In this document: in pieces, positions 1 through 64,000 of the stretch
Layout of the letters: each line of letters begins with the position of its first letter
How positions within the stretch are numbered: position 1 is the stretch's first letter
NCBI GenBank assembly: GCA_003152105.1
Contig: PLZJ01000002.1
Coordinates: 6,188-70,187, forward strand
Reading direction: 5' to 3'
DNA: 64,000 nucleotides
From: Candidatus Levyibacteriota bacterium
Lineage (GTDB): Bacteria > Patescibacteriota > Microgenomatia > Levybacterales > UBA12049
Translations under genes and position numbers: made by a program
The notes under the pieces: generated by a model
Told to the model about the DNA's origin: nothing
Seen by the model: the letters and a program-made list of their open reading frames with translations, nothing else
Databases searched by the model: none

Positions 1-1546
<1,546 letters not shown>

Positions 1547-1677
1547 ATTTTAAGTCCGTTATATTTAGTGAATTTCAGATAAATCGTAAAATACCTATTG
1601 ACAAAACATGTATCAGTTTGTTACGTTGTATACAGAGTTTAATTTAATTTGATTAACAAATATATACTCTTGAAGCT

Positions 1678-1893
1678 ATGTCTGATCAAAATCTATCAAT
1701 CAATAACCTTCCAGATCTTTTAACAGTTCGCGAAGTTGCTGAAATTTTACGTGTTTCTCCTTTAACTATTAAACGATGGGGCAAAAGAGGAAAACTTCCT
1801 GCAATTAGAATTAATTCTAGAGGCGACAGAAGATACAAAAAAGAAGCTGTACTGTGGCTACTTGGTATTCAGCAAAAAAGCGAAGATATCTAA
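1678..1893 (+). CDS. Small helix-turn-helix DNA-binding protein (excisionase/MerR-like HTH)
   Basis: 'LLTVREVAEILRVSPLTIKRWGKRGKLPAIRI' is a typical excisionase-family HTH. 71 aa. Confidence 0.55.
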   Translation: MSDQNLSINNLPDLLTVREVAEILRVSPLTIKRWGKRGKLPAIRINSRGDRRYKKEAVLWLLGIQQKSEDI

Positions 1894-1919
1894 ACTCCTT
1901 TGATAGAAAAATTTTCTAA

Positions 1920-2846
1920 CTATAAACTCTTGTGATAACGTGCCTTATACGCCTCTTGAATGGGCTCGTTTTCATTTTTATTAAAATGAAGTTTTATAAA
2001 TTCTAATGTTTCTTCTGGATCTTGGGTATTAATATACATATTTGTTCCGATTTCAAATCCACCAAGCGATTTTACTCTTGGTATAATTCTCACATACCAA
2101 TCAGCACCCGGATAAATATAAAAATTGTATGGAAATTCATCTCCATGCCTTTCATCTAATAGTCGCAATGTACGCTTCATAATATAAGCTAATTGCTTTC
2201 TTTCCTCCTCAGAAGATTGTCCAAAAGTTTTACCTCTATTTTGAGGCACAATCCAAACCTCATCAGGCCACTGACTCATAATTGGACATGATATGAAAAA
2301 GTCTTTAATAATAAACGGCTTTAGCTCATTTTGTTGTGTACCATTGATATCCTGGGTTTTTGGAAATAAAGAACTTGAAGTGAATATTTCTAGACGAGGG
2401 ATATCAATTTGTACTTGATCAGGAACTACAACTAGCTGTGTGTGTGGATGAGGCAAGCTCTCTCCTCCATCAATCCCATGATTATTAAAAATATACACCT
2501 GGCCGTAATATTGATTCATATTATATCTATTATGATATGTTTCAATAATAAGCTCTGCTTGCTTAAGCGGTAGCTCATCAAAACTCTTATGGTGATCTTG
2601 AGAATGTACTATTACCTCGTGATTTGGAGCAAATGGAAATTTATTTCTTAATACCCTAACATTCCATTCATCATCTGGATATTTTCCTCCAATTCGGAAT
2701 AATTCTTCTTCATCATTCTCTCTACCAGGACAAAACGGACATTCAATATGTAGGTTAATAGTCTCATTTGGACGCTTAGCTCTTCGTGGCGCTAGTATAA
2801 TCCATGTTTTGGTAAAGGCGTATTTTAGAAAATGGTAGTCGGGCAT
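1920..2846 (-). CDS. GalT-like HIT-family nucleotidyltransferase (galactose-1-phosphate uridylyltransferase-like)
   Basis: N-terminal CPFCPG Zn/Cys motif and the HPHTQ His-x-His-x-Gln nucleotidyl-transfer motif (GalT has HPHGQ). Confidence 0.55.
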   Translation of the reverse strand: MPDYHFLKYAFTKTWIILAPRRAKRPNETINLHIECPFCPGRENDEEELFRIGGKYPDDEWNVRVLRNKFPFAPNHEVIVHSQDHHKSFDELPLKQAELIIETYHNRYNMNQYYGQVYIFNNHGIDGGESLPHPHTQLVVVPDQVQIDIPRLEIFTSSSLFPKTQDINGTQQNELKPFIIKDFFISCPIMSQWPDEVWIVPQNRGKTFGQSSEEERKQLAYIMKRTLRLLDERHGDEFPYNFYIYPGADWYVRIIPRVKSLGGFEIGTNMYINTQDPEETLEFIKLHFNKNENEPIQEAYKARYHKSL

Positions 2847-2881
2847 ATATTAATTAAAGATTATTGAGATATAAAAAGCAA

Positions 2882-3610
2882 TTAATGAGCAAATCGTTCC
2901 TTTAAGACTAAAACAATAAATTTAAGTAAAGCTAATTGCCTCTTTATTCGCCAAGGTTCCTTTATTAACCTAAAAAGCCATTCAAATCCAAAAAATCTTA
3001 TGAAAAATGGGGCTCTTTTAATTGTTCCTGAATAGTAGTCAAAGGAACCCCCTACCGAAATACCAATCTTAACTGGTATTTCATTAATGTGATTGGAAAT
3101 CCATTCCTCTTGCTTAGGAAACCCATATGCTACAAACAATATGTCAATCTTTTTATTGTTTTCACTAAGCTTTAGTACGCTAGTATGATCAGGATTATCT
3201 CCGGAAGAAAAAACGATTTTTAAGGACGGATACATTCCTTTTAAGCGCTTGGCTGTTAATTCTGCTACGTTTCCTCGACCTCCTAAAAAGCCTACTGTTA
3301 TAGGCTTTTCTGCAACAGCATTACATAGGCTTTTCACAAAATCTACGCCGGTGATGCGTTGTTTTAAGGGTTTTCCCAAAATCATGCCTGCATAAAGTAA
3401 GCCGACTCCATCATTAAGGTTAATATCAGCATGATTTAGTATTTTTTTAAACTCTTGGTGTTCATGTGCATATACCAAAATTTCAGGATTTGGAGTAAAT
3501 ATTTTGCATTTAAAATTTGGTTTCTTTATATTTAAGAGTAAATACTCTAGGATATCACTTTCGTTAGCGTCTGAAATCTTAACTCCTAATATGGTTTTTG
3601 TGTCTAACAT
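2882..3610 (-). CDS. WecB/TagA/CpsF-family glycosyltransferase
   Basis: C-terminal 'GISVGGSFDYYSG...RAP..FGFEWLFRLIKEPWRIKRQ' matches the family signature (GVGGSFD...EW.YRL..EP.R). Confidence 0.8.
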   Translation of the reverse strand: MLDTKTILGVKISDANESDILEYLLLNIKKPNFKCKIFTPNPEILVYAHEHQEFKKILNHADINLNDGVGLLYAGMILGKPLKQRITGVDFVKSLCNAVAEKPITVGFLGGRGNVAELTAKRLKGMYPSLKIVFSSGDNPDHTSVLKLSENNKKIDILFVAYGFPKQEEWISNHINEIPVKIGISVGGSFDYYSGTIKRAPFFIRFFGFEWLFRLIKEPWRIKRQLALLKFIVLVLKERFAH

Positions 3611-3836
3611 ATTAAATTGCTATAAGATATAATGAATTGAATACTATTTAATTTAATTAAGCAATCGTTCATTTTATGTATCCAGTTTTATAACTTATAT
3701 TTCAGCCTGCATGCGTAAATAATTGTAAATTATTTGTTATATCTAATCTTAGTACTATAATATTCTATATTTAATTGTCTTAAATGCTTTATTATTTCCC
3801 ATTGCATCTTATACACCAATATAAATTTTCTATAGG

Positions 3837-4901
3837 CTATTTCTTAGCAATACTGCGTTTGTATAATTCTATGTTTTCCAAAGCTACTCCTGTGCCTCTA
3901 GCAACGCATAATAATGCATCTTCAGCAATAAAACAAGGAACTCCTGTTTCGTGGGTCATAAGCTTATCAAAATTATTTAATAAGGATGTACCACCTGACA
4001 TTACAATTCCCTTATCTATTATATCTGCTGCTAATTCAGGAGGTGTTAATTCAAGCACACCCTTTACCCCCTTAACCACTTGTAATATTACCGGCATTAT
4101 CGCCTCATTGATGTCAATTTCCGTTAATTCTATCGTCCGAGGCAATCCAGAAATATTATCTCTTCCTCTTATTTCAATTCTTTTTACTCCTTCTCCGCCT
4201 TTGAGTATTTTTTTCTTCTCTTCTTCTGTTAAATACGCATTTCCCAATTCAATCTTAATTTCTTCAGCTGTTCTTTCACCGACTAACAAGTTATATTTCT
4301 TTTTCAAATAATTAGCTATGGCTTCATCTATCTTATTGCCCGCCACTCTAACACTATTATGAACTACAACCCCACCAAGCGAAATAACAGCAGCTTCAGT
4401 AGATCCTCCTCCTATATCAACCACCATATGACCCGCAGCCTGAGCAATTGGAATTTTAGCTCCTATCGCAGCAGCAAGGGGTTCTTCAATTAAATATGCT
4501 ACTTTTGCACCAGCTGCCATAGTAGCATCGAGTACTGCTCTCCTTTCTACTTGCGTAACTCCTGAAGGAATACAAACCATTACTTCTGGTTTTAAAAATC
4601 TTGATGACCCTATTGCTTTATCAATAAAATATGAAAGCATTGCTTCAGTGATCGTGTAGTCAGCTATAACACCATCCTTAAGGGGTCTCTGTGCTACTAT
4701 ATTACCTGGAGTTCTACCTAACATTTCCTTAGCTTCTTTTCCAACTGCTACTACTCGATTTTCCTCTGCAGTTACTGCAACAACGGTAGGTTCATTAAGA
4801 ACAATTCCTTCACCTGCAACATATACCAAAGTATTTGCTGTCCCAAGATCTATTCCTATACTCTTACTAGACCTACTAGAAAAGAAATTACTTAAATTCA
4901 T
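3837..4901 (-). CDS. mreB: Rod shape-determining actin-like protein MreB
   Basis: 'IGIDLGTANTLVYV...', 'VVDIGGGSTEAAVISLGGVV' and 'VMSGGTSLL' are classic actin-fold/MreB motifs. The antisense ORF at 3784..4311 is spurious. Confidence 0.95.
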   Translation of the reverse strand: MNLSNFFSSRSSKSIGIDLGTANTLVYVAGEGIVLNEPTVVAVTAEENRVVAVGKEAKEMLGRTPGNIVAQRPLKDGVIADYTITEAMLSYFIDKAIGSSRFLKPEVMVCIPSGVTQVERRAVLDATMAAGAKVAYLIEEPLAAAIGAKIPIAQAAGHMVVDIGGGSTEAAVISLGGVVVHNSVRVAGNKIDEAIANYLKKKYNLLVGERTAEEIKIELGNAYLTEEEKKKILKGGEGVKRIEIRGRDNISGLPRTIELTEIDINEAIMPVILQVVKGVKGVLELTPPELAADIIDKGIVMSGGTSLLNNFDKLMTHETGVPCFIAEDALLCVARGTGVALENIELYKRSIAKK

Positions 4902-5029
4902 AGAATAACTATATCATTATATATACTTTCTGTATCATTTTTACATCTAGGCTCTAATTGGATTATAAAGTGCGCTCTAATTTGTTGCAAGTCCTAATGT
5001 AAGTGTTATAATAACGGTTATAGCAGCTT

Positions 5030-6241
5030 ATGAAGATTCAAAAACAATTATTATACCCAATCTTGATTGGAATATTTCTAATAATAGGTACAACTATAGT
5101 AATATTCTATGCTAAAGGGTATAGATTCGGGTTAGATAAAGGACAGCCATCATTTGGAATAACTGGACAACTAGTTTTAAAGAGTGAGCCTGATAGCGCA
5201 CAAGTATTTATTAACGGACATTTAACTACGGCTACAAATAATACGCTTGATTTAACTCCAGGAACCTACGATATTAAAATTGTAAAGGACGGTTATTTCC
5301 CTTGGGAAAAAAACTTAAAAATAGATAAGGAAGTTGTAACTTCTGTAGATGCTCGCTTATTTCCAAATTCTCCTACATCACTTGATGCAATTACACAATT
5401 AGGGGCTTTAGATCCCATACTTGACCCAAGTCAAACAAAAATTGCTTATATAGTTGCTTCTCAATCAGCAAAACTAAATGGCATATACGTATTAGATATA
5501 AGTAGCAGACCACTACTTACATTAGTAAGCGGATCAAATCAATTAGTTGATGACACAATCACTCCTTTTTCACAAGCAAAGATTCAATGGTCTCCTGATG
5601 GGAAAAATATATTAGCTACCCTATCAAATCAAAATTCAGGCTCAACCTCGTACCTTTTAGACGCATCAACAAGCAACCAAACACCACAAGATGTAACTGA
5701 GACACTAGGAACATTGGAAAGTCAGTGGGCAACGTTTTCACAAGTCCAAGACACTGCATTATTTAATGGGTTACGTAGTCCGTTAAGAAGTTTTGTATTG
5801 AAAAATTTACACGTTCTTGAATGGTCATCTGATGAGACAAAAATTTTATATCAAGCATCTTCATCTGCTAACTTCCCGTTCATTCGCGAACCAAGACTAA
5901 TTGGACTTAACTCTACGCCAGAATCTAGACAATTACAAAAGAGTTCCTATTATGTCTATGACATTAAAAACGATCAAAATTTTCTTATACCATTAGATAC
6001 TCCTAACTCTGAAGAATTATATTTAAAATGGTTCCCTGATTCAGATCATTTGATCTATGTTCACAACAAAAAGGTGGATGTAATGGAATATGATGGAACC
6101 AATTTGACAACGATATATGCTGGCCCATTCATCAACCATTATGTCTTTACTGCAGTTGATGACACCTCAAAAATCATTATTTCAACTGATTTTGGAAATT
6201 CTAATACTCCGCCAAATTTATATTCAATTAGTCTTCAATAA
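5030..6241 (+). CDS. Membrane-anchored PEGA-domain protein with PD40/TolB-like beta-propeller repeats
   Basis: N-terminal TM, then a PEGA-like segment (SAQVFINGHLTT...GTYDIKIVKDGYFPWEK). Repeats WSPDGK, WSSDETKILY and WFPDSDHLIYV resemble PD40 blades. Confidence 0.5.
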   Translation: MKIQKQLLYPILIGIFLIIGTTIVIFYAKGYRFGLDKGQPSFGITGQLVLKSEPDSAQVFINGHLTTATNNTLDLTPGTYDIKIVKDGYFPWEKNLKIDKEVVTSVDARLFPNSPTSLDAITQLGALDPILDPSQTKIAYIVASQSAKLNGIYVLDISSRPLLTLVSGSNQLVDDTITPFSQAKIQWSPDGKNILATLSNQNSGSTSYLLDASTSNQTPQDVTETLGTLESQWATFSQVQDTALFNGLRSPLRSFVLKNLHVLEWSSDETKILYQASSSANFPFIREPRLIGLNSTPESRQLQKSSYYVYDIKNDQNFLIPLDTPNSEELYLKWFPDSDHLIYVHNKKVDVMEYDGTNLTTIYAGPFINHYVFTAVDDTSKIIISTDFGNSNTPPNLYSISLQ

Positions 6242-6966
6242 GCTAAAGAGGTTAATCGTTTTGGTTTTGCTATTACCAAAAGTCTTTCAAGAGTAGTTCC
6301 AGGTGGCCAGCAAGTTTGCAGTATAAGTTGTTCGCTCCCTACATGAGGATCATTTACGTGTAATGTTTTTTGGGCATTTGTAATATAACTCGTATCATCT
6401 GGATTAACAATTTTAGAATCATCAACTATGTAATCATAACGTATTCCTTGGTAGTACACTACAATATCGTCTCCTTTTGATAAGTCTTTAAGTAAGTAGA
6501 ATACTGCATTATATCTACCTACGTCCCAAAAATTATCGGTTGAATGCGCAAATAAATAAATTGTGCCATTCATACCTGGAAAAACAGTACCTTTTGCATG
6601 AGCTACTCCTTGTTGTAAGATTGGTAAAAATATCGATGGATTAGTAGGATCTACATTTGGAAATATTTTTGCATTTGCTCCTATTTTGGGGATTACTATT
6701 CCAAAACTCGTATCTTTAGGTACAAGTAACTGAACATCGGAATTAGTAGTTAAATCTGTTCGCTGACTTACTGTAGGTATTGTACTTGTAGATGATGGTG
6801 TCTCAGCTATTACATAGTGTATTCCTCTAGCTTGATCTATTCTAAATTGAGCTTCATAATAAAGAGCTGGACCAAATGTTGCTCCCACCCCAAATAGCGC
6901 AAACAAAAGAAGAAAATTTCCAATAGTTCTTAGTACAATATATTTTATGACCTCATTTCTGTTCAC
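6235..6966 (-). CDS. Sortase-family transpeptidase
   Basis: N-terminal TM. Conserved His (LFAHSTD), catalytic 'LILQTC' (the TLxTC sortase signature) and a downstream Arg (LERLL). Confidence 0.75.
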   Translation of the reverse strand: MNRNEVIKYIVLRTIGNFLLLFALFGVGATFGPALYYEAQFRIDQARGIHYVIAETPSSTSTIPTVSQRTDLTTNSDVQLLVPKDTSFGIVIPKIGANAKIFPNVDPTNPSIFLPILQQGVAHAKGTVFPGMNGTIYLFAHSTDNFWDVGRYNAVFYLLKDLSKGDDIVVYYQGIRYDYIVDDSKIVNPDDTSYITNAQKTLHVNDPHVGSEQLILQTCWPPGTTLERLLVIAKPKRLTSLAY

Positions 6967-7000
6967 TTCGAAAAGTATAACAGAAACATAGTAGTTTTAG

Positions 7001-7072
7001 CATCCCTGAGCGGATTCGAACCGCTATCAATCCCTTAGGACGGGACTACTCTATCCATTGAGCTACAGGGAT
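7001..7072 (-). tRNA. tRNA-Arg (anticodon CCU)
   Basis: Reverse complement folds as a cloverleaf. Acceptor ATCCCTG/CAGGGAT, D-loop AATGGATA, anticodon stem GTCCC/GGGAT with loop GTCCTAA (CCT), T-arm AGCGG-TTCGAAT-CCGCT, discriminator G. 72 nt, CCA not encoded. Confidence 0.75.
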
Positions 7073-7186
7073 ATAATAATTGTATTTTAACACAACTATT
7101 ATAATAATTAGCTTATGTTAAAAATATATTGGTCGTAAAAGTTATCTTTACTTTTCGAAATTACTAAGGTACAATACTCAAATCGT

Positions 7187-7834
7187 ATGAAACAACTAGG
7201 CCTTTGGACTGGAATAATTATTATAATAATTATAGTAATAGTAGGTTTAATTAAGCTTTCTAATTCAGCGAATTTCACATCATCAACGGGAAACTCATCT
7301 ATCCCTCCTCTCACTTCACAAGATCAAGAATTTGGAAATCCTAAAGCTAAAGTACAGTTAGTTGAATATGCAGATTTTCAATGTCCAGCATGTCTTGCTG
7401 AGTATCCAGAACTAAAGAAATTTATGAACGATTATAAAGACAAAGTACTAGTAGTGTATCGCTATTTTCCTTTGACTCAAGTACATCAAAATGCAATGGT
7501 GGCTGCACAAGCAGCATATGCAGCATCAAAGCAAGGTAAATTTTGGCAAATGCATGATAAGCTATTTGATACGCAATCTGATTGGGCTGACAGTACTAAT
7601 GCTCCAAGTATATTTGATACTTATGCGAAATCTTTAGGATTAAATATTAATGAATTTAAGAAAGATCAAAATGATACAAATGGTATAAACCTAATTAATC
7701 AAGAAGAAAATGCAGGGGTAAATGCAGGGGTAAATGCGACACCAACTTTGTTCTTAAATGGTAAGATGATAAATTCGAATCATCCTTTAAGTTATGACGA
7801 ATTAAAAAGCGTAGTAAATCCTCTTTTAAATTAG
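7187..7834 (+). CDS. Membrane-anchored thioredoxin-fold thiol:disulfide oxidoreductase (DsbA/BdbD-like)
   Basis: Poly-Ile TM anchor. 'YADFQCPACLAEYPE' CxxC active site in DsbA-like context. Confidence 0.7.
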   Translation: MKQLGLWTGIIIIIIIVIVGLIKLSNSANFTSSTGNSSIPPLTSQDQEFGNPKAKVQLVEYADFQCPACLAEYPELKKFMNDYKDKVLVVYRYFPLTQVHQNAMVAAQAAYAASKQGKFWQMHDKLFDTQSDWADSTNAPSIFDTYAKSLGLNINEFKKDQNDTNGINLINQEENAGVNAGVNATPTLFLNGKMINSNHPLSYDELKSVVNPLLN

Positions 7835-7873
7835 TGGTATTAAATATATCAGAACGCTAAGCAATAGTGCTTA

Positions 7874-8338
7874 TTACTTCAATTCTTCTTCGAGGTATAC
7901 ATGCTTTAAGTCTGTTTTTTCCCACTTAAAAATATCGTTTACTGTAAAAATTAGGTCTCTTTCTTTATTTGCAATTGACACACTTTCTGAAGCATGTATC
8001 AAATTGTACTGCTGACTCATTGCAAAATCCCCACGAATAGTACCAGGTTCGGCATCTCGTGCTTTTGTAATACCAATCATTTTACGTACCGTAGCAACCA
8101 CTTCCACACCCTCGAGCAATATCGCAACAACAGGATAAGACATCATATAACCTTTTAAACTTGAGAAGAATGGTTTATCTTTATGATGAACATACCACTC
8201 ATCTAATATCGCGTCATCAAGAGAAATCATTTTAAGTCCAACTATATGTAGACCTTTTTGTTCAAAACGTCTTAATATATCCCCTACAAGACCTCTCTGT
8301 ACGCCATCTGGCTTTACTAATACTATTGTTTGTTCCAT
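7874..8338 (-). CDS. ndk: Nucleoside diphosphate kinase
   Basis: 'TIVLVKPDGVQRGLVGDILRRFEQKG', 'GTIRGDF' and 'NLIHASES' include the NDK active-site His context. Confidence 0.95.
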   Translation of the reverse strand: MEQTIVLVKPDGVQRGLVGDILRRFEQKGLHIVGLKMISLDDAILDEWYVHHKDKPFFSSLKGYMMSYPVVAILLEGVEVVATVRKMIGITKARDAEPGTIRGDFAMSQQYNLIHASESVSIANKERDLIFTVNDIFKWEKTDLKHVYLEEELK

Positions 8339-8362
8339 AAAATGTCCTTTAATTATTATATC

Positions 8363-9628
8363 CTATTCCAATAACTTTAGAAACCTATTTTTATCGTCAA
8401 AATTTCCAATTATTGCAAGACTTAAAGGTAAGGAGAGAAATTCATTTGCCGATGAAAATATGTCTTCTGCGCTTACAGAATCTAGCTTTTCGATAACTTC
8501 TTCTGGACTAACTACTTCTTTTTCTAATAATTCTTGGTGAGCATAAAAGCCTGCTACTGCTCTACTATCCTCAAGCTCTAAAACTAAATGTCCTTTTAAG
8601 AATTCTTTCGCTTTTGTAATTTCTTCCTTAGTTGGCATTAATTCCTTTTTTATTTTTTGGAACTGTTCACATATTACCTTTATTGCTTCATCAACTCTTT
8701 TAGCGTCAACGCCTGCGGTAGTTACTAAACTGCCTGCATCTTGATAATGATCAGAACTGGTTCTAACATAATATGCTAGTCCTCTTTTTTCCCTAACTTC
8801 ATGGAATAATCTTGAACTCATTCCTCCGCCCAATATTGCCGCAAGTATTGACAATGGGTATCGCTTAGCATTTTCGAGTGGTACCGTTCTAACCCCTAAA
8901 GCAATATGAACCTGTTCGGTTACTTTTTGCTTAATTAATACTTCAGCTTTGGTTTGATCCTCTTGTAACTTTACGTATGCAGGCGTAGAGAACTGCTTCA
9001 TGTCTCCAAAATATTTCTCTACTTGCTCTTCAGTTTTTTTTGCATCTATTCCTCCAGCTACAACAACAGTCATATTTGATGAACTATAGAATGTATTCAT
9101 ATAGCTTAGAAAGTCATCTCTATTAATTTTTTGAATTATATCTTTTCTTCCAGCTATATCCCAACCCATTGGTGTATTGCCGTATAAAAGTTGTTCATAT
9201 ATATCGCCTATTTTACGCATTGGTGTATCTTCATACATATTAATCTCTTCGATAATGACACCTTTCTCTTTATCAATTTCAGTCTGATCTAATTTTGAAT
9301 TTTTTAACATATCTGAAAGAATATCGAGAGTTAACTCCGTATGGTCAATAGAAGATTTCACATAATATCCTGTAATCTCCTTGCTAGTAAATGCATTAAA
9401 TTCTCCACCAATTCCATCTATTAAACTTGCTATATCCATAGCAGAAGGTCTCTTTTGCGTACCCTTAAACGCCATATGTTCTAAGAAATGTGAAATACCA
9501 TTATTTTGAAGTGTTTCGTATCTACTGCCTGCACCAACCATTACTAACACTGTGGCACTATTGAATGAGGACATTGGTATGGTTAGTAAACGAAGGCCAT
9601 TTGATAATACGGATTTTTGGAATTGCAT
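8363..9628 (-). CDS. M16-family (pitrilysin/insulinase-like) zinc peptidase
   Basis: Inverted zinc motif HFLEHMAFKGT (HxxEH). ~420 aa two-domain size. Confidence 0.8.
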   Translation of the reverse strand: MQFQKSVLSNGLRLLTIPMSSFNSATVLVMVGAGSRYETLQNNGISHFLEHMAFKGTQKRPSAMDIASLIDGIGGEFNAFTSKEITGYYVKSSIDHTELTLDILSDMLKNSKLDQTEIDKEKGVIIEEINMYEDTPMRKIGDIYEQLLYGNTPMGWDIAGRKDIIQKINRDDFLSYMNTFYSSSNMTVVVAGGIDAKKTEEQVEKYFGDMKQFSTPAYVKLQEDQTKAEVLIKQKVTEQVHIALGVRTVPLENAKRYPLSILAAILGGGMSSRLFHEVREKRGLAYYVRTSSDHYQDAGSLVTTAGVDAKRVDEAIKVICEQFQKIKKELMPTKEEITKAKEFLKGHLVLELEDSRAVAGFYAHQELLEKEVVSPEEVIEKLDSVSAEDIFSSANEFLSLPLSLAIIGNFDDKNRFLKLLE

Positions 9629-9672
9629 ATCTTAGGATTGTATCAAATTAACATTTTTATTCCTAGTAGTAA

Positions 9673-11424
9673 TCACATTTGAATTGGAGCATCTATACCT
9701 AAAAGATACAAGCCATTTTTAAGCGTCTTACTTACGACATTAGTAAGACATAGTCGAAAACTCGTAACCTCATCATCTTTTGAAATAATTTGATGTTTCT
9801 GATAGAAATGATTAAATAGTTTTGCCAATTGATATAAGTATTCACATATTAAGCTTGTATTTAATTCTTCTGCACATATTCTTACGATTTCTTCATACCA
9901 TAACAAATGTCGTATTACTTCTCTTTCCTCGTGGTTTAACTTATAATTCTTAAAGTTTATAGTTATGTTCTTATCAGATTTCTCAAGTAAGCTGTAGGTT
10001 CTAGCATAGGTGTATTGTAAATATGGACCACTATTCCCCTCCAGGGCAACTGATTTTTCTATATCAAATGCCACATTTTTTCCTGTAGAGACTTTTAAAA
10101 TAGAGTATTTGACTGCACCAAGAGAAATCTGCTGAACAATTGTTCTCCTGACTTTATCTGATATTTTTCCCGCTGTGAAAAGTTCACTTACTTTTTCCTT
10201 TACTTCCTCTATTAGATTATCTATGCTTAGAACATCTCCAGTTCTGGAACTCATTTTTCTTCCTATTAAAGTAACCATACCCATCGAAACATGGAATTGT
10301 TTATCTTTAAATTTTAATGGATCTAGTAGTTCTATGGCCTTGAAAACTACTTGAAAATACCCTTGTTGCTCATTCGCCACTATATGAATTTTTCTGTCAA
10401 AATGAAATGCTTCATATTCTCTATATGCTGTTGCCATTTCTTTCCCTTCATATGTTGGATAGCCCGACTTTGTTATAAATACTCTATTATGTAGTCCGTA
10501 TTTTTCTCCGGGGAAAATATATGTTCCCCCATCGTTTTCAAAAATATTTGGAGAATTCTTTAAAACTATTTCTTTACCGTAATTTACCATCTCAGACTCA
10601 AAAAATAGCTTGTCGAATTGAGTAGAAAATGTGTTATAAATTTCTGAAAAGTATTCTAAACTCCAGTTACGAGTAATTTGATAAAGCGTATCTATGTCTT
10701 TTGACTTTTCATATAATTTTTTATTTATTTCATCAATTTCATTCTTATTCGCTTCATATTCAAAGCTTCCTAATGCATAAGCTCTACCTAAAAATTTAGC
10801 CCTCTTTATACCTGGGTAAGTTTGTATTTCTTCTAAGGTCAACTTTTCCAATTGTAATAATCTTTTAATTCCATATAAAGCCTTGGCAACGTGAGGCCCA
10901 ATGTCGCCCTGATAATTGGCACGGAATACGTTTGCACCAGTAGCTTCAAGAATACGCGAAATAGCCTCACCAGTTATGAGTGTCCTCATGTGACCAATAT
11001 GAAATTCCTTATGAGTATTAGGATGAGCATATTCAACTAATATATTTTCTCCGGAAGTAGATGCCTTGATAATATTAAAGGTAATGCTTGCAGACATAGC
11101 TTCTAAGCAATTTATTAGAAATGTGTCGGTAAAAGTAATGTTAATAAACCCAGGACCTGCTTGTACAACCTCTCTAATATTAGTACTTAGTGATGGATCA
11201 GCTCTTAACTCTTCAACTAATAATGTAGCAATTTCATGCGAAGATTTTTTAGTTTGCTTCGCCATAGTAAGTGCTATATTAGAAACGATATCACCATGAA
11301 GAGAATTTTCTGGGTATGAAAATGTAACCACAATATGGTTATCAGGAATCATGTCATCAATTGTTTTCGTGAAGATATTTTGTAGCTGTTTTTTAATTTC
11401 TTCCATAGGCACATTGTACCACAT
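9673..11424 (-). CDS. argS: Arginine--tRNA ligase
   Basis: Class I 'HIGH' region (AHPNTHKEFHIGHMRT), 'MSSRTG' KMSKS-like motif, C-terminal DALR-type anticodon-binding region. Length 583 aa. Confidence 0.9.
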   Translation of the reverse strand: MWYNVPMEEIKKQLQNIFTKTIDDMIPDNHIVVTFSYPENSLHGDIVSNIALTMAKQTKKSSHEIATLLVEELRADPSLSTNIREVVQAGPGFINITFTDTFLINCLEAMSASITFNIIKASTSGENILVEYAHPNTHKEFHIGHMRTLITGEAISRILEATGANVFRANYQGDIGPHVAKALYGIKRLLQLEKLTLEEIQTYPGIKRAKFLGRAYALGSFEYEANKNEIDEINKKLYEKSKDIDTLYQITRNWSLEYFSEIYNTFSTQFDKLFFESEMVNYGKEIVLKNSPNIFENDGGTYIFPGEKYGLHNRVFITKSGYPTYEGKEMATAYREYEAFHFDRKIHIVANEQQGYFQVVFKAIELLDPLKFKDKQFHVSMGMVTLIGRKMSSRTGDVLSIDNLIEEVKEKVSELFTAGKISDKVRRTIVQQISLGAVKYSILKVSTGKNVAFDIEKSVALEGNSGPYLQYTYARTYSLLEKSDKNITINFKNYKLNHEEREVIRHLLWYEEIVRICAEELNTSLICEYLYQLAKLFNHFYQKHQIISKDDEVTSFRLCLTNVVSKTLKNGLYLLGIDAPIQM

Positions 11425-11475
11425 TTATCCTTTAGTACTTGCATTTTTTAATCATTACTGATACTTTATGGGTAG

Positions 11476-11868
11476 ATGAAGATTTTGATAATTGACGACG
11501 ATCAAGCATTGGCAACAATTTTTGATTCCACACTAAAAACTGCTGGATATCAAGTCGTAACAGCAAGTAATGGCAAGGAAGGAATTGATAAGGCTAGCAC
11601 TGAAAAACCAGATCTTATTCTTCTAGACCAAATCTTGCCTGATATCGCTGGAAATGACGTTTTAAGAACAATAAAAGCAAATCAGAATACTAAAAATATT
11701 GTTATAGCAATGATGTCAAACTACAGTGATGAAAATATCATGAAAAATGCTATTAGCTTAGGCGCTGTAGATTATATTTATAAATATAATATCGAACCAA
11801 ATGATTTAATTAAAAAAGTTCAAGAATTAACAAAGACTACTACAGATTCAAATATTTCAACCAATTAA
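11476..11868 (+). CDS. Response regulator receiver domain protein (CheY-like, no output domain)
   Basis: 'KILIIDDD...LILLDQILPD...' with phospho-acceptor Asp and conserved Lys context. 130 aa. Confidence 0.8.
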   Translation: MKILIIDDDQALATIFDSTLKTAGYQVVTASNGKEGIDKASTEKPDLILLDQILPDIAGNDVLRTIKANQNTKNIVIAMMSNYSDENIMKNAISLGAVDYIYKYNIEPNDLIKKVQELTKTTTDSNISTN

Positions 11869-11918
11869 TCTCATGAACTTCTCTGCCCATTTACTAATAA
11901 GCAACGTATAATAAATTT

Positions 11919-12716
11919 ATGTTATTGTTGGAAATTTATACCATCCTACTTGGTTGTATTTTTGTAGTATTTTCTTACTTTATGCTCAAAGAGGAAGAAA
12001 AAACTAAAAGATTGTCCAAGGAGAAAGAACGATTTACCTATATGATGGTACATGAACTCAGGGCGCCATTAGTTTCTCTTAAAGATGCTTCTAAAATACT
12101 TCAAACCCAGAAAAATAAAACTGAAAGAGATAAGCTATTAACGATAATAAACGAACAAGCACAAATGCTACTTGACGAGATAGGTGAACTACTTGATGCT
12201 GCAAAACTTGAAAGCGGCAAGCTAACTATTCAGAAAGTCTCAAGCGACATGAGAAAATTAGTCGAGGATAGAATAGCCATTTATAAGCCTATGGCACAAG
12301 AAAAAGATATTAAGTTTAATACTGCATATGACGAGAACTTACCACTCGTAGACCTAGATCCAATCAGGATTACACAGGTATTTAACAATCTTATATCTAA
12401 TAGCCTTAAATTCACTCCAAAAGGAGGAAAAATATCAATATCTGTAAGTAAGAAAGCTATTCAGGAAGGCAATAAACCAATGCTTTTAGTTTCAGTTACA
12501 GATACGGGAATTGGCATTGCGAAAGATAAGCAAGATGCATTATTCTCTCAATTCGTTCAAGTTGCCTCAGATAACAATAAAGATTCCAGATCTTCAGGAA
12601 GCGGACTAGGCTTATATGTTGTAAAGGGAATCATTCAAGCTCATGGTGGTAAGATTTGGATTGAATCAGATGAAAATCAAGGTACCACAATTACATTTAG
12701 CCTACCCCTCTCATAG
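11919..12716 (+). CDS. Sensor histidine kinase (TM + HisKA + HATPase_c)
   Basis: H-box 'MMVHELRAPL', N-box 'FNNLISNSLKFT', G-boxes 'DTGIGI' and 'GSGLGLYVVKGI'. Adjacent to the receiver gene. Confidence 0.8.
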   Translation: MLLLEIYTILLGCIFVVFSYFMLKEEEKTKRLSKEKERFTYMMVHELRAPLVSLKDASKILQTQKNKTERDKLLTIINEQAQMLLDEIGELLDAAKLESGKLTIQKVSSDMRKLVEDRIAIYKPMAQEKDIKFNTAYDENLPLVDLDPIRITQVFNNLISNSLKFTPKGGKISISVSKKAIQEGNKPMLLVSVTDTGIGIAKDKQDALFSQFVQVASDNNKDSRSSGSGLGLYVVKGIIQAHGGKIWIESDENQGTTITFSLPLS

Positions 12717-12861
12717 CAAAATTAGCACTATTTAATTTCATTTGCTACATATTATTTAGCTTATTAAAACGTAGTAAACACTAAATTATGAACATACCCA
12801 TTGTTATTTATTTTATCGAACTATGTAGAATAAGTATTCAGCAGCATTTTGAGTAATTAAA

Positions 12862-15381
12862 TCAAGAAGATTTTTTGGTTACAAAATTCATCGCTTTACC
12901 AGGTATATAGATAACCTTCTCGATACTTTCATCACCTATAAATTTAATAATCTTTTCCTGAGCTAATGCAACTTTCTGAATTTCTTTTTCATTATTACGC
13001 ATATTATTCTCAATACTGATAATATCTCTAAACTTATTATTGACTTGTATAGCTATATCTATCTTCTCTTCGCTCAAGAAAGTCTTTTGCACTTTAGGCC
13101 ATGACTGACTATGAATTGATGAAAACGATAGCTGATTTGGGTGCAGTAATTGCCATAATTCTTCGCTTAAATGCGGAGTAAATGGAGCCAACATTAATAA
13201 TAATACTTCAGCTACCTCTAGGCTAATTCCATCTTTTGATGAAAAATGATTATAAAACATCATAATTTTTGCAATTGCAGTATTAAACTTCAAATCAGTT
13301 AAATCCTTGGTTACACCATTAATTGAGCCATACATAAATGATTTATCAGTATTAGAGGTTAGAGTGCTAACATTTACTTTAGTTGTTAATAATGTCCAAA
13401 CACGCTTTACGAATCTATGCATACCTTCAATCCCAGTATCTCGAAAATCTCCCCCTTGATTATATGGTCCGATAAACATTAGGTATATTCTAAGCGTGTC
13501 TGCACCAAATTTCTTTATATATTCATCAGGTATTACAACGTTTCCTTTACTTTTACTCATTTTCCGACCATCTTTAATTAATAAGCCATGAGCGTAAAAT
13601 CTAGTAAATGGTTCTTCAAACTCAATTACTTTCTGGTCATGAAGAAACATAGTTATAAAACGTGAATAAAGTAGATGAAGCACTGAATGTTCTGCTCCTC
13701 CAATATACATATTGACGGGTAGCCATTTTTTTGTAATATCTATATTTAACAAATACTTTTCTTCAGTTAAGGATGGGTAACGAAAAAAATACCAAGAGCT
13801 ATCTAAAAACGTATCGGAAACGTCTGTTTCTCGTCTTGCAACGGCACCACAATTTGGACATCTAGCCTCAACAAATTCCTTATTTAACGAAAGTGGAGAT
13901 TTACCAGTACCAAGAGGTTTATAATTTTTAATATAAGGCAATACTACAGGCAAAGAGTCCTCAGGATACCAACCGGATGCATCCCAATTAGCCACAATAT
14001 TATTTTCACTAAACCAACTCTTCGCTTCATTCTTGCAATTTTCACAAAAAATCATTGGGATTGGACATCCCCAATATCTTTGTCTTGATATCAACCAGTC
14101 TCGAAGATGATATGCAACTTGCCATCTAGCAATACCACTTTTTATCAATACTTCTGCCATTATCTCTTTATCTTTACCAATTGATTGTCTACCAGTAAAC
14201 TCACCTGAGTTTATTAATATTCCTTTTCCTTCAAATGAAGTTTCACGATTTTCTATTTTCCTATTAATAGCTTCATCTTCATATTTCACAACTTGAATAA
14301 TCGGCAGTTCGTATTTAATTGCAAAATCGAAGTCTCTTGCATCATGCGCTGGCACTCCCATTACCGCACCGGTACCTACATCCATCATTACATAATCTGC
14401 AATCCATACTGGAATTTTATTCTTATTTACTGGATTTACTGCATAAATGCCTGTAAATATTCCGCTTTTATCTTTGTCCTCAGTACTTCTTTCAACTGTG
14501 GTCTTAATTAGCGATTGGTTAACATAATTGCTAACATCTTTTTGGATTGAATTAGGAACCAAATCCTTAATTTTGGTGTAGTATTCTGGTGCAACAACTA
14601 AAAATATGACCCCATGTATCGTTTCCCAATACTTTGTCCATACAGGAATTTCGAATGTACTATTTTCTACTTTAAAAACAATCTCAAGCCCCTTCGATTT
14701 TCCAATCCACTGTTTTTGTGCAGTTTTGACTTTATCGCTCCAATTCAAATTTTCGATATTATTAAGTAACTTATCAGAATATTTAGTTATATGAAGAAAC
14801 CATTGCTCAAGCTGCTTTTTTGTAACATCAGCACCGCAACGCTCACATTTTGCTTCAATTACCTGTTCATCAGCAAGTACTGTCTTGCATGACGGACAAT
14901 AATTGACAAGTTGGGATTTTCTATATGCCAATCCTTTTTTAAATAATTCAACAAATAGCCATTGTGTCCATTTATAGTATTCAGGCTTATAAGTTTCGAT
15001 CGTCTTCGACCAGTCGGTAGCTAATCCGATTGCATGCATTTGCTTATAAAAATTCTTTTCGGTAATTTTAGAATATTCCATTGGATTTTCACCAATTTTA
15101 AGCGCAAAATTTTCAGCATGTATCCCAAAACCATCTAATCCAACAGGCTCAAAAACGTCAAATTCATTCATTCTCATGAATCTTCCATAAATATCTACGC
15201 CAGTTTGAGCATACATGTTACCAACATGCAAACCTTCAGCAGAAGGATAGGGAAACATCATCAGATTGTAGAATGGCTTTTTCGCAGATTTTAAATCAAC
15301 CTCATATATCTTGCTTTCAACCCATTTATCCTGCCATTTTTTTTCAATTTTATCGGGCTTATACCCATTTATATTTTTCAT
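12862..15381 (-). CDS. leuS: Leucine--tRNA ligase
   Basis: 'PYPSAEGLHVGN' (HIGH-type), 'KMSKSKGN', CP1 editing domain length. 839 aa. Confidence 0.95.
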   Translation of the reverse strand: MKNINGYKPDKIEKKWQDKWVESKIYEVDLKSAKKPFYNLMMFPYPSAEGLHVGNMYAQTGVDIYGRFMRMNEFDVFEPVGLDGFGIHAENFALKIGENPMEYSKITEKNFYKQMHAIGLATDWSKTIETYKPEYYKWTQWLFVELFKKGLAYRKSQLVNYCPSCKTVLADEQVIEAKCERCGADVTKKQLEQWFLHITKYSDKLLNNIENLNWSDKVKTAQKQWIGKSKGLEIVFKVENSTFEIPVWTKYWETIHGVIFLVVAPEYYTKIKDLVPNSIQKDVSNYVNQSLIKTTVERSTEDKDKSGIFTGIYAVNPVNKNKIPVWIADYVMMDVGTGAVMGVPAHDARDFDFAIKYELPIIQVVKYEDEAINRKIENRETSFEGKGILINSGEFTGRQSIGKDKEIMAEVLIKSGIARWQVAYHLRDWLISRQRYWGCPIPMIFCENCKNEAKSWFSENNIVANWDASGWYPEDSLPVVLPYIKNYKPLGTGKSPLSLNKEFVEARCPNCGAVARRETDVSDTFLDSSWYFFRYPSLTEEKYLLNIDITKKWLPVNMYIGGAEHSVLHLLYSRFITMFLHDQKVIEFEEPFTRFYAHGLLIKDGRKMSKSKGNVVIPDEYIKKFGADTLRIYLMFIGPYNQGGDFRDTGIEGMHRFVKRVWTLLTTKVNVSTLTSNTDKSFMYGSINGVTKDLTDLKFNTAIAKIMMFYNHFSSKDGISLEVAEVLLLMLAPFTPHLSEELWQLLHPNQLSFSSIHSQSWPKVQKTFLSEEKIDIAIQVNNKFRDIISIENNMRNNEKEIQKVALAQEKIIKFIGDESIEKVIYIPGKAMNFVTKKSS

Positions 15382-15455
15382 CAGAGTTATTATACGAGCT
15401 TCTTATACTATTGTACAGAGATGCAATTCGCTATGTATTTGTGTACAATATTTGT

Positions 15456-16094
15456 ATGACGTTTATAAAACAAAGTGTGTACTTATTTCTACCTTTTCTA
15501 GCAGCCTATTTATGGCAAATAAGCCCAGCATCTAACTATACCTTGGAAGTAATAGCACTATTGATAGCCATATATCTTATTATTTCAGCCAGGAAGCGCT
15601 TCAAAAATGGAACTATTTTTTTTGGCGGAACCATAGACGTTCTTATTTTTACACTTATAATACTTTTAATTGTTCTTGCCACAGGAAATTATTCATCAGG
15701 TGTGTTTTTTTTATTATATTTTATTTGTTTTGGTATTTCTTTTGTATTTGAACCTATTCAAGTATTTGTGTTTGTTATATACACCGCAGCACTCTTTACA
15801 GCACTCCAGTATACGCAAACAGACTATATTACTAGTAATTTTCTTAAGCTTGGCTCTCTATTCCTAATTGCACCTCTATCTTTCTTTTTTGGACGTGAAT
15901 TAAAGCAAGAAGAAAAAGAAATATCCGAACTTGAGGCAATGGACGAGAGAAATCAGGATAGTGCGAATGTTATATCTAAAAATATTTCGGAAGTTATTGA
16001 AAATGAGAAAAGCACTATTAAATCAAAAGATGTAGAAAAACTCAATGAAGTCTTGGAAGAAAGCGAAACACTTCGTGAAAAACCAGATTTATAA
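15456..16094 (+). CDS. Hypothetical polytopic membrane protein with an acidic coiled C-terminus. The ORF-track start at 15273 overlaps the leuS 5' end, so the internal Met at 15456 is more plausible.
   Basis: Several hydrophobic segments. C-terminal E/K-rich tail. No recognisable family. Confidence 0.3.
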   Translation: MTFIKQSVYLFLPFLAAYLWQISPASNYTLEVIALLIAIYLIISARKRFKNGTIFFGGTIDVLIFTLIILLIVLATGNYSSGVFFLLYFICFGISFVFEPIQVFVFVIYTAALFTALQYTQTDYITSNFLKLGSLFLIAPLSFFFGRELKQEEKEISELEAMDERNQDSANVISKNISEVIENEKSTIKSKDVEKLNEVLEESETLREKPDL

Positions 16095-16857
16095 TACTAA
16101 ATGTATGCTCAGAGCTGCGATTTTATTTTCCCTCATTTTATTATTTTTTTTGTCTAGTGTATTTGAATCTGTGAATGCTTTAACTATGTCAGATAGTAAT
16201 TATGTCTTAGAACTTGGAACATTAAACAGCGGTGCGGGGATATCAACGAGTAGCAATAATAAACTAAATATTTCACTAGGACAACTTGGACCGGGATTTT
16301 CAACAAGCTCAAACTTTCAACTAAAGGCAGGTTTTCAGTATATATATTCGATTATTCCTTTCACTTTTTCTATAGATAATACACTTATTGATTTTGGGAT
16401 TGTTTCTCCTACTTTTCCAGTTACACGATCTAATAATTTAACTGTTGGAAATGGATCAGCTAACGGCTACCAGGTAACGGCTTACGAAGACCATCAACTT
16501 CTATATGCCCCATCTGGGGCATTTATCCCAAATACCACTTGTGATGCTGCAAGCTGCAATACAATTACAGCTGGGAGCTGGACAAGTTCGACAACCTATG
16601 GATTTGGCTATAACTGTATTAACTCAGAAACCCCCACAAGATGTGGAAGTGGATTTGCAACTAGCTCAACCATTTTTAAGTCTTTTGCGGATAATTCATT
16701 AAGCCAAACTCCTCAAATCGTTATGCAGGCTACCACATCTAATACTGCTACATCGAGCGCATCTGTACAAATCACCTATAAATTGAATATTTCTGGGACT
16801 CAAACTGCCGGAGTTTATAAGAATAATATCTATTATGTTGCTACACCATTATATTAA
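16045..16857 (+). CDS. Secreted surface protein with a WxL-like C-terminal region (Tyr-for-Trp variant). An alternative start at 16105 gives a clean signal peptide.
   Basis: Signal peptide. N-terminal triple 'S.NY.L' repeat. C-terminus '...TAGVYKNNIYYVATPLY' resembles the WxL-domain end (AG.Y.G.L.W.L..P). Paralog of the 17947, 58564 and 59734 proteins. Confidence 0.45.
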   Translation: MKSWKKAKHFVKNQIYNTKCMLRAAILFSLILLFFLSSVFESVNALTMSDSNYVLELGTLNSGAGISTSSNNKLNISLGQLGPGFSTSSNFQLKAGFQYIYSIIPFTFSIDNTLIDFGIVSPTFPVTRSNNLTVGNGSANGYQVTAYEDHQLLYAPSGAFIPNTTCDAASCNTITAGSWTSSTTYGFGYNCINSETPTRCGSGFATSSTIFKSFADNSLSQTPQIVMQATTSNTATSSASVQITYKLNISGTQTAGVYKNNIYYVATPLY

Positions 16858-16858
16858 T

Positions 16859-17875
16859 ATGAAACATATATTTAAGCCTATATTTACAAGCAAAAATATA
16901 CTTATCAATTGCTCATTTTTACTGCTAATTTTGACTTTTTTTTATTTTCCAAGCCTTACACAAGCAGCCTCTTTAGGTCTTGGTATATATCCTCCAGTAA
17001 TCTCTATTCAAGCTAAACCTCCAGTTCATATCTCTACCCCACTTACCATAATAAATGAAACTAACAATTCTATTACTGCTCAAATTAGCTATAAATTATT
17101 CACAGCGGGATCAAATCAAAACGGTGAATTAACGTTTTTACCCGAAAAAAATCTCCCTTATCCAGATCAATTATTATTTAAAAAAGTAAAAATTTATGAA
17201 AATAATAATGCAATTAATACAATAACCCTTGATCCTAACCAGCAAAAAAAATTAAATTTAGATATTACACTACCTAAAAACGAAGCTTTAGGAGATTACT
17301 ACTTTAGTATTATTTTTGCTTCGACAAGTACGGCAACTATAGACAAAACCTCGCTTGGCGCAATAGGTGGAATTGGAACAAATGTACTATTATCAATTGG
17401 ACCAAAAGGAAAAGCACAAGGAAGAATACAGCAATTCTCCACACCTCAATTTATTAATTCAGGACCCGTACCCTTTATTTTACTTGTCAATAATACGGGC
17501 AGTCATATTATCAATCCTCAAGGCTTTATTACTATTACAAATATGTTTAATCAAACAATAGGTAAGGTTACATTATTACCGGTAAATATCCTGGAGCATT
17601 CAGTAAGAGCAATACCAGATAGTACAAATTCACAAGAAGTCCCAGTAGCAAATCCATTCTTACCAGATATACCTATTGCAGTTTGGCCAGAACATTTTTT
17701 ACTTGGTCCGTATACAGCTACGGTGCAACTTTCATTATCGGAAAATGGACCTATCATCAAAAATACGACTCATTTTTTCGCGTTCCCAATAATTTTCCTT
17801 ATTTTTATATTTTTTGTAATAATAATTTCTGTAATTATTTTTCTGCGTGTGAAAAGTCATATAAATCGAGGCTAG
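16859..17875 (+). CDS. DUF916/DUF3324-like (WxL-interacting-protein-like) cell-surface protein with a C-terminal TM anchor
   Basis: Signal peptide, beta-rich body, 'HFFAFP' then TM then basic tail (RVKSHINRG). The ORF-track start at 16835 overlaps the upstream gene; ATG 16859 follows its stop directly. Confidence 0.45.
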   Translation: MKHIFKPIFTSKNILINCSFLLLILTFFYFPSLTQAASLGLGIYPPVISIQAKPPVHISTPLTIINETNNSITAQISYKLFTAGSNQNGELTFLPEKNLPYPDQLLFKKVKIYENNNAINTITLDPNQQKKLNLDITLPKNEALGDYYFSIIFASTSTATIDKTSLGAIGGIGTNVLLSIGPKGKAQGRIQQFSTPQFINSGPVPFILLVNNTGSHIINPQGFITITNMFNQTIGKVTLLPVNILEHSVRAIPDSTNSQEVPVANPFLPDIPIAVWPEHFLLGPYTATVQLSLSENGPIIKNTTHFFAFPIIFLIFIFFVIIISVIIFLRVKSHINRG

Positions 17876-17946
17876 CATCTTATTTTTTGCGCTATTGACA
17901 AGCTTGCATCCTTTATGAAATTATATAATAGATTATATTAAACTTA

Positions 17947-19416
17947 ATGAAAAAACTGCCGATAAGTATTAGTATTTATTTTCTTGTGTATTTGGTGCTT
18001 ACTTCATTTAGTGGTCTTCTAACAATAAATCAGGCACACGCTTCTGCCGGTAACGCACTATCCCAAGCAAGTGATACCATCTCAACTTCTCGACCTTCTG
18101 CATCTTCTCCTATTAATGACGCAGGTAACGGAACGCTTTCTTCAGCAACCAGTACTGTTATATACAACAATGGTTCTCGTTTCTTAGCATCTGACTCAGC
18201 AAAACTTGCAGTTAATAAATCAACATGGGGATTTTCTCAAACAGGACTCTCTATTGCCTCGCAATCTGCAGATCTTAAAACAGTATATTTTTCAGGACAA
18301 GCAGGATCTCTTCTTCCAAATGGCTATGGTACGTTAATAAACGCAGTAACTGCCTCCCACGTCATATCATTTAAAACAGTCAGTACGATTCCCCTACAAG
18401 GAAAAGTTGTTATCACCTTCCCATCTCTTTCAGCAAATGATACACAAAATGCAGCATCACCTTCTGCAACAACATTTCAGTTCAATGGACTAGCAAGTTC
18501 TGGAGTAACGATTAATAGTGGCAGCGGTATGATTTGGGGGCTATGCACCATTGCAGCACCTGTTATTACCTGTCCTCTTGTTAACGGATCAACAGTTCCG
18601 GGAAATTCAACTATTACCGTTACCATTGGTACTGCATCAGCAACACTTATCAATCCAACCAAATCAGCTGTTGCGGGAACTGCAGATAAATGGAAGATCG
18701 GACTCCAAACACAAGATAGTAGCAATAATACCCTTGATGGTCCTACAAACGTCGTAGTTGGAACAGTTGAAGCAGTAAGTGTTAATGCAACCATCGACTC
18801 TACCATGACGTTTACTATCTCCTCTGCAACTTCTTCAGCATGCGGTGATCCTTTAACAGCAGGACTTGTTACTCCTTCTTCAACGAGCGTAGATCTTGGT
18901 ATTATTACTTCTTCTGTTACTAATCAGGCACAACTGTTAACAGTTACCACAAATGCGGCAAATGGGTATTCAATTACAGCAACATCTTCTGGTCATTTAA
19001 TTAATGCGGCAAATGGTAGCTACTTCCCAGATGCTAACCAAGGAAATAGTGCTAATGGAAATTCACTCAGTAGTAATACAGCACCTGCACCGCTTCCTAT
19101 CTATGCAGGACAATCAGCATTTGGCATACATCCTTGTACTGCATTCCCTGTAGGAAGTGGTAATGCGTCAGTAAACACTATATTTAGTAGTAGTTCTACT
19201 AATCAAGGACAGGGCGGAGGACTCAATAATTATTATGCAAATCCATGGAATAACAATGGGAATTCATTTGCTATGCAATTATCAAGTTATGGCTCACAGC
19301 CAACAGGAACAGGCGCACAACAAACATGGGTAGAATATGGAGCTACCGCTGCCCCATCTCTTCCAGCAGGTGTTTATAGCAATTACTATACATATGTTGC
19401 AACACCAACCTTTTAG
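17947..19416 (+). CDS. Secreted surface protein, WxL-like C-terminus (paralog of the 16045 protein)
   Basis: Signal peptide. Ser/Thr-rich. C-terminus '...PAGVYSNYYTYVATPTF' parallels the 16045 protein end. Confidence 0.45.
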   Translation: MKKLPISISIYFLVYLVLTSFSGLLTINQAHASAGNALSQASDTISTSRPSASSPINDAGNGTLSSATSTVIYNNGSRFLASDSAKLAVNKSTWGFSQTGLSIASQSADLKTVYFSGQAGSLLPNGYGTLINAVTASHVISFKTVSTIPLQGKVVITFPSLSANDTQNAASPSATTFQFNGLASSGVTINSGSGMIWGLCTIAAPVITCPLVNGSTVPGNSTITVTIGTASATLINPTKSAVAGTADKWKIGLQTQDSSNNTLDGPTNVVVGTVEAVSVNATIDSTMTFTISSATSSACGDPLTAGLVTPSSTSVDLGIITSSVTNQAQLLTVTTNAANGYSITATSSGHLINAANGSYFPDANQGNSANGNSLSSNTAPAPLPIYAGQSAFGIHPCTAFPVGSGNASVNTIFSSSSTNQGQGGGLNNYYANPWNNNGNSFAMQLSSYGSQPTGTGAQQTWVEYGATAAPSLPAGVYSNYYTYVATPTF

Positions 19417-19431
19417 TGTATATAATAAATT

Positions 19432-20451
19432 ATGAAGCATATTATACTTAAGAATTACAAAAAGAAAAAATACGCATATCCAGCAACTCTAGCTGTAGTA
19501 AGTCTGTCATTATTAACAATGGTCGGGATTAAATATGCACATGCACAACAGGCAATTACGTTTACGATCAGTCCACCAGTTATTAATGCGACCCTAAACC
19601 CAGGCGATAAAAGTGAAGGTGTTATGAAAATAATAAATGACACTAACCAAACGCAAAATTATACTGTTTCCGTACAAGACTTTATTGTTGATAATTCTCA
19701 GGGTATACCACATATACTACCACCTGACACATTACCTCAAAAATACTCTGCTGCTTCATGGATTGGCGTAGATAATCCAAGTCTATCAGTACCTGCTCAT
19801 ACTCGTGTAACATTTAACTATTTTATCCAAACACCGGCAAATGCACGCCCGGGAGGTCACTACGCAGCTGCATTAATAGGTCCTGATACATCTAGCACGC
19901 TTAGCAACTCAGGAACAGGAGTTTCAGGTAAAATAGGCACACTTTTTTATATTGATATAAATGGAAATATTGTAGAACACGCAGACGTAGCTGCGTTCCA
20001 AGCAAACGGCTTTCAAGAATATGGACCAGTAACCATAAATACTCTTATTAGAAACCAAGGTGATCTTCATATTACTCCGCTGGGTACTATAACTCTTAAA
20101 GATATGTTAGGCAGAGTTGTTGCAACGGAAAAACTGGATCAACATAATATTTTTCCTGGAGGGATAGCAAGAGCTTATCAAAATGTTTTTGGACAAAATC
20201 AATTTATGATTGGTCCTTATACTGCAAAATTAGCAGCAACCTATGGAAGAAATAATAATTTACCTTTAGTAGCAACATTAACATTCTGGGTATTTCCTTG
20301 GAAAGTAGTAACACTTGTCATATTAATACTCATCGCCTTGATACTTGCTGTAAAAGTATTAAGAAGCAGAAAAGGAAAACCACCAGTTGAACACCATGAA
20401 GAGGAAGATAAAAAAGTAACAGAAACTCCAGTCGAAACACCTAAAGCATAG
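19432..20451 (+). CDS. DUF916/DUF3324-like cell-surface protein, C-terminal TM anchor plus charged tail
   Basis: 'ITFTISPPVINATLNPGDKSEGVMKIIN' matches the DUF916 N-terminal pattern. 'TFWVFPWK' then TM then RSRKGK. Confidence 0.5.
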   Translation: MKHIILKNYKKKKYAYPATLAVVSLSLLTMVGIKYAHAQQAITFTISPPVINATLNPGDKSEGVMKIINDTNQTQNYTVSVQDFIVDNSQGIPHILPPDTLPQKYSAASWIGVDNPSLSVPAHTRVTFNYFIQTPANARPGGHYAAALIGPDTSSTLSNSGTGVSGKIGTLFYIDINGNIVEHADVAAFQANGFQEYGPVTINTLIRNQGDLHITPLGTITLKDMLGRVVATEKLDQHNIFPGGIARAYQNVFGQNQFMIGPYTAKLAATYGRNNNLPLVATLTFWVFPWKVVTLVILILIALILAVKVLRSRKGKPPVEHHEEEDKKVTETPVETPKA

Positions 20452-20526
20452 GTATTCCCCTAACCTGAGACAATTAATACTCCGTTTTCTAAATACCAAG
20501 AAAATATAAAGATATCAAACTATATA

Positions 20527-21423
20527 TTAATATCCTACAAACCAGAAGTGATGAAGCCGTTTATCTTTTTTCTTGATAAACGTAAACGCAAACGGACTAA
20601 GAAGCTTTGCAAGTAGGCTTGGATAGGCACTTCTTAACAAGAATGATATTATTATCAATAAAGGCACTCCTGCCCATAAAGTTCCAATTGGGGAGCTTAC
20701 AAATGGTTGCATAACATCATTTAGCACTTGATAAAAAGATGCGGTTGCCGTATTTGTGATCGTTTGAGGTAAACTAAGAACATTAAAAGATAAGAATTTT
20801 AAAGGTTTTATTGAGTTAACGCTATTTAAAGTTGCAGTAACATAAGCTTGATAACTTCCAGCAATTAAATCATTAAATGTATAAGAATAATAACCTGTCT
20901 TATTAGCATTGGTTGAATACGTTTTATTATTGCTTAGATGAATCAAAATCGATGCGTAAGGCATTGAATATCCTTGTATAACCTCTTGTTGGCCCGTATT
21001 AATCTGGGCGCTTTTTAGAGCCATTGTAGGAGGCAGGAAGAGGTTATTTATAGTTATGTTACCAATTATCGGAGTTACGGAAATACAGGAATAAGACTCA
21101 CCTATTCTTTCATAGTCATGTGCATCGAAACATACCTGGGTAACTCCACTTTGTACTTGAACAGCAGTAAAAGAAAAATTACCATACTGATCAGCAACTA
21201 CGTTTCTAAGTGGATAGTTATTAATTAACAAATCAATGCTTGCAAAAGGAGAAATATAACCAGACAAATTAATATACAAAAGCTGGTTGCCCACTTGTGC
21301 GCTTACTGAAGATGTTCCAGATTGCGTTAACCCATCTGTTTGAGCGAAAACAGAACTACCTAAATTAAATGAATAAAAATAAAGAAAAACAAAACAATAA
21401 ATAATTAAATTTTTTATTTTCAC
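20527..21423 (-). CDS. Hypothetical secreted protein with a C-terminal hydrophobic segment
   Basis: Signal peptide, Ser/Thr/Asn-rich body, C-terminal TM-like stretch plus KKKDKR. Confidence 0.35.
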   Translation of the reverse strand: MKIKNLIIYCFVFLYFYSFNLGSSVFAQTDGLTQSGTSSVSAQVGNQLLYINLSGYISPFASIDLLINNYPLRNVVADQYGNFSFTAVQVQSGVTQVCFDAHDYERIGESYSCISVTPIIGNITINNLFLPPTMALKSAQINTGQQEVIQGYSMPYASILIHLSNNKTYSTNANKTGYYSYTFNDLIAGSYQAYVTATLNSVNSIKPLKFLSFNVLSLPQTITNTATASFYQVLNDVMQPFVSSPIGTLWAGVPLLIIISFLLRSAYPSLLAKLLSPFAFTFIKKKDKRLHHFWFVGY

Positions 21424-22094
21424 TAATTAATAGTATACTATTATCACTAAATTGTTCAACGCTATTAATATCTAGGTAAAATGCTTAGAAAAGGTAATCT
21501 TGAAACATTTAAAAGATAAAAGAGGCTAAAATAATTTAAAAAGTTGTATTGAAATTGAAAGTAAATAGTAATTAACATTTAAATTCAGTTAAATTATATA
21601 TAAACGGAAATAAGTTAGTTTAGGTTATTAATATAATATAAACTAATTAAAAATTATTACTATCACTTTAAATCCTTAACTGCCAATTTCATATTATTAT
21701 AAACCTATAGCCATAAAATTCCCACTTTAAATATTGCATAAAATCAAGCCTAAAATTCCTTATTAGTTCGTATTTAGTTCTAAATCTTAGCTTTAATAAA
21801 TAAAATACGAACACTGAACTCAGATATTGTGAAATACTTGAAAGAGTGTTGAAGCTGATAAAATATATGTTATAGGTTGCTGATATTCTTTGATGTATTA
21901 AGATCGAATAAAAATAAGAAAATAAGTCGAATATATATAATAAAATCTGCTAATTTCATGGCTTGAAGCTTGTAAAGTTTAATATATTAATATATTACTT
22001 AGTATATCAAATTCCTCTACTCTAGGTTCTTGACAAGCATAGTTGAATTTCTTTATTCTTAATAGTAGATATATTTATCTATGCATTTATTTTT

Positions 22095-22121
22095 ACGTAT
22101 AATCCGTATAATCCGTATAAT
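22095..22121 (+). repeat. Three tandem copies of the 9-mer GTATAATCC (each containing TATAAT) in the AT-rich region upstream of the giant gene
   Basis: 'cgtataatccgtataatccgtataatc' read directly. ~155 nt upstream of ATG 22277. Confidence 0.5.
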
Positions 22122-22276
22122 CTTGAAGCTAGAGGGCTCTTTTAGCCTTAATACGCTTCGTGAATTTAAATACCTACTTAGTTTACTCAAAAAGAAATTT
22201 AGCACACACTGTTTTCACAAATTTTCACATGCTCAAATCGCAAACTCAAATATTATTACTTATCTAAACACTGCCC

Positions 22277-25200
22277 ATGGAATTTATTAAGTCATTTATT
22301 GATTTCTTAATTGAGCATAAAAGCTCAAAAGCAACGGTGAAAAATTACCGAGCTGACATAAGCCAGTTCGTTAAGTGGTATGAGGCTACTTATAAAACTA
22401 CTTTTTCACCTAATGATGTAACGAATCAAATAATTGCATCCTATAAAACAGTTAGATTATCGTCCGATAGTAATAATACCCTTTCTCAAAAAACAATTGA
22501 ACGTCACCTATCTTCTCTTAGAAAATTCTTTTCCTATCTACTTTCAGAAAACATAACAACCTCAAACCCATTTGCTGCAAGTGAAGAAAAGCAGATTGAA
22601 AAAGATATTTGGCACATTCAGGCTTTCAAGAACTTCCTTTATGTAAACAATTCTTCTAACTTAACTATAAAAAACTATATCATAGATGTGCGACAGTTTC
22701 TAAAATGGGTCGAGGAAGTAGTGCAAGCTCAAGAAGCATGGATAGTTACGGATCAGAATATTTTTACATATATCAATAAAAATCTAATTGAAGAATATCG
22801 ATCTAGATTAATCGAAAGCTCGGGATTCTCCCCAACTTCCGTAAATCGAAAATTATCTTCTCTTAGAAAGTACATATCATGGGCAGTAGACAATGGAATT
22901 GTAGCTAACATAGAAGAAGATCCGATATCTAACAATTTAGTTAAAGATGATGTTTTAAAAAATATATCAGAAAATATCAATGATAATAAATATATAACAA
23001 ATAAGCACTTCGATGAAGTTATTGCTAACCAAACCAGTGCCTATTCCAGTATTCCACCTATTCGTTTAATTCAAAGAGCTTTTAAATTATTAGATTTAGC
23101 TTTTGTCTTTTTTCTAATAATTCCTACCGCTAAAGCTTTTAAGCTCAGCAAATATAATTTTTGGAAATTCAAAGGCAAGGAAGTTTTTACTTCTCAGACA
23201 CCAATTAGTCCTAAATTAGACTCAATAAACAAGCTAAATCGAATTCAAAATAATGTTAGCAATCGACTCCTCAATTTGCGAAAGCAAAATCCTAATATTA
23301 AAAAGATATTTTATGCTCCTCTTTCTGTCTCGACAAAATACATGCCTTTTCATAAAAAGTTATTGTTTCATCTTCGATATACAAGACCAAAATGGTACAA
23401 AAAGTATCACTCTTATTCAATTACTCATTATTTCCATTTTGCAATCTTAATTATATTTGCAAGTACTGTGGCATTTATTACTTACCAGCACTTTTTTCAA
23501 TCCAAGGGCAATCAAGCAGAAGCAGTTGCTCAAACAACGATTCCACGAATTTTATCTTTCCAAGGAATCTTAACTGATGCAAACGGAAATCCTATTGCAA
23601 CTACAAAACAAATTAGATTTGAGTTATATAACGATCCAAGCGCAACTGGATCTGGAAAAGAGTTGTGGGAAGAAGTCAGAACGGTTACACCAGATCAAAA
23701 CGGTATTTTTGCTGTCAATCTTGGTATTAATGGGGTATCAACTGGTAATTGTGCTTCATTCCCTCCTCCAGGACCTGCAACAGGAGCTTGTACGATTCCA
23801 GTTAGCGTATTTACGCAGAATTCAAATGTATACTTAGGTGTTACTATTGGATCTGATATAGAACTTACTCCTAGACAACAAATTGCTGCTGTTGGATTTG
23901 CAGCAAATTCTGAATCTCTGCAAGGATTGATTCCAACAACTGATACGGGTAGCATCAGCTCACTCAGTCTTGGAAACTACTACGAAGTACTAGCAACCGA
24001 TGGTAATGGAAACGTAACGCTTGGTGGAAGCACATTAACAACCATCCAAGAAACTGGAGGTGGACTTCGATTAATAGGAAATCCTTTAATCCTTACGACT
24101 GCTAATGGTGGCAATTTACAATTATCTACTGACACGAAAGGGTTAATTGATGTTCAAAAACCTCTTACCAATACGACAACAAATGGTAATGCCAGAATAA
24201 ATGGAACCGGGAACGTAACTGACACAGGAGCCGTTGAGGTAGATGGTTTATTTGCAACTTTAGCAACTTCATCAGGTCAATCAGCAGTAACAATCGATCA
24301 ACAAAGCACTGGACCAGTTCTTAGTGCCTCTGTTAGTGGACAAGCAGTATTTACAATTGATAATTCAGGTAATCTAACAAACAGTGGAAATATTACTACA
24401 TCGGGATCAGGAGCAGGATTAACTTTTAGTGGAGGCTCAACTCATAATATATCGGCTTCAGGTGGCACTCTTCAGCTTGGAGCGATTACCTTAAACGGCG
24501 CAATAGCTGGCGGAGGGCAAAACATAACCGGACTGGGGACTATAAACGGACTTGGCATAACTGCAAATACTGGAGTAATAACAACTGGAACTTGGAATGC
24601 AAATCCAATAAGTACACAATACGGAGGAACTGGACAGAACTGGTCATCTGCAGCGCAAGGATCAATTCCCTATTTTTCAAGTACAGGTGGAATGGGACTT
24701 ATTGGTGTAGGAAGCTCAGCACAATGTCTTATTGGAGGAACTACCCCAACTTGGTCTTCATGTTCTTCAGCAAGTAGTAATTATTGGCAATTAGATGCCA
24801 CGGGTAAAGTACTTTCACAAATAAATAGTTATGATTTAACTGTTGGAAGTTCACCAGCAACAGGTTCCTCAACGTCTTCTGCTGCATTCCAGGTTTTTGC
24901 ACTATCAAAAGGTAACACACCAGCAGGAACCATATCATCTGCTGGCAATCTACAAGTAGCTGGAATTGCTTCTTCTTCAGCACTTGCTGTTGGATACGGT
25001 ATAAATCAAGTAACGGCAAATAACCTCGTAGTTTCAGGAAATGTTGGGATTGGAACAAATACACCTGCAGCACTACTTGATATTGAAGGAACAACTGGAG
25101 CACCAAATGCTAACCAAGTTTTAAAAATAATAGGTGGAACAGGTGTTGGAGGAGGCTCAGGATTAGCTGGAGGTACTGGCGCCATTGCTTCTATATCTGC

Positions 25201-28200
25201 TGGCAATGGTGGAGCTGGAGGAAGTAATGCATCGGGAAATGGAGGATTCGGAGGAAATGGTGGAGGTCAACTAATTTTGGCAGGTAGTGGTGGCACAGGT
25301 GGAAATAGTACTCTTGCAAATCAATCAGGTGGATTTGGAGGACAAGGCGGAACTTTGGGTTTTGTAACTGGAAATGGAGGAAATGGTGGAAGTGATACTG
25401 CAGGATCAGGTGCTGCAACAAGTAATGGTGGAAATGGTGGAAATGGTGGGGATTTTAATCTTATTTTAGGCACTGGTGGACAAGGAGGAAGTTCGCATGG
25501 ATCTTCAAGTACGATCGGCCTTGGAGGAAATGGAGGATCTGTCTATCTACAAGCTGGAACTGGTGGAACTGCTGGCGCAGCAGGTAATGGCATAAATAAT
25601 GATGGACTTGGCGGAAATATAACAATTGCAGGTGGAACTGGAGGTTCTAGCACTCTTGGTACATTTGGTAATGGAGGAAAAGTGTATATTTATGGTGGCC
25701 TAGCAGGATCTGGAAGTGTTGGAAACGTTGTACTTGCTCAAACATCAGCAGGTGTAAATCAAGGTAATGTGGGAATTGGACAAGCAAATCCTACTTCTAT
25801 ACTCGACATTGGAACAGTAAATCCAACTATCCAAGCAGATAGTTCAAATACTAATTTAGCTTTATCAACAAATGGAACCGGTAGCCTATTTATTGATACA
25901 ACTGCTGCAGGAAATATTAAGATAGCGAGTAATGCTGCTCTACTTTCTTTGGGTAATTCTACTCACCTAACTACACTTCTTGGAAATAACATATATAATC
26001 CAAACATTACCGGAGCAGGAAATACAGGAGGAGTTTTCTATGATGCAAACAATCAAGGTTCACTTGCGGTTACTGCTGCTGGTTCTAATGGAAACTGTTT
26101 GTTATCTGGTGGAGCAGGTGCGCCAACATGGGGCAGTTGTGGATCAGCTGGCGGTAGTTATTGGCAACTAAATTCCAATGTAGTTTCTCCAGTTCAGAAT
26201 TATTTTGATCTATCTGTTGGCGGAACTGCAACTGCATCTGCTCCATTTCAAGTATTTGCAAGTAGAAATCCTTTAACCTTTACCCCAGCTGGGACAATAT
26301 CAACACTTGGAAACATACAGGTTGCAGGAGTTGCATCTTCATCTGCTTTAGCAGTTGGATATGGGCAAAACCAAGTTCAATCAGGTAGTGGAAATGCAGT
26401 GTTTTCTGGAAACGTAGGCGTAGGAACAAACACTACATCTAATGCACAACTTACAGATCAACTTTCATCATATACCCTCTTAAATAGTTTACAAGTTTAT
26501 TACAAATTTGATGAAAATAGTGGAACTATCGCCAATGATGCAACTGGCAATGGTAATACAGCTACATTAAATGGGGCAAATATTTGGACTTCAAGCGGGA
26601 AGATTAATTCAGGCTTACAACTAGATGGTTCAACAAATTATGTTAGCACCAACTATGTAGGTCCGCTTGGAAGTAATGCAAGAAGCGTAAATATATGGTT
26701 TAAGGGCTGGACAACTACTGAAAGAACTATATGGAATTACGGAGGCGCTGGAACTGCTGGAGCTTTAGATTTTGAAGAAGGGATTGGTGGAAATGGAAAT
26801 AGTATTGGATTTCGAACTGGTGGTGGAGCATATGGATATTGGACTACTAGTCTTACAAATGATGGACTATGGCATATGCTTACAGTTACTTATGCTGCTG
26901 GTGGATTAGAAAATACTATTAAACTTTATCTAGATGGCGTACAACAAAATAGTCTTACTGATAATTTTGGTGGAAATACCGTTAATACTACCTCAGGAGT
27001 ACTCACAATGGGTGATATTACTGGTACTGGAATATCCGGACTTGATGAATTTGCAGTTTGGGGAAGATCGCTTACATCTGCTGAAGTTACTCAACTTTAT
27101 AATAGCGGTTCAGGAAAACAATATTCCTTTACATCATTATTACAATTATTAAGTAATTCAGGTTCTGTCTTATCTTCTTTTAATGGCGCTGGTTCTTTAG
27201 GAATTGGAACTATCGCACAAAATGCACTTGATGTTTTTGGATCTGCGGCATTTGGTTCTTATGCTGGAAATCAATATGCACCAACCAATGGTCTTATTAT
27301 TTCTGGAAATGTGGGAATAGGAACAAGTAGTCCATCAGGGCAACTTCAAGTTTTTGGATCAAGTAATAATCCGACTGCTTCAATTTCTGCTAATTCTGCG
27401 TATACTGGCCTACTTGTAGATAATTCAGGCGGGACAAGTGCTCAAGGATCAATTTTTACTGCTTCAACTTCAGGCATAACTAAATTTACCGTTAACAATA
27501 ATGGACTTATTTTAGTCGGTACAAATTCAACTACTAATCCAGGAACCTTATCAGTATATGGAACCATACAAAGCAATGGCATTGCTAACGGTGGGACAGA
27601 TTTTCTCGCACTTGGCTTACCTTCTACTCCTACTGGACTACCACAGTATTTAGGTAATTGGCAAAGCACTCAGGCATGGGCTCTTGGGCCAATAAGTAAT
27701 TCTTCGACAGATAAAACCGTATATTTAGGAATAGCTTCTAATACTACAGGCACTTGGAATGGTGCAAGCTATGCAAACTTAAGTGTTGGTGGCAATGTAG
27801 CTGTTGGCTATCATTATCCCTCCTTTACTGGTATTGCATCACTTATCGTAAATCAACAAACCGGAGGTGCAGATCTAATTACTGCATCAGCTTCAGGTAC
27901 AACTAAATTTAATGTTGATAATAATGGAGATATAACAATAGCTGCAGGTTCATATATAGATACAAATGCTGGGGGCACTCTCTCTATAGGTACAAATAAT
28001 GCTACAACCCTTAATCTTGCAACAAATACCAATGTCACTGCCCTTTCAATTGGAAATGGCTCATCAGTTGATAAAATCTTTGGTTCAGGAATAACAACAA
28101 ATCAAAATAGCGTTCTTTACCTTGGTGCTGCTAATCAGCTTGGAGCCGCAACAACTGGTTCTTCAAATCTCTGCCTTGTTTCGGGAGCGAATACGCCAAC

Positions 28201-31200
28201 TTGGACAGCTTGTTCTGGGGTATCTTCAAACTATTGGATACAAACAAATGGAATTGGTGTAGCAAATGGTGGCTATACCGCTCTTGGAAATACCACAACT
28301 GATCTATTGATTGGTGGGACTTCAACTGCTTCTGCTGAATTTGCAGTACTAAACGTAGCGCCAGGTCTTACGCCAGTTGCTTCTGTTTCTGCAGGATCAT
28401 CTGGAACTGGAACCACAGAAAATTCAGGTATTTCACTATCTGCTAATGGAACTATACAAACTGTAGGAAGAACAACACTTACCGTTGGAGGCAATACAAC
28501 AGGAGATATATTTTTCAATCCTGGCGGTGTCGGACTTGGAAATTCTCTTTCCATAGATGTTGGTGGAAATGTAGGAATTGGTATGAATAATGGAAACGTT
28601 CCGAATGCACCCTTACAGATAAGGACTGCAATTCCTGATGTCAGCAATGGAACTGACATAAATATCACTGGAACCATGAGTTCTTTAACTAATGGTCAAT
28701 ATGGAGCAAGAATCACACCCCAACTTGGCATAAGCTCTAATCCTGCTAGTAATTTGTTTGAGTATGGGGCCGAAAACTCTCCTTCATTTAATATGGCAAA
28801 TACAGGAGTTACTTTTTCTAAAGTATTTTTAGTAGGCTCTGATGCTAATAATTTTCTTTCTGGAAATGGCATTCTTGGAACTTCAATCGGTTTTCAAACC
28901 GAAACAACACTAAATAATGATACAACTCGTGTTACTAATGCAATTGGATTAAATGTAGAAGGAATAGTAAAAAATTGTTTAACTTGTGTAGTTGGTAATA
29001 GTACGGGCATTGATATATTTGATCAAAGTGGTCTTGCCACAAATACAGCCAATCTTGTTATTAATACTAGTGGTACAGTACCAACTGGAAATTACAGTAT
29101 ATATAATGCAAGTTCACTACAAAACTATTTTGCAGGCAATCTTGGTCTAGGCACAGTTAGTCCAACTGCACAACTTCAAGTTGTTGGCACTAACTCTCCT
29201 ACTGCTTCTATTTCAGCAAATTCTGCGTTTACTGGTCTTGTCGTAGATAACAAAGGTGGAACAGCAAATCTAGGCGATATATTTACAGCATCTGCCTCAG
29301 GACTAGCTCGTTTCACGATTGCAAATAATGGAAATCTAACGTTAAATGGATCAACATATACAACAAACAACAATAGTGTTCTTTACACCAATGGGTCAGG
29401 AAATCTTCTTGCTGCAACAACAGGTTCTTCCAACCTCTGTCTTGTGTCTGGAGTATCTGCACCAACATGGACAGCTTGTTCAGGAGTTTCAAGCAACTAC
29501 TGGATACAAACAAATGGTATTGGGGTTGCTGGAGGAGGTTATACCGCTCTTGGAAATACCACAACAGATTTACTCATAGGTGGAACCTCCACTGCATCAG
29601 CTAAATTTGCAGTCTTAAACGTTGCACCAGGAGGAACTCCTGTTGCTTCTGTTTCAGCAGGAACATCTAGCTCAGGGACAACTGAAAACTCAGGTATTGC
29701 CCTTTCTGCAAATGGATCCATTCAGTCTGTTGGAAAAACAACACTTACTATTGGGGGAAATACCACCGGAGATATATCGCTTAATCCTGGAAATAATGGT
29801 GCAGGCACGCTCTATCTTGCGAGTACTGGTAATATAGGCATAGGAACTACAGCTCCTACGGCTCAACTTCAAGTTGGAGGAGGATTAAGTTCTCCAGGTA
29901 ATATCACAGTATCTTCTATTTCTGCAAATACTAATCAGGCTGGTTTAATAGTTGATAATGGCGGTGGATTAAATAATGCAGGAGCGATCTTTACTGCTTC
30001 TGCAGCTGGTATGTCGCGTTTTACTATTGCAAACTCTGGCAATCTAACGCTTAATGCATCAACTTATACCGCCAATAATATTAATGTTTTATATTCCAAC
30101 TCCTCTGGTAATGTTCTTGCAGCTTCAACTTCAACCGGAAATCTTTGTCTTACATCAAATAGTGGAGGTACTGCGGCTGCATGGGGCAATTGTTCTTCAG
30201 CTTCTAGTAACTACTGGCAGCTAAGCGGCAATGTTCTTTCCCCAGGACTTTTATCTGATGATTTAGTTATTGGAGGAAGCTCAACTTCTTCTGCGGCATT
30301 TCAGGTGTTTTCAGGTAAAAAAACATATGGAGCCATAACAGAACCAGCTGGAACTGCGTCTTCCTCTGGAGACTTATCTTTTGGAGCAGCAAATGGAACA
30401 ACGCAAAATTTAAATATATTAAATGGTAACTCATTTCAAATCAGAACTTCACCAGGTGGACCAGAAGGATTACTCGCTACTCCTGCACTGTATGTTAAAA
30501 ATAATGGCAACGTTGGCATTGGCACAGTAGCTCCAGCTTCAAAACTTGAGGTAAATGGTGACATTTCTTCAAAAAATACTTCTGTACAAGGATATGTATA
30601 TGCATACGATACTTCAGGATCACATTATGTGAGAATGTATAACGACGGTACAAACGGATACGTATCGCTTAGCGATGGAGCGACATTAGGGATTTCTTCA
30701 AATACATATGTCTTTACGCAAACACAACAATATTTTAGAGCTCAAGGAAACACCTTTACAAATTATGTTGGCTTACAAGATACAGATGCAACTGGAGGAA
30801 AACTTACAACTTCATTTGCAAATTTAAATATTAATACTGATATGACAACAGTGGTTAATACTACCGGAACAAATGTATCAGATATATTTGCTGCTTCAAG
30901 TTCTGCAACTACAAGATTTGTGATTAACTCAAATGGAAATGTTGGGATTGGCACTTCTCAACCAGGAGCACAGCTACAGATTGTAGGCACCAATGCGCCG
31001 ACGGCTTCCATTTCAGCAAACTCCGCCTATGCTGGGCTGGTTATTGATAATAAAGGAGGAACAAACAATGGCGGCGACTTGTTTACTGCGTCTTCTGCAG
31101 GACAAACTCGATTCAGAATTGCAAATACTGGTGCTGCCTTATTTCAGGGAGATACTTTAACTTCAATTGGTAATGGTGCTCAATATAATGGAAGTAATGC

Positions 31201-33631
31201 TGTTATAAATGCAATTGGAGACTCAGGAAGTCTTATTCCAAATTCTGGATTTGAATCTGCTCTTGCGGGAACATCATCGGCAAGCACAGTATATTTTGCA
31301 GATGGTTGGGCAATAGCAGCAACAATGTCTGCCAATACAATCCCGCAAACAACACGAGATACGAGTACTTCCGCTAAAGGTCAAGCTTCAGCTAAGATAA
31401 ACTTTAATGGTGGTTTAGCAGAACAAACTGCCATTTATTCTGATTGCGTACCTTTAGCGCTAGCATCTGGAACCGGCTCATATAATTTATATTATTATGC
31501 TAAATATTCCTCTAACATTCCTACTGTACGCTCATATATTGATGGATATACGTCAAAAGCAAATTGTCAAGGCGATATAAGTCCGACAATAGGCGGGATG
31601 GGTTCTCCTACTTTAACTACTTCGTGGGCAAACTACGGAACTGCAAACATTTCAGGCTTAGGTGCAAATATTACATGGGGACGTGTTCATTTCTTTATTG
31701 CTTCAACAAATCCAGGTGGAGCAGCTTGGATAGACGGCGTAAGGCTCATAGAATCTGATACTTCTCATGGTGTTGACTATGCTGAAAATTACCCTGCAAA
31801 TCCAAGCAATATTCCTCAACCAGGAGATGTGGTTACTATCCTACCATTAAATGGTGTAACTGTTGTTCAACCCTCTACGACATATCAAGATTCCTCAACA
31901 ATTGGAGTTGTTTCAACGCAACCAGGAGAAGTGCTTGACGATGGGCAAATGCCTAGTCCAAAAGTTCCAATTGCCCTATCAGGACGAATACCAGTCAAGG
32001 TATCTACTAAATATGGCTCTATACATGTTGGAGATTATGTAACCTCTTCTGAAATACCTGGAGTAGCTGTTAAATCTACAAGACCAGGGATTGTAATTGG
32101 AACTGCAATGGAAGATGATACCGATCCTAATCCAGATGATATAAATAGCATAGTAGTATTTACACATGTAGGTTATGAAAATCCTATGCCACAAATTGCA
32201 AGCATCAATGATCTTTCTATTACTGCAAATGATAATTCTGTTGATAATTCACTTGCCTATATTATTAAAGACGCCACAGGCAATACTATTGATTATATAG
32301 ATGCATTTTCTTCTGCAGCGATTGGGGTATTAAAAGCTGGCTCAATCCAAGCAACAGATATAGCAACAAACACCCTTTCAATCAATGGTCAATCCATAAA
32401 AGATTATATCCTTTCAGTTGTACAAAATGCTGGACTTAACAACGGCACTCTTATATCACCTATTGCATCAGTGAATGAGATTCATACTAATTTAATTTCC
32501 CCGCTTTCAGAAAATGGAAATGTTGAAATAGCTTTAGGAAATAACACAGTTTCAGTTCAAAATAAAACAACTGGAAAAACAGTTGCATCTATTGATGATA
32601 ATGGAAATGCAACATTCTCAGGTACGATTCGAGCAAAACGAATTATTGCAGATGAAATAGTTGGATTAAATAACAGTACAGAGTCTGCAAGTTATATTAC
32701 TCAAAACGTTTCAAATATTACAAATGTTTATAATAGTACGCCTTCTGCAAGTTCAAACATTATCTCTCCAGTAAGTTCAGGAAGCGGACAGATTGCTTCA
32801 AATGTAGATACCCTATCTTCAAGTAATTTACAAACGAGTAATATTGATATTGCATCATATTCATCAGAGCTTCAATCTGTTAATAATCTACAAGAAACTA
32901 CTGGCAGCTTTACTGACGGTTTAATCGCTTTTGGCCCATCTAGCTTCACGGATGTTTCAGTTGCAGGAAAGTTCTCTGTTGATAGAAGTTTAACTATTGG
33001 GAGCAACTCAATAAATGTCATTGGAAACGATTTACAGCTTCAACCCCTACAACAAGGCGGCGTATCCATTGAAGGAGGATTAGTTTACATTGATGCTTCT
33101 GGAAACATGCGAGTGAATGGAAATACCGAATTTGCACAAAATGTGACAGTAAAAGGAACTTTAGCCGCAGGAATTATAAGCCCATTAGCAAATCAAAATT
33201 TGAATGTTGAGCTTCCTGGCAACAATAATTTTAATGTACAAACAGCTACAGGAAGTAGTGTATTACAAATAAATGGTAAAGGAGATATTAATTCATCTGG
33301 AAGTGGGAATTTTGCGGATGTATTAGCTAATGAATTTAACATTATTAGAAGTGCACAAGCAGATACTTCAAATACTCAAACAGTAGCAAGTGGTTCCGCA
33401 GGAACAGCAACAATTGTAAAGGGTCAAACTGAAAGAACAATTATAACACCCTATGTAAAAGCAAATTCATTGATTTATATTACTCCAACTTCAGATACAC
33501 AAGGAGTCATTCCTTATGTTGCTCGCCAAACAACAAATGATCCAGATAATAATAACAAGAGCTCATTTACTATTCAAATTTCTACACCAACATCAAAAAA
33601 TATAAATGTTAATTGGTGGATTGTAAATTAA
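22277..33631 (+). CDS. Giant (3784 aa) membrane-anchored surface protein. It has N-terminal tandem tyrosine-recombinase-type core-binding (SAM-like) domains, a basic linker, a TM anchor, a LamG-like lectin module, a Gly-rich repeat region, repeated Cys-loop modules and a conserved C-terminal module.
   Basis: aa 1-215: two copies of the 'T(V/I)KNY..D(I/V).QF.KW....LSSLRK(F/Y)' integrase N-terminal pattern. The first ATG lies after an in-frame TAA at 22265. TM 'YSITHYFHFAILIIFASTVAFITY' at ~23410-23490. LamG hallmark 'YYKFDENSGTIANDATGNGNTATLNGA..WTSSGK...LQLDGSTNYVS' at 26488-27130. Confidence 0.8.
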   Translation: MEFIKSFIDFLIEHKSSKATVKNYRADISQFVKWYEATYKTTFSPNDVTNQIIASYKTVRLSSDSNNTLSQKTIERHLSSLRKFFSYLLSENITTSNPFAASEEKQIEKDIWHIQAFKNFLYVNNSSNLTIKNYIIDVRQFLKWVEEVVQAQEAWIVTDQNIFTYINKNLIEEYRSRLIESSGFSPTSVNRKLSSLRKYISWAVDNGIVANIEEDPISNNLVKDDVLKNISENINDNKYITNKHFDEVIANQTSAYSSIPPIRLIQRAFKLLDLAFVFFLIIPTAKAFKLSKYNFWKFKGKEVFTSQTPISPKLDSINKLNRIQNNVSNRLLNLRKQNPNIKKIFYAPLSVSTKYMPFHKKLLFHLRYTRPKWYKKYHSYSITHYFHFAILIIFASTVAFITYQHFFQSKGNQAEAVAQTTIPRILSFQGILTDANGNPIATTKQIRFELYNDPSATGSGKELWEEVRTVTPDQNGIFAVNLGINGVSTGNCASFPPPGPATGACTIPVSVFTQNSNVYLGVTIGSDIELTPRQQIAAVGFAANSESLQGLIPTTDTGSISSLSLGNYYEVLATDGNGNVTLGGSTLTTIQETGGGLRLIGNPLILTTANGGNLQLSTDTKGLIDVQKPLTNTTTNGNARINGTGNVTDTGAVEVDGLFATLATSSGQSAVTIDQQSTGPVLSASVSGQAVFTIDNSGNLTNSGNITTSGSGAGLTFSGGSTHNISASGGTLQLGAITLNGAIAGGGQNITGLGTINGLGITANTGVITTGTWNANPISTQYGGTGQNWSSAAQGSIPYFSSTGGMGLIGVGSSAQCLIGGTTPTWSSCSSASSNYWQLDATGKVLSQINSYDLTVGSSPATGSSTSSAAFQVFALSKGNTPAGTISSAGNLQVAGIASSSALAVGYGINQVTANNLVVSGNVGIGTNTPAALLDIEGTTGAPNANQVLKIIGGTGVGGGSGLAGGTGAIASISAGNGGAGGSNASGNGGFGGNGGGQLILAGSGGTGGNSTLANQSGGFGGQGGTLGFVTGNGGNGGSDTAGSGAATSNGGNGGNGGDFNLILGTGGQGGSSHGSSSTIGLGGNGGSVYLQAGTGGTAGAAGNGINNDGLGGNITIAGGTGGSSTLGTFGNGGKVYIYGGLAGSGSVGNVVLAQTSAGVNQGNVGIGQANPTSILDIGTVNPTIQADSSNTNLALSTNGTGSLFIDTTAAGNIKIASNAALLSLGNSTHLTTLLGNNIYNPNITGAGNTGGVFYDANNQGSLAVTAAGSNGNCLLSGGAGAPTWGSCGSAGGSYWQLNSNVVSPVQNYFDLSVGGTATASAPFQVFASRNPLTFTPAGTISTLGNIQVAGVASSSALAVGYGQNQVQSGSGNAVFSGNVGVGTNTTSNAQLTDQLSSYTLLNSLQVYYKFDENSGTIANDATGNGNTATLNGANIWTSSGKINSGLQLDGSTNYVSTNYVGPLGSNARSVNIWFKGWTTTERTIWNYGGAGTAGALDFEEGIGGNGNSIGFRTGGGAYGYWTTSLTNDGLWHMLTVTYAAGGLENTIKLYLDGVQQNSLTDNFGGNTVNTTSGVLTMGDITGTGISGLDEFAVWGRSLTSAEVTQLYNSGSGKQYSFTSLLQLLSNSGSVLSSFNGAGSLGIGTIAQNALDVFGSAAFGSYAGNQYAPTNGLIISGNVGIGTSSPSGQLQVFGSSNNPTASISANSAYTGLLVDNSGGTSAQGSIFTASTSGITKFTVNNNGLILVGTNSTTNPGTLSVYGTIQSNGIANGGTDFLALGLPSTPTGLPQYLGNWQSTQAWALGPISNSSTDKTVYLGIASNTTGTWNGASYANLSVGGNVAVGYHYPSFTGIASLIVNQQTGGADLITASASGTTKFNVDNNGDITIAAGSYIDTNAGGTLSIGTNNATTLNLATNTNVTALSIGNGSSVDKIFGSGITTNQNSVLYLGAANQLGAATTGSSNLCLVSGANTPTWTACSGVSSNYWIQTNGIGVANGGYTALGNTTTDLLIGGTSTASAEFAVLNVAPGLTPVASVSAGSSGTGTTENSGISLSANGTIQTVGRTTLTVGGNTTGDIFFNPGGVGLGNSLSIDVGGNVGIGMNNGNVPNAPLQIRTAIPDVSNGTDINITGTMSSLTNGQYGARITPQLGISSNPASNLFEYGAENSPSFNMANTGVTFSKVFLVGSDANNFLSGNGILGTSIGFQTETTLNNDTTRVTNAIGLNVEGIVKNCLTCVVGNSTGIDIFDQSGLATNTANLVINTSGTVPTGNYSIYNASSLQNYFAGNLGLGTVSPTAQLQVVGTNSPTASISANSAFTGLVVDNKGGTANLGDIFTASASGLARFTIANNGNLTLNGSTYTTNNNSVLYTNGSGNLLAATTGSSNLCLVSGVSAPTWTACSGVSSNYWIQTNGIGVAGGGYTALGNTTTDLLIGGTSTASAKFAVLNVAPGGTPVASVSAGTSSSGTTENSGIALSANGSIQSVGKTTLTIGGNTTGDISLNPGNNGAGTLYLASTGNIGIGTTAPTAQLQVGGGLSSPGNITVSSISANTNQAGLIVDNGGGLNNAGAIFTASAAGMSRFTIANSGNLTLNASTYTANNINVLYSNSSGNVLAASTSTGNLCLTSNSGGTAAAWGNCSSASSNYWQLSGNVLSPGLLSDDLVIGGSSTSSAAFQVFSGKKTYGAITEPAGTASSSGDLSFGAANGTTQNLNILNGNSFQIRTSPGGPEGLLATPALYVKNNGNVGIGTVAPASKLEVNGDISSKNTSVQGYVYAYDTSGSHYVRMYNDGTNGYVSLSDGATLGISSNTYVFTQTQQYFRAQGNTFTNYVGLQDTDATGGKLTTSFANLNINTDMTTVVNTTGTNVSDIFAASSSATTRFVINSNGNVGIGTSQPGAQLQIVGTNAPTASISANSAYAGLVIDNKGGTNNGGDLFTASSAGQTRFRIANTGAALFQGDTLTSIGNGAQYNGSNAVINAIGDSGSLIPNSGFESALAGTSSASTVYFADGWAIAATMSANTIPQTTRDTSTSAKGQASAKINFNGGLAEQTAIYSDCVPLALASGTGSYNLYYYAKYSSNIPTVRSYIDGYTSKANCQGDISPTIGGMGSPTLTTSWANYGTANISGLGANITWGRVHFFIASTNPGGAAWIDGVRLIESDTSHGVDYAENYPANPSNIPQPGDVVTILPLNGVTVVQPSTTYQDSSTIGVVSTQPGEVLDDGQMPSPKVPIALSGRIPVKVSTKYGSIHVGDYVTSSEIPGVAVKSTRPGIVIGTAMEDDTDPNPDDINSIVVFTHVGYENPMPQIASINDLSITANDNSVDNSLAYIIKDATGNTIDYIDAFSSAAIGVLKAGSIQATDIATNTLSINGQSIKDYILSVVQNAGLNNGTLISPIASVNEIHTNLISPLSENGNVEIALGNNTVSVQNKTTGKTVASIDDNGNATFSGTIRAKRIIADEIVGLNNSTESASYITQNVSNITNVYNSTPSASSNIISPVSSGSGQIASNVDTLSSSNLQTSNIDIASYSSELQSVNNLQETTGSFTDGLIAFGPSSFTDVSVAGKFSVDRSLTIGSNSINVIGNDLQLQPLQQGGVSIEGGLVYIDASGNMRVNGNTEFAQNVTVKGTLAAGIISPLANQNLNVELPGNNNFNVQTATGSSVLQINGKGDINSSGSGNFADVLANEFNIIRSAQADTSNTQTVASGSAGTATIVKGQTERTIITPYVKANSLIYITPTSDTQGVIPYVARQTTNDPDNNNKSSFTIQISTPTSKNINVNWWIVN
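25133..25710 (+). repeat. Gly-rich low-complexity coding repeats (GGNGG/GGTGG-type) inside the giant gene
   Basis: ~190 aa of 'GGTGVGGGSGLAGGTG...NGGNGGNGGDF...GGQGGSS...GTGGTAGAAGNG'. Confidence 0.7.
28141..29775 (+). repeat. Intragenic duplication within the giant gene. Two ~365-nt copies (28141-28512 and 29411-29775) encode ~95% identical peptide modules. The nucleotide copies differ at many synonymous sites.
   Basis: Both encode 'AATTGSSNLCLVSG...PTWTACSGVSSNYWIQTNGIGVA.GGYTALGNTTTDLLIGGTSTASA.FAVLNVAPG.TPVASVSAG...TTENSGI.LSANG.IQ.VG.TTLT.GGNTTGDI'. Confidence 0.7.
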
Positions 33632-33746
33632 TATAGATACATCACACTGCAAACTAAATATTATGCAATAATTAGCTTTAATTTAAATAAAAAAGTATCA
33701 ATTATATTGCTACTTTCGGGATAAAATACTAAAGAATAATTATCCC

Positions 33747-33775
33747 TTGACATTATACATTTAGCTTGGTATTGT
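33747..33775 (+). promoter_or_regulatory. Sigma70-like promoter candidate for the 33795 gene (short leader)
   Basis: TTGACA 33747-33752, 17-nt spacer, TATTGT 33770-33775. ATG ~20 nt downstream. Confidence 0.3.
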
Positions 33776-33794
33776 TGAACATACAAATACAAAT

Positions 33795-35966
33795 ATGACT
33801 GAATCAAAAAACTCTTCATCAAAATTTTTTGAGAATCTATCTTTAATATTGCTTGGAATTTTATTCATATTTTTCCCGATTGTTTTCTCTTCATTAACCA
33901 CAGATACGTTTGGCCTGCCTAAACAAATACTCCTTGGTATTATTGCACTTAGCACCCTTATTTTCTTAGGCATTCGAATGATCACAGAGGGTGAAATTAA
34001 ACTTAGAAATACACCATTTGATATACCAATACTTATTTTTGGCTTAGTAGTGCTTGTATCGGCTATTTTTTCGATTGACAGATCCGATGCTCTCACGTCA
34101 TTCGTGCCACTACTTTTTGCTATTCTGATGTATTTTGTTATAGTAAATACAGCAAAATCAGAAGGCAATGTATTATTTCTACTTGCCACTTCAGTTCTTG
34201 GTGGCTGCATAGTATCAGTATTGCAAGTGCTTACTTATTTCAATATCTATGTATTACCAATGCAATATACGCACGTTAGAGTATTTACTCCACTAGGATC
34301 TTTGCTAGATCAAGCTCTTTATCTTGGTTTATTATTACCAATGGTTGGTTATTTAGCGTATGCTACTGCCCAACCTATACTCAATAAAGCAAGGAATTCA
34401 TCTTCATCTAATTCAGTTGCCAGATTTGCTGGATTTATAATTGCAACAATAATTTTACTTTTTGGTTTTGTTATCACAATATATGAACTTATAACTGTTC
34501 AGCAGCCATTAATATTACCTTTTGACACTGGTTTTCAAACTGGTTTTGCAGCAATATCTCAAGATACTGGTAGAATTGCTCAAAGCTTTCTCTTAGGAAG
34601 CGGCTACGGCACATTTCTAATTGATTTTTCAAGATTTAAAGCTGCGGCATATAATAATAATCCAAATCTTTGGGCTTTTACGTTCTTTAGATCTTCAAGC
34701 TTCATATTAGAACTACTTGCAACAACTGGAGTTCTGGGCTTGCTTTCATATTTATTCTTATCTTTTAAGATTATTAAAGACAAACCAAATAGAAAAGAAG
34801 GTGGTTTTGGAGTATTTCTTTCAGTAATAGTCGCATTAATATTATCATTAATACTACCATTCTCTTTTATCATTACCACTTTGCTTTTTATATTGCTTGG
34901 TTTATTTGCTTCTATTCAGGGACTTGCTCATCCAGAACGAGTTTATGATTTGTCACTTAAGTTAAGAGGCGTTATGACAGGAGGAAAAGTATTTCAATCC
35001 TCTCAAGAACGTTCCTTTGATAGAGCTCTCCCAGTAATATTTTTAATCCCTATAATAATAATTGTTGCTGGAGTTGGATATTTTAGTTATCAATATTCAC
35101 TTTCAGACATTACCTTCCAAAAGTCATTAGTTGCAGCGCAACAAAACAATGGACTTCTTACTTATAATTTACAAAATAACGCAATCAATATGTTCCCCTA
35201 CAGAGATGCATACTATCGAATATTTTCTCAAACAAATTTATCCTTAGCTAATTCATTAGCATTGCAACAACCAAGAGGTAAAAAAGTTCCTACGCAAACA
35301 CAACAAACGATATATACGCTTGTTCAGCAATCTATAAACGCTGGACGGTCTGCAGTAGCATTATCTCCCGCAAATACTCTAGATTGGCAAAATTTATCAT
35401 CAGTATATCGTGCATTAATTGGATTTGGTACAAATGCAGAAAACTTCTCTATAGCTGCGAATCAACAAGCAATTGCTCTAGATTCAAATAACCCTCAGGA
35501 ATATATTAATCTTGGAGGTATATACTATCAATTATCTCAATGGGATCAAGCTATTAATGAATTTTCTATTGCGGTAAACTTAAAACCTGATTATGCAAAT
35601 GCACATTATAATCTTGGACACGCTTTAGAACAAAAAGGAGACTTACCTGATGCACTCGCTCAATATAAAATTGTTGCGCAACTAGTTGCAAATAATCCAA
35701 CAAATGTAAAAACTATCAACAGTGACATTGCAGCATTACAAGCAAAGCAAGTTGCCGCTACAAAAACACCAACGATTCAATCAAAAACACCTAATCAACC
35801 AGCGCTAGGAATTAATAATTCACAAGCACAATTACCAGCAAGAAATCCAAAAGCGACTATTCCTGGACCTGGCGTATCACCTCAACCTACAAAAGAGATC
35901 CCTACTCCTACTGGTGCAACACAAACATCTCCTACAACCACGGTGAGCCCAACACCAGGATCTTAA
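33795..35966 (+). CDS. Polytopic membrane protein (O-antigen-ligase/Wzy_C-like region) with C-terminal TPR repeats and a Pro/Thr-rich tail
   Basis: More than 10 predicted TM helices. TPR-like 'YINLGGIYYQLSQWDQAINEFSIAVNLKPDYANAHYNLGHALEQKGDLPDALAQY'. The O-antigen-ligase assignment is by architecture only. Confidence 0.45.
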   Translation: MTESKNSSSKFFENLSLILLGILFIFFPIVFSSLTTDTFGLPKQILLGIIALSTLIFLGIRMITEGEIKLRNTPFDIPILIFGLVVLVSAIFSIDRSDALTSFVPLLFAILMYFVIVNTAKSEGNVLFLLATSVLGGCIVSVLQVLTYFNIYVLPMQYTHVRVFTPLGSLLDQALYLGLLLPMVGYLAYATAQPILNKARNSSSSNSVARFAGFIIATIILLFGFVITIYELITVQQPLILPFDTGFQTGFAAISQDTGRIAQSFLLGSGYGTFLIDFSRFKAAAYNNNPNLWAFTFFRSSSFILELLATTGVLGLLSYLFLSFKIIKDKPNRKEGGFGVFLSVIVALILSLILPFSFIITTLLFILLGLFASIQGLAHPERVYDLSLKLRGVMTGGKVFQSSQERSFDRALPVIFLIPIIIIVAGVGYFSYQYSLSDITFQKSLVAAQQNNGLLTYNLQNNAINMFPYRDAYYRIFSQTNLSLANSLALQQPRGKKVPTQTQQTIYTLVQQSINAGRSAVALSPANTLDWQNLSSVYRALIGFGTNAENFSIAANQQAIALDSNNPQEYINLGGIYYQLSQWDQAINEFSIAVNLKPDYANAHYNLGHALEQKGDLPDALAQYKIVAQLVANNPTNVKTINSDIAALQAKQVAATKTPTIQSKTPNQPALGINNSQAQLPARNPKATIPGPGVSPQPTKEIPTPTGATQTSPTTTVSPTPGS

Positions 35967-36100
35967 TCATCACAACCTAAGGATATCAATACATCTCTCA
36001 ATATATCTTTCTAATAGAGGTTAAACGTAGTGTGATTTTATTAATCACCAACTCTGTAGTTTCTATGGTAGTAACTATAAGTATTAATGACTGAAAAATG

Positions 36101-36171
36101 TGGACCCGAGGGGAATCGAACCCCTATCTTCTCCATGCCATGGAGACATTTTACCACTGAACTACGGGCCC
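36101..36171 (-). tRNA. tRNA-Ala (anticodon GGC)
   Basis: Reverse complement GGGCCCG...CGGGTCC-A. G3:U70 Ala identity pair, discriminator A, anticodon loop ATGGCAT, T-arm AGGGG-TTCGATT-CCCCT. Confidence 0.75.
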
Positions 36172-36204
36172 TTATTGTAATTAATTCCTAAGAATAACGT
36201 TTTG

Positions 36205-36277
36205 TGGACCTGAGCGGATTCGAACCGCCGATCTCCGCAATGCGAATGCGGCGCATTACCAACTGTGCTACAGGCCC
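36205..36277 (-). tRNA. tRNA-Ala (anticodon CGC)
   Basis: Reverse complement GGGCCTG...CAGGTCC-A. G3:U70, discriminator A, anticodon stem CCGCA/TGCGG with loop TTCGCAT, T-arm GGCGG-TTCGAAT-CCGCT. Confidence 0.75.
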
Positions 36278-36307
36278 AACTATTTAGCGTTTATTATAGC
36301 TTAAATG

Positions 36308-37507
36308 TTAATGTGTTCCCACATAACCAATTGGATCTACAAATACGCCGTTTCTTATAATCTCAAAATGGGTATGAGGACCAGTAGTTCTACCAGTTAA
36401 TCCCACCCACCCTACAACTGTTTGCCCACCAACTACTGATTGGCCAACTGACACATTTACTGCTTCCATGTGAGCATAATGAGTTTTGTAGCCATCTCCA
36501 TCATCTATATATACATTTGTACCATATCCTTCGTCATATCCTCCCACATGTACTATAGAAACGGTTCCAGAGTGTGCAGCATATATTGGAGTACCTATTG
36601 GAGCAGTAATATCATCTGCCTGGTGATACCAGCTAAAATATTGAGATATTCCAGTATTTGTAGGTAGCGGGAAGAACCAACCTCCTGCTGCAGCAGGCAC
36701 TTGCCCGTTATATGTTGAATCCTGCTGTTGCGTGGCAATATACGTGGGCACTTCGCTTGGCTTTACGCCATTTGGAACTATGATAATTTCGCCATCTACA
36801 AGGGTAAATGTTTCTGGATTGGCAAATTCGTTAAAAGGAAAATCGACAATTCCTTGCGGATCTGTGCCATACTTCTTAGCTATTGTATAAACAGTGTCTC
36901 CAGATTCAACTTTATGCGCTATTCCAGTTACAGGTAAAATTTTTAAATCATCTCCTGGGTTAATATTGTCATCTGATAAGTTATTTTCCCATCGTATGGT
37001 ATCTTCAGATATATTAAACTTCTTAGCAATAGTTGAAATTGTATCTCCATTTTGAACTGTATACGTAATGATTTGATCTCTTGGCTTTTGAGAAATGTTT
37101 GTAGCAAAAACATTATCACCTACTGCTATTGATTGCTGATCTGCCTGAGCACTTCCAATTTTTGGCACTGAAAAACTACTTTTTGAGAAGATTGGAAATG
37201 TGTCTGCAAGCATTGGACCAATTATTAATCCTAGCCCTAAAACTACCATGGTAGCTAAATGTAAAAAAGGACGGTTATACCGTCCACGTTTTGTTTTAAA
37301 CAAACGCATAAAAATATTTTTTTGTGATTCAAAATATAGGAATAAAGTAGTAATTTTTTTCTTCAAATAATAAAAGAGAAATCCAAAAAATGCGCCTAAT
37401 TCTTTATTGACGCGTCCAATATGACGAGGTAATAATGGGATTCTGCGAGCTCGCATGAGTTCATTTAGGATACCAAATCTCAGATTATTAGTCAAATATT
37501 TAGGCAC
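36308..37507 (-). CDS. LysM-domain M23-family peptidoglycan metalloendopeptidase (the true start may be the internal Met at ~37309)
   Basis: Two LysM repeats (YTVQNGDTISTIAKKF..., HKVESGDTVYTIAKKY...). M23 motifs 'HYAHM' and 'GPHTHFEI'. Confidence 0.75.
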   Translation of the reverse strand: MPKYLTNNLRFGILNELMRARRIPLLPRHIGRVNKELGAFFGFLFYYLKKKITTLFLYFESQKNIFMRLFKTKRGRYNRPFLHLATMVVLGLGLIIGPMLADTFPIFSKSSFSVPKIGSAQADQQSIAVGDNVFATNISQKPRDQIITYTVQNGDTISTIAKKFNISEDTIRWENNLSDDNINPGDDLKILPVTGIAHKVESGDTVYTIAKKYGTDPQGIVDFPFNEFANPETFTLVDGEIIIVPNGVKPSEVPTYIATQQQDSTYNGQVPAAAGGWFFPLPTNTGISQYFSWYHQADDITAPIGTPIYAAHSGTVSIVHVGGYDEGYGTNVYIDDGDGYKTHYAHMEAVNVSVGQSVVGGQTVVGWVGLTGRTTGPHTHFEIIRNGVFVDPIGYVGTH

Positions 37508-37549
37508 TAAGGGTGGCTAATTGCTGTCTAGGATATACATGAAGATGCG

Positions 37550-38869
37550 TTATCCTTTTCCGAGAGTTTCTAAAAATGCTTCATTAGTATCTGTTTTAGA
37601 GAGCCTATCAATTAACATTTCTGTGCGCTCATCTGAAGACAACATGTCTAACATTCTTCTCATGGTAACTACTTTTTTGTATGTTGGCTCATCAAATAAT
37701 CTCTCTTCTCCTCGGGTTCCAGAACGTTGTGCATTAATGGAAGGGAAAATTCTTCGTTCTGCAAGAGATCGATCTAAATGAAGTTCCATATTTCCAGTCC
37801 CTTTAAATTCTTCATAAATTAAATCATCCATTCTGCTTCCCGTCTCTACTAAAGCTGTTCCAATAATAGTTAAACTTCCACCTTCCTGGCAATTTCTAGC
37901 TGCTCCAAAGAAACGCTTAGCAGGCCATAAAGCCGCAGGATCAAAACCTCCTGACAATGTTCTACCACTTGGTGCAACAGATAGATTATATGCTCTTGCT
38001 AGTCGCGTTACTGAATCAAGTAGAATAACAACGTCTATTCCTTGCTCTACAAGTCGCTTTGCTCTTTCAAGTGTAATCTCTGCAACTCGAGTCTGATTCT
38101 CAGGTGGTTCGTCAAAATTTGAAGCTACAACATCTCCTTTTACGGACATTGAGATATCAGTTACTTCCTCTGGACGCTCACCAATTAAAGCTGCCATCAG
38201 ATGAACTTTTGGAAAGTTCTGCGCGATTCCTGCAGCTATTTCTTTTAGAATTGTTGTCTTACCTGCTTTTGGAGGTGACACAATTAACCCTCTTTGACCA
38301 AACCCAATTGGCGAGACAAGATCTATCATTCGAGTTGATAATGGCACTTTTCCTGTACCTAAAATAATTTGTTTTGTTGGATAAATAGCTGTTAAATCAT
38401 CAAAGTGCGGTCTTCGTAGAGCTTCTTCAGCTGTTGCGCCATTAATTTTTTCAACCTTTAATAGGCCAAAATAACGCTCTGTGTCTTTTGGAGGTCTGGC
38501 TACGCCTTCAACTAAATCTCCAGCTCGAAGCATAAATCTTCGTATTTGGGTTTGAGCTATATAAACATCTCTAGAAGAAGGGATGAATTTTGGTCGCAAA
38601 AAACCATGACCTTCAGGCTGAATATCAAGAATTCCTGAAACTTCTTCTGTTGGAACATTCATATCTCGCTCCATAGGTCTATGACCTCTATTGTTATATG
38701 GTTGGTGATAACTTTGTTGGATTATTGGTTCTCTTATTGGTTCACGAGGACTCGAGTCATCAAATATTGGTTTTGATTTTTCTACCACAACACTTGCCTG
38801 CTCTGATTGATCCTGAGGGCTTCCGACAATATCTTGAATAGATTGAGTACGTAATTTTTTTGTAGGCAT
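37550..38869 (-). CDS. rho: Transcription termination factor Rho (with N-terminal low-complexity extension)
   Basis: Walker A 'PPKAGKTTILKEIA'. 'ALVETGSRMDDLIYEEFKGTGNMELHLDRSLAERRIFP' is near-identical to the canonical Rho C-terminal region. Confidence 0.9.
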   Translation of the reverse strand: MPTKKLRTQSIQDIVGSPQDQSEQASVVVEKSKPIFDDSSPREPIREPIIQQSYHQPYNNRGHRPMERDMNVPTEEVSGILDIQPEGHGFLRPKFIPSSRDVYIAQTQIRRFMLRAGDLVEGVARPPKDTERYFGLLKVEKINGATAEEALRRPHFDDLTAIYPTKQIILGTGKVPLSTRMIDLVSPIGFGQRGLIVSPPKAGKTTILKEIAAGIAQNFPKVHLMAALIGERPEEVTDISMSVKGDVVASNFDEPPENQTRVAEITLERAKRLVEQGIDVVILLDSVTRLARAYNLSVAPSGRTLSGGFDPAALWPAKRFFGAARNCQEGGSLTIIGTALVETGSRMDDLIYEEFKGTGNMELHLDRSLAERRIFPSINAQRSGTRGEERLFDEPTYKKVVTMRRMLDMLSSDERTEMLIDRLSKTDTNEAFLETLGKG

Positions 38870-39137
38870 ACAGTAAGTGAAATAAGCGATTAGTTGCGTA
38901 ACATGTCTTTTAGGGAATTAGTTCGAAGCAAATAAACTAGCTGTATTACACCATACTATCTAATGCTTGTCAAGAAGTAATTTAGCAATTCTTTTTATTC
39001 CTTTAAAGTGCATTATTATTGAATCTAAAAATATTACTTACATAATACGATATTTCAGAGTAATTATTTTATAATTAGCCTTAGATGAAGAGCTTGAAAT
39101 TCTTAAAATACGGTGTTACAATACCTAATTACAACAA

Positions 39138-39177
39138 CTGCCTGTTGCTAAATCGGTTAGCAATGTGGCAGTTTTTT
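39138..39177 (+). terminator. Leader hairpin plus U-run of the same CTGCC...GGCAG type, upstream of the 39210 gene
   Basis: CTGCC-tg-TTGCTA-aatcggt-TAGCAA-tgt-GGCAG followed by TTTTTT. It lies in a divergent intergenic region with no upstream + strand gene to terminate. Confidence 0.4.
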
Positions 39178-39209
39178 ACAATAAATAACTGTATTTTTAT
39201 ATATATTTT

Positions 39210-39548
39210 ATGAAATATTTAGTAATAATTCTTTTTATAATTCTTAGTATCTTCTATGTGAACAAAGCAAATGCTTCATGTAAAGTAGTATATGGAGGAG
39301 GCCAAAATTCATGCACTAGTTCATCTTCATCGACAAATGGAATAGTGACACAGCAATCTCTAGGATCAAGTTCAGTTATTACTTATGGTCCTAAAACACA
39401 ACAAACAAAAGGTGGATTACCAATATATCCAACACAAAATACTACTCATACTCCTTCAACAGGTACAGAAACCCTCCCATTATTATTTGTATCCTTTCTT
39501 GGTTTGATTGGTATCGCAATAAGAAGAAAAACAACAAAATCTTTTTAA
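39210..39548 (+). CDS. Small secreted Ser/Thr-rich protein with a C-terminal tripartite sorting-like signal (TGTETLPLL + hydrophobic + RRK)
   Basis: Signal peptide. C-terminus '...STGTETLPLLFVSFLGLIGIAIRRKTTKSF'. Confidence 0.5.
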   Translation: MKYLVIILFIILSIFYVNKANASCKVVYGGGQNSCTSSSSSTNGIVTQQSLGSSSVITYGPKTQQTKGGLPIYPTQNTTHTPSTGTETLPLLFVSFLGLIGIAIRRKTTKSF

Positions 39549-39569
39549 ATCTGCTCCAATGATATTTTT

Positions 39570-40325
39570 ATGAGTACTCAAGCATTAGTATCTATTTTAC
39601 TTCCTGTAAGAAATAATGAACATCACTTAGTAGCCTGCTTAGAAAGCCTTCTTTCGCAGACGTACACAAATATAGAAATAATTGCCATAGATGATTACTC
39701 AAGAGATAATTCCTATGCAATACTAACATCATATAGAAAAAAGGATAAACGTATCAAAATATATCGTAATGTAAAACAATATGGCTTACGACTTACATTA
39801 AATAGATGCGTTAAGCGATCTCGAGGAGAATTTATCGCCTTTATGAATCCTGATGACTACTCGTCAAAAAGTAGAATCGCAAGACAAGTCCAATTCTTAT
39901 TACAAAATCAAAAAATCGCAGCAGTGGGAACTCAATGCTATATAGTCAATAGTTACGATAAAAAACTCGAGGCCTCCCGATTCCCCTCTGAACACGAAAC
40001 TATCTACAATAGCCTACTTCATACTGACTCAATGCAACCAGAATCTATAATGATTAATAAATACAATGTACCCAAAGATCTTCTCCAATTTACAAGTGAT
40101 GCATACCCTTATATATATCGAAGATTTCTACTTAATCTCGTTAAATATGGTGAGGTGGCAAATATAGGCACGAGACTCTATTTCCATAGAGACAGCAATA
40201 TTGTTAAACTTTCTATGAGAAAATATCTCCCAATATTTATGAAGCTTTTGGTTAAATCACATACGCTGTATGATTATAGACCTACATTTTCAGCATTATT
40301 CATGCCTCTAGTTAAAGGGATTTAG
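39570..40325 (+). CDS. GT2-family glycosyltransferase
   Basis: 'ILLPVRNNEHHL...IEIIAIDDYSRDNS' GT-A N-terminal signature with DxD-type 'NPDD'. Confidence 0.7.
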   Translation: MSTQALVSILLPVRNNEHHLVACLESLLSQTYTNIEIIAIDDYSRDNSYAILTSYRKKDKRIKIYRNVKQYGLRLTLNRCVKRSRGEFIAFMNPDDYSSKSRIARQVQFLLQNQKIAAVGTQCYIVNSYDKKLEASRFPSEHETIYNSLLHTDSMQPESIMINKYNVPKDLLQFTSDAYPYIYRRFLLNLVKYGEVANIGTRLYFHRDSNIVKLSMRKYLPIFMKLLVKSHTLYDYRPTFSALFMPLVKGI

Positions 40326-40440
40326 GATTAACCAGACTACAAATATATTATAGTAATATTGTCCTATAATTTTTAGTACATATAATATATTTCTTCATTT
40401 TAGAGGTATAATAATCGCTCGATTCGGAAAAACTGACTAC

Positions 40441-40469
40441 TTGACAAGTCCTATAACATTAACTATAAT
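40441..40469 (+). promoter_or_regulatory. Consensus sigma70-type promoter (TTGACA-17-TATAAT), first of two in tandem
   Basis: TTGACA 40441-40446, 17-nt spacer, TATAAT 40464-40469. Exact match to both hexamers. Confidence 0.6.
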
Positions 40470-40496
40470 GCTCTAATATTACTTTAGGCAGGTAAA

Positions 40497-40525
40497 TTGA
40501 CAACAAGCAAAGGATAATTTATAAT
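40497..40525 (+). promoter_or_regulatory. Second consensus sigma70-type promoter (TTGACA-17-TATAAT)
   Basis: TTGACA 40497-40502, 17-nt spacer, TATAAT 40520-40525. 35 nt upstream of the ATG at 40560. Confidence 0.6.
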
Positions 40526-40534
40526 CCTTCCAAA

Positions 40535-40559
40535 CTGCCTACAAAAAGGCAGTTTTTTT
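40535..40559 (+). terminator. Leader hairpin plus U-run (intrinsic-terminator-like/attenuator) abutting the 40560 start codon
   Basis: CTGCCT-acaaaa-AGGCAG followed by TTTTTTT, then ATG. Confidence 0.45.
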
Positions 40560-41279
40560 ATGAAAAAATTAATCAGCATATTACCAATCATACTAGTACT
40601 TCTCAGCTCGTTTGCGGGTCAAACTTTTGCCGATGATTATGGAGTATCTAACTATGGTAGTAATTGTAATAGTTCCTATGGTGGCAGCAATTATTCTGGT
40701 TCCTCATGTTCTGTTAGTACCATTAGCATAAACAAGCTTGTACAAAATCCAAAATCAAAACAATATGTGGAAAATCTCGCATTAACTGATCCTAATTATG
40801 CTCCAAATCAAATAGTGCCTTTTCAAATTAATATAACAAACACTGGCAATACTTCTCTTACAAATGTAAAAGTAGTAGATAGTTTCCCACAATACACAAC
40901 CTTTGCCGGTGGACAAGGCAGCTATAATCAAAGTCAAAATACTGATACCATTACCGTTGGTAGCCTAAATCCTAATCAAAGTGAATCTATTATGGTAGAT
41001 GGAAAAGTCGGAGATACTAACACTTTACCACAAAATCAGTCACAATTTTGTTTAGTTAATGAAGCAAGCGTAACGGCGGATAATATACCATCAAGCACAG
41101 CTAATTCTCAATTCTGTGTGACTCAGCAAATTTCCGGAGTTACAACTAAAGGAGGGCTTGAAGTAGCCTCACCAACAACTATATCAAAAACTCCTGGGAC
41201 TGGACCTGAAGCATTACCTTTACTTGCTCTTTTACCAACTGGATTATTAGGTGCTTTGCTTCGAAGAAAAACTAAATAA
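40560..41279 (+). CDS. Secreted DUF11/CARDB-like repeat-domain protein with the same C-terminal sorting-like signal (TGPEALPLL + hydrophobic + RRK)
   Basis: Signal peptide. 'FQINITNTGNTSLTNVKVVDSFP' is typical of the DUF11 conserved-repeat domain. C-terminus '...TPGTGPEALPLLALLPTGLLGALLRRKTK'. Confidence 0.55.
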   Translation: MKKLISILPIILVLLSSFAGQTFADDYGVSNYGSNCNSSYGGSNYSGSSCSVSTISINKLVQNPKSKQYVENLALTDPNYAPNQIVPFQINITNTGNTSLTNVKVVDSFPQYTTFAGGQGSYNQSQNTDTITVGSLNPNQSESIMVDGKVGDTNTLPQNQSQFCLVNEASVTADNIPSSTANSQFCVTQQISGVTTKGGLEVASPTTISKTPGTGPEALPLLALLPTGLLGALLRRKTK

Positions 41280-41601
41280 CACTGCTCCACTTTCCTCAGG
41301 CAGGCATTCTTACAATATTCTTACTATAGGTATCTATACTACATCTATTATATGTTAAAATTAGCTGTTAAATTAGCCTTGATTCAGTTTAAGCTTAGCT
41401 CTAGAATAAACTTGACAAAATGTTAAAATATGATATACTACAGGATAGTTCTGCTCAACTATACTTAAGGCGCAGAATAATGCGTCTTTTTTCGTATTTT
41501 GAGAAAGAACAATACTATGCCCCTGCTAATAGCTAGCAAACAGGCATACGCACATTAATAATTGGGAATCAGGAAATATAAGAATTCAGCACTTTCTAAG
41601 T

Positions 41602-41683
41602 GGCTGCGTTCTGTAGGTATAGATGCTTCAAGTAAATCCGGGCAGAATTTATTTGTGGCTATACTAGCCTACAGAACGCAGCC
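41602..41683. repeat. 16-bp perfect inverted repeat (GGCTGCGTTCTGTAGG ... CCTACAGAACGCAGCC) at the left edge of the GC-rich island
   Basis: Arms at 41602-41617 and 41668-41683, ~50-nt loop. The GC-rich ORF begins 170 nt downstream. Confidence 0.6.
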
Positions 41684-41856
41684 AAAAATAAAAACTTAGA
41701 GAGGAAGAATTAATGACGTGATAAACAAGCGCGACGGACCGATATCGATGACAGCTTTGGATGATCCCATCCGTTATTGACCATTGTGTCAAAGGGGTAG
41801 CTCTTGCACTATGCATTAGCTTAGCTTCAGAATAACCGAAAAGAAAGAGGAAATTC

Positions 41857-42891
41857 ATGCGTATACTACGCGGCGACAAGTATGTGTTGGCATTTGCGTT
41901 AAGCATCGTGCTTAGCCTTATCGTCAACTTCTACAGCGTTCTTCCTGTATCGGCTTCTCCGATCTCGAACGGCGCTGCCTCATCGGCCCTTACGAACAGC
42001 ATCTTTCCGGCTAACCACTTGCAGCTTTCTGAGCCAAGTATAGCCTATGAGATGCATACCGTGTCTAACTTCAAGCCACTTGTGGTTGGTCCATGCAGAA
42101 TGACCGATATGGGAAACATCAACACCCACGGCAAATGGATCACGCTCGTCGGCGCAGTCGGTGGATCAGGTTTCGGCCTTTGGTCTGGAACTAACGCTCA
42201 AAGAATCGAAATTTACCTGCACCTGAAATATGGTCAGACAGTTCGATTCCGGGGCCAAGGTCACCGATGGGACATGAAGTACGTCTGTCCAGACAAAAAT
42301 TTCTGGGGAGAGCAGGCATCTCACTATCTCAACGTCCGTACCGGACTGGGATTTACGATGGGTCCTGCAGTCGACAAGGAAACGCCTTGGTATCAGTTCT
42401 TCGACAATCCGTTTTGTCAGCCTATGAACATGCAGGTATCCGAAGTCGGAACCTTCATGCATCTGAGCATTCAAGACTCACAGTGGAATGGAAAGTTCTA
42501 CAGCATCGAAAAAGGATGTCCAGGACCGCCCAAGACACCATGTCTTGCAAAACGAATCGGAGACAGTACCAAAGTACCAGACAACAAGCCGTGGAAAATC
42601 AACGTCCCTGCACATCACTACTATGTGATTAACGATGCGTGGACTAACTTCGCGTCGTTACCAAATCTGCAAGGACAACAGTGGATCATCTTGCTCAAAC
42701 CGCAAGCACACACGATCTACTTCAACGGCCGAGGAAGTCTCTGGGACGAAGGCGATGCACCACGCTGCTTTAATCCAACTATGGGAGAAATCTGGCGTGA
42801 CGTAGCCAAGTACCAACATACCGCACATCCTTGGACGTTCCTCCAGGAATCGGCACTCGCCTCATATCACCTGGTTGGTTCGACCAACTAA
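41857..42891 (+). CDS. Secreted Cys/Trp-rich protein of unknown family, encoded in a GC-rich compositional island
   Basis: Signal peptide (LAFALSIVLSLIVNFYSVLPVSASP). At least 9 Cys. Codon usage rich in CGC, GGC and CCG, unlike the rest of the window. Confidence 0.6.
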   Translation: MRILRGDKYVLAFALSIVLSLIVNFYSVLPVSASPISNGAASSALTNSIFPANHLQLSEPSIAYEMHTVSNFKPLVVGPCRMTDMGNINTHGKWITLVGAVGGSGFGLWSGTNAQRIEIYLHLKYGQTVRFRGQGHRWDMKYVCPDKNFWGEQASHYLNVRTGLGFTMGPAVDKETPWYQFFDNPFCQPMNMQVSEVGTFMHLSIQDSQWNGKFYSIEKGCPGPPKTPCLAKRIGDSTKVPDNKPWKINVPAHHYYVINDAWTNFASLPNLQGQQWIILLKPQAHTIYFNGRGSLWDEGDAPRCFNPTMGEIWRDVAKYQHTAHPWTFLQESALASYHLVGSTN

Positions 42892-42943
42892 ATCACAAAG
42901 GTCGACTCGACCTAGATCTAGCTTCTGCTAGATATCCTGAATT

Positions 42944-42991
42944 CCCAAGGGGGGATAAAGAAAGTATAGGAAACTATACTACCCCCTTGGG
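42944..42991. repeat. Nested hairpin/palindrome (CCCAAGGGGGG...GTATAGgaaaCTATAC...CCCCCTTGGG) at the right edge of the GC-rich island
   Basis: Outer arms 42944-42954 and 42982-42991. Inner palindrome GTATAG/CTATAC. Preceded by palindromes GTCGACTCGAC and CTAGATCTAG (42901-42920). Confidence 0.5.
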
Positions 42992-43091
42992 CGGAAAAGC
43001 AATATATTAGTAACCTGCAATGCAGAAGATTCACGATTTGCTCGTGAAACCCTTTTCTTGCTATTACTGCTATTCCGCCCTTCCCACCTTA

Positions 43092-43112
43092 TGTACAAAA
43101 TTATTTTGTACA
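43092..43112. promoter_or_regulatory. Perfect 10+1+10 palindrome TGTACAAAAT-t-ATTTTGTACA (operator-like) 13 nt upstream of the GT2 gene start
   Basis: Read directly. The arms are exact reverse complements. Confidence 0.4.
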
Positions 43113-43124
43113 TAGAGTAGGAAT

Positions 43125-44054
43125 ATGAAAAAAAATATAAAACAAATATTACCACTGATCTCAGTTATTATGCCTGTATATAATGCGGGAGATTATTTAG
43201 TGCCTGCAGTTGAAAGTATTCTACATCAAACTTACCAAAACTTTGAATTTATTATCATAGACGACGCTTCTACTGATAATTCGCTCGACGTACTCAGAAG
43301 ATATAAAAAATTATACCCGGATAAGATAAAATTACTAGCTTTAAAGAAAAATCGGAATCATGGCGGTGATCGATGCGTAAACCAAGGATTAAAACTAGCA
43401 AAAGGTAAATATATTGCTCGAATGGATGCCGATGATATCGCCGTATTGACTCGACTTGAAAAACAAGTTACATTTTTAGAAACTCATCCTGATATATTTT
43501 TAGTTGGTTCATCTGCGCATGTCATAGATTCTAAAGGTAATACTATTGGTGAAAAACTTGAACCTAACTCAACAAAAGACATTTACAATGCGTATTTTAC
43601 ATTTCATCCATTAATTCATCCAACTTGCATGTTTAGAAGAATTCATAAAGGTATTGAGTTTAGGTACAATATTAAATTTAGTGCGAACAATGATTATTAC
43701 ACTTTTTTCGGGATTCTCTGTAAAGGGTACAAATTTATTAATCTTGATGAAAAACTACTTTATTATAGAATCCATGGAAAGAATGACACCTTTGTGAATA
43801 TGAAACAGAAGTTTAGTAATACTCTTAAAATCAGATATGAAATCGTTACAAAATATGGATATAAACCAAGCCCAAGAGCTCTACTTATCACCATATTTCA
43901 AAGCTTAGCAATTTATCTATTGCCTGAAAAGATGCTACGAAATCTTTATTTTCTTGCAAAAGGAATTACAAAAAAAGAACAAATTGTATTCCAACTTAAT
44001 CCTTATGGATTCATTTCCCTATTTGGAAGAAAAATACTCGCCTTTACTTCTTAA
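43125..44054 (+). CDS. GT2-family glycosyltransferase
   Basis: 'ISVIMPVYNAGDYL...FEFIIIDDASTDNS...ARMDADD' GT-A fold motifs. Confidence 0.75.
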   Translation: MKKNIKQILPLISVIMPVYNAGDYLVPAVESILHQTYQNFEFIIIDDASTDNSLDVLRRYKKLYPDKIKLLALKKNRNHGGDRCVNQGLKLAKGKYIARMDADDIAVLTRLEKQVTFLETHPDIFLVGSSAHVIDSKGNTIGEKLEPNSTKDIYNAYFTFHPLIHPTCMFRRIHKGIEFRYNIKFSANNDYYTFFGILCKGYKFINLDEKLLYYRIHGKNDTFVNMKQKFSNTLKIRYEIVTKYGYKPSPRALLITIFQSLAIYLLPEKMLRNLYFLAKGITKKEQIVFQLNPYGFISLFGRKILAFTS

Positions 44055-44059
44055 AACCT

Positions 44060-45757
44060 ATGAATCTATTTAGTAAAATTATTTCTCCTTATAATGTAAT
44101 TTTTAATGTCTTATTAGTGCTTATGGCGATAGGGCTTACCTTCCCAGCAATACTACATATTAACCAATTAGCTATGGGTGATGGTGGAGATAATTATCAA
44201 TATGTTGGATTTCAATATGTAGCTCATGTGCTTTTTTCTCACGGCTATTTTCCTTTTACATGGACTAATTTATGGAGATATCCTGCCGGTATTAATTTTC
44301 AATTAGCTTTTGACTCATCATTCTTTATTATGATAGGTGTATTTCTCTATCAATTTTCACAAAATCCAATATTAATTTATAACTTATCGATGTTAGTTGC
44401 GCTCTATTGTAATTTGGTATTGAGCTATATTAGCTTTCGCGTATGGTTTGATAAAACTACGGCTTTTATTGGAACCATAATATATGGTGCTTCTTTTTAC
44501 ACAATCGCACGACTTGCAGGTCATGCAAATTTAATGCTAAGCGCAACAATACCCTTCTTTTTTGCATCTATATGGCTCTTCTACAAAAGGAAGGATTTGA
44601 TAAGTATTGGATATATTGGAATTGCAATATTATTACTTCTTTCATCTTCCCTTGAATATCCACTTATATTAATCGGCGGTCTTATCTTTGGTTCACCAAT
44701 ACTATATTTATTTTATCCAAACGAGATGAACAAGCTACTTCAGCTTGGATTTAAAAAAATTATTCTCCTAATAATTATCGTTTGCTTAGCTGTTGGAATA
44801 TTTTCTATTGTACAAGGAGAAAAACTCCTTAGTATATTTAATAACTCAGTTCAACTTCCTTATCAAGGCCTACAATATGTTGAATCTATTAATTTTTTTA
44901 CTCCAAACAACTATGTATATAACTTAAGTGGAATAATTGCAAATCCTACAGGTAGAGGAATTGAAAAAGCAAGCGTATTCTTTGGGTATACTGAATTACT
45001 TTTATTCGTTATTGCGCTTTATTATCTAAGACGCAAACGCATAACGCTCGCGCTTGGAAGTATATTTATTATTTATTTCATCATTGCACAAGGAGTTCAA
45101 ACGCAATTAAGTTCTATATGGCCTTATCAATATCTATTTTTAGAACCACCTTTTCGGGACATAGTTGAACCGGGGAGATTCTTTCTAATTTTCTATTTTG
45201 TATCTACGATTCTGATTTTGCTTTTCATAAAGCATATAAAAAGTAAGAAAATAATTATTGTAATACTACTTTTATTAATAATTGAAAGAATACCAATTAA
45301 TTTCCCGATACGTGGCTACCCTACAGAAAATTTTATACCGATAGTACAAAAATCGGATTCAAATGCTGTGTTAGACTTACCTATTTTTACCGATTGGTGG
45401 AATGGACCACTTTATGATTATTACAGCATTTTATACCAAAAACCAATTGTAAATGGATATATTCATTGGTCTGGAAATACACCCAACGCAAAATATTTTA
45501 CGGATTCATTAAATTCTTTTTCATGCTATTCTGGAGCGTCAACACAAATTGACAAATCAGATGCAGAACTCATGAAAAATCAATTAATTACTCAGCTAAA
45601 ACAAAATAACATTAAAACTGTTGTTATTCATAAAGATATCTATCATTTTCCTGAATGTACAAAAGCTGCATATTATATACAAACATTAACCCAAGATAAT
45701 CAAGTCTGGAAGATTTTATTCCAAGATGACAAAACCATAGTATTGTGGTTACAATAA
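44060..45757 (+). CDS. Polytopic integral membrane protein (putative GT-C-like glycosyltransferase or glycan-assembly protein)
   Basis: More than 10 hydrophobic helices. Linked to GT2 genes. No motif I can name with certainty. Confidence 0.35.
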   Translation: MNLFSKIISPYNVIFNVLLVLMAIGLTFPAILHINQLAMGDGGDNYQYVGFQYVAHVLFSHGYFPFTWTNLWRYPAGINFQLAFDSSFFIMIGVFLYQFSQNPILIYNLSMLVALYCNLVLSYISFRVWFDKTTAFIGTIIYGASFYTIARLAGHANLMLSATIPFFFASIWLFYKRKDLISIGYIGIAILLLLSSSLEYPLILIGGLIFGSPILYLFYPNEMNKLLQLGFKKIILLIIIVCLAVGIFSIVQGEKLLSIFNNSVQLPYQGLQYVESINFFTPNNYVYNLSGIIANPTGRGIEKASVFFGYTELLLFVIALYYLRRKRITLALGSIFIIYFIIAQGVQTQLSSIWPYQYLFLEPPFRDIVEPGRFFLIFYFVSTILILLFIKHIKSKKIIIVILLLLIIERIPINFPIRGYPTENFIPIVQKSDSNAVLDLPIFTDWWNGPLYDYYSILYQKPIVNGYIHWSGNTPNAKYFTDSLNSFSCYSGASTQIDKSDAELMKNQLITQLKQNNIKTVVIHKDIYHFPECTKAAYYIQTLTQDNQVWKILFQDDKTIVLWLQ

Positions 45758-45760
45758 ACT

Positions 45761-48700
45761 ATGCTTCGTTATTTAAAGAATCATGTTTTTCCTCTTCTTA
45801 TTATTTTAATTTCCTTCATAGTCTTCATACGTAATTATATTCCCGGAACATATTTAATTGGCTGGGACAATCTAATGCCTGAATTCGATATAGCATTAAA
45901 CTTCAAACGAGCTATTTTTGGCCTTTGGCAAGACTATAGAGGAATAGGAATTTTAGATGGCATGTCCAATACGGCAACATTTTTTCATACTACTTATATT
46001 TACCTACTTTCCTTTTTATTACCTCAAAATATGCTTAGGTATGTATTCATTTATGGTACTTTTATGGTTGGGGGTATAGGATTTTATTATTTTATTAATT
46101 ACATATTATCCAAAAATCATGAACATATTAGTAAAAGAACAATTCAAATAGTATCTTTTTCGGGTGCGTTATTTTACATGTTTAATCTTGACGTAATTCA
46201 GATGTATTTTGCACCCCTTGAATTATTCGCAGTTCACTTTGCAGCATTGCCTTTCTTAGCTTGGAGAATAAGCTGCACACTAGATAAACCCAGTAAACGA
46301 AACTTATTATTACTTTTACTTGTAAGTTTACTTACGACACCTCAAAGTTTTGTTCCCACAGTCTTTATTGCCTTCTGTATTCTTATTTTTTTCCTATTAC
46401 TCTTCTCTTTTATTCATTCTAAAAATTGGAGGGCAATACTACTTACTGCTTTAATACTTATTTCATCAAATGCATTCTGGGCTCTTCCTTACTTATATAG
46501 TGGTCCAAAAACAGCAACCATTATAAAAAACGCAAGGATTAATCAATTTTCTTCAGAAGAAATTTTTTATCGTAATAAAGCACGAGGCGATTTATTAAGT
46601 GTATTTCGAATGCAGGGATTCATGATTGACACCATTGAGTACGACCAAATTAACAATAAGGATGTATTATTTATGGACGCTTGGAGGAATCATCAAAGTT
46701 CTTTCTTTTATATAGTTATCTTTACATTGATATTTATATCTACGATGTATGGTATCTACTATTCATTTCGAAAAAGAAATTACGTTTTATTTCCGTATTT
46801 TGCTACGCTCTTTGTCGCTTTTGTATTTTTAGCAAATGATGCTCCAGTACTTGGAGGTGTAAATGATTTTATTAGAAATTATTTTCCTCTCCTTGGTGAA
46901 GCATTCCGATTTCCTTTTACTAAATTTTCGACGTTATATGCTTTTTGTTTTACGATATTTTTCTCCTATGGACTGCTGCGCATACTTGTTAAATGGAATA
47001 AATATAAAAACTTCATACTTACAATAAGCATTATAGGTATTATGTTTTTAGGCTTACCTGCATTTATGGGTAATTTTACTTCTCCTCTTTTGAAACTACA
47101 AATTCCAAATGATTACTTGCAAACCTTTAACTATTTTCAGCATCAAGATGAAAATGCCAGAATTGCTCTACTTCCTGCTCATACGTTTTGGAATTGGCAA
47201 TATAGAACCTGGGGACAAAGAGGATCGGGATTCTTATGGTACGGCATCCCACAATCAATCATGGAGCGTGCATTTGATCCATGGAGCAATTATAACGAAC
47301 AGGCTTTTAACGAACTATCTTATACGATAAATTCTCAAGATAAGCAAGCCTTTTTAAATGTACTTGTTAAATACAATATGTCCTATGTGCTTGTTGATCA
47401 ATATTTGTTAGATACACTAACTAGACAACCAGTTAACTATGATAGTTTAAATCGGTTTCTTTCCTCTTGTCCATTTCTTCAAAAGAAAAAAGAATTTGGA
47501 AAAATAGAGATTTATTACATAAAACCTGCTGATAAATGGATATATTCATTAGCACAAGGCTCAACAGCTCATGTTTCACCACAATTCAATTATGAAAATG
47601 TAGATTTAGCTAGTAATGATTCTAGTAACTATATCTATGATACTAGCTTACCGGATCTAGGATATCTTTTTCCTTCACTCTTTACAGAAAAAGAACAAGA
47701 AGATTTGGAATTTAATGCCAATGATCAAGGTGATAATATTACAATAACTTCAAATAAAACATATCCACAAAATCAAAGTAACCTAGAATTAGAGATACCA
47801 AATATATATTCGACTGAATTTTTAATTCCTTTTTCTATACAAAAAATAAATAATATAATTTCTTTTAATGTTCTGTACCCAAAATTATATATTAATAATC
47901 AATTAGTACCACTAGCTTCCCAACCAATACAAATACATCCGACTGTAGTTAAAAATCCTCAGCAGATGATACTTCAAGACACGAATGACACGATTAATAT
48001 GACAAAATCCAATAATAGAGGATATTTAATAAATAACACCTTAAATATTATTACCTTAAAAAATGGTAAAAATAAAGAAAACGTCGAGATTGATTTACAC
48101 CATGGAAATTTAACTCCTTTCCATTATAAGATTGCTTCAGGAAATATTACTTTAGTAAAAGCAGTTATTCACAAAATACATGGGCCTTTAGCAAATGAGC
48201 AAGTTATCGCAAAAGGTAACTATCAAATACATGAATTTAAAAATCCTATAAATCCATACGGAAGCTCGTTTGGAAAAGTTGAAAAAAACCAATCACATGT
48301 GACCCTTACCGTACAAAGCGAATCAGAAGAACTCACACTATATCAGAATAACTTATTTCATCAAGGCTCTTATATTTTATTTGCTAATACAACCTATGGT
48401 TCAGGTTTACCAATAAATTTTTATGTAGATAACACGTTTGAAAAACGCGCCGAAGTTGAGAGTGATTTTTCGGAGTATAGAAATCAAACTATTGAAATTA
48501 TTCCACCAACTGAAATGTATTTTTCAGGTTATGGATTTCATTTTACTGTTAAATCTGTAGGAAACGAGATCGCTAGCTCCACTATTAACGACATAAATAT
48601 ATACCCATTTCCTCAAAACTTCTTAAAGTCTATTAAAATATTAAGTAATAATACTGGATTAATAAATAAAAACCAACCTTCACAATCACTACAATTTAGC

Positions 48701-49012
48701 AAACCGCTTCCTTTTATCTATATTGTAAAGCCAACATCAACTGCATCATACCTAGTACTATCTCAATCATTTGAATCTGGATGGCACGCATATGCTATTA
48801 ATGAGTTGACAATTCCGAACATCCTATTCCCCTTTCTATTTGAAAGAGAACTGCCCCATGTCCTTGTTAACAATTGGGCAAACGGTTGGACGTTTAATTT
48901 GGCTAGCACCTATATTGATCTTATATTTATTCCTCAATATTTAACATTTATAGGAATATTAATACTCCTTATTTCCATAATATACTTACTACTTAAGAAA
49001 TATTCTGCTTAA
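45761..49012 (+). CDS. Large (1083 aa) membrane protein. It has an N-terminal multi-TM bundle, a large extracytoplasmic domain and a C-terminal TM (YfhO/GT-C-like topology).
   Basis: Topology by eye: ~12 TM in the first 450 aa and a final TM 'LTFIGILILLISIIYLLL'. Start codon 4 nt after the upstream gene. Confidence 0.4.
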   Translation: MLRYLKNHVFPLLIILISFIVFIRNYIPGTYLIGWDNLMPEFDIALNFKRAIFGLWQDYRGIGILDGMSNTATFFHTTYIYLLSFLLPQNMLRYVFIYGTFMVGGIGFYYFINYILSKNHEHISKRTIQIVSFSGALFYMFNLDVIQMYFAPLELFAVHFAALPFLAWRISCTLDKPSKRNLLLLLLVSLLTTPQSFVPTVFIAFCILIFFLLLFSFIHSKNWRAILLTALILISSNAFWALPYLYSGPKTATIIKNARINQFSSEEIFYRNKARGDLLSVFRMQGFMIDTIEYDQINNKDVLFMDAWRNHQSSFFYIVIFTLIFISTMYGIYYSFRKRNYVLFPYFATLFVAFVFLANDAPVLGGVNDFIRNYFPLLGEAFRFPFTKFSTLYAFCFTIFFSYGLLRILVKWNKYKNFILTISIIGIMFLGLPAFMGNFTSPLLKLQIPNDYLQTFNYFQHQDENARIALLPAHTFWNWQYRTWGQRGSGFLWYGIPQSIMERAFDPWSNYNEQAFNELSYTINSQDKQAFLNVLVKYNMSYVLVDQYLLDTLTRQPVNYDSLNRFLSSCPFLQKKKEFGKIEIYYIKPADKWIYSLAQGSTAHVSPQFNYENVDLASNDSSNYIYDTSLPDLGYLFPSLFTEKEQEDLEFNANDQGDNITITSNKTYPQNQSNLELEIPNIYSTEFLIPFSIQKINNIISFNVLYPKLYINNQLVPLASQPIQIHPTVVKNPQQMILQDTNDTINMTKSNNRGYLINNTLNIITLKNGKNKENVEIDLHHGNLTPFHYKIASGNITLVKAVIHKIHGPLANEQVIAKGNYQIHEFKNPINPYGSSFGKVEKNQSHVTLTVQSESEELTLYQNNLFHQGSYILFANTTYGSGLPINFYVDNTFEKRAEVESDFSEYRNQTIEIIPPTEMYFSGYGFHFTVKSVGNEIASSTINDINIYPFPQNFLKSIKILSNNTGLINKNQPSQSLQFSKPLPFIYIVKPTSTASYLVLSQSFESGWHAYAINELTIPNILFPFLFERELPHVLVNNWANGWTFNLASTYIDLIFIPQYLTFIGILILLISIIYLLLKKYSA

Positions 49013-49220
49013 ACGTTACAATCAAAAAAATAATACGTCCTAGATTTTTGTCAAGAGGCAATTTTAATTTCCCAAAGTTATCCACAATTTTTCTGATAAT
49101 TTTTTTGGATTGCTAAATCAATCTAAATTCGTATAATTATACTCTAGGTCTATGATAAATTTCTACTAAATTTTCTATAGGTTTGACATATAATTTAGGG
49201 TGTGATAAAATATTTTTGAT

Positions 49221-49379
49221 ATGAAACTGATAACTGTCCTTCGAAGAATATTTAACAAAACACAAGCATCATCACAATCAGTTATTGATGTAACTCAATC
49301 TGTACTAAATAAACAAGGGAAAGAACAATTTAAAAAGTTATTGGATAAGGGATTGCAAGTTCCAGTTGCTTTATTATAA
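49221..49379 (+). CDS. Small basic hypothetical protein (52 aa), apparently leaderless. It is not in the ORF track because it is under 60 aa.
   Basis: TTGACA (49183-49188), 17 nt spacer, TAAAAT (49206-49211), then ATG at 49221 only ~10 nt after the -10. Open frame 'MKLITVLRRIFNKTQASSQSVIDVTQSVLNKQGKEQFKKLLDKGLQVPVALL'. Confidence 0.3.
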   Translation: MKLITVLRRIFNKTQASSQSVIDVTQSVLNKQGKEQFKKLLDKGLQVPVALL

Positions 49380-49761
49380 ATCGTTCGTTAAAAGACAGGT
49401 AAAAAGACAAAAAAAGAGCATCGCTTTCGTTACTCTGGATGATTTATCGGCACGAAAAGCAATGCTCCTTATGAAAACGGCAGTTAGTTCTTTAGGCAGG
49501 TAAAATAACTAAATGCGCAACATATTTATAATGCAGCCGTTGTATTTTGTCAAGAAAAATCGACGAGGCTAAAAACATTAGTTTGTCTTATAATACCTTG
49601 ATATTTCATGCAATAATTTTCGTTATTTGCTATGAAGGTACGGTTATTGGGCAGGTAATCGTACCTTCATAAGAGATAATGATAATAATTTCTTAACACC
49701 CTTATACTTATACCCCAGACCTTTTAAAATGCACGTAGAGCAATCTTTTGAATATAGTGAG

Positions 49762-50535
49762 TTATTTACTACTAGTTCCTAAAATAATAACTATTGAGGC
49801 GTTTGGAGGAGCAATTTCTCCTTGTGGCATTTGACTTATTGTTCCATTAAGACCTTTTGCTAAGGTTTGTGCTTGCGTTGTTTGGTTTCCGCTAATGTCA
49901 ACAATAATTGTTGTAGTATATGTACTCTTTACTGCATTTCCTTTACTTATGACATTTGCTGTGGGATCTGCTGTTTTTAATTTATCCTCGATAGTTCTTG
50001 TAAAGCCTACAATTTGTGTCCCATTTAGCAAAGCAACAGAAACTTTTTGAGGAGTTGGACTACTTCCTTGAGTTGTTTGCTGAGTGCTTTGCGTTACTCC
50101 AAATGGCCCAACATTTACTAACTTATTTGTTGTTGGATCGTAAATTATTGCTTTTTTTGCGTTTGCATATATTAACACCTTATCTCCATTTTTTGCGTTT
50201 GTAAAAAACAATTGTCCTTTTAATTTACTAATATCTGTAATAGTAGCTATTGTAGGTACTTCAGAAGGTAAATCGATTAATTTGCCGACTTCTTCAATAA
50301 CCTGATTAGTTTGCGCAGCAGGAGTACTTAATTTTGTTTTCTGATTTTGTACAAAAAAATATACGCCTATAATAATTAATAGGAAAAGTACTAAAATTCC
50401 AAACAAAAATAGTATTGTTCTAAATGGAAATTTTTGCTGCACTTTGCCAGTTGCAATAACCTCTTCTTCGAAAAATGAAGTTACTACAACTGGCGCACTA
50501 TCTTCTTTTTTTGCAGCTTTTTTCCTTACCGGCAT
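49762..50535 (-). CDS. Membrane-anchored LytR_C-domain protein
   Basis: N-terminal basic region plus TM. C-terminal 'KVSVALLNGTQIVGFTRTIEDKLKTA...ASIVIILG' matches the LytR C-terminal domain pattern. Confidence 0.55.
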   Translation of the reverse strand: MPVRKKAAKKEDSAPVVVTSFFEEEVIATGKVQQKFPFRTILFLFGILVLFLLIIIGVYFFVQNQKTKLSTPAAQTNQVIEEVGKLIDLPSEVPTIATITDISKLKGQLFFTNAKNGDKVLIYANAKKAIIYDPTTNKLVNVGPFGVTQSTQQTTQGSSPTPQKVSVALLNGTQIVGFTRTIEDKLKTADPTANVISKGNAVKSTYTTTIIVDISGNQTTQAQTLAKGLNGTISQMPQGEIAPPNASIVIILGTSSK

Positions 50536-50926
50536 AACTCAATCATAATAAAGCATAGTGTCCTTGTCAACGTGATTACTAAATAAGAAACGCGACACAA
50601 TACTAGATTAGATTGTCGCTACTATTTACAATACTTGCATATTAAATAGCGATAATACATGCGAAAAATTAGCTTTTAATCGCTGGAAAAACGACATATT
50701 TATTGTAACTATTTTTGCTAATTGTTAAAAATCCTATCCCACACTCCCTATTGTTTGTTGCTTCATTTTTGCGAGAAGTTGCATTTTGTGATACTTACAA
50801 ATGCCATGAGAATACTTTTGTTGCTTTTTAAGAGGAGTATAGGAATTAACATCACACCAAGCGCAAACTAGAACAACATTAAACTTAATAGGTAGCATAA
50901 TGAATTTTTTCATACTTATGCAAAAC

Positions 50927-53900
50927 TTAGTTTGTACTGCTCACCTCCTTTCCATCAGAAGTTACCGTTTTAGGATTATCAACACTTACTGCTTGCCAAG
51001 AGAAATACACATTATTAGAAGCTGATTTATCAAGTAATATCTCAAATCCTTTTGTACTTATATTTGTAACGACATAATGAATATTTTCAGAAAGCAATAA
51101 GTTATTAATGGTATTTTGGCAATCACCAATGCTCTGCGAAACCACACAAGTATTGCTTGCGATTTCATTTTTATACTCTTGATCTGTTAACTGAGGCGTA
51201 GAAATTGAAATTGATACAACAGGTGAATTATCATATGGCTTACTAAAGTTAACCTGCACTTTATTTGCATTTTTATTTACAACAGCATATCCTGCAGTAT
51301 CATTATTGAATGTTGCTCTACCACTAAACTGTACATCTTTATGAAAAACAACATTATCAAAGAAATCAGATATTCCAGTAACAATAAGATTATGGGTAGT
51401 AATTGTATCCACTACGCTTAGGACTCCTTCAAATAAACCTCCCCCTTGTACGTCAAGCTCATTTTGTACAAGCGTCATTCCACCACTTGAGGTTAATGAT
51501 GAAGCAATTGATCCAGATGTTGATGCGTTTGGCAAAATCAGAGATGCAAATTGTGCACTGAGTGTACTTGTTTGATTAAAAAGAGAAAAAGATGCTTCTA
51601 GGCTTGCAACGCTTGATTCTAGATTTGCAATTCTATTTAAAAGTACTGTTGAATCTTGTGTAGCAGAATTAGTTGCATTTTTAGAATTAAGCAAACTAGT
51701 AAGCCCCACTATTTGATCTGCATGTATAGATTTTGCGTAAATATCTCCAGCAAATATCGCGTTACCGTTAGAATCTATTGTTAAGGCTGCACTGCTTGAT
51801 GCATCCGATGCAATTATTAGCTTATTGTTTTTACCAATAGATATAAGTAAATCAGAATTTGGCTGTGCTTCAATTTGTCGGGTCATAATGTCTTGCGTTA
51901 CTACTCGAGGAGCTATTACAGATTTTGAAGCAATAAGTTGATCAGCATACACCTGAGATAATCCGCCACTTTGCGTCGAAGCATCACTATTAGTTTGATC
52001 AACTAGTTTACCAAGTGTTTGTAGATCAGAAGTTTGTTGCGATTGACTATCTAAAGTCATACCAACTGGAGAATCGCCATCGACAAATGACCCATTAAAC
52101 GTTGCTGCTTTTATAAATGCAGTAATTTGACCCACTCCTGTGCCGCTATATGATTCCATTGCTTGACCAATTACAGGTCCTGCTTTTATTGCTTTTGCGG
52201 CAACGCCTGGAATTGAAGATGAAGTTAAGTAATCTCCTGGCTTGATGTCTCCATTTTCAGTAGTTACATTTACTGGTACGCGTCCAGAAAGCGCTATTGG
52301 TATTGCCTCACCCCCATTTATTGTTGAATCAGCTTGAGATAATCTAATTCCCGGATTTGCAGAAAAAACACCAATGATATGTTGATCAAATGGCTGTGAC
52401 TTATCTACAAACGTACCTTCATTTGGATCAATACTAACTACATCACCGGGCTGAAGTGTTGTATCACGAGTACCATAATCTTCAGCAACGTCATAAGCTC
52501 CAAAGCTTGTTGTTATGCCATGGTCAAAAACGAATTGACCTGTTGATTGCGATCCTTGATACACACTCGCAGATTGTGATGCAATAAATGAAATAGAACC
52601 GGTATTAAAAAATCCATTTTGCTCAGGTGATTGTGATGTTGATGCATGGAATACTAATGAATATGATTGGTCAAGCGTATTAGTATACTGATATATCTCA
52701 GCACTTCCACTCATTTTTTCTGTACCTGCAAATAAACTACCATTATATGGCTGTAACACAGTTACGCCATCAATTGCAGTTGTACACGTACCATTGTTAC
52801 ATTGAGCATTTGTTGGGCCACCTATTTGACCAGCAGCACCTTGAGAAACACGTGTCCAATTTGTGTCACCATCATAACGATAAACTTCAGCTTTTCCTCC
52901 TGGATCATTAGAATTTCCAATGAGCGTTCCGATATATAACTTATTGTTATATACAGCCATTGACGAAACTTGATCAATTGATCCTGTGCCTCCAGTAGCA
53001 ATAGTACCTTGAGCTGATGAAACTATTACAAAATTTGTAGCAGTTTGACTAGCCCATGTATTCGAATCGTCAACCCTCATTACTTCAGCTTTTGCTTTTT
53101 GAGTAGTGCCAAAGTATACATGTCCATTCCATTCAGCCATTGCAGTAATTCCATTAACCGTAGTGTCTGGAGGAGAATTACCTTCTGCTACCCATGAGCT
53201 CGTACCTCCAACACCGGTGCTATATACATAAATTGCTCCTAATCCAAATTTGTTAACACCAATATATAAAAGATTATTAGCAACTACCATTGCTGCAACC
53301 GCATCATAAGCTGCAGAACCACCTTGAACAATCGTTCCAGGTACACTGTCAATTGCAGTCCATGTTGTTCCCCCATCATAACGATAAACTTCTGCTCGAC
53401 CATTAGTAGTCCCTGTACCAATAAATAATTTACCGTCATATACTGCCATAGCAGTTATTGCATTAATTTGCGTAGTACCACCACTTCTTATGGTTCCTGC
53501 AGTAGCTTGAGATATGACAGACCAGTTTGTACCATCATATTGGTAGACTTCAGCTCCTCCTGGTTTTGAAGTTCCGACAATCAATCTATTGTTATAAACA
53601 GTCATTGCAGAAATCGTTGAAATATTTGTGGTAGTTAAAATTTGACCTGGTGTTGTTGTTGAAATTCTTGCCCAAATTCCTGTACTACCATTATATCTAT
53701 ATACCTCAGCCGCACTATTTTTTGCGGTTCCAACATAAAGACTTCCGTTATAAACGGTAGATGCTGATATAGAGGCAATACCTGAAGAAGCAGCGGTTGA
53801 AAGTTGTCCAGCTGCATTTGAAACTGCTGTCCATGTCTGAGTTGCAGCAGCAGCTGTATTTGCCTGACTACCAATCATGATATTTCCGCCTTCTACATCC

Positions 53901-56900
53901 AATTTTTGCGCAGCACTTGAAGTACCGATTCCTATGTTTCCATTTTGTTGTATCACAAACTGAGTTAATCCAGAAGATGAAGCGGTAAATAAATCTCCTA
54001 GTCCATTATTATTCACTACAAGCGAAGCGAAAGAAGTAGTTCCAGATACTGAAGCAACAGATAATGTTCCACTATTTCCTCTAATATCAAAATTGGATAG
54101 AGGTGTCGAAGTACCAAATCCAAATCTCGTTGTTGCGCTAGAGGTGCCTATCAAAACATTTCCGTTTGCATTGATACGCAAATCCCCTTCACCAAAAACT
54201 GAGGAATCCCAATTGGTACCAATTTCAATAGCATTTTGTGAAGTTGTTCCTACACTCGCTTTTGCTAAACCATCGATAAATAACCCATCTGTTGGAGAAT
54301 TTATTATCCCTCCTACGCCTGTTGGAGTTATTCTTATGCCACCAGCTAATCCACCCGTAGCGGTATTATTGTTGTTTATGATAGATTTAAATCCAGAAAT
54401 AATATTTCCTGATGCAGGTTTTACATTCCACGTAGTTTGAAGTGCATTAATTCCTGATACAGTTGGTTCTTGCCCTACTACATTACCAATATCTACCAAA
54501 TCGTTAGCTGGTAAAAATCCAGCATCTATTTCTAGATTTTGCGCAGTAGGTCTTAAATTACCGATTTCAACTACACCACTATTTGTAATAGTAAATCTTG
54601 TAAGACCTGATGACGAAGCAGTGAATATGTCTCCTGCCCCTTTATTATCGATCAATACTGCTGCAAAGGACGTTTTGGCTGAAATGCTTGAGGCAGGTGT
54701 CGTTCCAATTGTTGAGCCAGCAATACCTAAGGCACTTGCTGCGTTAATATCAAATTGACCATTCATAAATCCATCTGGCGTTTTTCCAGGAGATAGATTT
54801 ATAATTCCAAAGTCAGCGGAAGCAGTAGAAACACCACCTATAAGAAGATCTGTTGTAGTATTACCAAGTGCTGTATATCCTCCATTCGCAACACCTATAC
54901 CACTTTGTTGTATCCAATAATTAGGCCCCTGAGAACCGGTAGCGCAACTTCCCCATGATGGCGCAGTACCTGTTCCTCCCGATACTAAACAATTTCCGTT
55001 TGCTGCCGTGGTTGCAGCGAGTATATTACCTGAAGAGTTAGTATATAGAACGCTATTATTACCCGTAGTATACGTAGCACCATTTACCGTTACGTTTCCG
55101 TTATTGTTAATAATAAAACGAGCAAGTCCCGAAGTAGATGCGGTAAATAAGTCGCCTTTACCGGTATTATCAATAACAACAGATGCAAATGAAGTTGAAC
55201 CTGAAATTGATGCAATTGGAAGAGTGCCAAAATTAGCAGCAGTAATATTATTAGCGGCTGCAGAACGAATATCGAGTGTTGCTAGTGGTAAATTTGGACT
55301 CGCGTTATTTAATGTTAAAAATCCAGGCAAATACGTTTGTCCGTTTTGTATCGATACCTCCCAGTTAGAATTGTTTGAATAATAAAACCCTGGACTATAT
55401 GTATTTCCATTTGTATCAACCTTAAAACTTCCACTATCTGTTTGTATTGCATTTTTCGAGGGCACTCCCCCATTATTTGCACCTGGAATTTCTAAGTAAG
55501 CCTGCGGATTTACTACTCCTATCCCAACATTTCCGTTATTTTGTATAACAAAGCGAGTAAGCCCAGAAGAGGAGGCAGTAAATATATCACCCAGATTTGC
55601 TGTTCCTCCTTTGTTATCAACTACTAAACCTGCATAGGCAGAATTTGCAGAGATAGACGCAGTTGGAGCATTGGTTCCAACAATCTGAAACAATGAAGAT
55701 GGAGCTGTTGTACCGATACCAAGATTACCAGCTAGATAATTTTGATAGGTTGATGAATCATAGATTCCATAGTTACCTGATGGCACCGATTGTGTCCCTA
55801 AAAGAGCAAGTGTGTTGTTAGTTGCAGCAGATAGACCAACAACATTAAGTCCTGCTTGATTGGTAACCTCACCTCCTGAAAAGGATTGAGCGTCTTCAGC
55901 AAAAAAGCCAATATTTGTTCCAACTATTCCAGTATAGGTACCATCATTCTTAAGCTTAGAATCAACGATATAAACCGTAGAAACACTATGCGAGGTTCCA
56001 GACAAACGAATATTAGTTTGTGTTCCATAGATTCCTCCCCCACTTACCAAATCTACCCCAGGAACAAAGGCAGCTTGATTTCTTATGCCCTCTGTTTGCG
56101 CATCTGCATTCACATTTATTGTTGGGGCAATAAGGACACCTTGACTTGTACCAGCTGCCGTATTACTTACTGTGACGCTTCCATTAAGAGTTAAGTCAGA
56201 TGTGACTGCTGAAGTTCCTGTTGCAGATCCTCCTAGTAAAATAACTGCCGTATTTGAAACAGTCCCGTTAACATTTAATGGGTTAGGTGGGTTCGTTACA
56301 TTAACTCCTATGCCAACATTACCATTACTGGTAAGAATAAGTGAAGATTGTCCTCCTGGTTTGAATTGTATGTCTCCTGTTGTAGAACCTCCAAGCGTTA
56401 ACATGGTTCTTCCAACAGTTTGCACATCTCCTCCTGCGTCAATATATACTCCTGACTTTTCTGAAGTTCCTGAAGAAGAAAGACCTGCAGAAACAGACGC
56501 AGTTGGTAGTCCCCCACCAATGACATTAAGAACTGAGAATTCTGCAGAGGAAGTAGCAGTACCACCAATGAGAAGATCTGAAGTTAGATTACCAAGAGCA
56601 GTATATCCTCCGTTGGAAACACCAATACCTGATTGTTGTATCCAGTAATTAGCTCCTGCAGTACCACTACCGCAACTTCCCCATGTTGGCAATCCAGTAC
56701 CGTTTGTTGTTAAACAAGTTCCCGTTGCAGCAGCTCCTGTTACTGCTTGGCCTAAATTATTTGAACTATCGACATAGAGTACCGCATTGGAATTTGATGA
56801 TCCTCCTCCAAAGCCAGGTAATTTTATAGTGACACCAGATGATCTACCCAAGGTAATTTGATTTGAATTCGCACCTGCGAGTAGTAAAGTATTTGAACCA

Positions 56901-57643
56901 TTGGTATCTAATGAAAGTCCACCTGCAGCATTTGGTTGAAGCAGTACGGGAGTAGTTCCTGTAATTGAAAGACCATTATATGTTTTGCTAGTCAAATTTT
57001 GCGCTGTTGCTAAATCTACAAGTGAGATTGAACCAGTAGTAGGTAATGTTGCATTTGTAGTACCTGAGGCAGTAAAAGTTAATGTGCTTCCAGAAGTATT
57101 TGCAAATGCTATCGTTGAACCATTTGCAACTTGTAAAGTTCCAGATGTACTAGCATTTCCAGAAGTATCTTGTACAGTTAATCCAGCTACGGTTTGAGAA
57201 TTAAACGCATACGGAACAGCTGTAAATTGCACTCTAGGACTCATCTCGCTATCACCAGTATTAGTTCCATTTTGGTCTTTTGTTATCTGGATTCCCAAAT
57301 ACATTCCAGACCAGTTGAAGTTAATACTTGCTGGAAGTGCCGTAGTCGCTCCCAAAGGTACTCGAAAAATTCCATTCGTCGTCGTAACGCTATCTGTTTC
57401 AGTCCAAAATTGAGTTCCAGATCCAACATTTGGGTTATTATAAATACTAAAAACTACTGTGTATGTTCCATCTGGTACATTTGTTCCATCAGATTTTACT
57501 AATTTTCCTTGAAAATTAATTTGTGGATTTATCCCTGTTGCTGAAAAAATTGGGTATGGTAAATATCCAAAAAAGAGAGATATAATTAACATACTCCAAA
57601 AAGAAAAAAATACTAAATGTTTTGCAAAAATATGTCGTAACAT
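50927..57643 (-). CDS. Giant (2238 aa) secreted/surface protein, paralog of the 22277..33631 protein. It lacks the recombinase-like N-terminal domains but shares the N-proximal domain, Cys-loop modules, 'GN(V/L)GIGT...AQLQ...ASISANSA...FTAS.SG..RF' modules and the C-terminal module.
   Basis: Signal peptide/TM 'LVFFSFWSMLIISLFFGYLPYPIFSATG'. aa ~30-160 align with giant-1 aa ~420-545 (FQG.L.D..G.P...LW.E...V.V.NG.F...LG). C-terminal 'AYDVAEDYGTRD...GDVVSI...IPIALSGRVPVNV...GDYLTSSSIPGVAAKA' aligns with the giant-1 module. Confidence 0.8.
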   Translation of the reverse strand: MLRHIFAKHLVFFSFWSMLIISLFFGYLPYPIFSATGINPQINFQGKLVKSDGTNVPDGTYTVVFSIYNNPNVGSGTQFWTETDSVTTTNGIFRVPLGATTALPASINFNWSGMYLGIQITKDQNGTNTGDSEMSPRVQFTAVPYAFNSQTVAGLTVQDTSGNASTSGTLQVANGSTIAFANTSGSTLTFTASGTTNATLPTTGSISLVDLATAQNLTSKTYNGLSITGTTPVLLQPNAAGGLSLDTNGSNTLLLAGANSNQITLGRSSGVTIKLPGFGGGSSNSNAVLYVDSSNNLGQAVTGAAATGTCLTTNGTGLPTWGSCGSGTAGANYWIQQSGIGVSNGGYTALGNLTSDLLIGGTATSSAEFSVLNVIGGGLPTASVSAGLSSSGTSEKSGVYIDAGGDVQTVGRTMLTLGGSTTGDIQFKPGGQSSLILTSNGNVGIGVNVTNPPNPLNVNGTVSNTAVILLGGSATGTSAVTSDLTLNGSVTVSNTAAGTSQGVLIAPTINVNADAQTEGIRNQAAFVPGVDLVSGGGIYGTQTNIRLSGTSHSVSTVYIVDSKLKNDGTYTGIVGTNIGFFAEDAQSFSGGEVTNQAGLNVVGLSAATNNTLALLGTQSVPSGNYGIYDSSTYQNYLAGNLGIGTTAPSSLFQIVGTNAPTASISANSAYAGLVVDNKGGTANLGDIFTASSSGLTRFVIQNNGNVGIGVVNPQAYLEIPGANNGGVPSKNAIQTDSGSFKVDTNGNTYSPGFYYSNNSNWEVSIQNGQTYLPGFLTLNNASPNLPLATLDIRSAAANNITAANFGTLPIASISGSTSFASVVIDNTGKGDLFTASTSGLARFIINNNGNVTVNGATYTTGNNSVLYTNSSGNILAATTAANGNCLVSGGTGTAPSWGSCATGSQGPNYWIQQSGIGVANGGYTALGNTTTDLLIGGVSTASADFGIINLSPGKTPDGFMNGQFDINAASALGIAGSTIGTTPASSISAKTSFAAVLIDNKGAGDIFTASSSGLTRFTITNSGVVEIGNLRPTAQNLEIDAGFLPANDLVDIGNVVGQEPTVSGINALQTTWNVKPASGNIISGFKSIINNNNTATGGLAGGIRITPTGVGGIINSPTDGLFIDGLAKASVGTTSQNAIEIGTNWDSSVFGEGDLRINANGNVLIGTSSATTRFGFGTSTPLSNFDIRGNSGTLSVASVSGTTSFASLVVNNNGLGDLFTASSSGLTQFVIQQNGNIGIGTSSAAQKLDVEGGNIMIGSQANTAAAATQTWTAVSNAAGQLSTAASSGIASISASTVYNGSLYVGTAKNSAAEVYRYNGSTGIWARISTTTPGQILTTTNISTISAMTVYNNRLIVGTSKPGGAEVYQYDGTNWSVISQATAGTIRSGGTTQINAITAMAVYDGKLFIGTGTTNGRAEVYRYDGGTTWTAIDSVPGTIVQGGSAAYDAVAAMVVANNLLYIGVNKFGLGAIYVYSTGVGGTSSWVAEGNSPPDTTVNGITAMAEWNGHVYFGTTQKAKAEVMRVDDSNTWASQTATNFVIVSSAQGTIATGGTGSIDQVSSMAVYNNKLYIGTLIGNSNDPGGKAEVYRYDGDTNWTRVSQGAAGQIGGPTNAQCNNGTCTTAIDGVTVLQPYNGSLFAGTEKMSGSAEIYQYTNTLDQSYSLVFHASTSQSPEQNGFFNTGSISFIASQSASVYQGSQSTGQFVFDHGITTSFGAYDVAEDYGTRDTTLQPGDVVSIDPNEGTFVDKSQPFDQHIIGVFSANPGIRLSQADSTINGGEAIPIALSGRVPVNVTTENGDIKPGDYLTSSSIPGVAAKAIKAGPVIGQAMESYSGTGVGQITAFIKAATFNGSFVDGDSPVGMTLDSQSQQTSDLQTLGKLVDQTNSDASTQSGGLSQVYADQLIASKSVIAPRVVTQDIMTRQIEAQPNSDLLISIGKNNKLIIASDASSSAALTIDSNGNAIFAGDIYAKSIHADQIVGLTSLLNSKNATNSATQDSTVLLNRIANLESSVASLEASFSLFNQTSTLSAQFASLILPNASTSGSIASSLTSSGGMTLVQNELDVQGGGLFEGVLSVVDTITTHNLIVTGISDFFDNVVFHKDVQFSGRATFNNDTAGYAVVNKNANKVQVNFSKPYDNSPVVSISISTPQLTDQEYKNEIASNTCVVSQSIGDCQNTINNLLLSENIHYVVTNISTKGFEILLDKSASNNVYFSWQAVSVDNPKTVTSDGKEVSSTN

Positions 57644-57705
57644 AACTATTAGAATTAAATACCTCTATTAATAAGTATTTAGTTTGTGAAAATTAGAGTC
57701 AAATT

Positions 57706-57734
57706 TTGACATTTTTTGCATAAAATTGTATATT
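57706..57734 (+). promoter_or_regulatory. Sigma70-like promoter candidate for the HTH gene at 57852
   Basis: TTGACA 57706-57711, 17-nt spacer, TATATT 57729-57734. Confidence 0.35.
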
Positions 57735-57851
57735 ATTGTTATAAATTGCATATAGTTGTGAAAAGTAAAATAGAACCTAATTTCACTACTTTGAGGTCAA
57801 AAGTAACAAATTAATATATTAAAAATGAGATAATTTTATTTAGGAAAATAT

Positions 57852-58139
57852 ATGGATAATTTATTAAATATTAATCAAGTCGCATTTATTTTAAAAGTGC
57901 ATCCCCTAACTGTTAGAAGGTACATTAAGGAAGGGAAATTAAAAGCAGTAAAAGTTGCTGGCAATGTAAGAATAAAAGAAGCAATGCTCCAAGATTTCAA
58001 TAGCAAAGAATTTACACCAACACCCAAAGAATTTCCAAAATTTCGCTTAAATAAAAATCCCGCAAAGCTATTTTCTAAAGATGATCCATTTTTTAGATTA
58101 CAAGGGAGAGGAGCAAGTCTTCACTTGTCAGATAAATAG
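57852..58139 (+). CDS. Small HTH DNA-binding protein (excisionase-family HTH), paralogous in fold to the 1678..1893 protein
   Basis: 'INQVAFILKVHPLTVRRYIKEGKLKAVKV' HTH. Confidence 0.55.
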   Translation: MDNLLNINQVAFILKVHPLTVRRYIKEGKLKAVKVAGNVRIKEAMLQDFNSKEFTPTPKEFPKFRLNKNPAKLFSKDDPFFRLQGRGASLHLSDK

Positions 58140-58141
58140 TT

Positions 58142-58567
58142 ATGCAAAGCATCAGCAAAAAAGTTTATATAACTCCAAGTGTATTTTTTGCATTTATTGA
58201 TAGAGCGCATCCAAAATATCAAACAGCAGGTGCTTTTTTTCGTTATTTTGCTCTAGAACAATATGCTTTATATTCTGACGCAATTTCTATAAGCAATACC
58301 TATTCCGAGCTATATGACAAAATATCACCTTCACTTGCTAAAGATTTTCTAAGATCGATTTACATTGGATCATTTAATATTCTACATCCTGAAGAAAGTG
58401 ATATGAAAGCTGCACTCAAAACGCTGGTAAATTACCGTACAACTGATCTTACTTATCCAGAATCAGTAATTGCTGTTTTAGCAAATAGAAACCGTATTCC
58501 TCAAATATGCTCGTTTGAATATCTACATCCTCTATTTGGTTTATCTTTATTTTATTTACCAATATGA
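58142..58567 (+). CDS. Hypothetical 141-aa protein immediately downstream of the HTH gene (possible degenerate PIN-like partner)
   Basis: 2-nt gap after the HTH gene. N-terminal 'KVYITPSVFFAFIDRAHP' loosely resembles a PIN beta1-alpha1 segment but lacks the first catalytic Asp. Confidence 0.3.
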   Translation: MQSISKKVYITPSVFFAFIDRAHPKYQTAGAFFRYFALEQYALYSDAISISNTYSELYDKISPSLAKDFLRSIYIGSFNILHPEESDMKAALKTLVNYRTTDLTYPESVIAVLANRNRIPQICSFEYLHPLFGLSLFYLPI

Positions 58568-59649
58568 AATATATTTTTATATTTATATTCCTTCTAATGA
58601 TTCTGGCATCACCAGTGCTTGCAACGAGTTATACACCATCTAGCACCCACTATCAGATTCGAGAATATGGATTCGGTGCAGGAGGAACTGCAACTTCATC
58701 ATCGCAAAGATATAATCTATTTGGCACTGCAGGTGAAGTTGAATACGGATCTCAAAGCTCAACGCTTTATGTGCTTAATTCTGGCTTATCATACGTAAAT
58801 CAAGCAAATGTACCTCCTGCACCTACGGTTTCTAATCCTTCAAATTTCTACAATCAATTACAAGTTACGATAAACACAACAGGCAATAGTCCAACTGATA
58901 CTCAATATGCAATCGCAGTATCTACTGACAATTTTGCGACATCAAAATATGTACAGATAGATCATACTATAAATAATACTATCGCATGGCAAACTAATGC
59001 ATCATGGATTGGAGGCAACAGCTATGTAACATTAATTGGTCTTACTCCAAGTACGACTTATTATGTTAGAGTTGCAGCAAAACAAGGAAGCTTTTCGCAA
59101 ACTCAATTTGGACCAATAGCAAACGCAGCAACTACAAGTCCTTCGATTTCGTATTCTATGGGGGTTGGATCTTCTTACCCAGGTGTAAACCCACCTTATG
59201 CAGTAAGCATAGGCACAATTAATGCTGGGGGTATTACAACCGCTACAAATAATGTTTATGTAAATTTAAGTACAAACGCAAATGCAGGGGGTACAATATA
59301 TATCTACGATGCAAATGGCGGTTTACTGAGCCCTACTGCGGGAGGATATGTTCTACCGTCAATAAGCGCTGATCTTTCGTCAGGATCAGTTTCAGAAGGA
59401 TACGGAGCGATTTACAACACCACATCTCAAACCTCAGGAGGTCCAATGGAAGCTCTTTCACCATTTAACGGATCAGGAAGTGTTGTTGGAAACCTACAAA
59501 CTACGGTTCAAAGTATGTTTGACTCAACAAGCTCACCGGTTACTGGAGGACAAGTATCATTTACGCTTAAAGCAAAAGCAAAAAATACAACTCCAGCTGC
59601 AAATGATTATTCGGACACCTTAACAGTGCTAGTCGCTGGTTCATTTTAG
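58564..59649 (+). CDS. Secreted surface protein with an FN3-like domain and a WxL-like/aromatic C-terminus (paralog of the cluster-A proteins)
   Basis: Signal peptide. N-terminal 'S..Y.(I/L)' triple repeat homologous to the 16045 protein. FN3-like 'LIGLTPSTTYYVRVAAKQ'. C-terminus 'TPAANDYSDTLTVLVAGSF'. Confidence 0.45.
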   Translation: MKYIFIFIFLLMILASPVLATSYTPSSTHYQIREYGFGAGGTATSSSQRYNLFGTAGEVEYGSQSSTLYVLNSGLSYVNQANVPPAPTVSNPSNFYNQLQVTINTTGNSPTDTQYAIAVSTDNFATSKYVQIDHTINNTIAWQTNASWIGGNSYVTLIGLTPSTTYYVRVAAKQGSFSQTQFGPIANAATTSPSISYSMGVGSSYPGVNPPYAVSIGTINAGGITTATNNVYVNLSTNANAGGTIYIYDANGGLLSPTAGGYVLPSISADLSSGSVSEGYGAIYNTTSQTSGGPMEALSPFNGSGSVVGNLQTTVQSMFDSTSSPVTGGQVSFTLKAKAKNTTPAANDYSDTLTVLVAGSF

Positions 59650-59733
59650 TTTTATCTTAATTATGAATTATTATTTTGAATTCCATTACTTGACAAACAC
59701 AACCATAATCAACAATACTATTAATACTAGGTT

Positions 59734-60852
59734 TTGAATCCAATGAATTATCTGTCCAAATTATCATCTAATTTCCGAGTAAATAAAAATATGGGTCGCA
59801 AAAATATAGTTGCTGTAGCGATAATATTTGCGCAAATCATAGTCCTCGCACTCTACCAATATGCACTACCCACAAAAGCAAACGCAACAAACTTTGCATA
59901 CCTTCGACTAGATAGACTTTCAGCATCCACTTCACTTCCTTTAACAGGAACTGTTTGTCTTCAACCACAAACAACAGGAACCCAATCCCAAATTGTTGTA
60001 CAATTTCCAGCAAGCTTCACAGTAAGCGGTACACAAGGCAACTGGAGCGTAAATACAACTAACTTACCTTCAGGAACAACAGCGTGGCCTGGTATAACAG
60101 GTCCTTCCGCAGGAGCAAGTATTTCTGGAACTACTGTCACATTCGCAGGCTATGCACTTCTATCCACTTCAACTACTTATTGTTTTAAGTTTTCTGGAGG
60201 AACTGCTGTTCAATCAAATCTCGGATCAACTACCGGTACAGTAACAGGTAAAATACAAACATTTTCAGTCACACAACCATTTGCTACAAATCCCGGTGCA
60301 GCAATCGATAATTATAATTATGCGGAAAGCTTAGTTACAAATCCAAATGATGTAATTGCCGTAACTGCAACAGTATCTGCTTCATTTACATTTTCGATCT
60401 CTACTGCCTCAGCTCTATTTCCTTCAACAGGTATTGTAACATCAGGTCATGGCTCAGTTGCAGGACCAACTATTACTGTAACTGCTTCTGGAAATTCTCA
60501 TAATGGGTGGATTGCGTGGGTACAAAGTGCAAATGGAGCATTAAGTTCTCCATCAAGCGGAGGATCTATTACAAGTACTTACAATGCAGGATCTGCAACC
60601 GATTTATCTAGTGTTAATTCAGGATACACGATACTTGCTTCTCAACTGGCAAATAATCCTACGATTGATAATTTCTATGGTACTACTGATGGTAATGGTA
60701 TTGACACAAAATGGGAACAAATTGCACACGGTACAGCACCAACTGCTGGAGATCAATTTTTAATGACACTTAAAGCAAAAGCATCTGCATCTACTCCAGC
60801 TGCAAATGATTATAGTGATACAATATCTGTAACCGGAGCTGGCCAATTCTAA
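59734..60852 (+). CDS. Secreted surface protein, paralog of the 58564 protein with the same C-terminal motif
   Basis: Signal anchor. C-terminus 'LKAKASASTPAANDYSDTISVTGAGQF' is near-identical to the upstream gene's end. Confidence 0.45.
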   Translation: MNPMNYLSKLSSNFRVNKNMGRKNIVAVAIIFAQIIVLALYQYALPTKANATNFAYLRLDRLSASTSLPLTGTVCLQPQTTGTQSQIVVQFPASFTVSGTQGNWSVNTTNLPSGTTAWPGITGPSAGASISGTTVTFAGYALLSTSTTYCFKFSGGTAVQSNLGSTTGTVTGKIQTFSVTQPFATNPGAAIDNYNYAESLVTNPNDVIAVTATVSASFTFSISTASALFPSTGIVTSGHGSVAGPTITVTASGNSHNGWIAWVQSANGALSSPSSGGSITSTYNAGSATDLSSVNSGYTILASQLANNPTIDNFYGTTDGNGIDTKWEQIAHGTAPTAGDQFLMTLKAKASASTPAANDYSDTISVTGAGQF

Positions 60853-60863
60853 CATGCTGTGTT

Positions 60864-61892
60864 ATGCGTAAAAAATTGTATTTATTTTTTTCTTCTTTTT
60901 TTCTTCTTTTCTTATTCACCACATTACCTACATTTGCCCAAAATGTACCCCTTAATATCACTCTTTCCCCCACTTATTTTGATCTAACAGCAAATCCAGG
61001 AGATACTATTTCTAATATAATACGCGTTCGAGCAAATGGTACGTCAGCTATTCCACTGCACATTGTTGTAAAAAAATTAGGTGCAGATCAAAATGGAAAT
61101 CTTACGATACAAGATATTACTGATGATTCAGCTAATTGGATTACATTTCCTAAAACACAGATTACGGCAATTGCACAAGATTGGACCGAGGTACCTTTTA
61201 CTATTAAAATTCCAAAAACTGCAGGATTTGGCTATTATTATGCCATATCTTTTGTAGCTGGTAGTAATCAAACAGCAAATGCGAAAGTTGCTGGAGCTGG
61301 TGCAGTGCCGGTGCTATTAACAGTTAATAGACCTGGTGCAGCAGTAAATGGACAATTAGTTCGCTTTTCGACAGATCATTACATCAATGAATATCTTCCA
61401 ATTAATTTTACATCGGTAATAAAAAGTACAGGTAATATAGAACTGAAACCTCACGGCGATATATTTATAAGAGGTATTGGAGAAAGTGAAATTGGCACCA
61501 TAGATGTTAATCTAAGCCAAGGCATAATTATTCCAGGAACAAACAGAACGTTTAACTCCTCTTGGGATGATGGATTTGTCGTTAGAGAGCCAGTCATTGA
61601 AGACGGCAGACCATTAACTGATGCAAGAGGAAATACAATAACTCATCTTGTATTTCATTGGGATAAATTGACAAGTATTCGAATTGGTAAATACACCGCG
61701 AATCTAATAATGGTTTATGATAATGGACAAAAAGACGTATTGATTGAAGGAACTACGACATTTTGGGTATTACCGTATAAAATAATTGGTGGGGCAATAA
61801 TTCTTATTGTAGCGCTTATACTACTTATACGCTTCCTATTAAAATGGTATGTGAAAAAAGAGATTAAAAAAACATCTAGAAGAAGACATTAG
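60864..61892 (+). CDS. DUF916/DUF3324-like cell-surface protein with a C-terminal TM anchor
   Basis: 'NITLSPTYFDLTANPGDTISNIIRVRANG' closely fits the DUF916 N-terminal pattern (YFDL...PG...). 'TFWVLPYK' then TM then KKEIKKTSRRRH. Confidence 0.55.
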   Translation: MRKKLYLFFSSFFLLFLFTTLPTFAQNVPLNITLSPTYFDLTANPGDTISNIIRVRANGTSAIPLHIVVKKLGADQNGNLTIQDITDDSANWITFPKTQITAIAQDWTEVPFTIKIPKTAGFGYYYAISFVAGSNQTANAKVAGAGAVPVLLTVNRPGAAVNGQLVRFSTDHYINEYLPINFTSVIKSTGNIELKPHGDIFIRGIGESEIGTIDVNLSQGIIIPGTNRTFNSSWDDGFVVREPVIEDGRPLTDARGNTITHLVFHWDKLTSIRIGKYTANLIMVYDNGQKDVLIEGTTTFWVLPYKIIGGAIILIVALILLIRFLLKWYVKKEIKKTSRRRH

Positions 61893-61903
61893 ACTTACCC
61901 ACA

Positions 61904-62866
61904 TTGTATAATGAATTCATGTCAGTATCAAAAATAGTTCTTAAATCGATATACTGCTTAGTTTTTATAGCTTTAATCACATTTCACAATAAACCAGTTT
62001 TTGCAGCGCCTAAAGATACTATTACCGCTATCCCTTCAATTGAACAACTTGATCTTCAAAAAGATAAATCCCAGTATGATTTAACCTATGAAAATACTAC
62101 TTCCCAACCAATTGAGCTTTCCTTCTCTGCAAGAGACTTCTCAGATTTTGACGATGGATGGAAAGTTAGCTTTTTGAGTCAAACAGATGCGAGTAACTAT
62201 CATTACTCACTCTCTTCTTGGATACACTTTAGCACACAAGATTTAGTCGTAAATCCAAACGATTCCAAAAAAATTACAATTTATATTGATAATAATCGAA
62301 TTTCACCCGGAAGTCATTACGCAGCAATACTCGCTTCTCTAAATGATATTGATAGATCTAAGACTATTGGCGTACATGGGGTATTATCTTCTTTACTATT
62401 TGTTACAACAAGCACTGGGTTGGAAGTGGAAGACGCCAAAATAATTGCGTTTCAGCCAATTCGTTATTTCTTTGAGATTCCTGAAAAATATATTTTTAGA
62501 TTTCAAAATCAAGGAAATGTTGACAGTACTCCGTACGGATTAATAGATGTTTATAGCCCATTTGGGAAGCTATTATCAGAAACGGTTGTGAATGATGGAT
62601 CGTTAATTACGCTACCCGAATCAATTAGGCGATATGATTTATTAATTCCAAAACCTTCTGGATTCTTATTCCCAGGCACGTATAAAGCAACATTAACGCT
62701 TCATTATGGAAAGACAAATAAAAAACTTTATACTGAAATCTACTTCTTTTCGCAAGGAAGTATTGATATCTTTATCACTGCATCACTATTAATTATCTTG
62801 ATCATCGCTTTCTATTATTTAAGAAAAACGGGTAAACTTAAGGCATTATATGAAAAGATGAAATGA
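61904..62866 (+). CDS. DUF916/DUF3324-like cell-surface protein (more divergent), C-terminal TM anchor
   Basis: Signal peptide, beta-rich body, C-terminal 'FITASLLIILIIAFYYLRKTGKLK'. Confidence 0.4.
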   Translation: MYNEFMSVSKIVLKSIYCLVFIALITFHNKPVFAAPKDTITAIPSIEQLDLQKDKSQYDLTYENTTSQPIELSFSARDFSDFDDGWKVSFLSQTDASNYHYSLSSWIHFSTQDLVVNPNDSKKITIYIDNNRISPGSHYAAILASLNDIDRSKTIGVHGVLSSLLFVTTSTGLEVEDAKIIAFQPIRYFFEIPEKYIFRFQNQGNVDSTPYGLIDVYSPFGKLLSETVVNDGSLITLPESIRRYDLLIPKPSGFLFPGTYKATLTLHYGKTNKKLYTEIYFFSQGSIDIFITASLLIILIIAFYYLRKTGKLKALYEKMK

Positions 62867-63437
62867 CGTTCTGAAATATGTTGCTTATAAAGCTATTATC
62901 ACTACCTGAAGCGACAAGTGAAAATTCCCTACTATTAACTAAACAGAAAGCATCATATTCCACTTGATCTTGCAATTTAATATATTCCTTACAAGGGTTA
63001 CCATCTATTGTTACATCTTTTTCCTGATATTCATAATTGTGGCTATTTCTAAATAATATTTCTGGCAAGCTATCTATTGTCATAGATTGATCACGCTGAA
63101 TTGCTTGAACAATGAAATTTACCGTAGGCATACGCTCATCAAATTCTAAACTTTCAAGAATAATTTTACTTTGTTTTATATTCGCATCATTACCATGATA
63201 TATAATCGAAGATGAGGGATATAGAAAGGACATATTTTTACCTACATATTTAATAGATCCTTGTGAAGTATTTTTCGCATTTACCATCTGTGGATGATCT
63301 TGCATATTAGAAAGCAATTTAACCCTATCCTTTTGTGGCAATGAATCCGAGGAAGGAGCATTAAGAGATGATAATACTACATACCCTCCGATAAAAAGTA
63401 CTAATAATACTGCAAAAATCACAATTAAAACTTTCAT
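62838..63437 (-). CDS. Hypothetical N-terminally anchored protein
   Basis: N-terminal TM (VLIVIFAVLLVLFIGGYVVL). No recognised motif. Confidence 0.35.
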   Translation of the reverse strand: MKVLIVIFAVLLVLFIGGYVVLSSLNAPSSDSLPQKDRVKLLSNMQDHPQMVNAKNTSQGSIKYVGKNMSFLYPSSSIIYHGNDANIKQSKIILESLEFDERMPTVNFIVQAIQRDQSMTIDSLPEILFRNSHNYEYQEKDVTIDGNPCKEYIKLQDQVEYDAFCLVNSREFSLVASGSDNSFISNIFQNVISSFHIMP

Positions 63438-63484
63438 AATTAATACTATTGCTCTGTTTATTTACTATCAAGTATGCTATATGT

Positions 63485-64000
63485 ATGTCAATAAAATCTA
63501 TTCGCCTACTATTTGTTTCATATCTTATCTTTATTTCTGTTTCTAATCTAATTATAACAAAACAAAGCTTTGCAGATAGTAATTTTTCGGTTAACGGAAC
63601 TATAACACCTACAGCGTCAAATTTTCCTATTTCGATAACTGCAAGTCCGGTCCAATCTGTCTTTAATCAAAATTCTGTTATTACATTTACCATTACTTAT
63701 GGTGCAACTATGGGTGGGTCTATTCAAAATATGACAATTGAGGCGGATTGGAGTAAGGATACGCCAAACCAATCAAGCGTAGATATATTCGATTATGTCC
63801 CCTCAAGTGCAAGTAATGCTTACAATAATACTGCACCAGTTATAGATACCGTAGACAGGAAGATAGACTGGACCATATCTAGTTTTCCAGGTCCAAAAAC
63901 TAATCAAACAGTAACATTTAAGCTTAAGACAAACGGTAACTACACGGGCCAAGATGCAGTTACATTACTAGTTGCTGCTCGCACGATTACATCTTATCTT
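63485..64000 (+). CDS. Secreted hypothetical protein, 3'-truncated by the window edge. It is absent from the ORF track because the frame is open to the end.
   Basis: ATG at 63485, signal peptide 'MSIKSIRLLFVSYLIFISVSNLIITKQSFA'. No in-frame stop through 64000. Confidence 0.45.
   Translation, partial: MSIKSIRLLFVSYLIFISVSNLIITKQSFADSNFSVNGTITPTASNFPISITASPVQSVFNQNSVITFTITYGATMGGSIQNMTIEADWSKDTPNQSSVDIFDYVPSSASNAYNNTAPVIDTVDRKIDWTISSFPGPKTNQTVTFKLKTNGNYTGQDAVTLLVAARTITSYL

Follow-up and report, generated by a model that had tools for sequence, protein, structure and literature searches.

The Pam pilus of CPR bacteria, first described in 2026 by Troman et al. (bioRxiv 10.64898/2026.03.03.709456), comprises the pilins PamA, PamB, and PamE, the tip protein PamT, the transmembrane (TM)-anchored chaperones PamC and PamD, and the anchor PamR. 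A two-domain Pam pilin consists of a 9-strand N-terminal sandwich, a linker donor strand, and a C-terminal domain; in M. amalyticus, whose envelope has no outer membrane, these pilins form filaments and the Pam system is usher-less (bioRxiv 10.64898/2026.03.03.709456). Homologues in Microgenomatia were found in the same preprint only by language-model search, and its text makes no mention of WxL or DUF916 (bioRxiv 10.64898/2026.03.03.709456).

The WxL/Csc clusters of Firmicutes encode a small WxL protein, a large WxL protein, and WxLIP, the last made of DUF916, DUF3324, and a TM segment (Hassan & Williamson 2022/2023; PDB 9i1y, 9i25). By definition, two or more proteins of such a cluster carry a WxL domain, which contains two W-x-L motifs. 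The complex of WxL with WxLIP has been solved (9i25), and a WxLIP strand is predicted to complete the β-sandwich of its partner.

Here we examine a four-gene locus, named locus A, within a window of 64,000 nucleotides (the whole stretch of DNA analyzed) from Candidatus Levyibacteriota bacterium (GCA_003152105.1 PLZJ01000002.1:6188-70187). The evidence makes it highly probable that locus A serves a Levybacteria-like CPR bacterium (class Microgenomatia) as a Pam-type pilus operon, whose pilus would be assembled without an usher, by chaperone-assisted donor-strand exchange.

RESULTS

Organization and conservation of locus A

The features of locus A are as follows.

16045-20451, + strand: locus A, four ORFs encoding secreted and anchored proteins in alternation (270, 346 or 338, 489, and 339 aa)
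16045-16857 (likely start 16105), + strand: ORF1, secreted PamT-like single-domain protein, putative tip/initiator pilin
ORF1 aa 46-101: conserved N-terminal segment
ORF1 aa about 102-270 (nt 16348-16857), + strand: C-terminal pilin domain
16859-17875, + strand: ORF2, membrane-anchored two-Ig-domain chaperone, WxLIP/DUF916 homologue, PamC/D type by analogy
ORF2 parts (338-aa form): signal peptide; domain 1, about aa 40-155; loop, 156-170; domain 2, about aa 188-308
ORF2 aa 175-182: conserved strand 'NVLLSIGP', after loop 156-170
17947-19416, + strand: ORF3, secreted two-domain major-pilin candidate, PamA/B-like
ORF3 about aa 33-270: N-terminal region
ORF3 about aa 270-293 (nt 18754-18825), + strand: conserved linker and putative donor strand, VEAVSVNATIDSTMTFTIS
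ORF3 aa 313-489 (nt 18883-19416), + strand: C-terminal pilin domain
19432-20451, + strand: ORF4, second membrane-anchored chaperone, paralogue of ORF2

An initial annotation of this DNA had described four co-directional genes in the order secreted, anchored, secreted, anchored, and the ORF listing bore this out on the + strand (ORF1, 16045-16857; ORF2, 16835-17875; ORF3, 17947-19416; ORF4, 19432-20451). The motifs it had quoted were all found in the translations: the secreted proteins have TAGVYKNNIYYVATPLY and PAGVYSNYYTYVATPTF at their C termini, ORF4 contains ITFTISPPVINATLNPGDKSEG and 'TFWVFPWK', and ORF2 contains 'HFFAFP'. By hydropathy, an N-terminal hydrophobic signal segment is present in all four proteins, and of the four only ORF2 and ORF4 also have a single TM segment near the C terminus with a basic tail after it, in line with the topology proposed for the anchored proteins. 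The 346-aa length given for ORF2 does exist as an ORF, but the public gene call is a 338-aa protein starting at 16859. For ORF1, hydropathy and alignment of homologues make Met21 (16105) the more probable start, with which the overlap with the upstream gene disappears.

Each of the four proteins has hundreds of homologues, and the gene order of locus A is kept in 80 species-representative genomes. Across these genomes, ORF1-ORF2 and ORF3-ORF4 act as separable pairs; at least 17 genomes keep only the ORF1-ORF2 pair, adjoining the gene for a giant protein (see below), a distribution that a simple tip-plus-rod model fails to explain. Most of the 80 genomes are labeled Levybacteria/Levyibacteriota, yet about half of the records are titled 'uncultured Gammaproteobacteria', which we take to be mislabeling. 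The names on the homologues are Levybacteria or Patescibacteria, and this restriction to CPR, together with the Sec signals, matches the description of Pam. Given the homology of ORF1 to ORF3 and of ORF2 to ORF4, the hundreds of homologues, and the order kept in 80 genomes, the four-gene pattern is not due to chance.

The secreted proteins share a probable Pam-type pilin domain

The C-terminal domains of ORF1 and ORF3 are related to each other, as seen by BLASTP (E 6e-7) and by profile-profile comparison (97.8%, E 1e-12). In ORF1 this domain contains four invariant Cys residues and ends in the motif Q..AG.Y.N...Y.ATP.[FY]; in the ORF3 family, the C-terminal motif, linker residues V279 and I291, and Cys299 and Cys397 are invariant. 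The invariant paired Cys of both proteins have their counterpart in the disulfides described from PamA and PamB.

When searched against NCBIfam models, ORF1 aligned over residues 26-270 with positions 6-241 of the 241 in PamT (NF058579) at E 9e-9 (35 bits; equivalog cutoff, 240) and matched Pam_pilin_C (NF058581) at E 2e-4 (21 bits; curated cutoff, 55), while ORF3 itself gave no match to the Pam models at E ≤ 1. At the level of families, all 44 ORF1 homologues matched Pam_pilin_C (best E 6e-10) and 43 of the 44 matched PamT (best E 3.5e-13); likewise, 41 of 44 ORF3 homologues matched NF058581 (best E 1.4e-11). Because all Pam HMM scores fall far under the curated cutoffs, membership in the Pam family rests on family-level and profile evidence. 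In a fold search, the structure model of ORF1 resembled the donor-strand-exchange pilins CsuA/B, FimG, FimH, and PapA. Altogether, the results support homology of the common C-terminal domain of ORF1 and ORF3 with the Pam pilin family and a likeness to chaperone-usher pilins, and sequence conservation points to a two-domain architecture with a donor strand in ORF3.

The anchored proteins are WxLIP homologues with a chaperone fold

ORF2 and ORF4 are 24% identical over 295 aa (BLASTP, E 1e-13), and hhalign joined ORF4 to the ORF2 family at 98.7%; the ORF4 family comprises 6209 representatives (50% identity) at E ≤ 1e-3. The TM segment of ORF2 was placed by hydropathy at aa 311-329, and the AlphaFold model ends in a helix at 311-337 (nt 17789-17869). 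In ORF4, the TM helix at aa 292-310 (nt 20305-20361) is followed by a basic and then an acidic cytoplasmic tail.

The initial annotation had assigned to both proteins the DUF916-plus-DUF3324 layout of WxLIP. The DUF916 part held, with ORF2 scoring 31.9 bits against Pfam WxLIP_PGBD/DUF916 (PF06030; gathering score, 27.3); PF06030 also matched 35 of 44 ORF2 homologues and 44 of 69 ORF4-family representatives, with ORF4 itself reaching only E 0.069. As for DUF3324, the Pfam model (WxLIP_HBD) matched neither anchored protein and a comparison of domain-2-only profiles gave E 0.31, which is not significant. The ORF4-family profile aligned with six annotated Firmicutes 'DUF916 and DUF3324' proteins at 98.4% (E 8.8e-15) over 283 columns, a span that starts at the signal peptide, takes in the two domains, and reaches the TM helix. 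Using hhalign against Firmicutes WxLIP, full-length profiles gave 96% and domain 1 alone 91.8%. None of the NCBIfam chaperone models matched ORF2 or ORF4. We conclude that ORF2 and ORF4 each have two Ig domains and are anchored in the cytoplasmic membrane through a TM helix at the C terminus, that they are homologues of WxLIP, and that they have a PapD-like chaperone fold. The Pam system is described as having a pair of paralogous chaperones, PapD/FimC-like and ending in a TM helix, and this applies to ORF2 and ORF4, the PamC/D-type label being given by analogy.

The secreted proteins lack a detectable WxL domain

With true WxLIP homologues in place, locus A could instead encode a WxL/Csc display complex, in which Tyr-variant WxL proteins would sit noncovalently on peptidoglycan, stabilized and tethered by WxLIP, and no filament would form. 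The initial annotation had indeed read the secreted proteins as WxL-like with Tyr in place of Trp. Consistent with this reading, the layout of small secreted, large secreted, and WxLIP proteins is that of the published cluster definition, the C-terminal motifs are similar by eye, and hhalign gave its best local match at the strand of the first WxL motif ('GYQV' versus 'GW.L'). However, Pfam WxL did not match the secreted proteins at E ≤ 1, no W-x-L motif occurs in ORF1 or ORF3, and the hhalign E values of 0.011 to 0.19 against small WxL domains were equaled when the sequence was reversed as a control (E 0.014). For large WxL domains, the score was that of the shuffled null, although the same method joined small to large WxL domains at E 5.5e-15 as a positive control. 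Furthermore, 9i25_A was missing from the top structural matches in the fold search, and Firmicutes WxL proteins did not match the Pam models at E ≤ 10, whereas the secreted proteins of locus A match Pam pilin models. The proposed WxL character of their C termini thus found no backing in Pfam, hhalign, or fold searches, and we regard a display complex of this kind as unlikely. The novelty once expected of such a system outside Firmicutes has also been overtaken, as one was published from CPR bacteria in 2026 as the Pam pilus.

Neighboring genes and a second operon

Three genes flank the module.

15456-16094, + strand: upstream gene, encoding a polytopic membrane protein of 212 aa whose C-terminal tail is acidic and coiled (public gene call)
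20527-21423, - strand: convergent gene, encoding 298 aa that comprise a signal peptide, Ig-like domains, and a TM segment at the C terminus
22277-33631, + strand: giant gene, 3784-aa surface protein with two cytoplasmic Phage_int_SAM-like N-terminal domains

The 212-aa protein has at least three hydrophobic segments by hydropathy and belongs to no Pfam or NCBIfam family; in about 70 of the 80 loci a homologue of it directly precedes that of ORF1, and the protein is a possible membrane partner in the system. The 298-aa protein, which gave weak Ig-like Pfam matches and has a C-terminal hydrophobic segment by hydropathy, accompanies ORF3-ORF4 in most loci. The N-terminal strand of its mature form, AQVGNQLLYINLSG, aligned weakly with the chaperone strand GKIGTLFYIDING (E 0.003, probability 10%), and we speculate that it is a candidate PamR-like terminator or anchor. 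The giant protein matched Pfam PF02899 at E 8e-19 and probably corresponds to the 'tail fibre-like' neighbor of pam operons. The ATP-synthase neighborhood of pam operons was not found among the ORFs around loci A and B and the public gene calls, and no usher-like ORF or Pfam or NCBIfam match to an outer-membrane usher was seen in or beside locus A.

A second operon of the same kind, locus B, lies further downstream.

58564-62866, + strand: locus B, two secreted pilin-like proteins, then two anchored chaperone paralogues
58564-59649, + strand: B1, pilin-like, 361 aa
59734-60852, + strand: B2, pilin-like, 372 aa
60864-61892, + strand: B3, chaperone, 342 aa
61904-62866, + strand: B4, chaperone, 320 aa

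Protein topology at this locus was read from hydropathy. Both pilin-like proteins end in 'ANDYSDT..V..AG.F', and the N terminus of B1 matched PamT model positions 6-78 at E 2e-9. B3 and B4 aligned with the ORF2 family at 98.6% (E 5.7e-16) and 90% (E 1.5e-6), respectively, and B3 matched PF06030 weakly (E 0.0018).

Locus B bears on whether the pilin-like and chaperone-like proteins are accessories of the adjacent giant protein, serving as its cap or adaptor and as its folding or anchoring factor, with no free-standing pilus. In most of the 80 loci the module is followed by a homologue of the giant gene; in at least 17 of them only ORF1-ORF2 precede it, so that it directly adjoins the ORF2 homologue, and the Pam preprint too has a tail-fibre-like protein as a constant neighbor. 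Yet locus B has two pilins and two chaperones while the giant gene nearest to it is on the opposite strand, and homologous pilins in M. amalyticus make filaments alone; an accessory role of this sort is therefore very improbable. As for pili of type IV, or of the Gram-positive type assembled by sortase, a sortase gene does lie 9 kb upstream of locus A (6235-6966) and type IV pili are common in CPR bacteria, but both are effectively refuted by the sequences of ORF1 and ORF3, whose C termini (...ATPLY and ...ATPTF) carry neither LPXTG nor a hydrophobic stretch or basic tail and whose N termini are ordinary Sec signal peptides rather than class III prepilin signals, and no T4P ATPase or platform gene lies within the locus.

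DISCUSSION

Locus A, read as a Pam-type operon, shares with the Pam system a CPR host, Sec export of all parts, the lack of an usher, and a giant tail-fibre-like neighbor, and in both a single-domain PamT-like protein and a larger pilin with a Pam or Pam-like C-terminal pilin domain are accompanied by two paralogous two-Ig-domain chaperones. It differs in that its sequences are very distant, with HMM scores at 10 to 40% of the curated cutoffs, and in its host, a Levybacterium rather than a member of Saccharimonadia. Moreover, locus A alternates pilin-chaperone pairs and has one large pilin only, and any PamR equivalent is a guess.

From classical chaperone-usher pili, the locus A system differs by the absence of an usher and of an outer membrane, the latter as expected of a Levybacteria-type CPR host. 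Its chaperones are membrane anchored instead of soluble and periplasmic, the donor strand of a Pam pilin is an internal linker and not an N-terminal extension, and there is no detectable sequence similarity between the proteins. With WxL/Csc clusters, it shares the cluster layout and an anchored protein that is homologous over its full length, of the same size (about 320 to 365 aa), and identical in architecture; the predicted completion of a partner by a WxLIP strand follows the same principle, donor-strand complementation. In contrast to those clusters, the secreted partners at locus A have no detectable WxL domain or W-x-L motif, a small LPXTG protein is absent, and the host is not a Firmicute, and WxL proteins are described as peptidoglycan bound, not filament forming.

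The proposed roles, in gene order, are tip pilin, chaperone, major pilin, and chaperone. In the assembly that we propose, each chaperone would catch its cognate pilin as it leaves Sec, ORF2 with ORF1 and ORF4 with ORF3, a pairing suggested by gene pairing and co-loss. A chaperone strand, probably the conserved one that comes after the disordered loop with which domain 1 ends, would complete the incomplete Ig-like C-terminal domain of the pilin. ORF1, which lacks the ORF3-type N-terminal domain and linker strand and is hence proposed as the tip or starter, would begin the fiber. The linker strand of each incoming ORF3 would then displace the chaperone strand from the previous subunit, such that growth would take place at the membrane-proximal end of the fiber and need neither ATP nor an usher. 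Termination and anchoring may fall to an Ig protein with a TM anchor, possibly the 298-aa product of the convergent gene. The role of the fiber would most likely be attachment to, or contact with, a host cell.

WxLIP and the PamC/D-like chaperones are homologous, a link absent from the Pam preprint, and this homology suggests a relationship between Pam pili and WxL/Csc clusters as chaperone systems that work without an usher. More tentatively, the WxL domain may be a diverged pilin-type acceptor domain, with Pam and WxL/Csc as two branches of one ancient pathway of envelopes without an outer membrane, which would need no usher and would rely on membrane-anchored chaperones and donor-strand complementation. 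If so, WxL proteins and the small LPXTG protein, which in WxL clusters have a common N-terminal strand, 'Y.SNG.V.F.P', would make donor-strand-linked chains or short wall-anchored fibers, beyond sticking to peptidoglycan. From the chaperone homology, the poorly understood WxL systems of enterococci, listeriae, and lactobacilli gain a concrete mechanism that can be tested, namely strand complementation of the chaperone type and possibly exchange of strands.

Among CPR-specific surface filaments, only Pam pili have been defined structurally, and they are thought to make the first contact with host cells. The present work adds a clean Levybacteria operon and a second copy, tied to the Pam family by ordinary profile methods, with a chaperone family that is very large (thousands of 50%-identity clusters) and a module kept across the 80 genomes examined. 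The link between the chaperones and WxLIP gives an evolutionary context for the origin of the Pam pilus.

Genes of locus A and their conserved order

The four genes of locus A and those flanking them are laid out as follows.

15456-16094, + strand: polytopic membrane protein, 212 aa, with an acidic coiled tail
16045-16857, + strand: ORF1, 270 aa, secreted
16835-17875, + strand: ORF2, 346 aa, anchored
17947-19416, + strand: ORF3, 489 aa, secreted
19432-20451, + strand: ORF4, 339 aa, anchored
20527-21423, - strand: 298-aa protein with a signal peptide, Ig-like domains, and a TM segment; candidate pilus terminator/anchor
22277-33631, + strand: giant surface protein, 3,784 aa

The four + strand open reading frames exist as described in the initial annotation, and their coordinates and the quoted C-terminal and internal motifs were all found: ORF1 and ORF3 end in TAGVYKNNIYYVATPLY and PAGVYSNYYTYVATPTF, respectively, ITFTISPPVINATLNPGDKSEG and TFWVFPWK occur in ORF4, and HFFAFP occurs in ORF2. 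Each of the four proteins has an N-terminal hydrophobic signal segment, and ORF2 and ORF4 alone also have a C-terminal TM segment with a basic tail after it. The genes lie close together, separated by 1, 71, and 15 nt; in the public annotation ORF2 starts at 16859 (338 aa), and the true start of ORF1 is probably Met21 (16105). A scan of the locus for promoter- and terminator-like sites did not exceed shuffled expectation; the window has a G+C content of ~33%, and its sequence is identical to that of a metagenomic scaffold.

The C-terminal domain of ORF1 (residues 113-270) aligned with residues 313-489 of ORF3 at 28% identity (E = 6e-7), and comparison of the ORF1-family and ORF3-family profiles gave 97.8% (E = 1e-12). 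Similarly, ORF2 and ORF4 share 24% identity across 295 residues (E = 1e-13), with ORF4 matching the ORF2-family profile at 98.7%. Gene order was then compared among 80 species-representative genomes with an ORF1 homologue. The conserved order runs from the upstream 212-aa membrane protein through ORF1, ORF2, ORF3, ORF4, and the convergent 298-aa protein to the giant protein; it is complete in 22 loci, and the segment comprising ORF3, ORF4, and the 298-aa gene is missing in at least 17, so that the pilin-chaperone pairs ORF1-ORF2 and ORF3-ORF4 behave as separable units. The four-gene pattern of locus A is not due to chance.

The homologues carry the names Levybacteria/Levyibacteriota or Patescibacteria, and the ORF1-family scan of the genome collection returned mainly Levybacteria-labeled records, with "Candidatus Mycosynbacter amalyticus" absent among them. 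Of the GTDB species-representative records that have this Levybacteria-type module, about half bear the title "uncultured Gammaproteobacteria bacterium" and are TPA MAG assemblies; the title is almost certainly a labeling artifact of those submissions.

The anchored proteins are related in sequence to Firmicutes WxLIP

We compared the anchored proteins with Pfam models and with six annotated Firmicutes WxL loci (Enterococcus, Listeria, Bacillus, and Melissococcus), found by tblastn of the published EfmWxLIP3 peptide against plasmids. ORF2 matched the WxLIP_PGBD (DUF916) model with 31.9 bits, above the gathering score of 27.3, and the same model was matched by 35 of 44 ORF2 homologues and by 44 of 69 ORF4-family representatives (best E = 8.5e-12). 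Against the Firmicutes proteins annotated "DUF916 and DUF3324," the ORF2-family profile aligned over domain 1 (96%; E = 4.7e-9). The ORF4-family profile, which came from an exhaustive HMMER search (6,209 representatives) and is more diverse, aligned with the proteins of the same six loci over 283 columns (98.4%; E = 8.8e-15), spanning the signal peptide and both domains up to the TM helix; only this profile extended the alignment through domain 2. Of the DUF916/DUF3324 layout originally proposed, Pfam upheld the DUF916 part; the DUF3324 model was matched by no anchored protein, and a profile comparison restricted to domain 2 was not significant.

The AlphaFold model of ORF2 (pLDDT 89.4) contains two beta-sandwich domains and a TM helix, with the terminal helix at residues 311-337. 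No NCBIfam model recognized ORF2 or ORF4, and hence no PamC/PamD-type match was obtained; phmmer and hmmsearch comparisons of ORF2 and the ORF2-family profile with PDB sequences returned nothing relevant. Altogether, the DUF916 matches, the Firmicutes profile alignments, and the ORF2 model indicate that the anchored proteins were read correctly as WxLIP-like: judged by sequence comparison, they are homologues of Firmicutes WxLIP, and their predicted fold is that of a pilus chaperone.

The secreted proteins carry a domain related to Pam pilins

The Pam system was defined by Troman et al. (bioRxiv 2026, 10.64898/2026.03.03.709456), who solved two filaments from the CPR parasite M. amalyticus. 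According to these authors, each of the pilins PamA, PamB, and PamE consists of an N-terminal sandwich and a truncated Ig-like C-terminal domain, with a linker that supplies the donor strand; the tip pilin, PamT, has a single domain. The chaperones PamC and PamD resemble PapD/FimC and carry a TM helix at the C terminus, and PamR is an RbmA-like TM terminator. The system lacks an usher and has a tail-fiber-like gene as a constant neighbor; homologues were reported in Saccharimonadia and, via language-model search only, in Microgenomatia. WxL, DUF916, and Firmicutes are nowhere mentioned in that preprint.

A Pfam search of the secreted proteins gave no match. Against NCBIfam, ORF1 matched "CPR-type pilus protein PamT" end to end (E = 9e-9) and "Pam pilus system pilin subunit" (E = 2e-4), in both cases far under the curated cutoff. 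Among its homologues, 44 of 44 matched Pam_pilin_C and 43 of 44 matched PamT, while Pam_pilin_C was matched by 41 of 44 ORF3 homologues (best E = 1.4e-11). The ORF1 family has four invariant cysteines and the ORF3 family has two. In the ORF1 model, the core (residues ~102-270) is predicted with confidence, and the N-terminal segment is poorly predicted but highly conserved; Foldseek of this model against PDB libraries gave weak matches (best E = 7e-3), the top ones being mostly chaperone-usher pilins. Because phmmer and hmmsearch with ORF3 and with the ORF1-family and ORF3-family profiles found nothing relevant among PDB sequences, the Pam cryo-EM chains are either absent from the searched PDB copy or too distant. 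A PHROGs search returned no phage families.

The secreted proteins had also been proposed to be WxL-like, with Tyr in place of Trp in the motif. A WxL cluster is defined in the literature by at least one WxLIP and at least two WxL proteins; the mechanism looks like donor-strand complementation, given a published AlphaFold prediction in which WxLIP contributes the strand that completes the WxL beta-sandwich and the WxL-WxLIP complex of PDB 9i25. The hhalign comparisons covered profiles of the full-length proteins and of cut-out domains as well as one merged from the Pam C-terminal domains; they were run against small-WxL and large-WxL domains and included shuffled-column and reversed controls. 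Against small WxL, E values of 0.19 (ORF1), 0.039 (ORF3), and 0.011 (merged profile) were not significant; the match, a 33-column segment at the first WxL-motif strand, beat 40 column shuffles and was equaled by the reversed control (E = 0.014). The Pam-type C-terminal domains scored as the null against large-WxL domains, with small versus large WxL giving E = 5.5e-15 as the positive control in the same comparison. Reciprocally, Firmicutes WxL proteins scanned against NCBIfam matched no Pam model. These nonsignificant alignments and the absence of a reciprocal match argue against WxL membership of the secreted proteins, although a relationship between the Pam C-terminal domain and WxL may be too remote for the profile tools used here. 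A sortase pilus and a type IV pilus were each rejected on the sequence termini of the proteins. Another paper naming DUF916 (PMC12537917) is irrelevant.

In the Firmicutes plasmid WxL loci, 10 of 13 WxL proteins match NCBIfam EF0750_LPXTG (best E = 4.7e-9) with their N-terminal ~70 residues; the model describes a small LPXTG protein that these clusters also encode. The common region consists of the signal peptide, a strand of the form "Y.SNG.V.F.P", and a linker rich in Pro. A donor-strand-exchange chain that ends in a sortase-anchored terminator would need just such an N-terminal strand common to all cluster members.

Neighboring genes and a second operon

Other features of the window are as follows.

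6235-6966, - strand: sortase (PF04203, E = 3e-20)
7187-7834, + strand: DsbA/thioredoxin-like protein
40560-41279, + strand: DUF11-repeat surface protein with a hydrophobic, basic sorting-type C-terminal tail
50927-57643, - strand: giant surface protein, 2,238 aa
58564-62866, + strand: locus B, the same kind of operon, with two pilin-like proteins and two chaperone paralogues

The 212-aa gene lies directly upstream of the PamT-like gene in ~70 of the 80 genomes; its product, which received no family assignment, could be an unrecognized membrane component of the system. The mature N-terminal strand of the 298-aa protein, AQVGNQLLYINLSG, weakly resembles the conserved chaperone strand after the domain-1 loop, GKIGTLFYIDING, a putative donor strand (hhalign E = 0.003). 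In most of the 80 loci, the pilin-chaperone module is followed by a homologue of the 3,784-aa protein; in some of these it comes immediately after the ORF2 homologue. The two giant proteins have repeat blocks in common, and the N terminus of the 3,784-aa protein carries two cytoplasmic Phage_int_SAM-like domains (E = 8e-19), which is odd for a surface fiber. The DsbA-like gene may serve the invariant pilin disulfides.

In locus B, the secreted pilin-like proteins (361 and 372 aa) have a common C-terminal motif, ANDYSDT..V..AG.F, unlike that of locus A, and the first combines a PamT-like N terminus with an FN3-like domain; the anchored chaperone paralogues (342 and 320 aa) follow the pilin-like genes.

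Proposed mechanism and significance

Locus A fits the Pam part list of M. amalyticus and is most probably a further Pam pilus system. Established for it are export signals, WxLIP-homologous membrane-anchored proteins of chaperone fold, a common Pam-type pilin domain, and conserved pairing. In the assembly that we propose, a chaperone strand would complement the pilin, ORF1 would be the tip subunit, and ORF3 would polymerize via its conserved linker, in which V279 and I291 are invariant; the fiber would grow at the membrane, requiring neither usher nor ATP, and the convergent 298-aa Ig-TM protein might, more speculatively, be the terminator.

The system is real and conserved; the observations of the initial annotation are confirmed, and its interpretation is borne out in part. 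What is new here is the homology of Pam-type anchored chaperones to Firmicutes WxLIP, which points to a shared chaperone pathway that operates with no usher in bacteria lacking an outer membrane.

Follow-up and report, generated by a model that had tools for sequence, protein, structure and literature searches.

Conserved promoter-proximal hairpins with U-runs in the leaders of sortase-type surface-protein genes of a Microgenomates bacterium

Results

Genes and promoters at the locus

The features of the locus, which lies in a 64-kb stretch of DNA of an uncultivated Microgenomates (CPR) bacterium, analyzed here as a whole and referred to below as the window, are collected in Table 1. The products of genes 1 and 2 end in closely similar sorting signals, TKGGL..TPSTGTE-TM-RRK and TKGGL..TPGTGPE-TM-RRK, respectively, and within the window these two genes alone carry a signal of the TKGGL...PxTGxE-TM-RRK type. 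The genes are partial paralogues that have their N- and C-terminal modules in common, and the product of gene 1 also contains a C..YGGGQ.SC motif. The product of gene 2 is probably a major protein of the cell surface, a substrate of the sortase type that contains an isopeptide-bond (CLIPPER) domain.

Table 1 Positions of the genes, predicted promoters, and leader elements in the window
Feature	Position	Strand	Description
rho	37550-38869	-	divergent, upstream of gene 1
Gene 1 promoter (predicted)	39094..39122	+	TTGAAA-17-TACAAT, TGn extended -10
Leader hairpin 1 + T6	39136..39177	+	stem 39136-39173, AACUGCCUGUUGCUAA / UUAGCAAUG-U-GGCAGUU
Gene 1	39210..39548	+	112-aa secreted mini-protein, signal peptide, sorting signal
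GT2 glycosyltransferase gene	39570-40325	+	follows gene 1
Promoter P1 of gene 2	40441..40469	+	TTGACA-17-TATAAT, 12/12 match
UAGGCAG, upstream 3'-arm copy	40485..40491	+	candidate antiterminator partner of CUGCCUA 40535-40541
Promoter P2 of gene 2	40497..40525	+	TTGACA-17-TATAAT, 12/12 match
Leader hairpin 2 + T7	40532..40559	+	AAACUGCCU-ACAAAA-AGGCAGUUU, stem 40532-40555
Gene 2	40560..41279	+	239-aa DUF11/CLIPPER surface protein, signal peptide, sorting signal
Third promoter-hairpin-T-run unit	41412..41495	+	promoter, hairpin, then UUUUCGUAUUUU

The predicted promoter of gene 1 matches the consensus at 10 of 12 positions and has the TG of an extended -10 box. The two perfect tandem promoters that the first-pass annotation had described ahead of gene 2 were found exactly as claimed, 56 nt apart, and they are the only 12/12 matches in the stretches scanned (1-20000 and 33000-64000). 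P1 is the orthologue of a family-wide conserved promoter module, TTGACA-N3-CCTATAA..., which is found upstream of gene 2 orthologues and of which the window contains no further copy. P2 is lineage-specific; the relatives have no second promoter at that place. SD-like motifs precede only 4 of the 37 genes, and in 13 of the 20 genes that have a good promoter the end of the -10 box lies 4-20 nt from the ATG; the host genome is essentially SD-free and mostly leaderless or short-leadered.

Leader hairpins of genes 1 and 2

Both hairpins were confirmed to the base, with CTGCC (39138-39142) and GGCAG (39167-39171) arms followed by T6 (39172-39177) in the leader of gene 1, and with CTGCC (40535-40539) and GGCAG (40548-40552) arms followed by T7 (40553-40559), which abuts the ATG at 40560, in that of gene 2. 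Their stems extend beyond these arms, and RNA folding, the check suggested at the outset, predicted both to be stable: hairpin 1 forms 16 pairs interrupted by one bulge (-18.8 kcal/mol, z -3.6), and hairpin 2 has 9 pairs, a 6-nt loop, and perfectly palindromic arms (-12.2 kcal/mol, z -4.6). The former element ends 32 nt ahead of the ATG at 39210. Both hairpins have the features of the terminator type, namely 4-7 G-C pairs in the stem, an apical loop of 5-6 nt, and a T-run that is confined to the plus strand. Read on the minus strand, the stems lead into TTGTTG or TTTGGAAGG, with no T-run, and the minus-strand RNA of hairpin 1 is also weaker (-16.5 kcal/mol) owing to two G.U pairs.

Both hairpins start 6-13 nt downstream of a -10 box. 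The base of hairpin 1 begins 13 nt past the -10 end of its promoter, and the predicted start of P2 (about 40532) coincides with the first base of hairpin 2. In this position both differ from ordinary intrinsic terminators, which close a transcription unit at its 3' end. Because rho is divergent and on the minus strand, hairpin 1 has, as had been pointed out previously, no co-directional upstream gene to terminate, and hairpin 2 is located 207 nt past the GT2 gene, downstream of two consensus promoters.

As a bare motif, CTGCC-N3-33-GGCAG occurs twice in the window against 0.51 expected, and two or more occurrences were seen in 10 of 100 shuffles. A strict scan for hairpins followed by T-runs (6 or more T in 7, dG <= -9) returned six sites in the 64 kb, which is the shuffle level, and no third hairpin with CTGCC/GGCAG arms exists in the window. 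The count of the bare motif is therefore only weakly significant. The placement is not due to chance: the sole two intergenic sites of the strict scan are hairpins 1 and 2, which precede the sole two sorting-signal genes. AGGCAG as a dispersed motif is also at chance level, with 26 copies against 20 window-wide. In a search against Rfam, tRNAs alone scored at the gathering threshold and nothing relevant appeared at E <= 10, leaving the leaders without a match. The leaders of genes 1 and 2 contain no uORF, and no leader peptide, aptamer, sensor domain, or Rfam family was detected in them.

Comparison with orthologous leaders

The same population is represented by other assemblies, but these are 100% identical, so that no compensatory changes can be seen there, and the next relatives share 49% identity or less in the DUF11 protein and about 75% in Rho. 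The loci of relatives, retrieved from Microgenomates metagenomes with a 9-sequence alignment, gave 63 distinct leaders of DUF11/CLIPPER orthologues. Of these leaders, 26 have, no more than 45 nt from the ATG, a hairpin (dG <= -7) with at least 5 T immediately after it, but only 3 of 141 other genes of the same loci do (Fisher 1.3e-12, with related sequences treated as independent). These hairpins, whose stability ranges from -7 to -17 kcal/mol, are placed between the highly conserved promoter and the ATG, once per related locus and always ahead of the same gene family. In a selection of the strongest hairpin of each leader that ignored T-runs, 19 of 28 still had a T-run immediately after them, and most of the others were either the same hairpins A:U-extended into the run or the result of a MITE insertion.

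The base of the hairpin lies 3-16 nt past the -10 box in every case, and the stem is almost always continued at once by 5-9 U. The distance from the U-run to the ATG varies from 0 to 45 nt and the loop or spacer between the arms from 5 to 24 nt. Counted from the -10 box, the 5' stretch predicted to be unpaired is 0 nt for P2, 5-7 nt for gene 1, and 0-9 nt in relatives, with 7-9 nt in the clade that has GATACTG arms. Since short-leader orthologues have no T-run ahead of the ATG, the U-run goes with the hairpin and not with translation initiation.

The arms of the orthologous hairpins are mostly GATACTG/CAGTATC, and in the alignment the 5' arm of hairpin 2 falls on their conserved GATACTGCC. The arms form 16 haplotypes that show 99% pairing, as compared with 34% when arms are paired across sequences, and in RNAalifold 5 of the 6 consensus pairs show compensatory double changes. 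Conservation among the relatives is limited to the stem and the ACUGCC motif and does not extend to loops and single-stranded parts. This motif was present in 14 of 67 family leaders against 4 of 140, and the 5'-arm sequence (GAU)ACUGCC persists even in orthologous leaders without a 3' arm. About 60% of the orthologues are without the hairpin element, and so is a gene 1 orthologue in the same rho-linked context (locus L211), which has a short leader. Because the element is enriched in these leaders, and because its arms differ yet remain complementary, we consider it to be functional and strand-specific.

The arms shared by genes 1 and 2 had been taken as the sign of a common regulon, an idea that found no support here. 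A scan of reference genomes for the exact motif AACTGCCT-N3-33-GGCAGTTTTTT yielded at least 120 loci, terminator-like and distributed over many phyla, with none among the matches listed from the source genome, and the six CPR examples inspected among the matches listed are ordinary 3' terminators; Saccharibacteria have the very same arms as 3' terminators. The motif thus appears to be generic and no tag of a regulon, the orthologues use other arms, and common descent of the leaders explains the shared arms because the two genes are partial paralogues.

A candidate antiterminator and a third unit

The upstream copy of the 3' arm, UAGGCAG, is present only in transcripts that start at P1 or read in from upstream. 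Its pairing with CUGCCUA belongs to the MFE structure of the nascent 40476-40546 RNA (-13.3 kcal/mol), and a 7-nt complement appeared in 20 of 5000 shuffles; the terminator fold is ~6 kcal/mol more stable than this alternative in the P1 RNA of gene 2. Gene 1 offers no such alternative, and neither do the hairpin leaders tested from relatives, where the longest complement is 4 nt or less in leaders with GATACTG-type and other genuine hairpins, and 5-6 nt are reached only in the MITE-affected L136 and L140. Given this absence, structural support for regulated attenuation is confined to the P1 transcripts of gene 2. The initial suggestion of attenuation or riboregulation has thus survived in part: a regulatory role at the leader level is plausible, in keeping with a leader architecture conserved through compensatory arm changes, but the leaders contain no detectable sensor and the antiterminator is limited to P1.

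The third unit, possibly related to the leader elements, has a promoter (TTGACA-16-TATACT with TG, 41412-41439) and a hairpin, AAGGCGCA-GAAUAA-UGCGUCUU (41467-41488), which folds with -11.3 kcal/mol on the plus strand and -6.8 kcal/mol on the minus strand. Its counterpart in relatives is situated behind a second copy of the promoter module. No native ORF follows it closely.

Discussion

With some hesitation, we favor the reading that the leader element may be an intrinsic terminator close to the promoter, by which the output of a very strong promoter is throttled or gated. In the mRNA of a sortase-type surface protein, the hairpin and the U-run would make up the initial 25-50 nt; the hairpin would fold as RNA polymerase leaves the promoter, when the U-tract is in the RNA-DNA hybrid, and part of the transcripts would be released ahead of the start codon, so that the read-through fraction sets expression. 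Read-through could respond to general factors that alter the folding of the hairpin or the speed of elongation, for instance NusA/NusG, NTP supply, or RNA chaperones, and perhaps also to a factor that recognizes the conserved 5'-arm sequence (GAU)ACUGCC. In the P1 transcripts of gene 2, UAGGCAG might pre-empt the 5' arm, and these transcripts would then read through more often than those from P2, which are predicted to begin with the hairpin. The mRNAs arising by read-through would retain the 5' hairpin, which perhaps stabilizes them too. A more specific version, in which a CPR-specific circuit controls sortase-type surface proteins and has the element as its terminator half, with a factor that binds (GAU)ACUGCC and blocks the hairpin and with the choice between P1 and P2 setting read-through, seems unlikely.

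CPR polymerases presumably terminate at such signals because relatives and Saccharibacteria use them at 3' ends; in the relatives studied here, similar hairpins with T-runs stand at 18 of 137 gene 3' ends. In the window itself no gene has a hairpin with a T-run at its 3' end, so intrinsic termination in this organism is not independently evident. The variable distance between U-run and ATG is as expected for leader terminators, and known ones peak at about 20 nt from the start codon (PMC13613805). If hairpin 1 were a constitutive terminator, its stability and T6 run would nearly silence gene 1 and the glycosyltransferase gene.

The main alternative, which we consider less likely, is that the hairpin is instead a 5'-terminal stabilizer or insulator of the mRNA involving no termination. 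The stem would protect a very abundant surface-protein mRNA against 5'-end-dependent RNases, the start region would be kept from pairing with upstream sequence, and the U-run would provide an unstructured, S1-type ribosome landing site. The promoter-proximal position fits such a role equally well, and the close spacing between the -10 box and the hairpin, which places the predicted P2 start on the first stem base and that of gene 1 only a few nucleotides away, is predicted by a 5' stabilizer and unneeded by a pure attenuator. The 7-9-nt 5' single-stranded stretch predicted for the GATACTG clade is, however, longer than those that protect well in Escherichia coli or Bacillus subtilis. The absence of terminator-like hairpins from gene ends in the window is also in favor of stabilization, as is the SD-free, mostly leaderless genome, in which a leadered mRNA would need another arrangement; tandem strong promoters and a stable 5'-UTR stem-loop match the design of an S-layer gene (PMC10221546), and a 5' stem-loop stabilizes the vacA mRNA of Helicobacter pylori (PMC4843948). 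What such a stabilizer does not need is the U-run, which nevertheless follows the stem directly in essentially all cases, at no fixed distance from the ATG, while short-leader orthologues are translated without any U-run.

Other explanations are less probable. The terminated short RNA could itself be the product, acting in trans, for example by titrating a protein; it would be about 27-85 nt long in the case of gene 2 and about 47 nt in that of gene 1, and the downstream gene would be expressed only by leakage. A very strong promoter followed by a terminator-type hairpin occurs three times in 2.4 kb, once (the third unit) without a close downstream native ORF, and premature terminators are known to yield trans-acting sRNAs (PMC7815308, PMC13613805). 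We nonetheless regard this as improbable, because a conserved seed is lacking where loops and single-stranded parts vary among relatives, because P2 would yield nothing but a 27-nt hairpin, and because the element occurs once per locus, always ahead of the same family, and is missing from most orthologues. That hairpin 2 is the 3' terminator of a gene 1-GT2 operon, with hairpin 1 a chance or relic palindrome and the promoters upstream by coincidence, would accord with the lack of any other terminator-like site from the GT2 stop (40325) to hairpin 2 and with the use of the identical motif as an ordinary 3' terminator in other bacteria. This is improbable as well, in view of the leader enrichment, of hairpin 1 having no co-directional gene upstream, and of the relatives, where the hairpin occupies the divergent rho-DUF11 spacer, again with no co-directional upstream gene, and always lies past the conserved promoter. 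Least of all do we expect an inverted repeat acting as DNA, whether it binds a dimeric regulator as its operator or is a small mobile palindrome. The perfect palindrome of hairpin 2 and its overlap with the predicted start site, a frequent repressor position, would suit an operator, and MITE-like palindromes have entered this leader in L136, L140, and L170, but the variable arm spacing and the 16 arm haplotypes are unlike fixed operator half-sites, the G.U pairs and the one-sided T-run point to strand-specific selection at the RNA level, and two copies in 64 kb, both in leaders, with one per related locus, do not resemble MITE/REP-like dispersal.

Premature intrinsic terminators and attenuators in leaders have been cataloged by 3'-end mapping and prediction (PMC7815308, PMC5314783, PMC13613805). 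The elements described here resemble them in combining a terminator-type hairpin with a U-tract between promoter and start codon, 0-45 nt from the ATG, and in being conserved in orthologues. In contrast to the cataloged attenuators, the present leaders comprise little beyond the terminator, with no aptamer, leader peptide, T-box, or other sensor and no Rfam family; an antiterminator alternative is limited to a single transcript isoform of a single gene; and the host, a leaderless, SD-free CPR bacterium, has few leaders otherwise. Stabilizing 5'-UTR stem-loops, of which the ompA and aprE leaders are examples, form another group for comparison. The Lactobacillus S-layer gene slpA has two promoters and a 5'-UTR hairpin, and its mRNA is long-lived (PMC10221546). 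Very strong or tandem promoters, a stable hairpin at or near the mRNA 5' end, and a highly expressed envelope protein as the product are common to the slpA/vacA type and, as predicted from the sequence, to the present leaders, but the former have an exposed SD and no obligatory U-tract, whereas the latter have an invariant run of U5-U9 and no SD. The closest likeness in the element itself is with the 3' terminators of Saccharibacteria, Firmicutes, and Bacteroidota (loci L007-L126), which have the same order of A-tract, CTGCC...GGCAG, and T-tract, identical arms, and comparable stability; those terminators, however, lie 0-100 nt past stop codons, while the elements in the window lie between promoter and start codon.

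To our knowledge, almost nothing is known about gene regulation in CPR/Patescibacteria, and no cis-regulatory RNA has been characterized in Microgenomates. It is through surface proteins of the kind encoded here that these episymbionts achieve the host attachment they depend on. The leader element is real, undescribed, and structurally simple, a plain hairpin of a well-known type, and it forms a compact and testable unit in which a promoter module conserved at the DNA level in dozens of genomes is joined, in about 40% of cases, to a covarying terminator-type hairpin. The otherwise leaderless, SD-free genome makes it a clear-cut case in which to study the purpose of a leader, and the combination of a strong promoter with a tunable leader would be a useful part if genetic tools for CPR bacteria or their hosts arise.

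Several further ideas were considered and rejected. An RNA thermometer is not consistent with an AUG that lies outside the stem, nor are phase variation of the T-run and reiterative transcription consistent with a run that is 25-45 nt from the start site and outside both promoter and CDS. The hairpin might also have masked a promoter for a leaderless mRNA, but the TATCAT in the 3' arm of the GATACTG clade has neither a -35 box nor TG, and the window contains nothing comparable. A link with the Pam pilus has no evident basis; the gene context described for this pilus in CPR bacteria consists of ATP-synthase genes, a corB-like gene, and an MFS transporter gene, with rho unmentioned (bioRxiv 10.64898/2026.03.03.709456). 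The hairpin at 37285-37269 in the M23 gene, a candidate for a further leader element, encodes a conserved KRGRYNRP segment.

Leader hairpins and promoters of the two sorting-signal genes

The window has a G+C content of 35% and derives from a Microgenomates/Levybacteria-like CPR bacterium, the best Rho matches being those of Microgenomates and Levybacteria. Its genes of interest run in the order M23 peptidase and rho (minus strand), gene 1 (39210-39548, a secreted mini-protein of 112 aa), a GT2 glycosyltransferase, gene 2 (40560-41279, 239 aa, DUF11/CLIPPER), a 44-49% G+C island, and more glycosyltransferase and membrane genes. The CLIPPER domain of surface adhesins is of the isopeptide-bond type (PMC12617251), and nearly all Microgenomates possess sortase (PMC6744442). 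None of the scanned window ORFs was identified as a sortase gene. A regular-expression search of the 64 kb for the C-terminal sorting signal retrieved exactly two genes, gene 1 and gene 2. What gene 1 has in common with gene 2 is limited to the signal peptide, including its Cys motif, and the TKGGL...PxTGxE-TM-RRK tail; gene 1 therefore looks like a domain-less paralogue.

The arms and T-runs that the first-pass annotation placed before both genes match the sequence exactly, and the two exact tandem promoters (P1 and P2) that it described ahead of gene 2 were confirmed. P1 and P2 are the sole 12/12 matches in the three stretches scanned (1-20000 and 33000-64000). Both stems extend beyond the pentamer arms, and their predicted folds are stable: hairpin 1, before gene 1, folds over 39136-39173 into 16 pairs around a 5-nt loop, with one U bulged (-18.8 kcal/mol, z -3.6), and hairpin 2, before gene 2, over 40532-40555 into nine pairs that close a 6-nt loop (-12.2 kcal/mol, z -4.6). 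Either hairpin starts 6-13 nt past a -10 box and is therefore at or beside the predicted transcript 5' end; the predicted start of P2 is the first stem base of hairpin 2. The T-runs are found on the plus strand only, and hairpin 1 is more stable as plus-strand than as minus-strand RNA (-18.8 vs -16.5 kcal/mol) because of two G.U pairs.

Positions of the leader features and of related elements in the window and in other genomes (L-numbers)
Feature	Position	Strand	Detail
Hairpin 1	CTGCC 39138-39142; GGCAG 39167-39171; T6 39172-39177	+	sequence reading
Hairpin 2	CTGCC 40535-40539; GGCAG 40548-40552; T7 40553-40559	+	sequence reading; ATG 40560 next
Gene 1 promoter	39094-39122	+	TTGAAA-17-TACAAT with TG extension; good consensus match
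P1	40441-40469	+	TTGACA-N17-TATAAT; 12/12 consensus match
P2	40497-40525	+	TTGACA-N17-TATAAT; 12/12 consensus match
UAGGCAG segment	40485-40491	+	identical to 3' arm; included in P1 transcripts
rho promoter	38945-38973	-	TTGACA-17-TGTAAT with TGn extension
Genes with TATAAT-like box near ATG, examples	11919, 19432, 45761	+	ATG positions
Genes with TATAAT-like box near ATG, examples	12862-15381, 49762-50535	-	
Promoter module	window 40441-40469; L131-L210 about 60-100 nt upstream of DUF11 gene		
Second module copies, examples	L003 8191; L131 5613; L144 5612; L146 5491; L161 5498; L170 5449; L179 5465		
Palindromic insertion	L136 about 2395-2495; L140 about 225-280; L170 about 2425-2495		ATGACCC...GCTCAGGGTCAT
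Third promoter	41412-41439	+	TTGACA-16-TATACT with TG; strong
Third-unit hairpin with T-run	41467-41495	+	strand-specific
Third-unit box	41547-41560		CGCACATTAATAA
Inverted repeat	41602-41617 / 41668-41683		perfect, 16 bp
Whole third unit	41412-41860		

The bare count of the motif is weak evidence on its own, and what counts is its placement. CTGCC-N3-33-GGCAG occurs twice in the window against 0.51 expected, and at least two occurrences were obtained in 10 of 100 shuffles. Terminator-like sites are at shuffle level (7 vs 9.6 in 1-20 kb; 12 vs 10.1 in 44-64 kb), as are the six sites from a stricter whole-window scan (at least 6 T in 7, dG <= -9); the only two of these six that are intergenic are hairpins 1 and 2, which stand before the only two sorting-signal genes.

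The mRNAs of this genome appear to be largely leaderless or very short-leadered and essentially devoid of SD motifs. Among 20 genes with a good promoter match, the -10 box ends 4-20 nt before the ATG in 13, including eight at 5-8 nt, and SD-like motifs precede 4 of 37 genes. The two sorting-signal genes are exceptions because their leaders consist of a hairpin and a U-run. In most window genes a TATAAT-like box ends 5-20 nt ahead of the ATG, and no Shine-Dalgarno sequence is present. Many relatives retain, between rho and DUF11, the rho promoter, which has a predicted leader of ~70 nt, and the surrounding GTATTACACCATA...TTGTCAAG.

Conservation in orthologous leaders

The remaining assemblies from this population show no differences, and no close relative was found. 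The divergent rho-DUF11 arrangement is kept at the family level, and a metagenome scan yielded 80 orthologous loci with 63 distinct leaders, almost all of which contain a strikingly conserved promoter module, TTGACA-N3-CCTATAAT-N5-6-TAnnnT, whose orthologue in the window is P1. Downstream of the module the leaders fall into two classes. In short leaders the ATG follows the -10 box by 11-30 nt, with neither hairpin nor T-run; in hairpin leaders a stem-loop begins 3-16 nt past the -10 box, T5-T9 follows directly, and the ATG lies 0-45 nt further on, most commonly 9 nt past the stem.

Of the 63 family leaders, 26 contain a hairpin with T-run (dG <= -7), compared with 3 of 141 regions upstream of other genes at the same loci (Fisher 1.3e-12, with related sequences counted as independent), and all three control cases are the 3' terminator of the preceding gene. 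The arms vary by lineage (for example TGATACTG/CAGTATCA, GCGATACTG/CAGTATCGC, AACGATAC/GTATCGTT, AACGATAGT/ACTATCGTT, ATAGTACTG/CAGTACTAT and ACTGCCC/GGGCAGT; AAACTGCCT/AGGCAGTTT in the window), and across 16 arm haplotypes, related sequences again being treated as independent, pairing is 99% within a sequence vs 34% across sequences. RNAalifold on a MAFFT alignment gave a consensus of 6 pairs, five of which show compensatory double changes. The element is single-copy at each locus, and hairpin leaders occur over much of the protein tree, with clades that lack the hairpin in between. In the MAFFT alignment the window ACTGCC lies under GATACTGCC of other 5' arms, and on this basis the hairpins appear to be homologous, their stem registers differing by 3 nt. 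ACTGCC is overrepresented among family leaders (14/67 vs 4/140, relatives counted as independent) and is retained in some that have no 3' arm (L160, L197, L169 and L155).

Several other features of these leaders were observed. Dozens of Microgenomates genomes, with proteins just ~50% identical, share the 30-nt module at the DNA level, in its fuller form TTGACA-N3-CCTATAAT-N5-6-(TG)nTAnnnT. The near-palindromic spacer of the module (in L131 and L003, CCTATA-N1-2-TATAGG) resembles an operator within a promoter; many relatives have two modules per locus and the window a single one, in which the right half of the palindrome is lost. In several relatives the leader T-run is separated from the DUF11 start codon by a small palindromic insertion that duplicates an ATG and looks like a MITE targeting this leader. 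One hairpin-less clade (L163, L173, L181, L185, L189, L195, L203 and L206) has a conserved (A)GGCAGGAT in the last 10 nt directly before the DUF11 ATG, too near the start codon for a canonical SD, which we take to resemble a GGA-type (CsrA-like) protein-binding site.

The sharing of arms by the two genes had been read as a sign of a common regulon, which our results do not support. When 185,579 reference genomes were scanned for AACTGCCT-N3-33-GGCAGTTTTTT, the matches listed came from Firmicutes, Bacteroidota, Proteobacteria, Saccharibacteria and others, with none from the source genome. Three of the six listed CPR examples inspected lie within about 30 nt of a co-directional ORF end, a pattern that, together with their sequence, fits ordinary 3' terminators. 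The CTGCC/GGCAG arms are thus, judged by their distribution, generic terminator arms rather than a regulon tag.

Possible function of the leader element

Two invariants have to be explained: a U-run follows the stem immediately, and the element lies close to the promoter. Termination is what the U-run argues for: the run goes with the hairpin and is missing from short-leader orthologues, its distance to the ATG varies, and equivalent hairpins with T-runs lie at gene ends in related genomes (18/137). The position argues for a function at the 5' end. The combination therefore leads us to rank first, if tentatively, a promoter-proximal terminator that would act as an attenuator or throttle, and the mRNA that reads through might benefit from its own 5' hairpin. 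A purely post-transcriptional stabilizer, or a hairpin insulating initiation, comes second and is less likely: the position, the P2 start at the first stem base and an S-layer-like design are in its favor, since S-layer genes combine strong or tandem promoters with a stabilizing 5'-UTR stem-loop (PMC10221546), a layout matched by P2 and hairpin 2, and vacA offers a further comparison (PMC4843948), but the U-run, with its variable distance to the ATG and its absence from short-leader orthologues, speaks against it. A short RNA product as the function is improbable, a terminator of an upstream operon or a relic marginally more so, and a DNA-level palindrome the least probable of all; the unconserved loops, divergent upstream gene, variable arm spacing, G.U pairs and single copy jointly make these a poor fit.

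For the favored terminator, gene 2 offers a candidate antiterminator. Its leader has about 50 extra nt between P1 and hairpin 2, and these hold P2. In the nascent RNA 40476-40546 the MFE fold pairs UAGGCAG with CUGCCUA at 40535-40541 (-13.3 kcal/mol), and synthesis of the true 3' arm then favors the terminator fold (-19.0 kcal/mol). A complement of at least 7 nt arose in 20 of 5000 shuffles of the P1 leader. Read-through of gene 2 could, on this folding model, depend on promoter choice in this one genome; a UAGGCAG-like segment is absent from the gene 1 leader and from all relatives tested.

Attenuation or riboregulation of the surface proteins, as suggested earlier, is upheld in part. The covarying, leader-specific hairpin with T-run makes a leader control element before surface-protein genes likely, while for regulated attenuation there is no demonstrable sensor and mostly no antiterminator. 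The element has the sequence of an intrinsic terminator outside the usual position, and the position of an attenuator. It matches no Rfam family, and we place it among the leader terminators or 5' hairpins that precede surface-protein genes, a simple known type. It is of note mainly for its occurrence in CPR bacteria, whose regulation is unexplored, for its covarying conservation across many genomes, and for a host genome otherwise nearly without leaders.

Additional features of the locus

Neither Pfam nor NCBIfam has a model for the sorting signal TTKGGL-x(8-12)-TP-x-TGPE-hydrophobic-RRK, which gave only a weak match to VPXXXP-CTERM, below threshold. The key positions of the signal and the Cys pair of the N-terminal CQPIYGGGQTC are invariant in the family alignment; a DsbA-like thioredoxin gene lies at 7187-7834. 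L211 has a mini sorting-signal protein (4001-4345, 114 aa) after rho and a GT2 glycosyltransferase further downstream, in the same order as the window; gene 1 and GT2 are thus paired in both genomes, a hint that the mini-protein is glycosylated or works together with this enzyme.

The island at 41500-43000 (44-49% G+C against a background of 30-35%) was probably acquired horizontally. Its ORF 41857-42891 encodes a secreted 344-aa protein with no family match and is the only nearby gene with an SD-like AGAGGA. Within the M23 peptidase gene, 265 nt downstream of rho, a compact perfect, terminator-like hairpin, GGACGGTATAACCGTCC, followed by T6 (37269-37285, minus strand) encodes a KRGRYNRP segment kept in orthologues and is most likely a by-product of coding. 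ACTGCCC at 22270-22276 directly abuts the ATG of a 3,784-aa ORF (22277-33631) that has no sorting signal, probably by coincidence; the window contains 16 ACTGCCY sites where 8.7 would be expected.

Downstream of gene 2 lies a third promoter-hairpin unit, with no Rfam match over 41412-41860. Relatives have a counterpart behind the second promoter module, with covarying stems (ACCC/GGGT, GCCC/GGGC, AATCC/GGATT and GATATCC/GGATAT), a CCAA..GCGG loop context that is conserved, and a box reading CGCACATTAACAAGG. The region may represent an undescribed non-coding RNA or a long leader.

Follow-up and report, generated by a model that had tools for sequence, protein, structure and literature searches.

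Two paralogous surface proteins of a Levybacteria-like CPR bacterium carry a putative sortase-type TPxTG sorting signal

The 64,000-nucleotide stretch of DNA analysed here (the window) encodes two small secreted proteins that end in the same kind of tail, and it also encodes a sortase. This raises the question of whether the tail is a sorting signal and which enzyme would act on it. The comparisons point to two paralogous, Levybacteria-like CPR surface proteins with a sortase-type TPxTG sorting signal, and processing of this signal by the sortase of the same genome is the probable reading. The surfaces of CPR cells mediate their episymbiotic lifestyle and are largely uncharted, and no description of the targets of Microgenomates sortases was found in the searchable literature. 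The features of the two proteins are as follows.

39210-39548, + strand: mini family member, 112 aa (ORF), with signal peptide, Cys loop, Ser/Thr-rich linker and 46-aa C-terminal module, no folded domain
39210-39275, + strand: predicted Sec signal peptide of the mini protein, aa 1-22, ending NKANA before S; hydrophobic N-terminus, A-x-A site read off the sequence
39279-39314, + strand: N-terminal Cys loop CKVVYGGGQNSC of the mini protein, aa 24-35, common to CLIPPER-type members
39405-39419, + strand: TKGGL motif of the mini protein, aa 66-70, 15 residues 5' of the TP of the sorting motif
39450-39470, + strand: sortase-type motif TPSTG followed by TE, mini protein, aa 81-87; predicted cleavage T84/G85
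39471-39521, + strand: hydrophobic segment TLPLLFVSFLGLIGIAI of the mini protein, 17 residues, aa 88-104, from hydropathy
39522-39545, + strand: basic tail RRKTTKSF of the mini protein, aa 105-112
40560-41279, + strand: CLIPPER/DUF11-type family member, 239 aa (ORF, Pfam DUF11 43.7 bits)
40560-40631, + strand: predicted signal peptide of the 239-aa protein, aa 1-24, ending QTFA before DD; hydrophobic N-terminus, site read off the sequence
40722-41123, + strand: CLIPPER (DUF11) Ig-like beta-sandwich domain, aa 55-188; AlphaFold block-mean pLDDT 86-98
41145-41159, + strand: TKGGL motif of the 239-aa protein, aa 196-200, from family alignments
41190-41210, + strand: sortase-type motif TPGTG followed by PE, 239-aa protein, aa 211-217; predicted cleavage T214/G215
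41211-41261, + strand: hydrophobic segment ALPLLALLPTGLLGALL of the 239-aa protein, 17 residues, aa 218-234, which includes a non-motif LPTG
41262-41276, + strand: basic tail RRKTK of the 239-aa protein, aa 235-239

The 112-aa protein starts with MKYLVIILFIILSIFYVNKANA followed by SC and ends in TKGGLPIYPTQNTTHTPSTGTETLPLLFVSFLGLIGIAIRRKTTKSF, and the 239-aa protein starts with MKKLISILPIILVLLSSFAGQTFA followed by DD and ends in TKGGLEVASPTTISKTPGTGPEALPLLALLPTGLLGALLRRKTK. The initial annotation had proposed a signal peptide on each, and a hydrophobic N-terminus with an A-x-A-type site is present in both; the C-termini that it quoted are exactly those of the two ORFs. The signal peptide of the 239-aa protein is a helix (residues 5-17) in the AlphaFold model, as is its C-terminal hydrophobic segment. 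The mini gene is called identically in a public assembly, and its exact protein is public in the cluster of P0193; other mini proteins among the homologues are P0031, P0033 and P0036-P0038. Both window proteins also share the Cys-loop motif SCKVVYGGGQNSC, of which the 239-aa protein has a degenerate copy. The family consensus of the loop is CQPIYGGGQTC, with the general form CxxxYGGGxxC, and it occurs in 106 of 144 full-length members (18/30 short and 88/114 long).

The 239-aa protein has 26 homologues at E<=1.2e-26. Its CLIPPER domain (PF01345) has a Pfam score of 43.7 bits against a gathering score of 24.6, and the columns K59, D107, N167, C164 and C186 are invariant in the 26-homologue alignment. 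The Foldseek matches of the model include the CLIPPER domain 9IFR, which is among the top ones, as well as SdrD and the pilin BcpA. For CLIPPER domains an isopeptide chemistry has been described (PMC12617251), which by analogy suggests an intramolecular isopeptide bond in the 239-aa protein with K59, D107 and N167 as the candidate residues.

The C-terminal region common to the two proteins is about 46 aa long and begins at TKGGL. In homologues the module runs from TKGGL through a fixed 15 residues to T-P-x-T-G-(P)-E, 17 hydrophobic residues and R-K/R-K. The TKGG is found exactly 15 aa upstream in 157/182 family members; TKGGL is invariant in alignment A2, and the TKGG Lys is absent from a few members of the family. 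In the 26 homologues of the 239-aa protein (alignment A1) P212, T214, G215 and P216 never vary, while each of T211 and E217 exceeds 90%. Position 1 of the pentapeptide is T in 152/182 members (84%) and otherwise A, N, S, Q, V, L, I or M, with L in 2/182 and N in 6/182; position 4 is T throughout this census except for five members with S. PE stands directly ahead of the hydrophobic segment in 157/182 members. The hydrophobic span is 17 residues from the 5th to the 95th percentile; a P (+15) and a G (+20) are conserved in it, and the tail at +24 to +26 reads R (0.92), K/R (0.94) and K (0.82). The stretch TPxTGPE is the best-conserved part of the 239-aa protein, with a mean majority-residue frequency of 0.91 versus 0.59 in the folded domain, which suggests specific enzymatic recognition.

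This alignment changes the register of the motif. The conserved core is TPxTG(P)E and not TG-x-E-x-LPLL as first annotated; LPLL is the variable beginning of the membrane segment. The tail had also been said to match neither the LPXTG nor the PEP-CTERM consensus, but TPxTG differs from LPXTG at one position of the five and sits where that motif is normally found, and one homologue has LPPTGPE in the same register. The LPTG of the 239-aa protein, to which attention had been drawn, is rejected as the motif: it has four residues, lies inside the membrane segment and is replaced by IPSG, IPAA or LSSG in homologues. Both tails agree with the operational criteria applied to sortase substrates in PMC4155245. 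The pentapeptide with conserved Pro (2), Thr (4) and Gly (5) is expected between 17 and 45 residues from the C-terminus, and TPSTG begins 32 residues before the end of its protein, TPGTG 29. Judged from its sequence, the tail belongs to the LPXTG type of cell-wall sorting signals, with Thr replacing Leu, and cleavage and anchoring are predicted from this likeness. The cleavage sites between Thr and Gly are assigned by analogy with other sortases, including Clostridium difficile SrtB, which accepts (S/P)PXTG and for which T/G cleavage is established experimentally (PMC4155245).

The curated models for sorting signals do not recognise the two proteins, and none attains its cut-off on either of them. 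The mini protein scores 10.9 bits with LPXTG_anchor (TIGR01167), which is under the cut-off of 15.9 bits, and the 239-aa protein gives no match. Against 64 family tails LPXTG_anchor is the model matched most often, with 20 weak matches (best E 0.0012), followed by NPXTG with 5 weak matches and PEP_CTERM with 1 (E 0.073); the view that the tail is closest to PEP-CTERM is therefore not borne out. TPxTG is not covered by any curated model or found in the searchable literature, which supports the suggestion of an undescribed variant.

The module is found at E<=1e-3 in 385 clusters among 1.84 billion representatives, and it sits at the extreme C-terminus in 150/150 of the matches listed. GTDB species representatives have 56 loci, and 56 of the 58 matches to the DNA pattern are genuine family members. 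The proposed tripartite sorting-type tail thus recurs in homologues from many related genomes. Family members have a signal peptide, usually the Cys loop, an optional CLIPPER/DUF11 Ig domain and the 46-aa tail, and they are largely labelled as Levybacteria. The full 46-aa module is seen on two size classes only, with and without the CLIPPER domain. By alignment the two window proteins are paralogues of one family, so the common tail comes from shared descent and not from independent acquisition; they are not two independent carriers of a portable signal. The best named relatives of the sortase and of the tail family are both Levybacteria, with similarly named MAGs on both lists (e.g. GW2011_GWA1_37_16).

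A chance likeness of low-complexity, hydrophobic C-termini might be considered since the sequences are short and the BLASTP comparison of the two window proteins (43 C-terminal residues, 49% identity, no gaps) has an E value of only 0.001. A module HMM of the kind the initial annotation had proposed was trained only on 20 tails from other genomes and run against the 510 ORFs of the window. It picks exactly these two, at 70.0 bits (E 2.8e-21) for the 239-aa protein and 53.1 bits (E 5.5e-16) for the mini protein, while the next ORF has 2.9 bits. Together with the 385 clusters, the constant C-terminal position and the GTDB loci, this independent model refutes chance similarity of the two tails, the probability of which is negligible.

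The gene proposed for the processing enzyme and its neighbour are as follows.

6235-6966, - strand: sortase, proposed processing enzyme, with N-terminal membrane helix and catalytic domain; the only sortase in the window
7187-7834, + strand: DsbA/MdbA-like membrane-anchored thiol-disulfide oxidoreductase adjoining the sortase; Pfam Thioredoxin_4 (92 bits) and DSBA

The sortase gene noted at the outset is real, has an intact triad and lies on the minus strand. The protein scores 72.6 bits with Pfam Sortase (PF04203, cut-off 26.6), and H141, C219 (LQTCWPPG; LILQTC) and R228 are invariant in 30 homologues. Its model has the sortase fold, an eight-stranded beta-barrel, with Foldseek E values of 3e-10 to classes C, D, E and A. 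It is under every cut-off of the NCBIfam classes A-F and GN; the best class score is 52.3 bits with the LPxTATN-specific SrtD (cut-off 140), followed by class D with 46.6 (165), and the general sortase_fam model gives 37.9 against a cut-off of 39.35. A single-sequence phmmer search of the PDB finds nothing at 1e-3, and a profile search reaches only 30 bits. The protein is only 22-27% identical to solved sortases.

The sortase and both substrate candidates are in the same 64-kb window and on the same 918-kb contig, with a gap of 33 kb between them. The 10 kb on either side of 80 related sortase genes (0.73 Mb in all) contain no substrate-like ORF, so there is no genomic linkage; no other evident sortase substrate is found in 1.3 Mb of related sequence. 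Sortases are reported from nearly all Microgenomates, and the envelopes of CPR bacteria resemble those of Gram-positives (PMC6744442). The same study describes an MdbA-like family that is enriched in CPR. The DsbA/MdbA-like gene is near the sortase in 39/80 related loci, and its product is a possible folding factor for the Cys-containing substrates. Since the tail is built like an LPXTG signal, the two proteins are predicted to be substrates of this sortase; they would probably be the first clients to be predicted for the unusual enzyme of this lineage.

The proposed sequence of events is that a Sec signal peptide would export each family protein, and the hydrophobic stop-transfer segment with its Arg/Lys tail would retain it in the membrane. 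The membrane-anchored sortase (6235-6966, minus strand) would then cut TPxTG between Thr and Gly and pass the Thr carboxyl to an amine of a peptidoglycan precursor. The part of the 239-aa protein that would remain on the wall is a single CLIPPER Ig-like domain; that of the 112-aa protein would be a short peptide, rich in Ser and Thr, whose N-terminus forms a disulfide loop. Counting against this sortase reading, the discarded membrane segment and tail are unusually conserved and have no length variation, which is more typical of signals recognised within the membrane, of the exosortase or rhombosortase type. A plain sorting signal also leaves the upstream TKGGL, with its fixed spacing, unexplained. 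The TKGG Lys might be a nucleophile, with this single unclassified sortase linking the Thr of one CLIPPER-type or mini subunit to the Lys of another, so that a covalent polymer such as a fibre or sheath would form on the surface, and recognition taking place partly via the conserved membrane helices of both partners; this extension of the sortase reading is very unlikely.

The surroundings of the two genes are as follows.

39136-39173, + strand: leader hairpin AACTGCC...GGCAGTT followed by a T-run, 5' of the mini gene
39570-40325, + strand: GT2 glycosyltransferase gene between the family genes, 22 bp past the mini gene; Pfam Glycos_transf_2 104 bits
40441-40469 and 40497-40525, + strand: two tandem perfect-consensus sigma-70-type promoters, 5' of the 239-aa gene
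40533-40554, + strand: second AACTGCC...GGCAGTT hairpin followed by a T-run, directly ahead of the ATG of the 239-aa gene
43125-44054, + strand: second GT2, conserved downstream neighbour (Pfam/NCBIfam, synteny)
44060-45757, + strand: 12-TM protein of no known family, conserved downstream neighbour (TM count, synteny)
45761-49012, + strand: 1083-aa 9-TM protein that has a large external domain, conserved downstream neighbour (TM count, synteny)

The inverted repeat AACTGCC...GGCAGTT occurs twice in the window, once before each family gene, while 0.01 occurrences are expected by chance. A near-consensus promoter (>=11/12) is upstream of 57% of orthologues versus 13% of control ORFs. The family seems to be abundant, with strong promoters. 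GT2 genes adjoin family genes in other genomes too. Homologues of the 1083-aa protein have a weak match to DUF6541 in 2 of 7 cases, a family that belongs to the GT-C group. By this match and its architecture, the 1083-aa protein looks more like a GT-C-type glycosyltransferase partner of the GT2, and the genes at 43125-49012 together are a possible surface-glycosylation module. The consensus promoters, the common leader hairpin and the adjacent glycosyltransferases suggest that the two proteins are abundant and possibly glycosylated surface components.

These neighbours bear on two other explanations of the tail. The hydrophobic segment could be an ordinary stop-transfer anchor that is never cleaved, with TKGGL...TPxTGPE used by the adjacent glycosyltransferases, for example in O-glycosylation, or in protein-protein interaction. 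The region is rich in Thr and Pro, synteny joins the family genes to the GT2 genes and to a large membrane protein, and the family genes have no genomic linkage to the sortase; in addition, the 46-aa module, membrane segment included, is kept as a unit within one family, for which homology alone could suffice. However, it is exactly P-x-T-G that is conserved, with the canonical spacing to the hydrophobic segment and the basic tail, LPPTG occupies the same site in one homologue, and the variation at position 1 is of the type known from sortase motifs. The heptad is also better conserved than the folded domain, and the sortase would otherwise be present with no evident substrate in the 1.3 Mb of related sequence. 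An uncleaved anchor is therefore unlikely.

The other explanation is that an intramembrane enzyme which is not a sortase, exosortase/archaeosortase-like or undescribed, cuts at or near Pro-Glu, with one of the adjacent uncharacterised multi-pass membrane proteins as a candidate. The PE that abuts the hydrophobic segment in most members, and the fixed-length segment with conserved Pro and Gly followed by RKK, resemble PEP-CTERM. Exosortase systems are typically linked to polysaccharide genes, and the conserved neighbours here include glycosyltransferases as well as large multi-pass proteins that belong to no known family. Models of exosortase, archaeosortase and rhombosortase give no match at E<=1 with the four multi-pass membrane proteins of the window, which covers about 7% of the genome, in agreement with the earlier remark that no exosortase-like polytopic protein is evident, and the 1083-aa neighbour looks more GT-C-like. 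The third residue of the "PEP" is A, M, T or L instead of Pro, the mini protein carries TE instead of PE, and P-x-T-G is conserved at least as well as P-E; the PEP_CTERM model matches 1/64 tails against 20/64 for LPXTG_anchor. CPR bacteria also seem to have no outer membrane (PMC6744442). Such an enzyme is thus quite unlikely, and processing by the sortase remains the preferred reading.

The TPxTG-PE family is a concrete and testable prediction of substrates whose motif is missed by current annotation models, and its sortase partner is outside the recognised classes. If the prediction is correct, models of sorting signals could be extended to CPR genomes, and one of the major components of the Levybacteria surface, anchored to the wall, would be known. 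A sortase of distinct specificity might also serve protein ligation. Should the TKGG Lys be a transpeptidation acceptor, this would be a new kind of sortase-built polymer and a new architecture in CPR bacteria.

Among known systems, PEP-CTERM/exosortase (TIGR02595, EpsH) shares with the window family the Pro-Glu before a Gly-containing hydrophobic helix, the Arg/Lys cluster behind it and the adjoining glycosyltransferase genes. The conserved PE right before the membrane segment is also PEP-CTERM-like. In contrast, the window tails read PEA and TET and lack the third Pro, the model matches the single tail given above, no exosortase homologue was detected in the window, and the host lineage probably lacks an outer membrane. 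The equally conserved upstream P-x-T-G of the window family is no part of PEP-CTERM.

The sortase-assembled pilins (BcpA, SpaA) with CnaA/CnaB and CLIPPER/DUF11 domains (PMC12617251) are similar in their secreted Ig-like CnaA-type domain with conserved Lys/Asp/Asn, the C-terminal sortase signal and a Lys that is conserved outside this domain. As in Actinomyces pilus assembly, the sortase adjoins a gene for a DsbA/MdbA-like oxidoreductase. They differ in that the 239-aa protein has one small domain, and neither a pilus gene cluster nor a lid-bearing class C sortase is present. By its scores the window sortase is not of class C, and the sequence ahead of its barrel is variable, so no lid is apparent. 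A YPKN-type pilin motif is absent from both protein sequences, and the sole conserved Lys outside the domain is that of TKGG, which is close to the C-terminus.

The NPXTG proteins of Ruminococcus (NF033846) are a curated, lineage-specific LPXTG variant that also differs at position 1, although they belong to another taxon and to other protein families, and Thr rather than Asn is the rule here. Clostridium difficile SrtB (PMC4155245) is a single housekeeping-type sortase with few substrates per genome, a small non-Leu residue at position 1 and often an acidic residue after Gly. It differs in being from Firmicutes and not CPR, in having Ser/Pro instead of Thr at position 1 and in its diverse substrates versus the one family found here.

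The LPXTG/sortase system of Gram-positives (TIGR01167/PF00746; PF04203) differs from the window family at position 1, which is Thr and not Leu, in the nearly fixed Pro-Glu after Gly, in the high conservation of the membrane segment that would be discarded and in the TKGGL 15 residues upstream. The window proteins are under the curated cut-off, and the sortase is far below those of classes A-F and GN. The two systems agree in the signal peptide, in a tripartite C-terminus whose pentapeptide has Pro second, Thr fourth and Gly fifth and lies some 30 residues before the end, in an acidic residue soon after the Gly and in a membrane-anchored His/Cys/Arg sortase encoded in the genome.

The window encodes two small proteins with a shared C-terminal tail, and the ORF listing exactly reproduces the coordinates and termini that the initial annotation gave for them.

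39210-39548, plus strand: gene of the 112-aa mini protein
39570-40325: GT2 glycosyltransferase gene, sited between the two family genes
40560-41279, plus strand: gene of the 239-aa protein

The signal peptide predicted earlier for both proteins is also recovered, as a hydrophobic N-terminal stretch with an A-x-A-type site after it. In BLASTP, 43 C-terminal residues of the mini protein align with the 239-aa protein (ungapped, 49% identity), and there is a weak N-terminal match as well. As a non-circular test, an HMM built from 20 tails, all from other genomes, was run against the 510 window ORFs of at least 40 aa. The 239-aa protein scored 70.0 bits (E 2.8e-21) and the mini protein 53.1 bits (E 5.5e-16), against a non-significant 2.9 bits for the third-ranked ORF. 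Since homologues are also widespread, the proposed shared tail is not a chance similarity. A scan of the whole window for C-terminal hydrophobic and basic tails found, besides these two proteins, ordinary membrane anchors only.

The 239-aa protein has 26 homologues at E<=1.2e-26, of which the sole organism-named one is from Patescibacteria. In the C-terminal region of their alignment T196, P212, T214, G215 and P216 are invariant, and K197, G198, G199, L200, V202, T211, E217 and L221 exceed 90%. The core is therefore TKGGL, 10 residues, and T-P-x-T-G-P-E. The initial annotation was right that a conserved motif exists, but its register (TG-x-E-x-LPLL) was shifted, since it holds just the T-G of TPxTG and runs into the variable part of the membrane segment, where LPLL is not kept. 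The LPTG of the 239-aa protein can also be dropped as a sortase motif: it has four residues, lies within the membrane segment and reads IPSG, IPAA or LSSG in homologues. In a census of 182 family members, 152 have T at position 1 of the pentapeptide and the other 30 have A, N, S, Q, V, L, I or M; Ser replaces Thr at position 4 in five. PE directly follows the Gly in 157 of the 182, and 157 have TKGG at exactly 15 residues upstream. Downstream of the motif the length of the module does not vary. The segment of 17 hydrophobic residues has conserved positions (L +10, L +13, P +15, G +20 and L +23) and is followed by R (0.92), K/R (0.94) and K (0.82). Measured as mean majority-residue frequency, the TPxTGPE heptad is the best-conserved region of the 239-aa protein (0.91), compared with 0.69 for the whole module, 0.59 for the CLIPPER domain and 0.39 for the signal peptide. 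Thirteen of the 182 members (including P0003, P0005, P0011, P0017, P0026, P0027 and those at loci L006, L008, L031, L036, L051, L057 and L058) have a longer cytoplasmic tail with the conserved end GG[ES][KR], such as KGGEK.

The profile of the 46-residue module, run exhaustively against 1.84 billion representative proteins, matched 385 clusters at E<=1e-3 and 193 at E<=1e-10, whereas a word-indexed protein search with the tail profile recovered just 16 short proteins. The module is at the extreme C-terminus in 150 of the 150 matches listed. Family lengths form two groups, of about 60-150 aa and about 215-295 aa. In complete short members the signal peptide is followed by a C-x-[PI]-I-Y-G-G-G-x-x-C loop, a Pro/Thr linker and, last, the module; P0031, P0033 and P0036-P0038 share this plan with the mini protein. 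Long members combine the same Cys loop, found in 106 of the 144 full-length members, with a CLIPPER domain and the module. Given this common plan, the window genes are a pair of paralogues, one having the Ig domain and the other lacking it, and they share the tail by common descent. The idea of two independent carriers of the tail was set aside since both belong to one family with a common loop and module.

The 239-aa protein has one DUF11 domain (Pfam, 43.7 bits). DUF11 is now named CLIPPER in Pfam and has a CnaA-like Ig fold, often with an intramolecular isopeptide bond (PMC12617251). The AlphaFold model, made with the 26 homologues as input, has a confident beta-sandwich at residues 55-188, an extended linker and a C-terminal helix, and its top Foldseek matches include the CLIPPER structure 9IFR, the BcpA pilin and SdrD. 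Within the domain K59, D107 and N167 are invariant, as is the Cys pair C164/C186. The Lys, Asp and Asn would fit the intramolecular isopeptide triad described for the CLIPPER fold.

A degenerate DNA pattern (TKGG-N11-TPxTGxE) run on 185,579 GTDB species representatives gave 58 matches, of which 56 are genuine family genes, all at loci with a G+C of 31-51%. Among the family-carrying MAGs, many bear the name Levybacteria/Levyibacteriota or Patescibacteria. Many of the rest, among loci L005-L062, are third-party (TPA) assemblies titled 'uncultured Gammaproteobacteria bacterium'. As both this gene family and the Rho/M23 synteny belong to Levybacteria, these labels are likely wrong, and the family genes suggest that the hosts are Patescibacteria.

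The gene order around the family is kept across genomes: Rho (minus strand), the family gene, an unknown gene, GT2 and a membrane protein of about 1000-1200 aa. The window has this cluster and several expression signals.

43125-49012, plus strand: conserved cluster downstream of the family genes (GT2 and large membrane protein), also at loci L001, L003, L008, L011, L030 and L045
40441-40525, plus strand: two tandem sigma-70 promoters (12/12 consensus) before the 239-aa gene
39136-39173 and 40533-40554, plus strand: leader hairpin AACTGCC...GGCAGTT and then a T-run just before the ATG, one per family gene

In the large protein, about nine TM segments at the N-terminus are joined to a large external domain, and another TM segment is found at the C-terminus, past a conserved NNWANGW motif. 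The window copy (1083 aa) has no Pfam assignment and no PDB match with a seven-sequence profile, and two of seven homologues have a weak DUF6541 match. Proteins of this type may be GT-C-like glycosyltransferases. Because of the nine TM segments, the large external domain and the pairing with GT2 enzymes, which the 1083-aa protein adjoins in other genomes too, an extracytoplasmic glycosylation module seems a better fit than a sorting enzyme. The window also encodes a 12-TM protein of 565 aa without a known family.

A near-consensus promoter (at least 11/12) occurs upstream of 57% of orthologues and 13% of control ORFs, a conserved CCTATAA spacer element upstream of 49% and 5%, and a hairpin with a T-run before the ATG in 26% and 9%. 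The promoter pattern suggests either that the genes are expressed very strongly or that the spacer holds a conserved site for a regulator. Promoters of the form TTGACA-x-GTCCTATAA...TATAAT are found again before orthologues in MAGs that are only distantly related (loci L013-L061). The AACTGCC...GGCAGTT hairpin has two occurrences only in the 64-kb window, compared with 0.01 expected by chance, and could be an attenuator or an mRNA-stabilising 5' stem-loop. Orthologues elsewhere often have, in the same place, a T-run and a hairpin whose stem sequence differs (for instance at L007, L016, L021, L024, L027, L036, L043, L050 and L057). Overall, the context points to an abundant surface component.

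The window holds one sortase only. The gene noted by the initial annotation is real, but is on the minus strand.

6235-6966, minus strand: sortase
5030-6241, plus strand: membrane-anchored PEGA-domain protein, convergent with the sortase gene (7-bp overlap)
7187-7834, plus strand: DsbA/MdbA-like oxidoreductase, on the other flank

The protein matches Pfam Sortase at 72.6 bits. Its scores against the NCBIfam class models are only 22-52 bits against cut-offs of 140-166, which places it outside classes A-F and GN. Its relatives number in the thousands, and the best of those with a name are from Levybacteria, at about 60% identity. H141, C219 (in LILQTCWPPG) and R228 are invariant in 30 relatives. 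A PDB search with the single sequence found nothing at 1e-3, and with a profile, sortases are matched at about 30 bits; structures of classes C, D, E and A match the AlphaFold model about equally, at 22-27% identity. Across 30 homologues the N-terminal membrane helix (residues 1-46) is near-invariant, and this applies to its polar residues R13, N17, T30 and E38 too. Together with the fixed length and the conserved Pro and Gly of the membrane segment of the putative substrates, this hints at helix-helix recognition in the membrane.

Among 80 metagenomic loci of related sortases, a PEGA protein is near the sortase in 64 and a DsbA/MdbA-like oxidoreductase in 39. Meheust et al. (PMC6744442) reported this sortase family as near-ubiquitous in Microgenomates and an MdbA-like oxidoreductase as CPR-enriched. 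Since the putative substrates have conserved Cys pairs (in the N-terminal loop and at C164/C186), a disulfide-forming enzyme beside the sortase appears coherent.

The two window proteins are probably paralogous sortase substrates, with a lineage-specific signal of the LPXTG type (TPxTG(P)E, a 17-residue helix and RKK) that would be processed by the sortase of this genome. This unclassified enzyme would act on both at TPxTG(P)E, and display on the wall would follow, with either a CLIPPER Ig domain or a short, possibly glycosylated peptide on a Levybacteria-like CPR bacterium. Caution on this reading comes from the 33 kb between the sortase and substrate genes, without linkage within 10 kb: the ±10 kb around each of the 80 related sortase genes (0.73 Mb in all) contain no substrate-like ORF. 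The segment that the sortase would discard is also unusually conserved, and a plain sorting signal does not account for TKGGL. Processing by a non-sortase intramembrane enzyme is an unlikely alternative. Three multi-pass proteins near the family genes, of 723 aa (with a C-terminal TPR region), 565 aa and 1083 aa, have no assignable membrane-domain family and could be candidates for it; however, none matches an exosortase-type model, and a comparison of such models with the multi-pass membrane proteins of the window agrees with the earlier observation that no exosortase-like protein is evident there. It is very unlikely that the fixed Lys of TKGG is a transpeptidation acceptor giving a covalent polymer.

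A search for other substrates in the module loci and the window (0.53 Mb) and in the sortase loci (0.73 Mb) gave one further candidate only, from Levybacteria.

L007:5999-6838, plus strand: 270-aa protein ending in FPPTGG, 12 residues, a TM segment and RRR

Its N-terminus is a signal or anchor, and between this and the C-terminus (...SFPPTGGPPGNQGKTEWPVLLAGIILAGAMGTWLTVAYRRR) lie a folded N-domain and a long Pro/Thr/Ser linker. With FPPTG as the motif, it may represent a second type of sortase substrate.

The window also has two giant ORFs, both without a C-terminal sorting-type tail, and another run of membrane or secreted proteins.

22277-33631, plus strand: 3784-aa ORF with precomputed Phage_int_SAM-type Pfam matches in the public record
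50927-57643, minus strand: 2238-aa ORF with an N-terminal signal or anchor
15273-20451, plus strand: run of membrane or secreted proteins
16835-17875, within this run: protein with a WxL-interacting-protein peptidoglycan-binding domain and a C-terminal TM segment

The run may be another cell-surface assembly cluster. The G+C is about 0.40-0.42 across 24-32 kb and about 0.33 elsewhere in the window.

Neither window protein reaches the cut-off of any NCBIfam sorting-signal model. The mini protein scores 10.9 bits with LPXTG_anchor (cut-off 15.9) and 13.9 with VPxxxP-CTERM (cut-off 30), and the 239-aa protein has no match. Weak matches among 64 tails are distributed as LPXTG_anchor in 20 (best E 0.0012), MYXO-CTERM in six, NPXTG in five, GlyGly-CTERM (MprA tail) in four and PEP_CTERM in one. 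The nearest curated concept is therefore LPXTG and not PEP-CTERM, to which the tail had been considered closest. The searchable literature gave no mention of TPXTG and no description of substrates or motifs of CPR sortases. The Pam pili of the 'Novel Pilus System in CPR' preprint were set aside as a different system, which uses donor-strand exchange and is sortase-independent.

Like proteins with an LPXTG-type cell-wall sorting signal, family members combine a signal peptide with a C-terminal pentapeptide, a hydrophobic segment and a basic tail. The pentapeptide has Pro at position 2, Thr at 4 and Gly at 5, and begins 29-32 residues before the C-terminus. In the TPxTGPE register, member P0042 reads LPPTGPE. 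The tail has the architecture by which C. difficile sortase substrates were defined, and SrtB of that species was shown to cleave (S/P)PXTG between T and G (PMC4155245). The TPxTG signal has value for annotation and for the biology of CPR surfaces, but does not amount to a sorting system of a new category.
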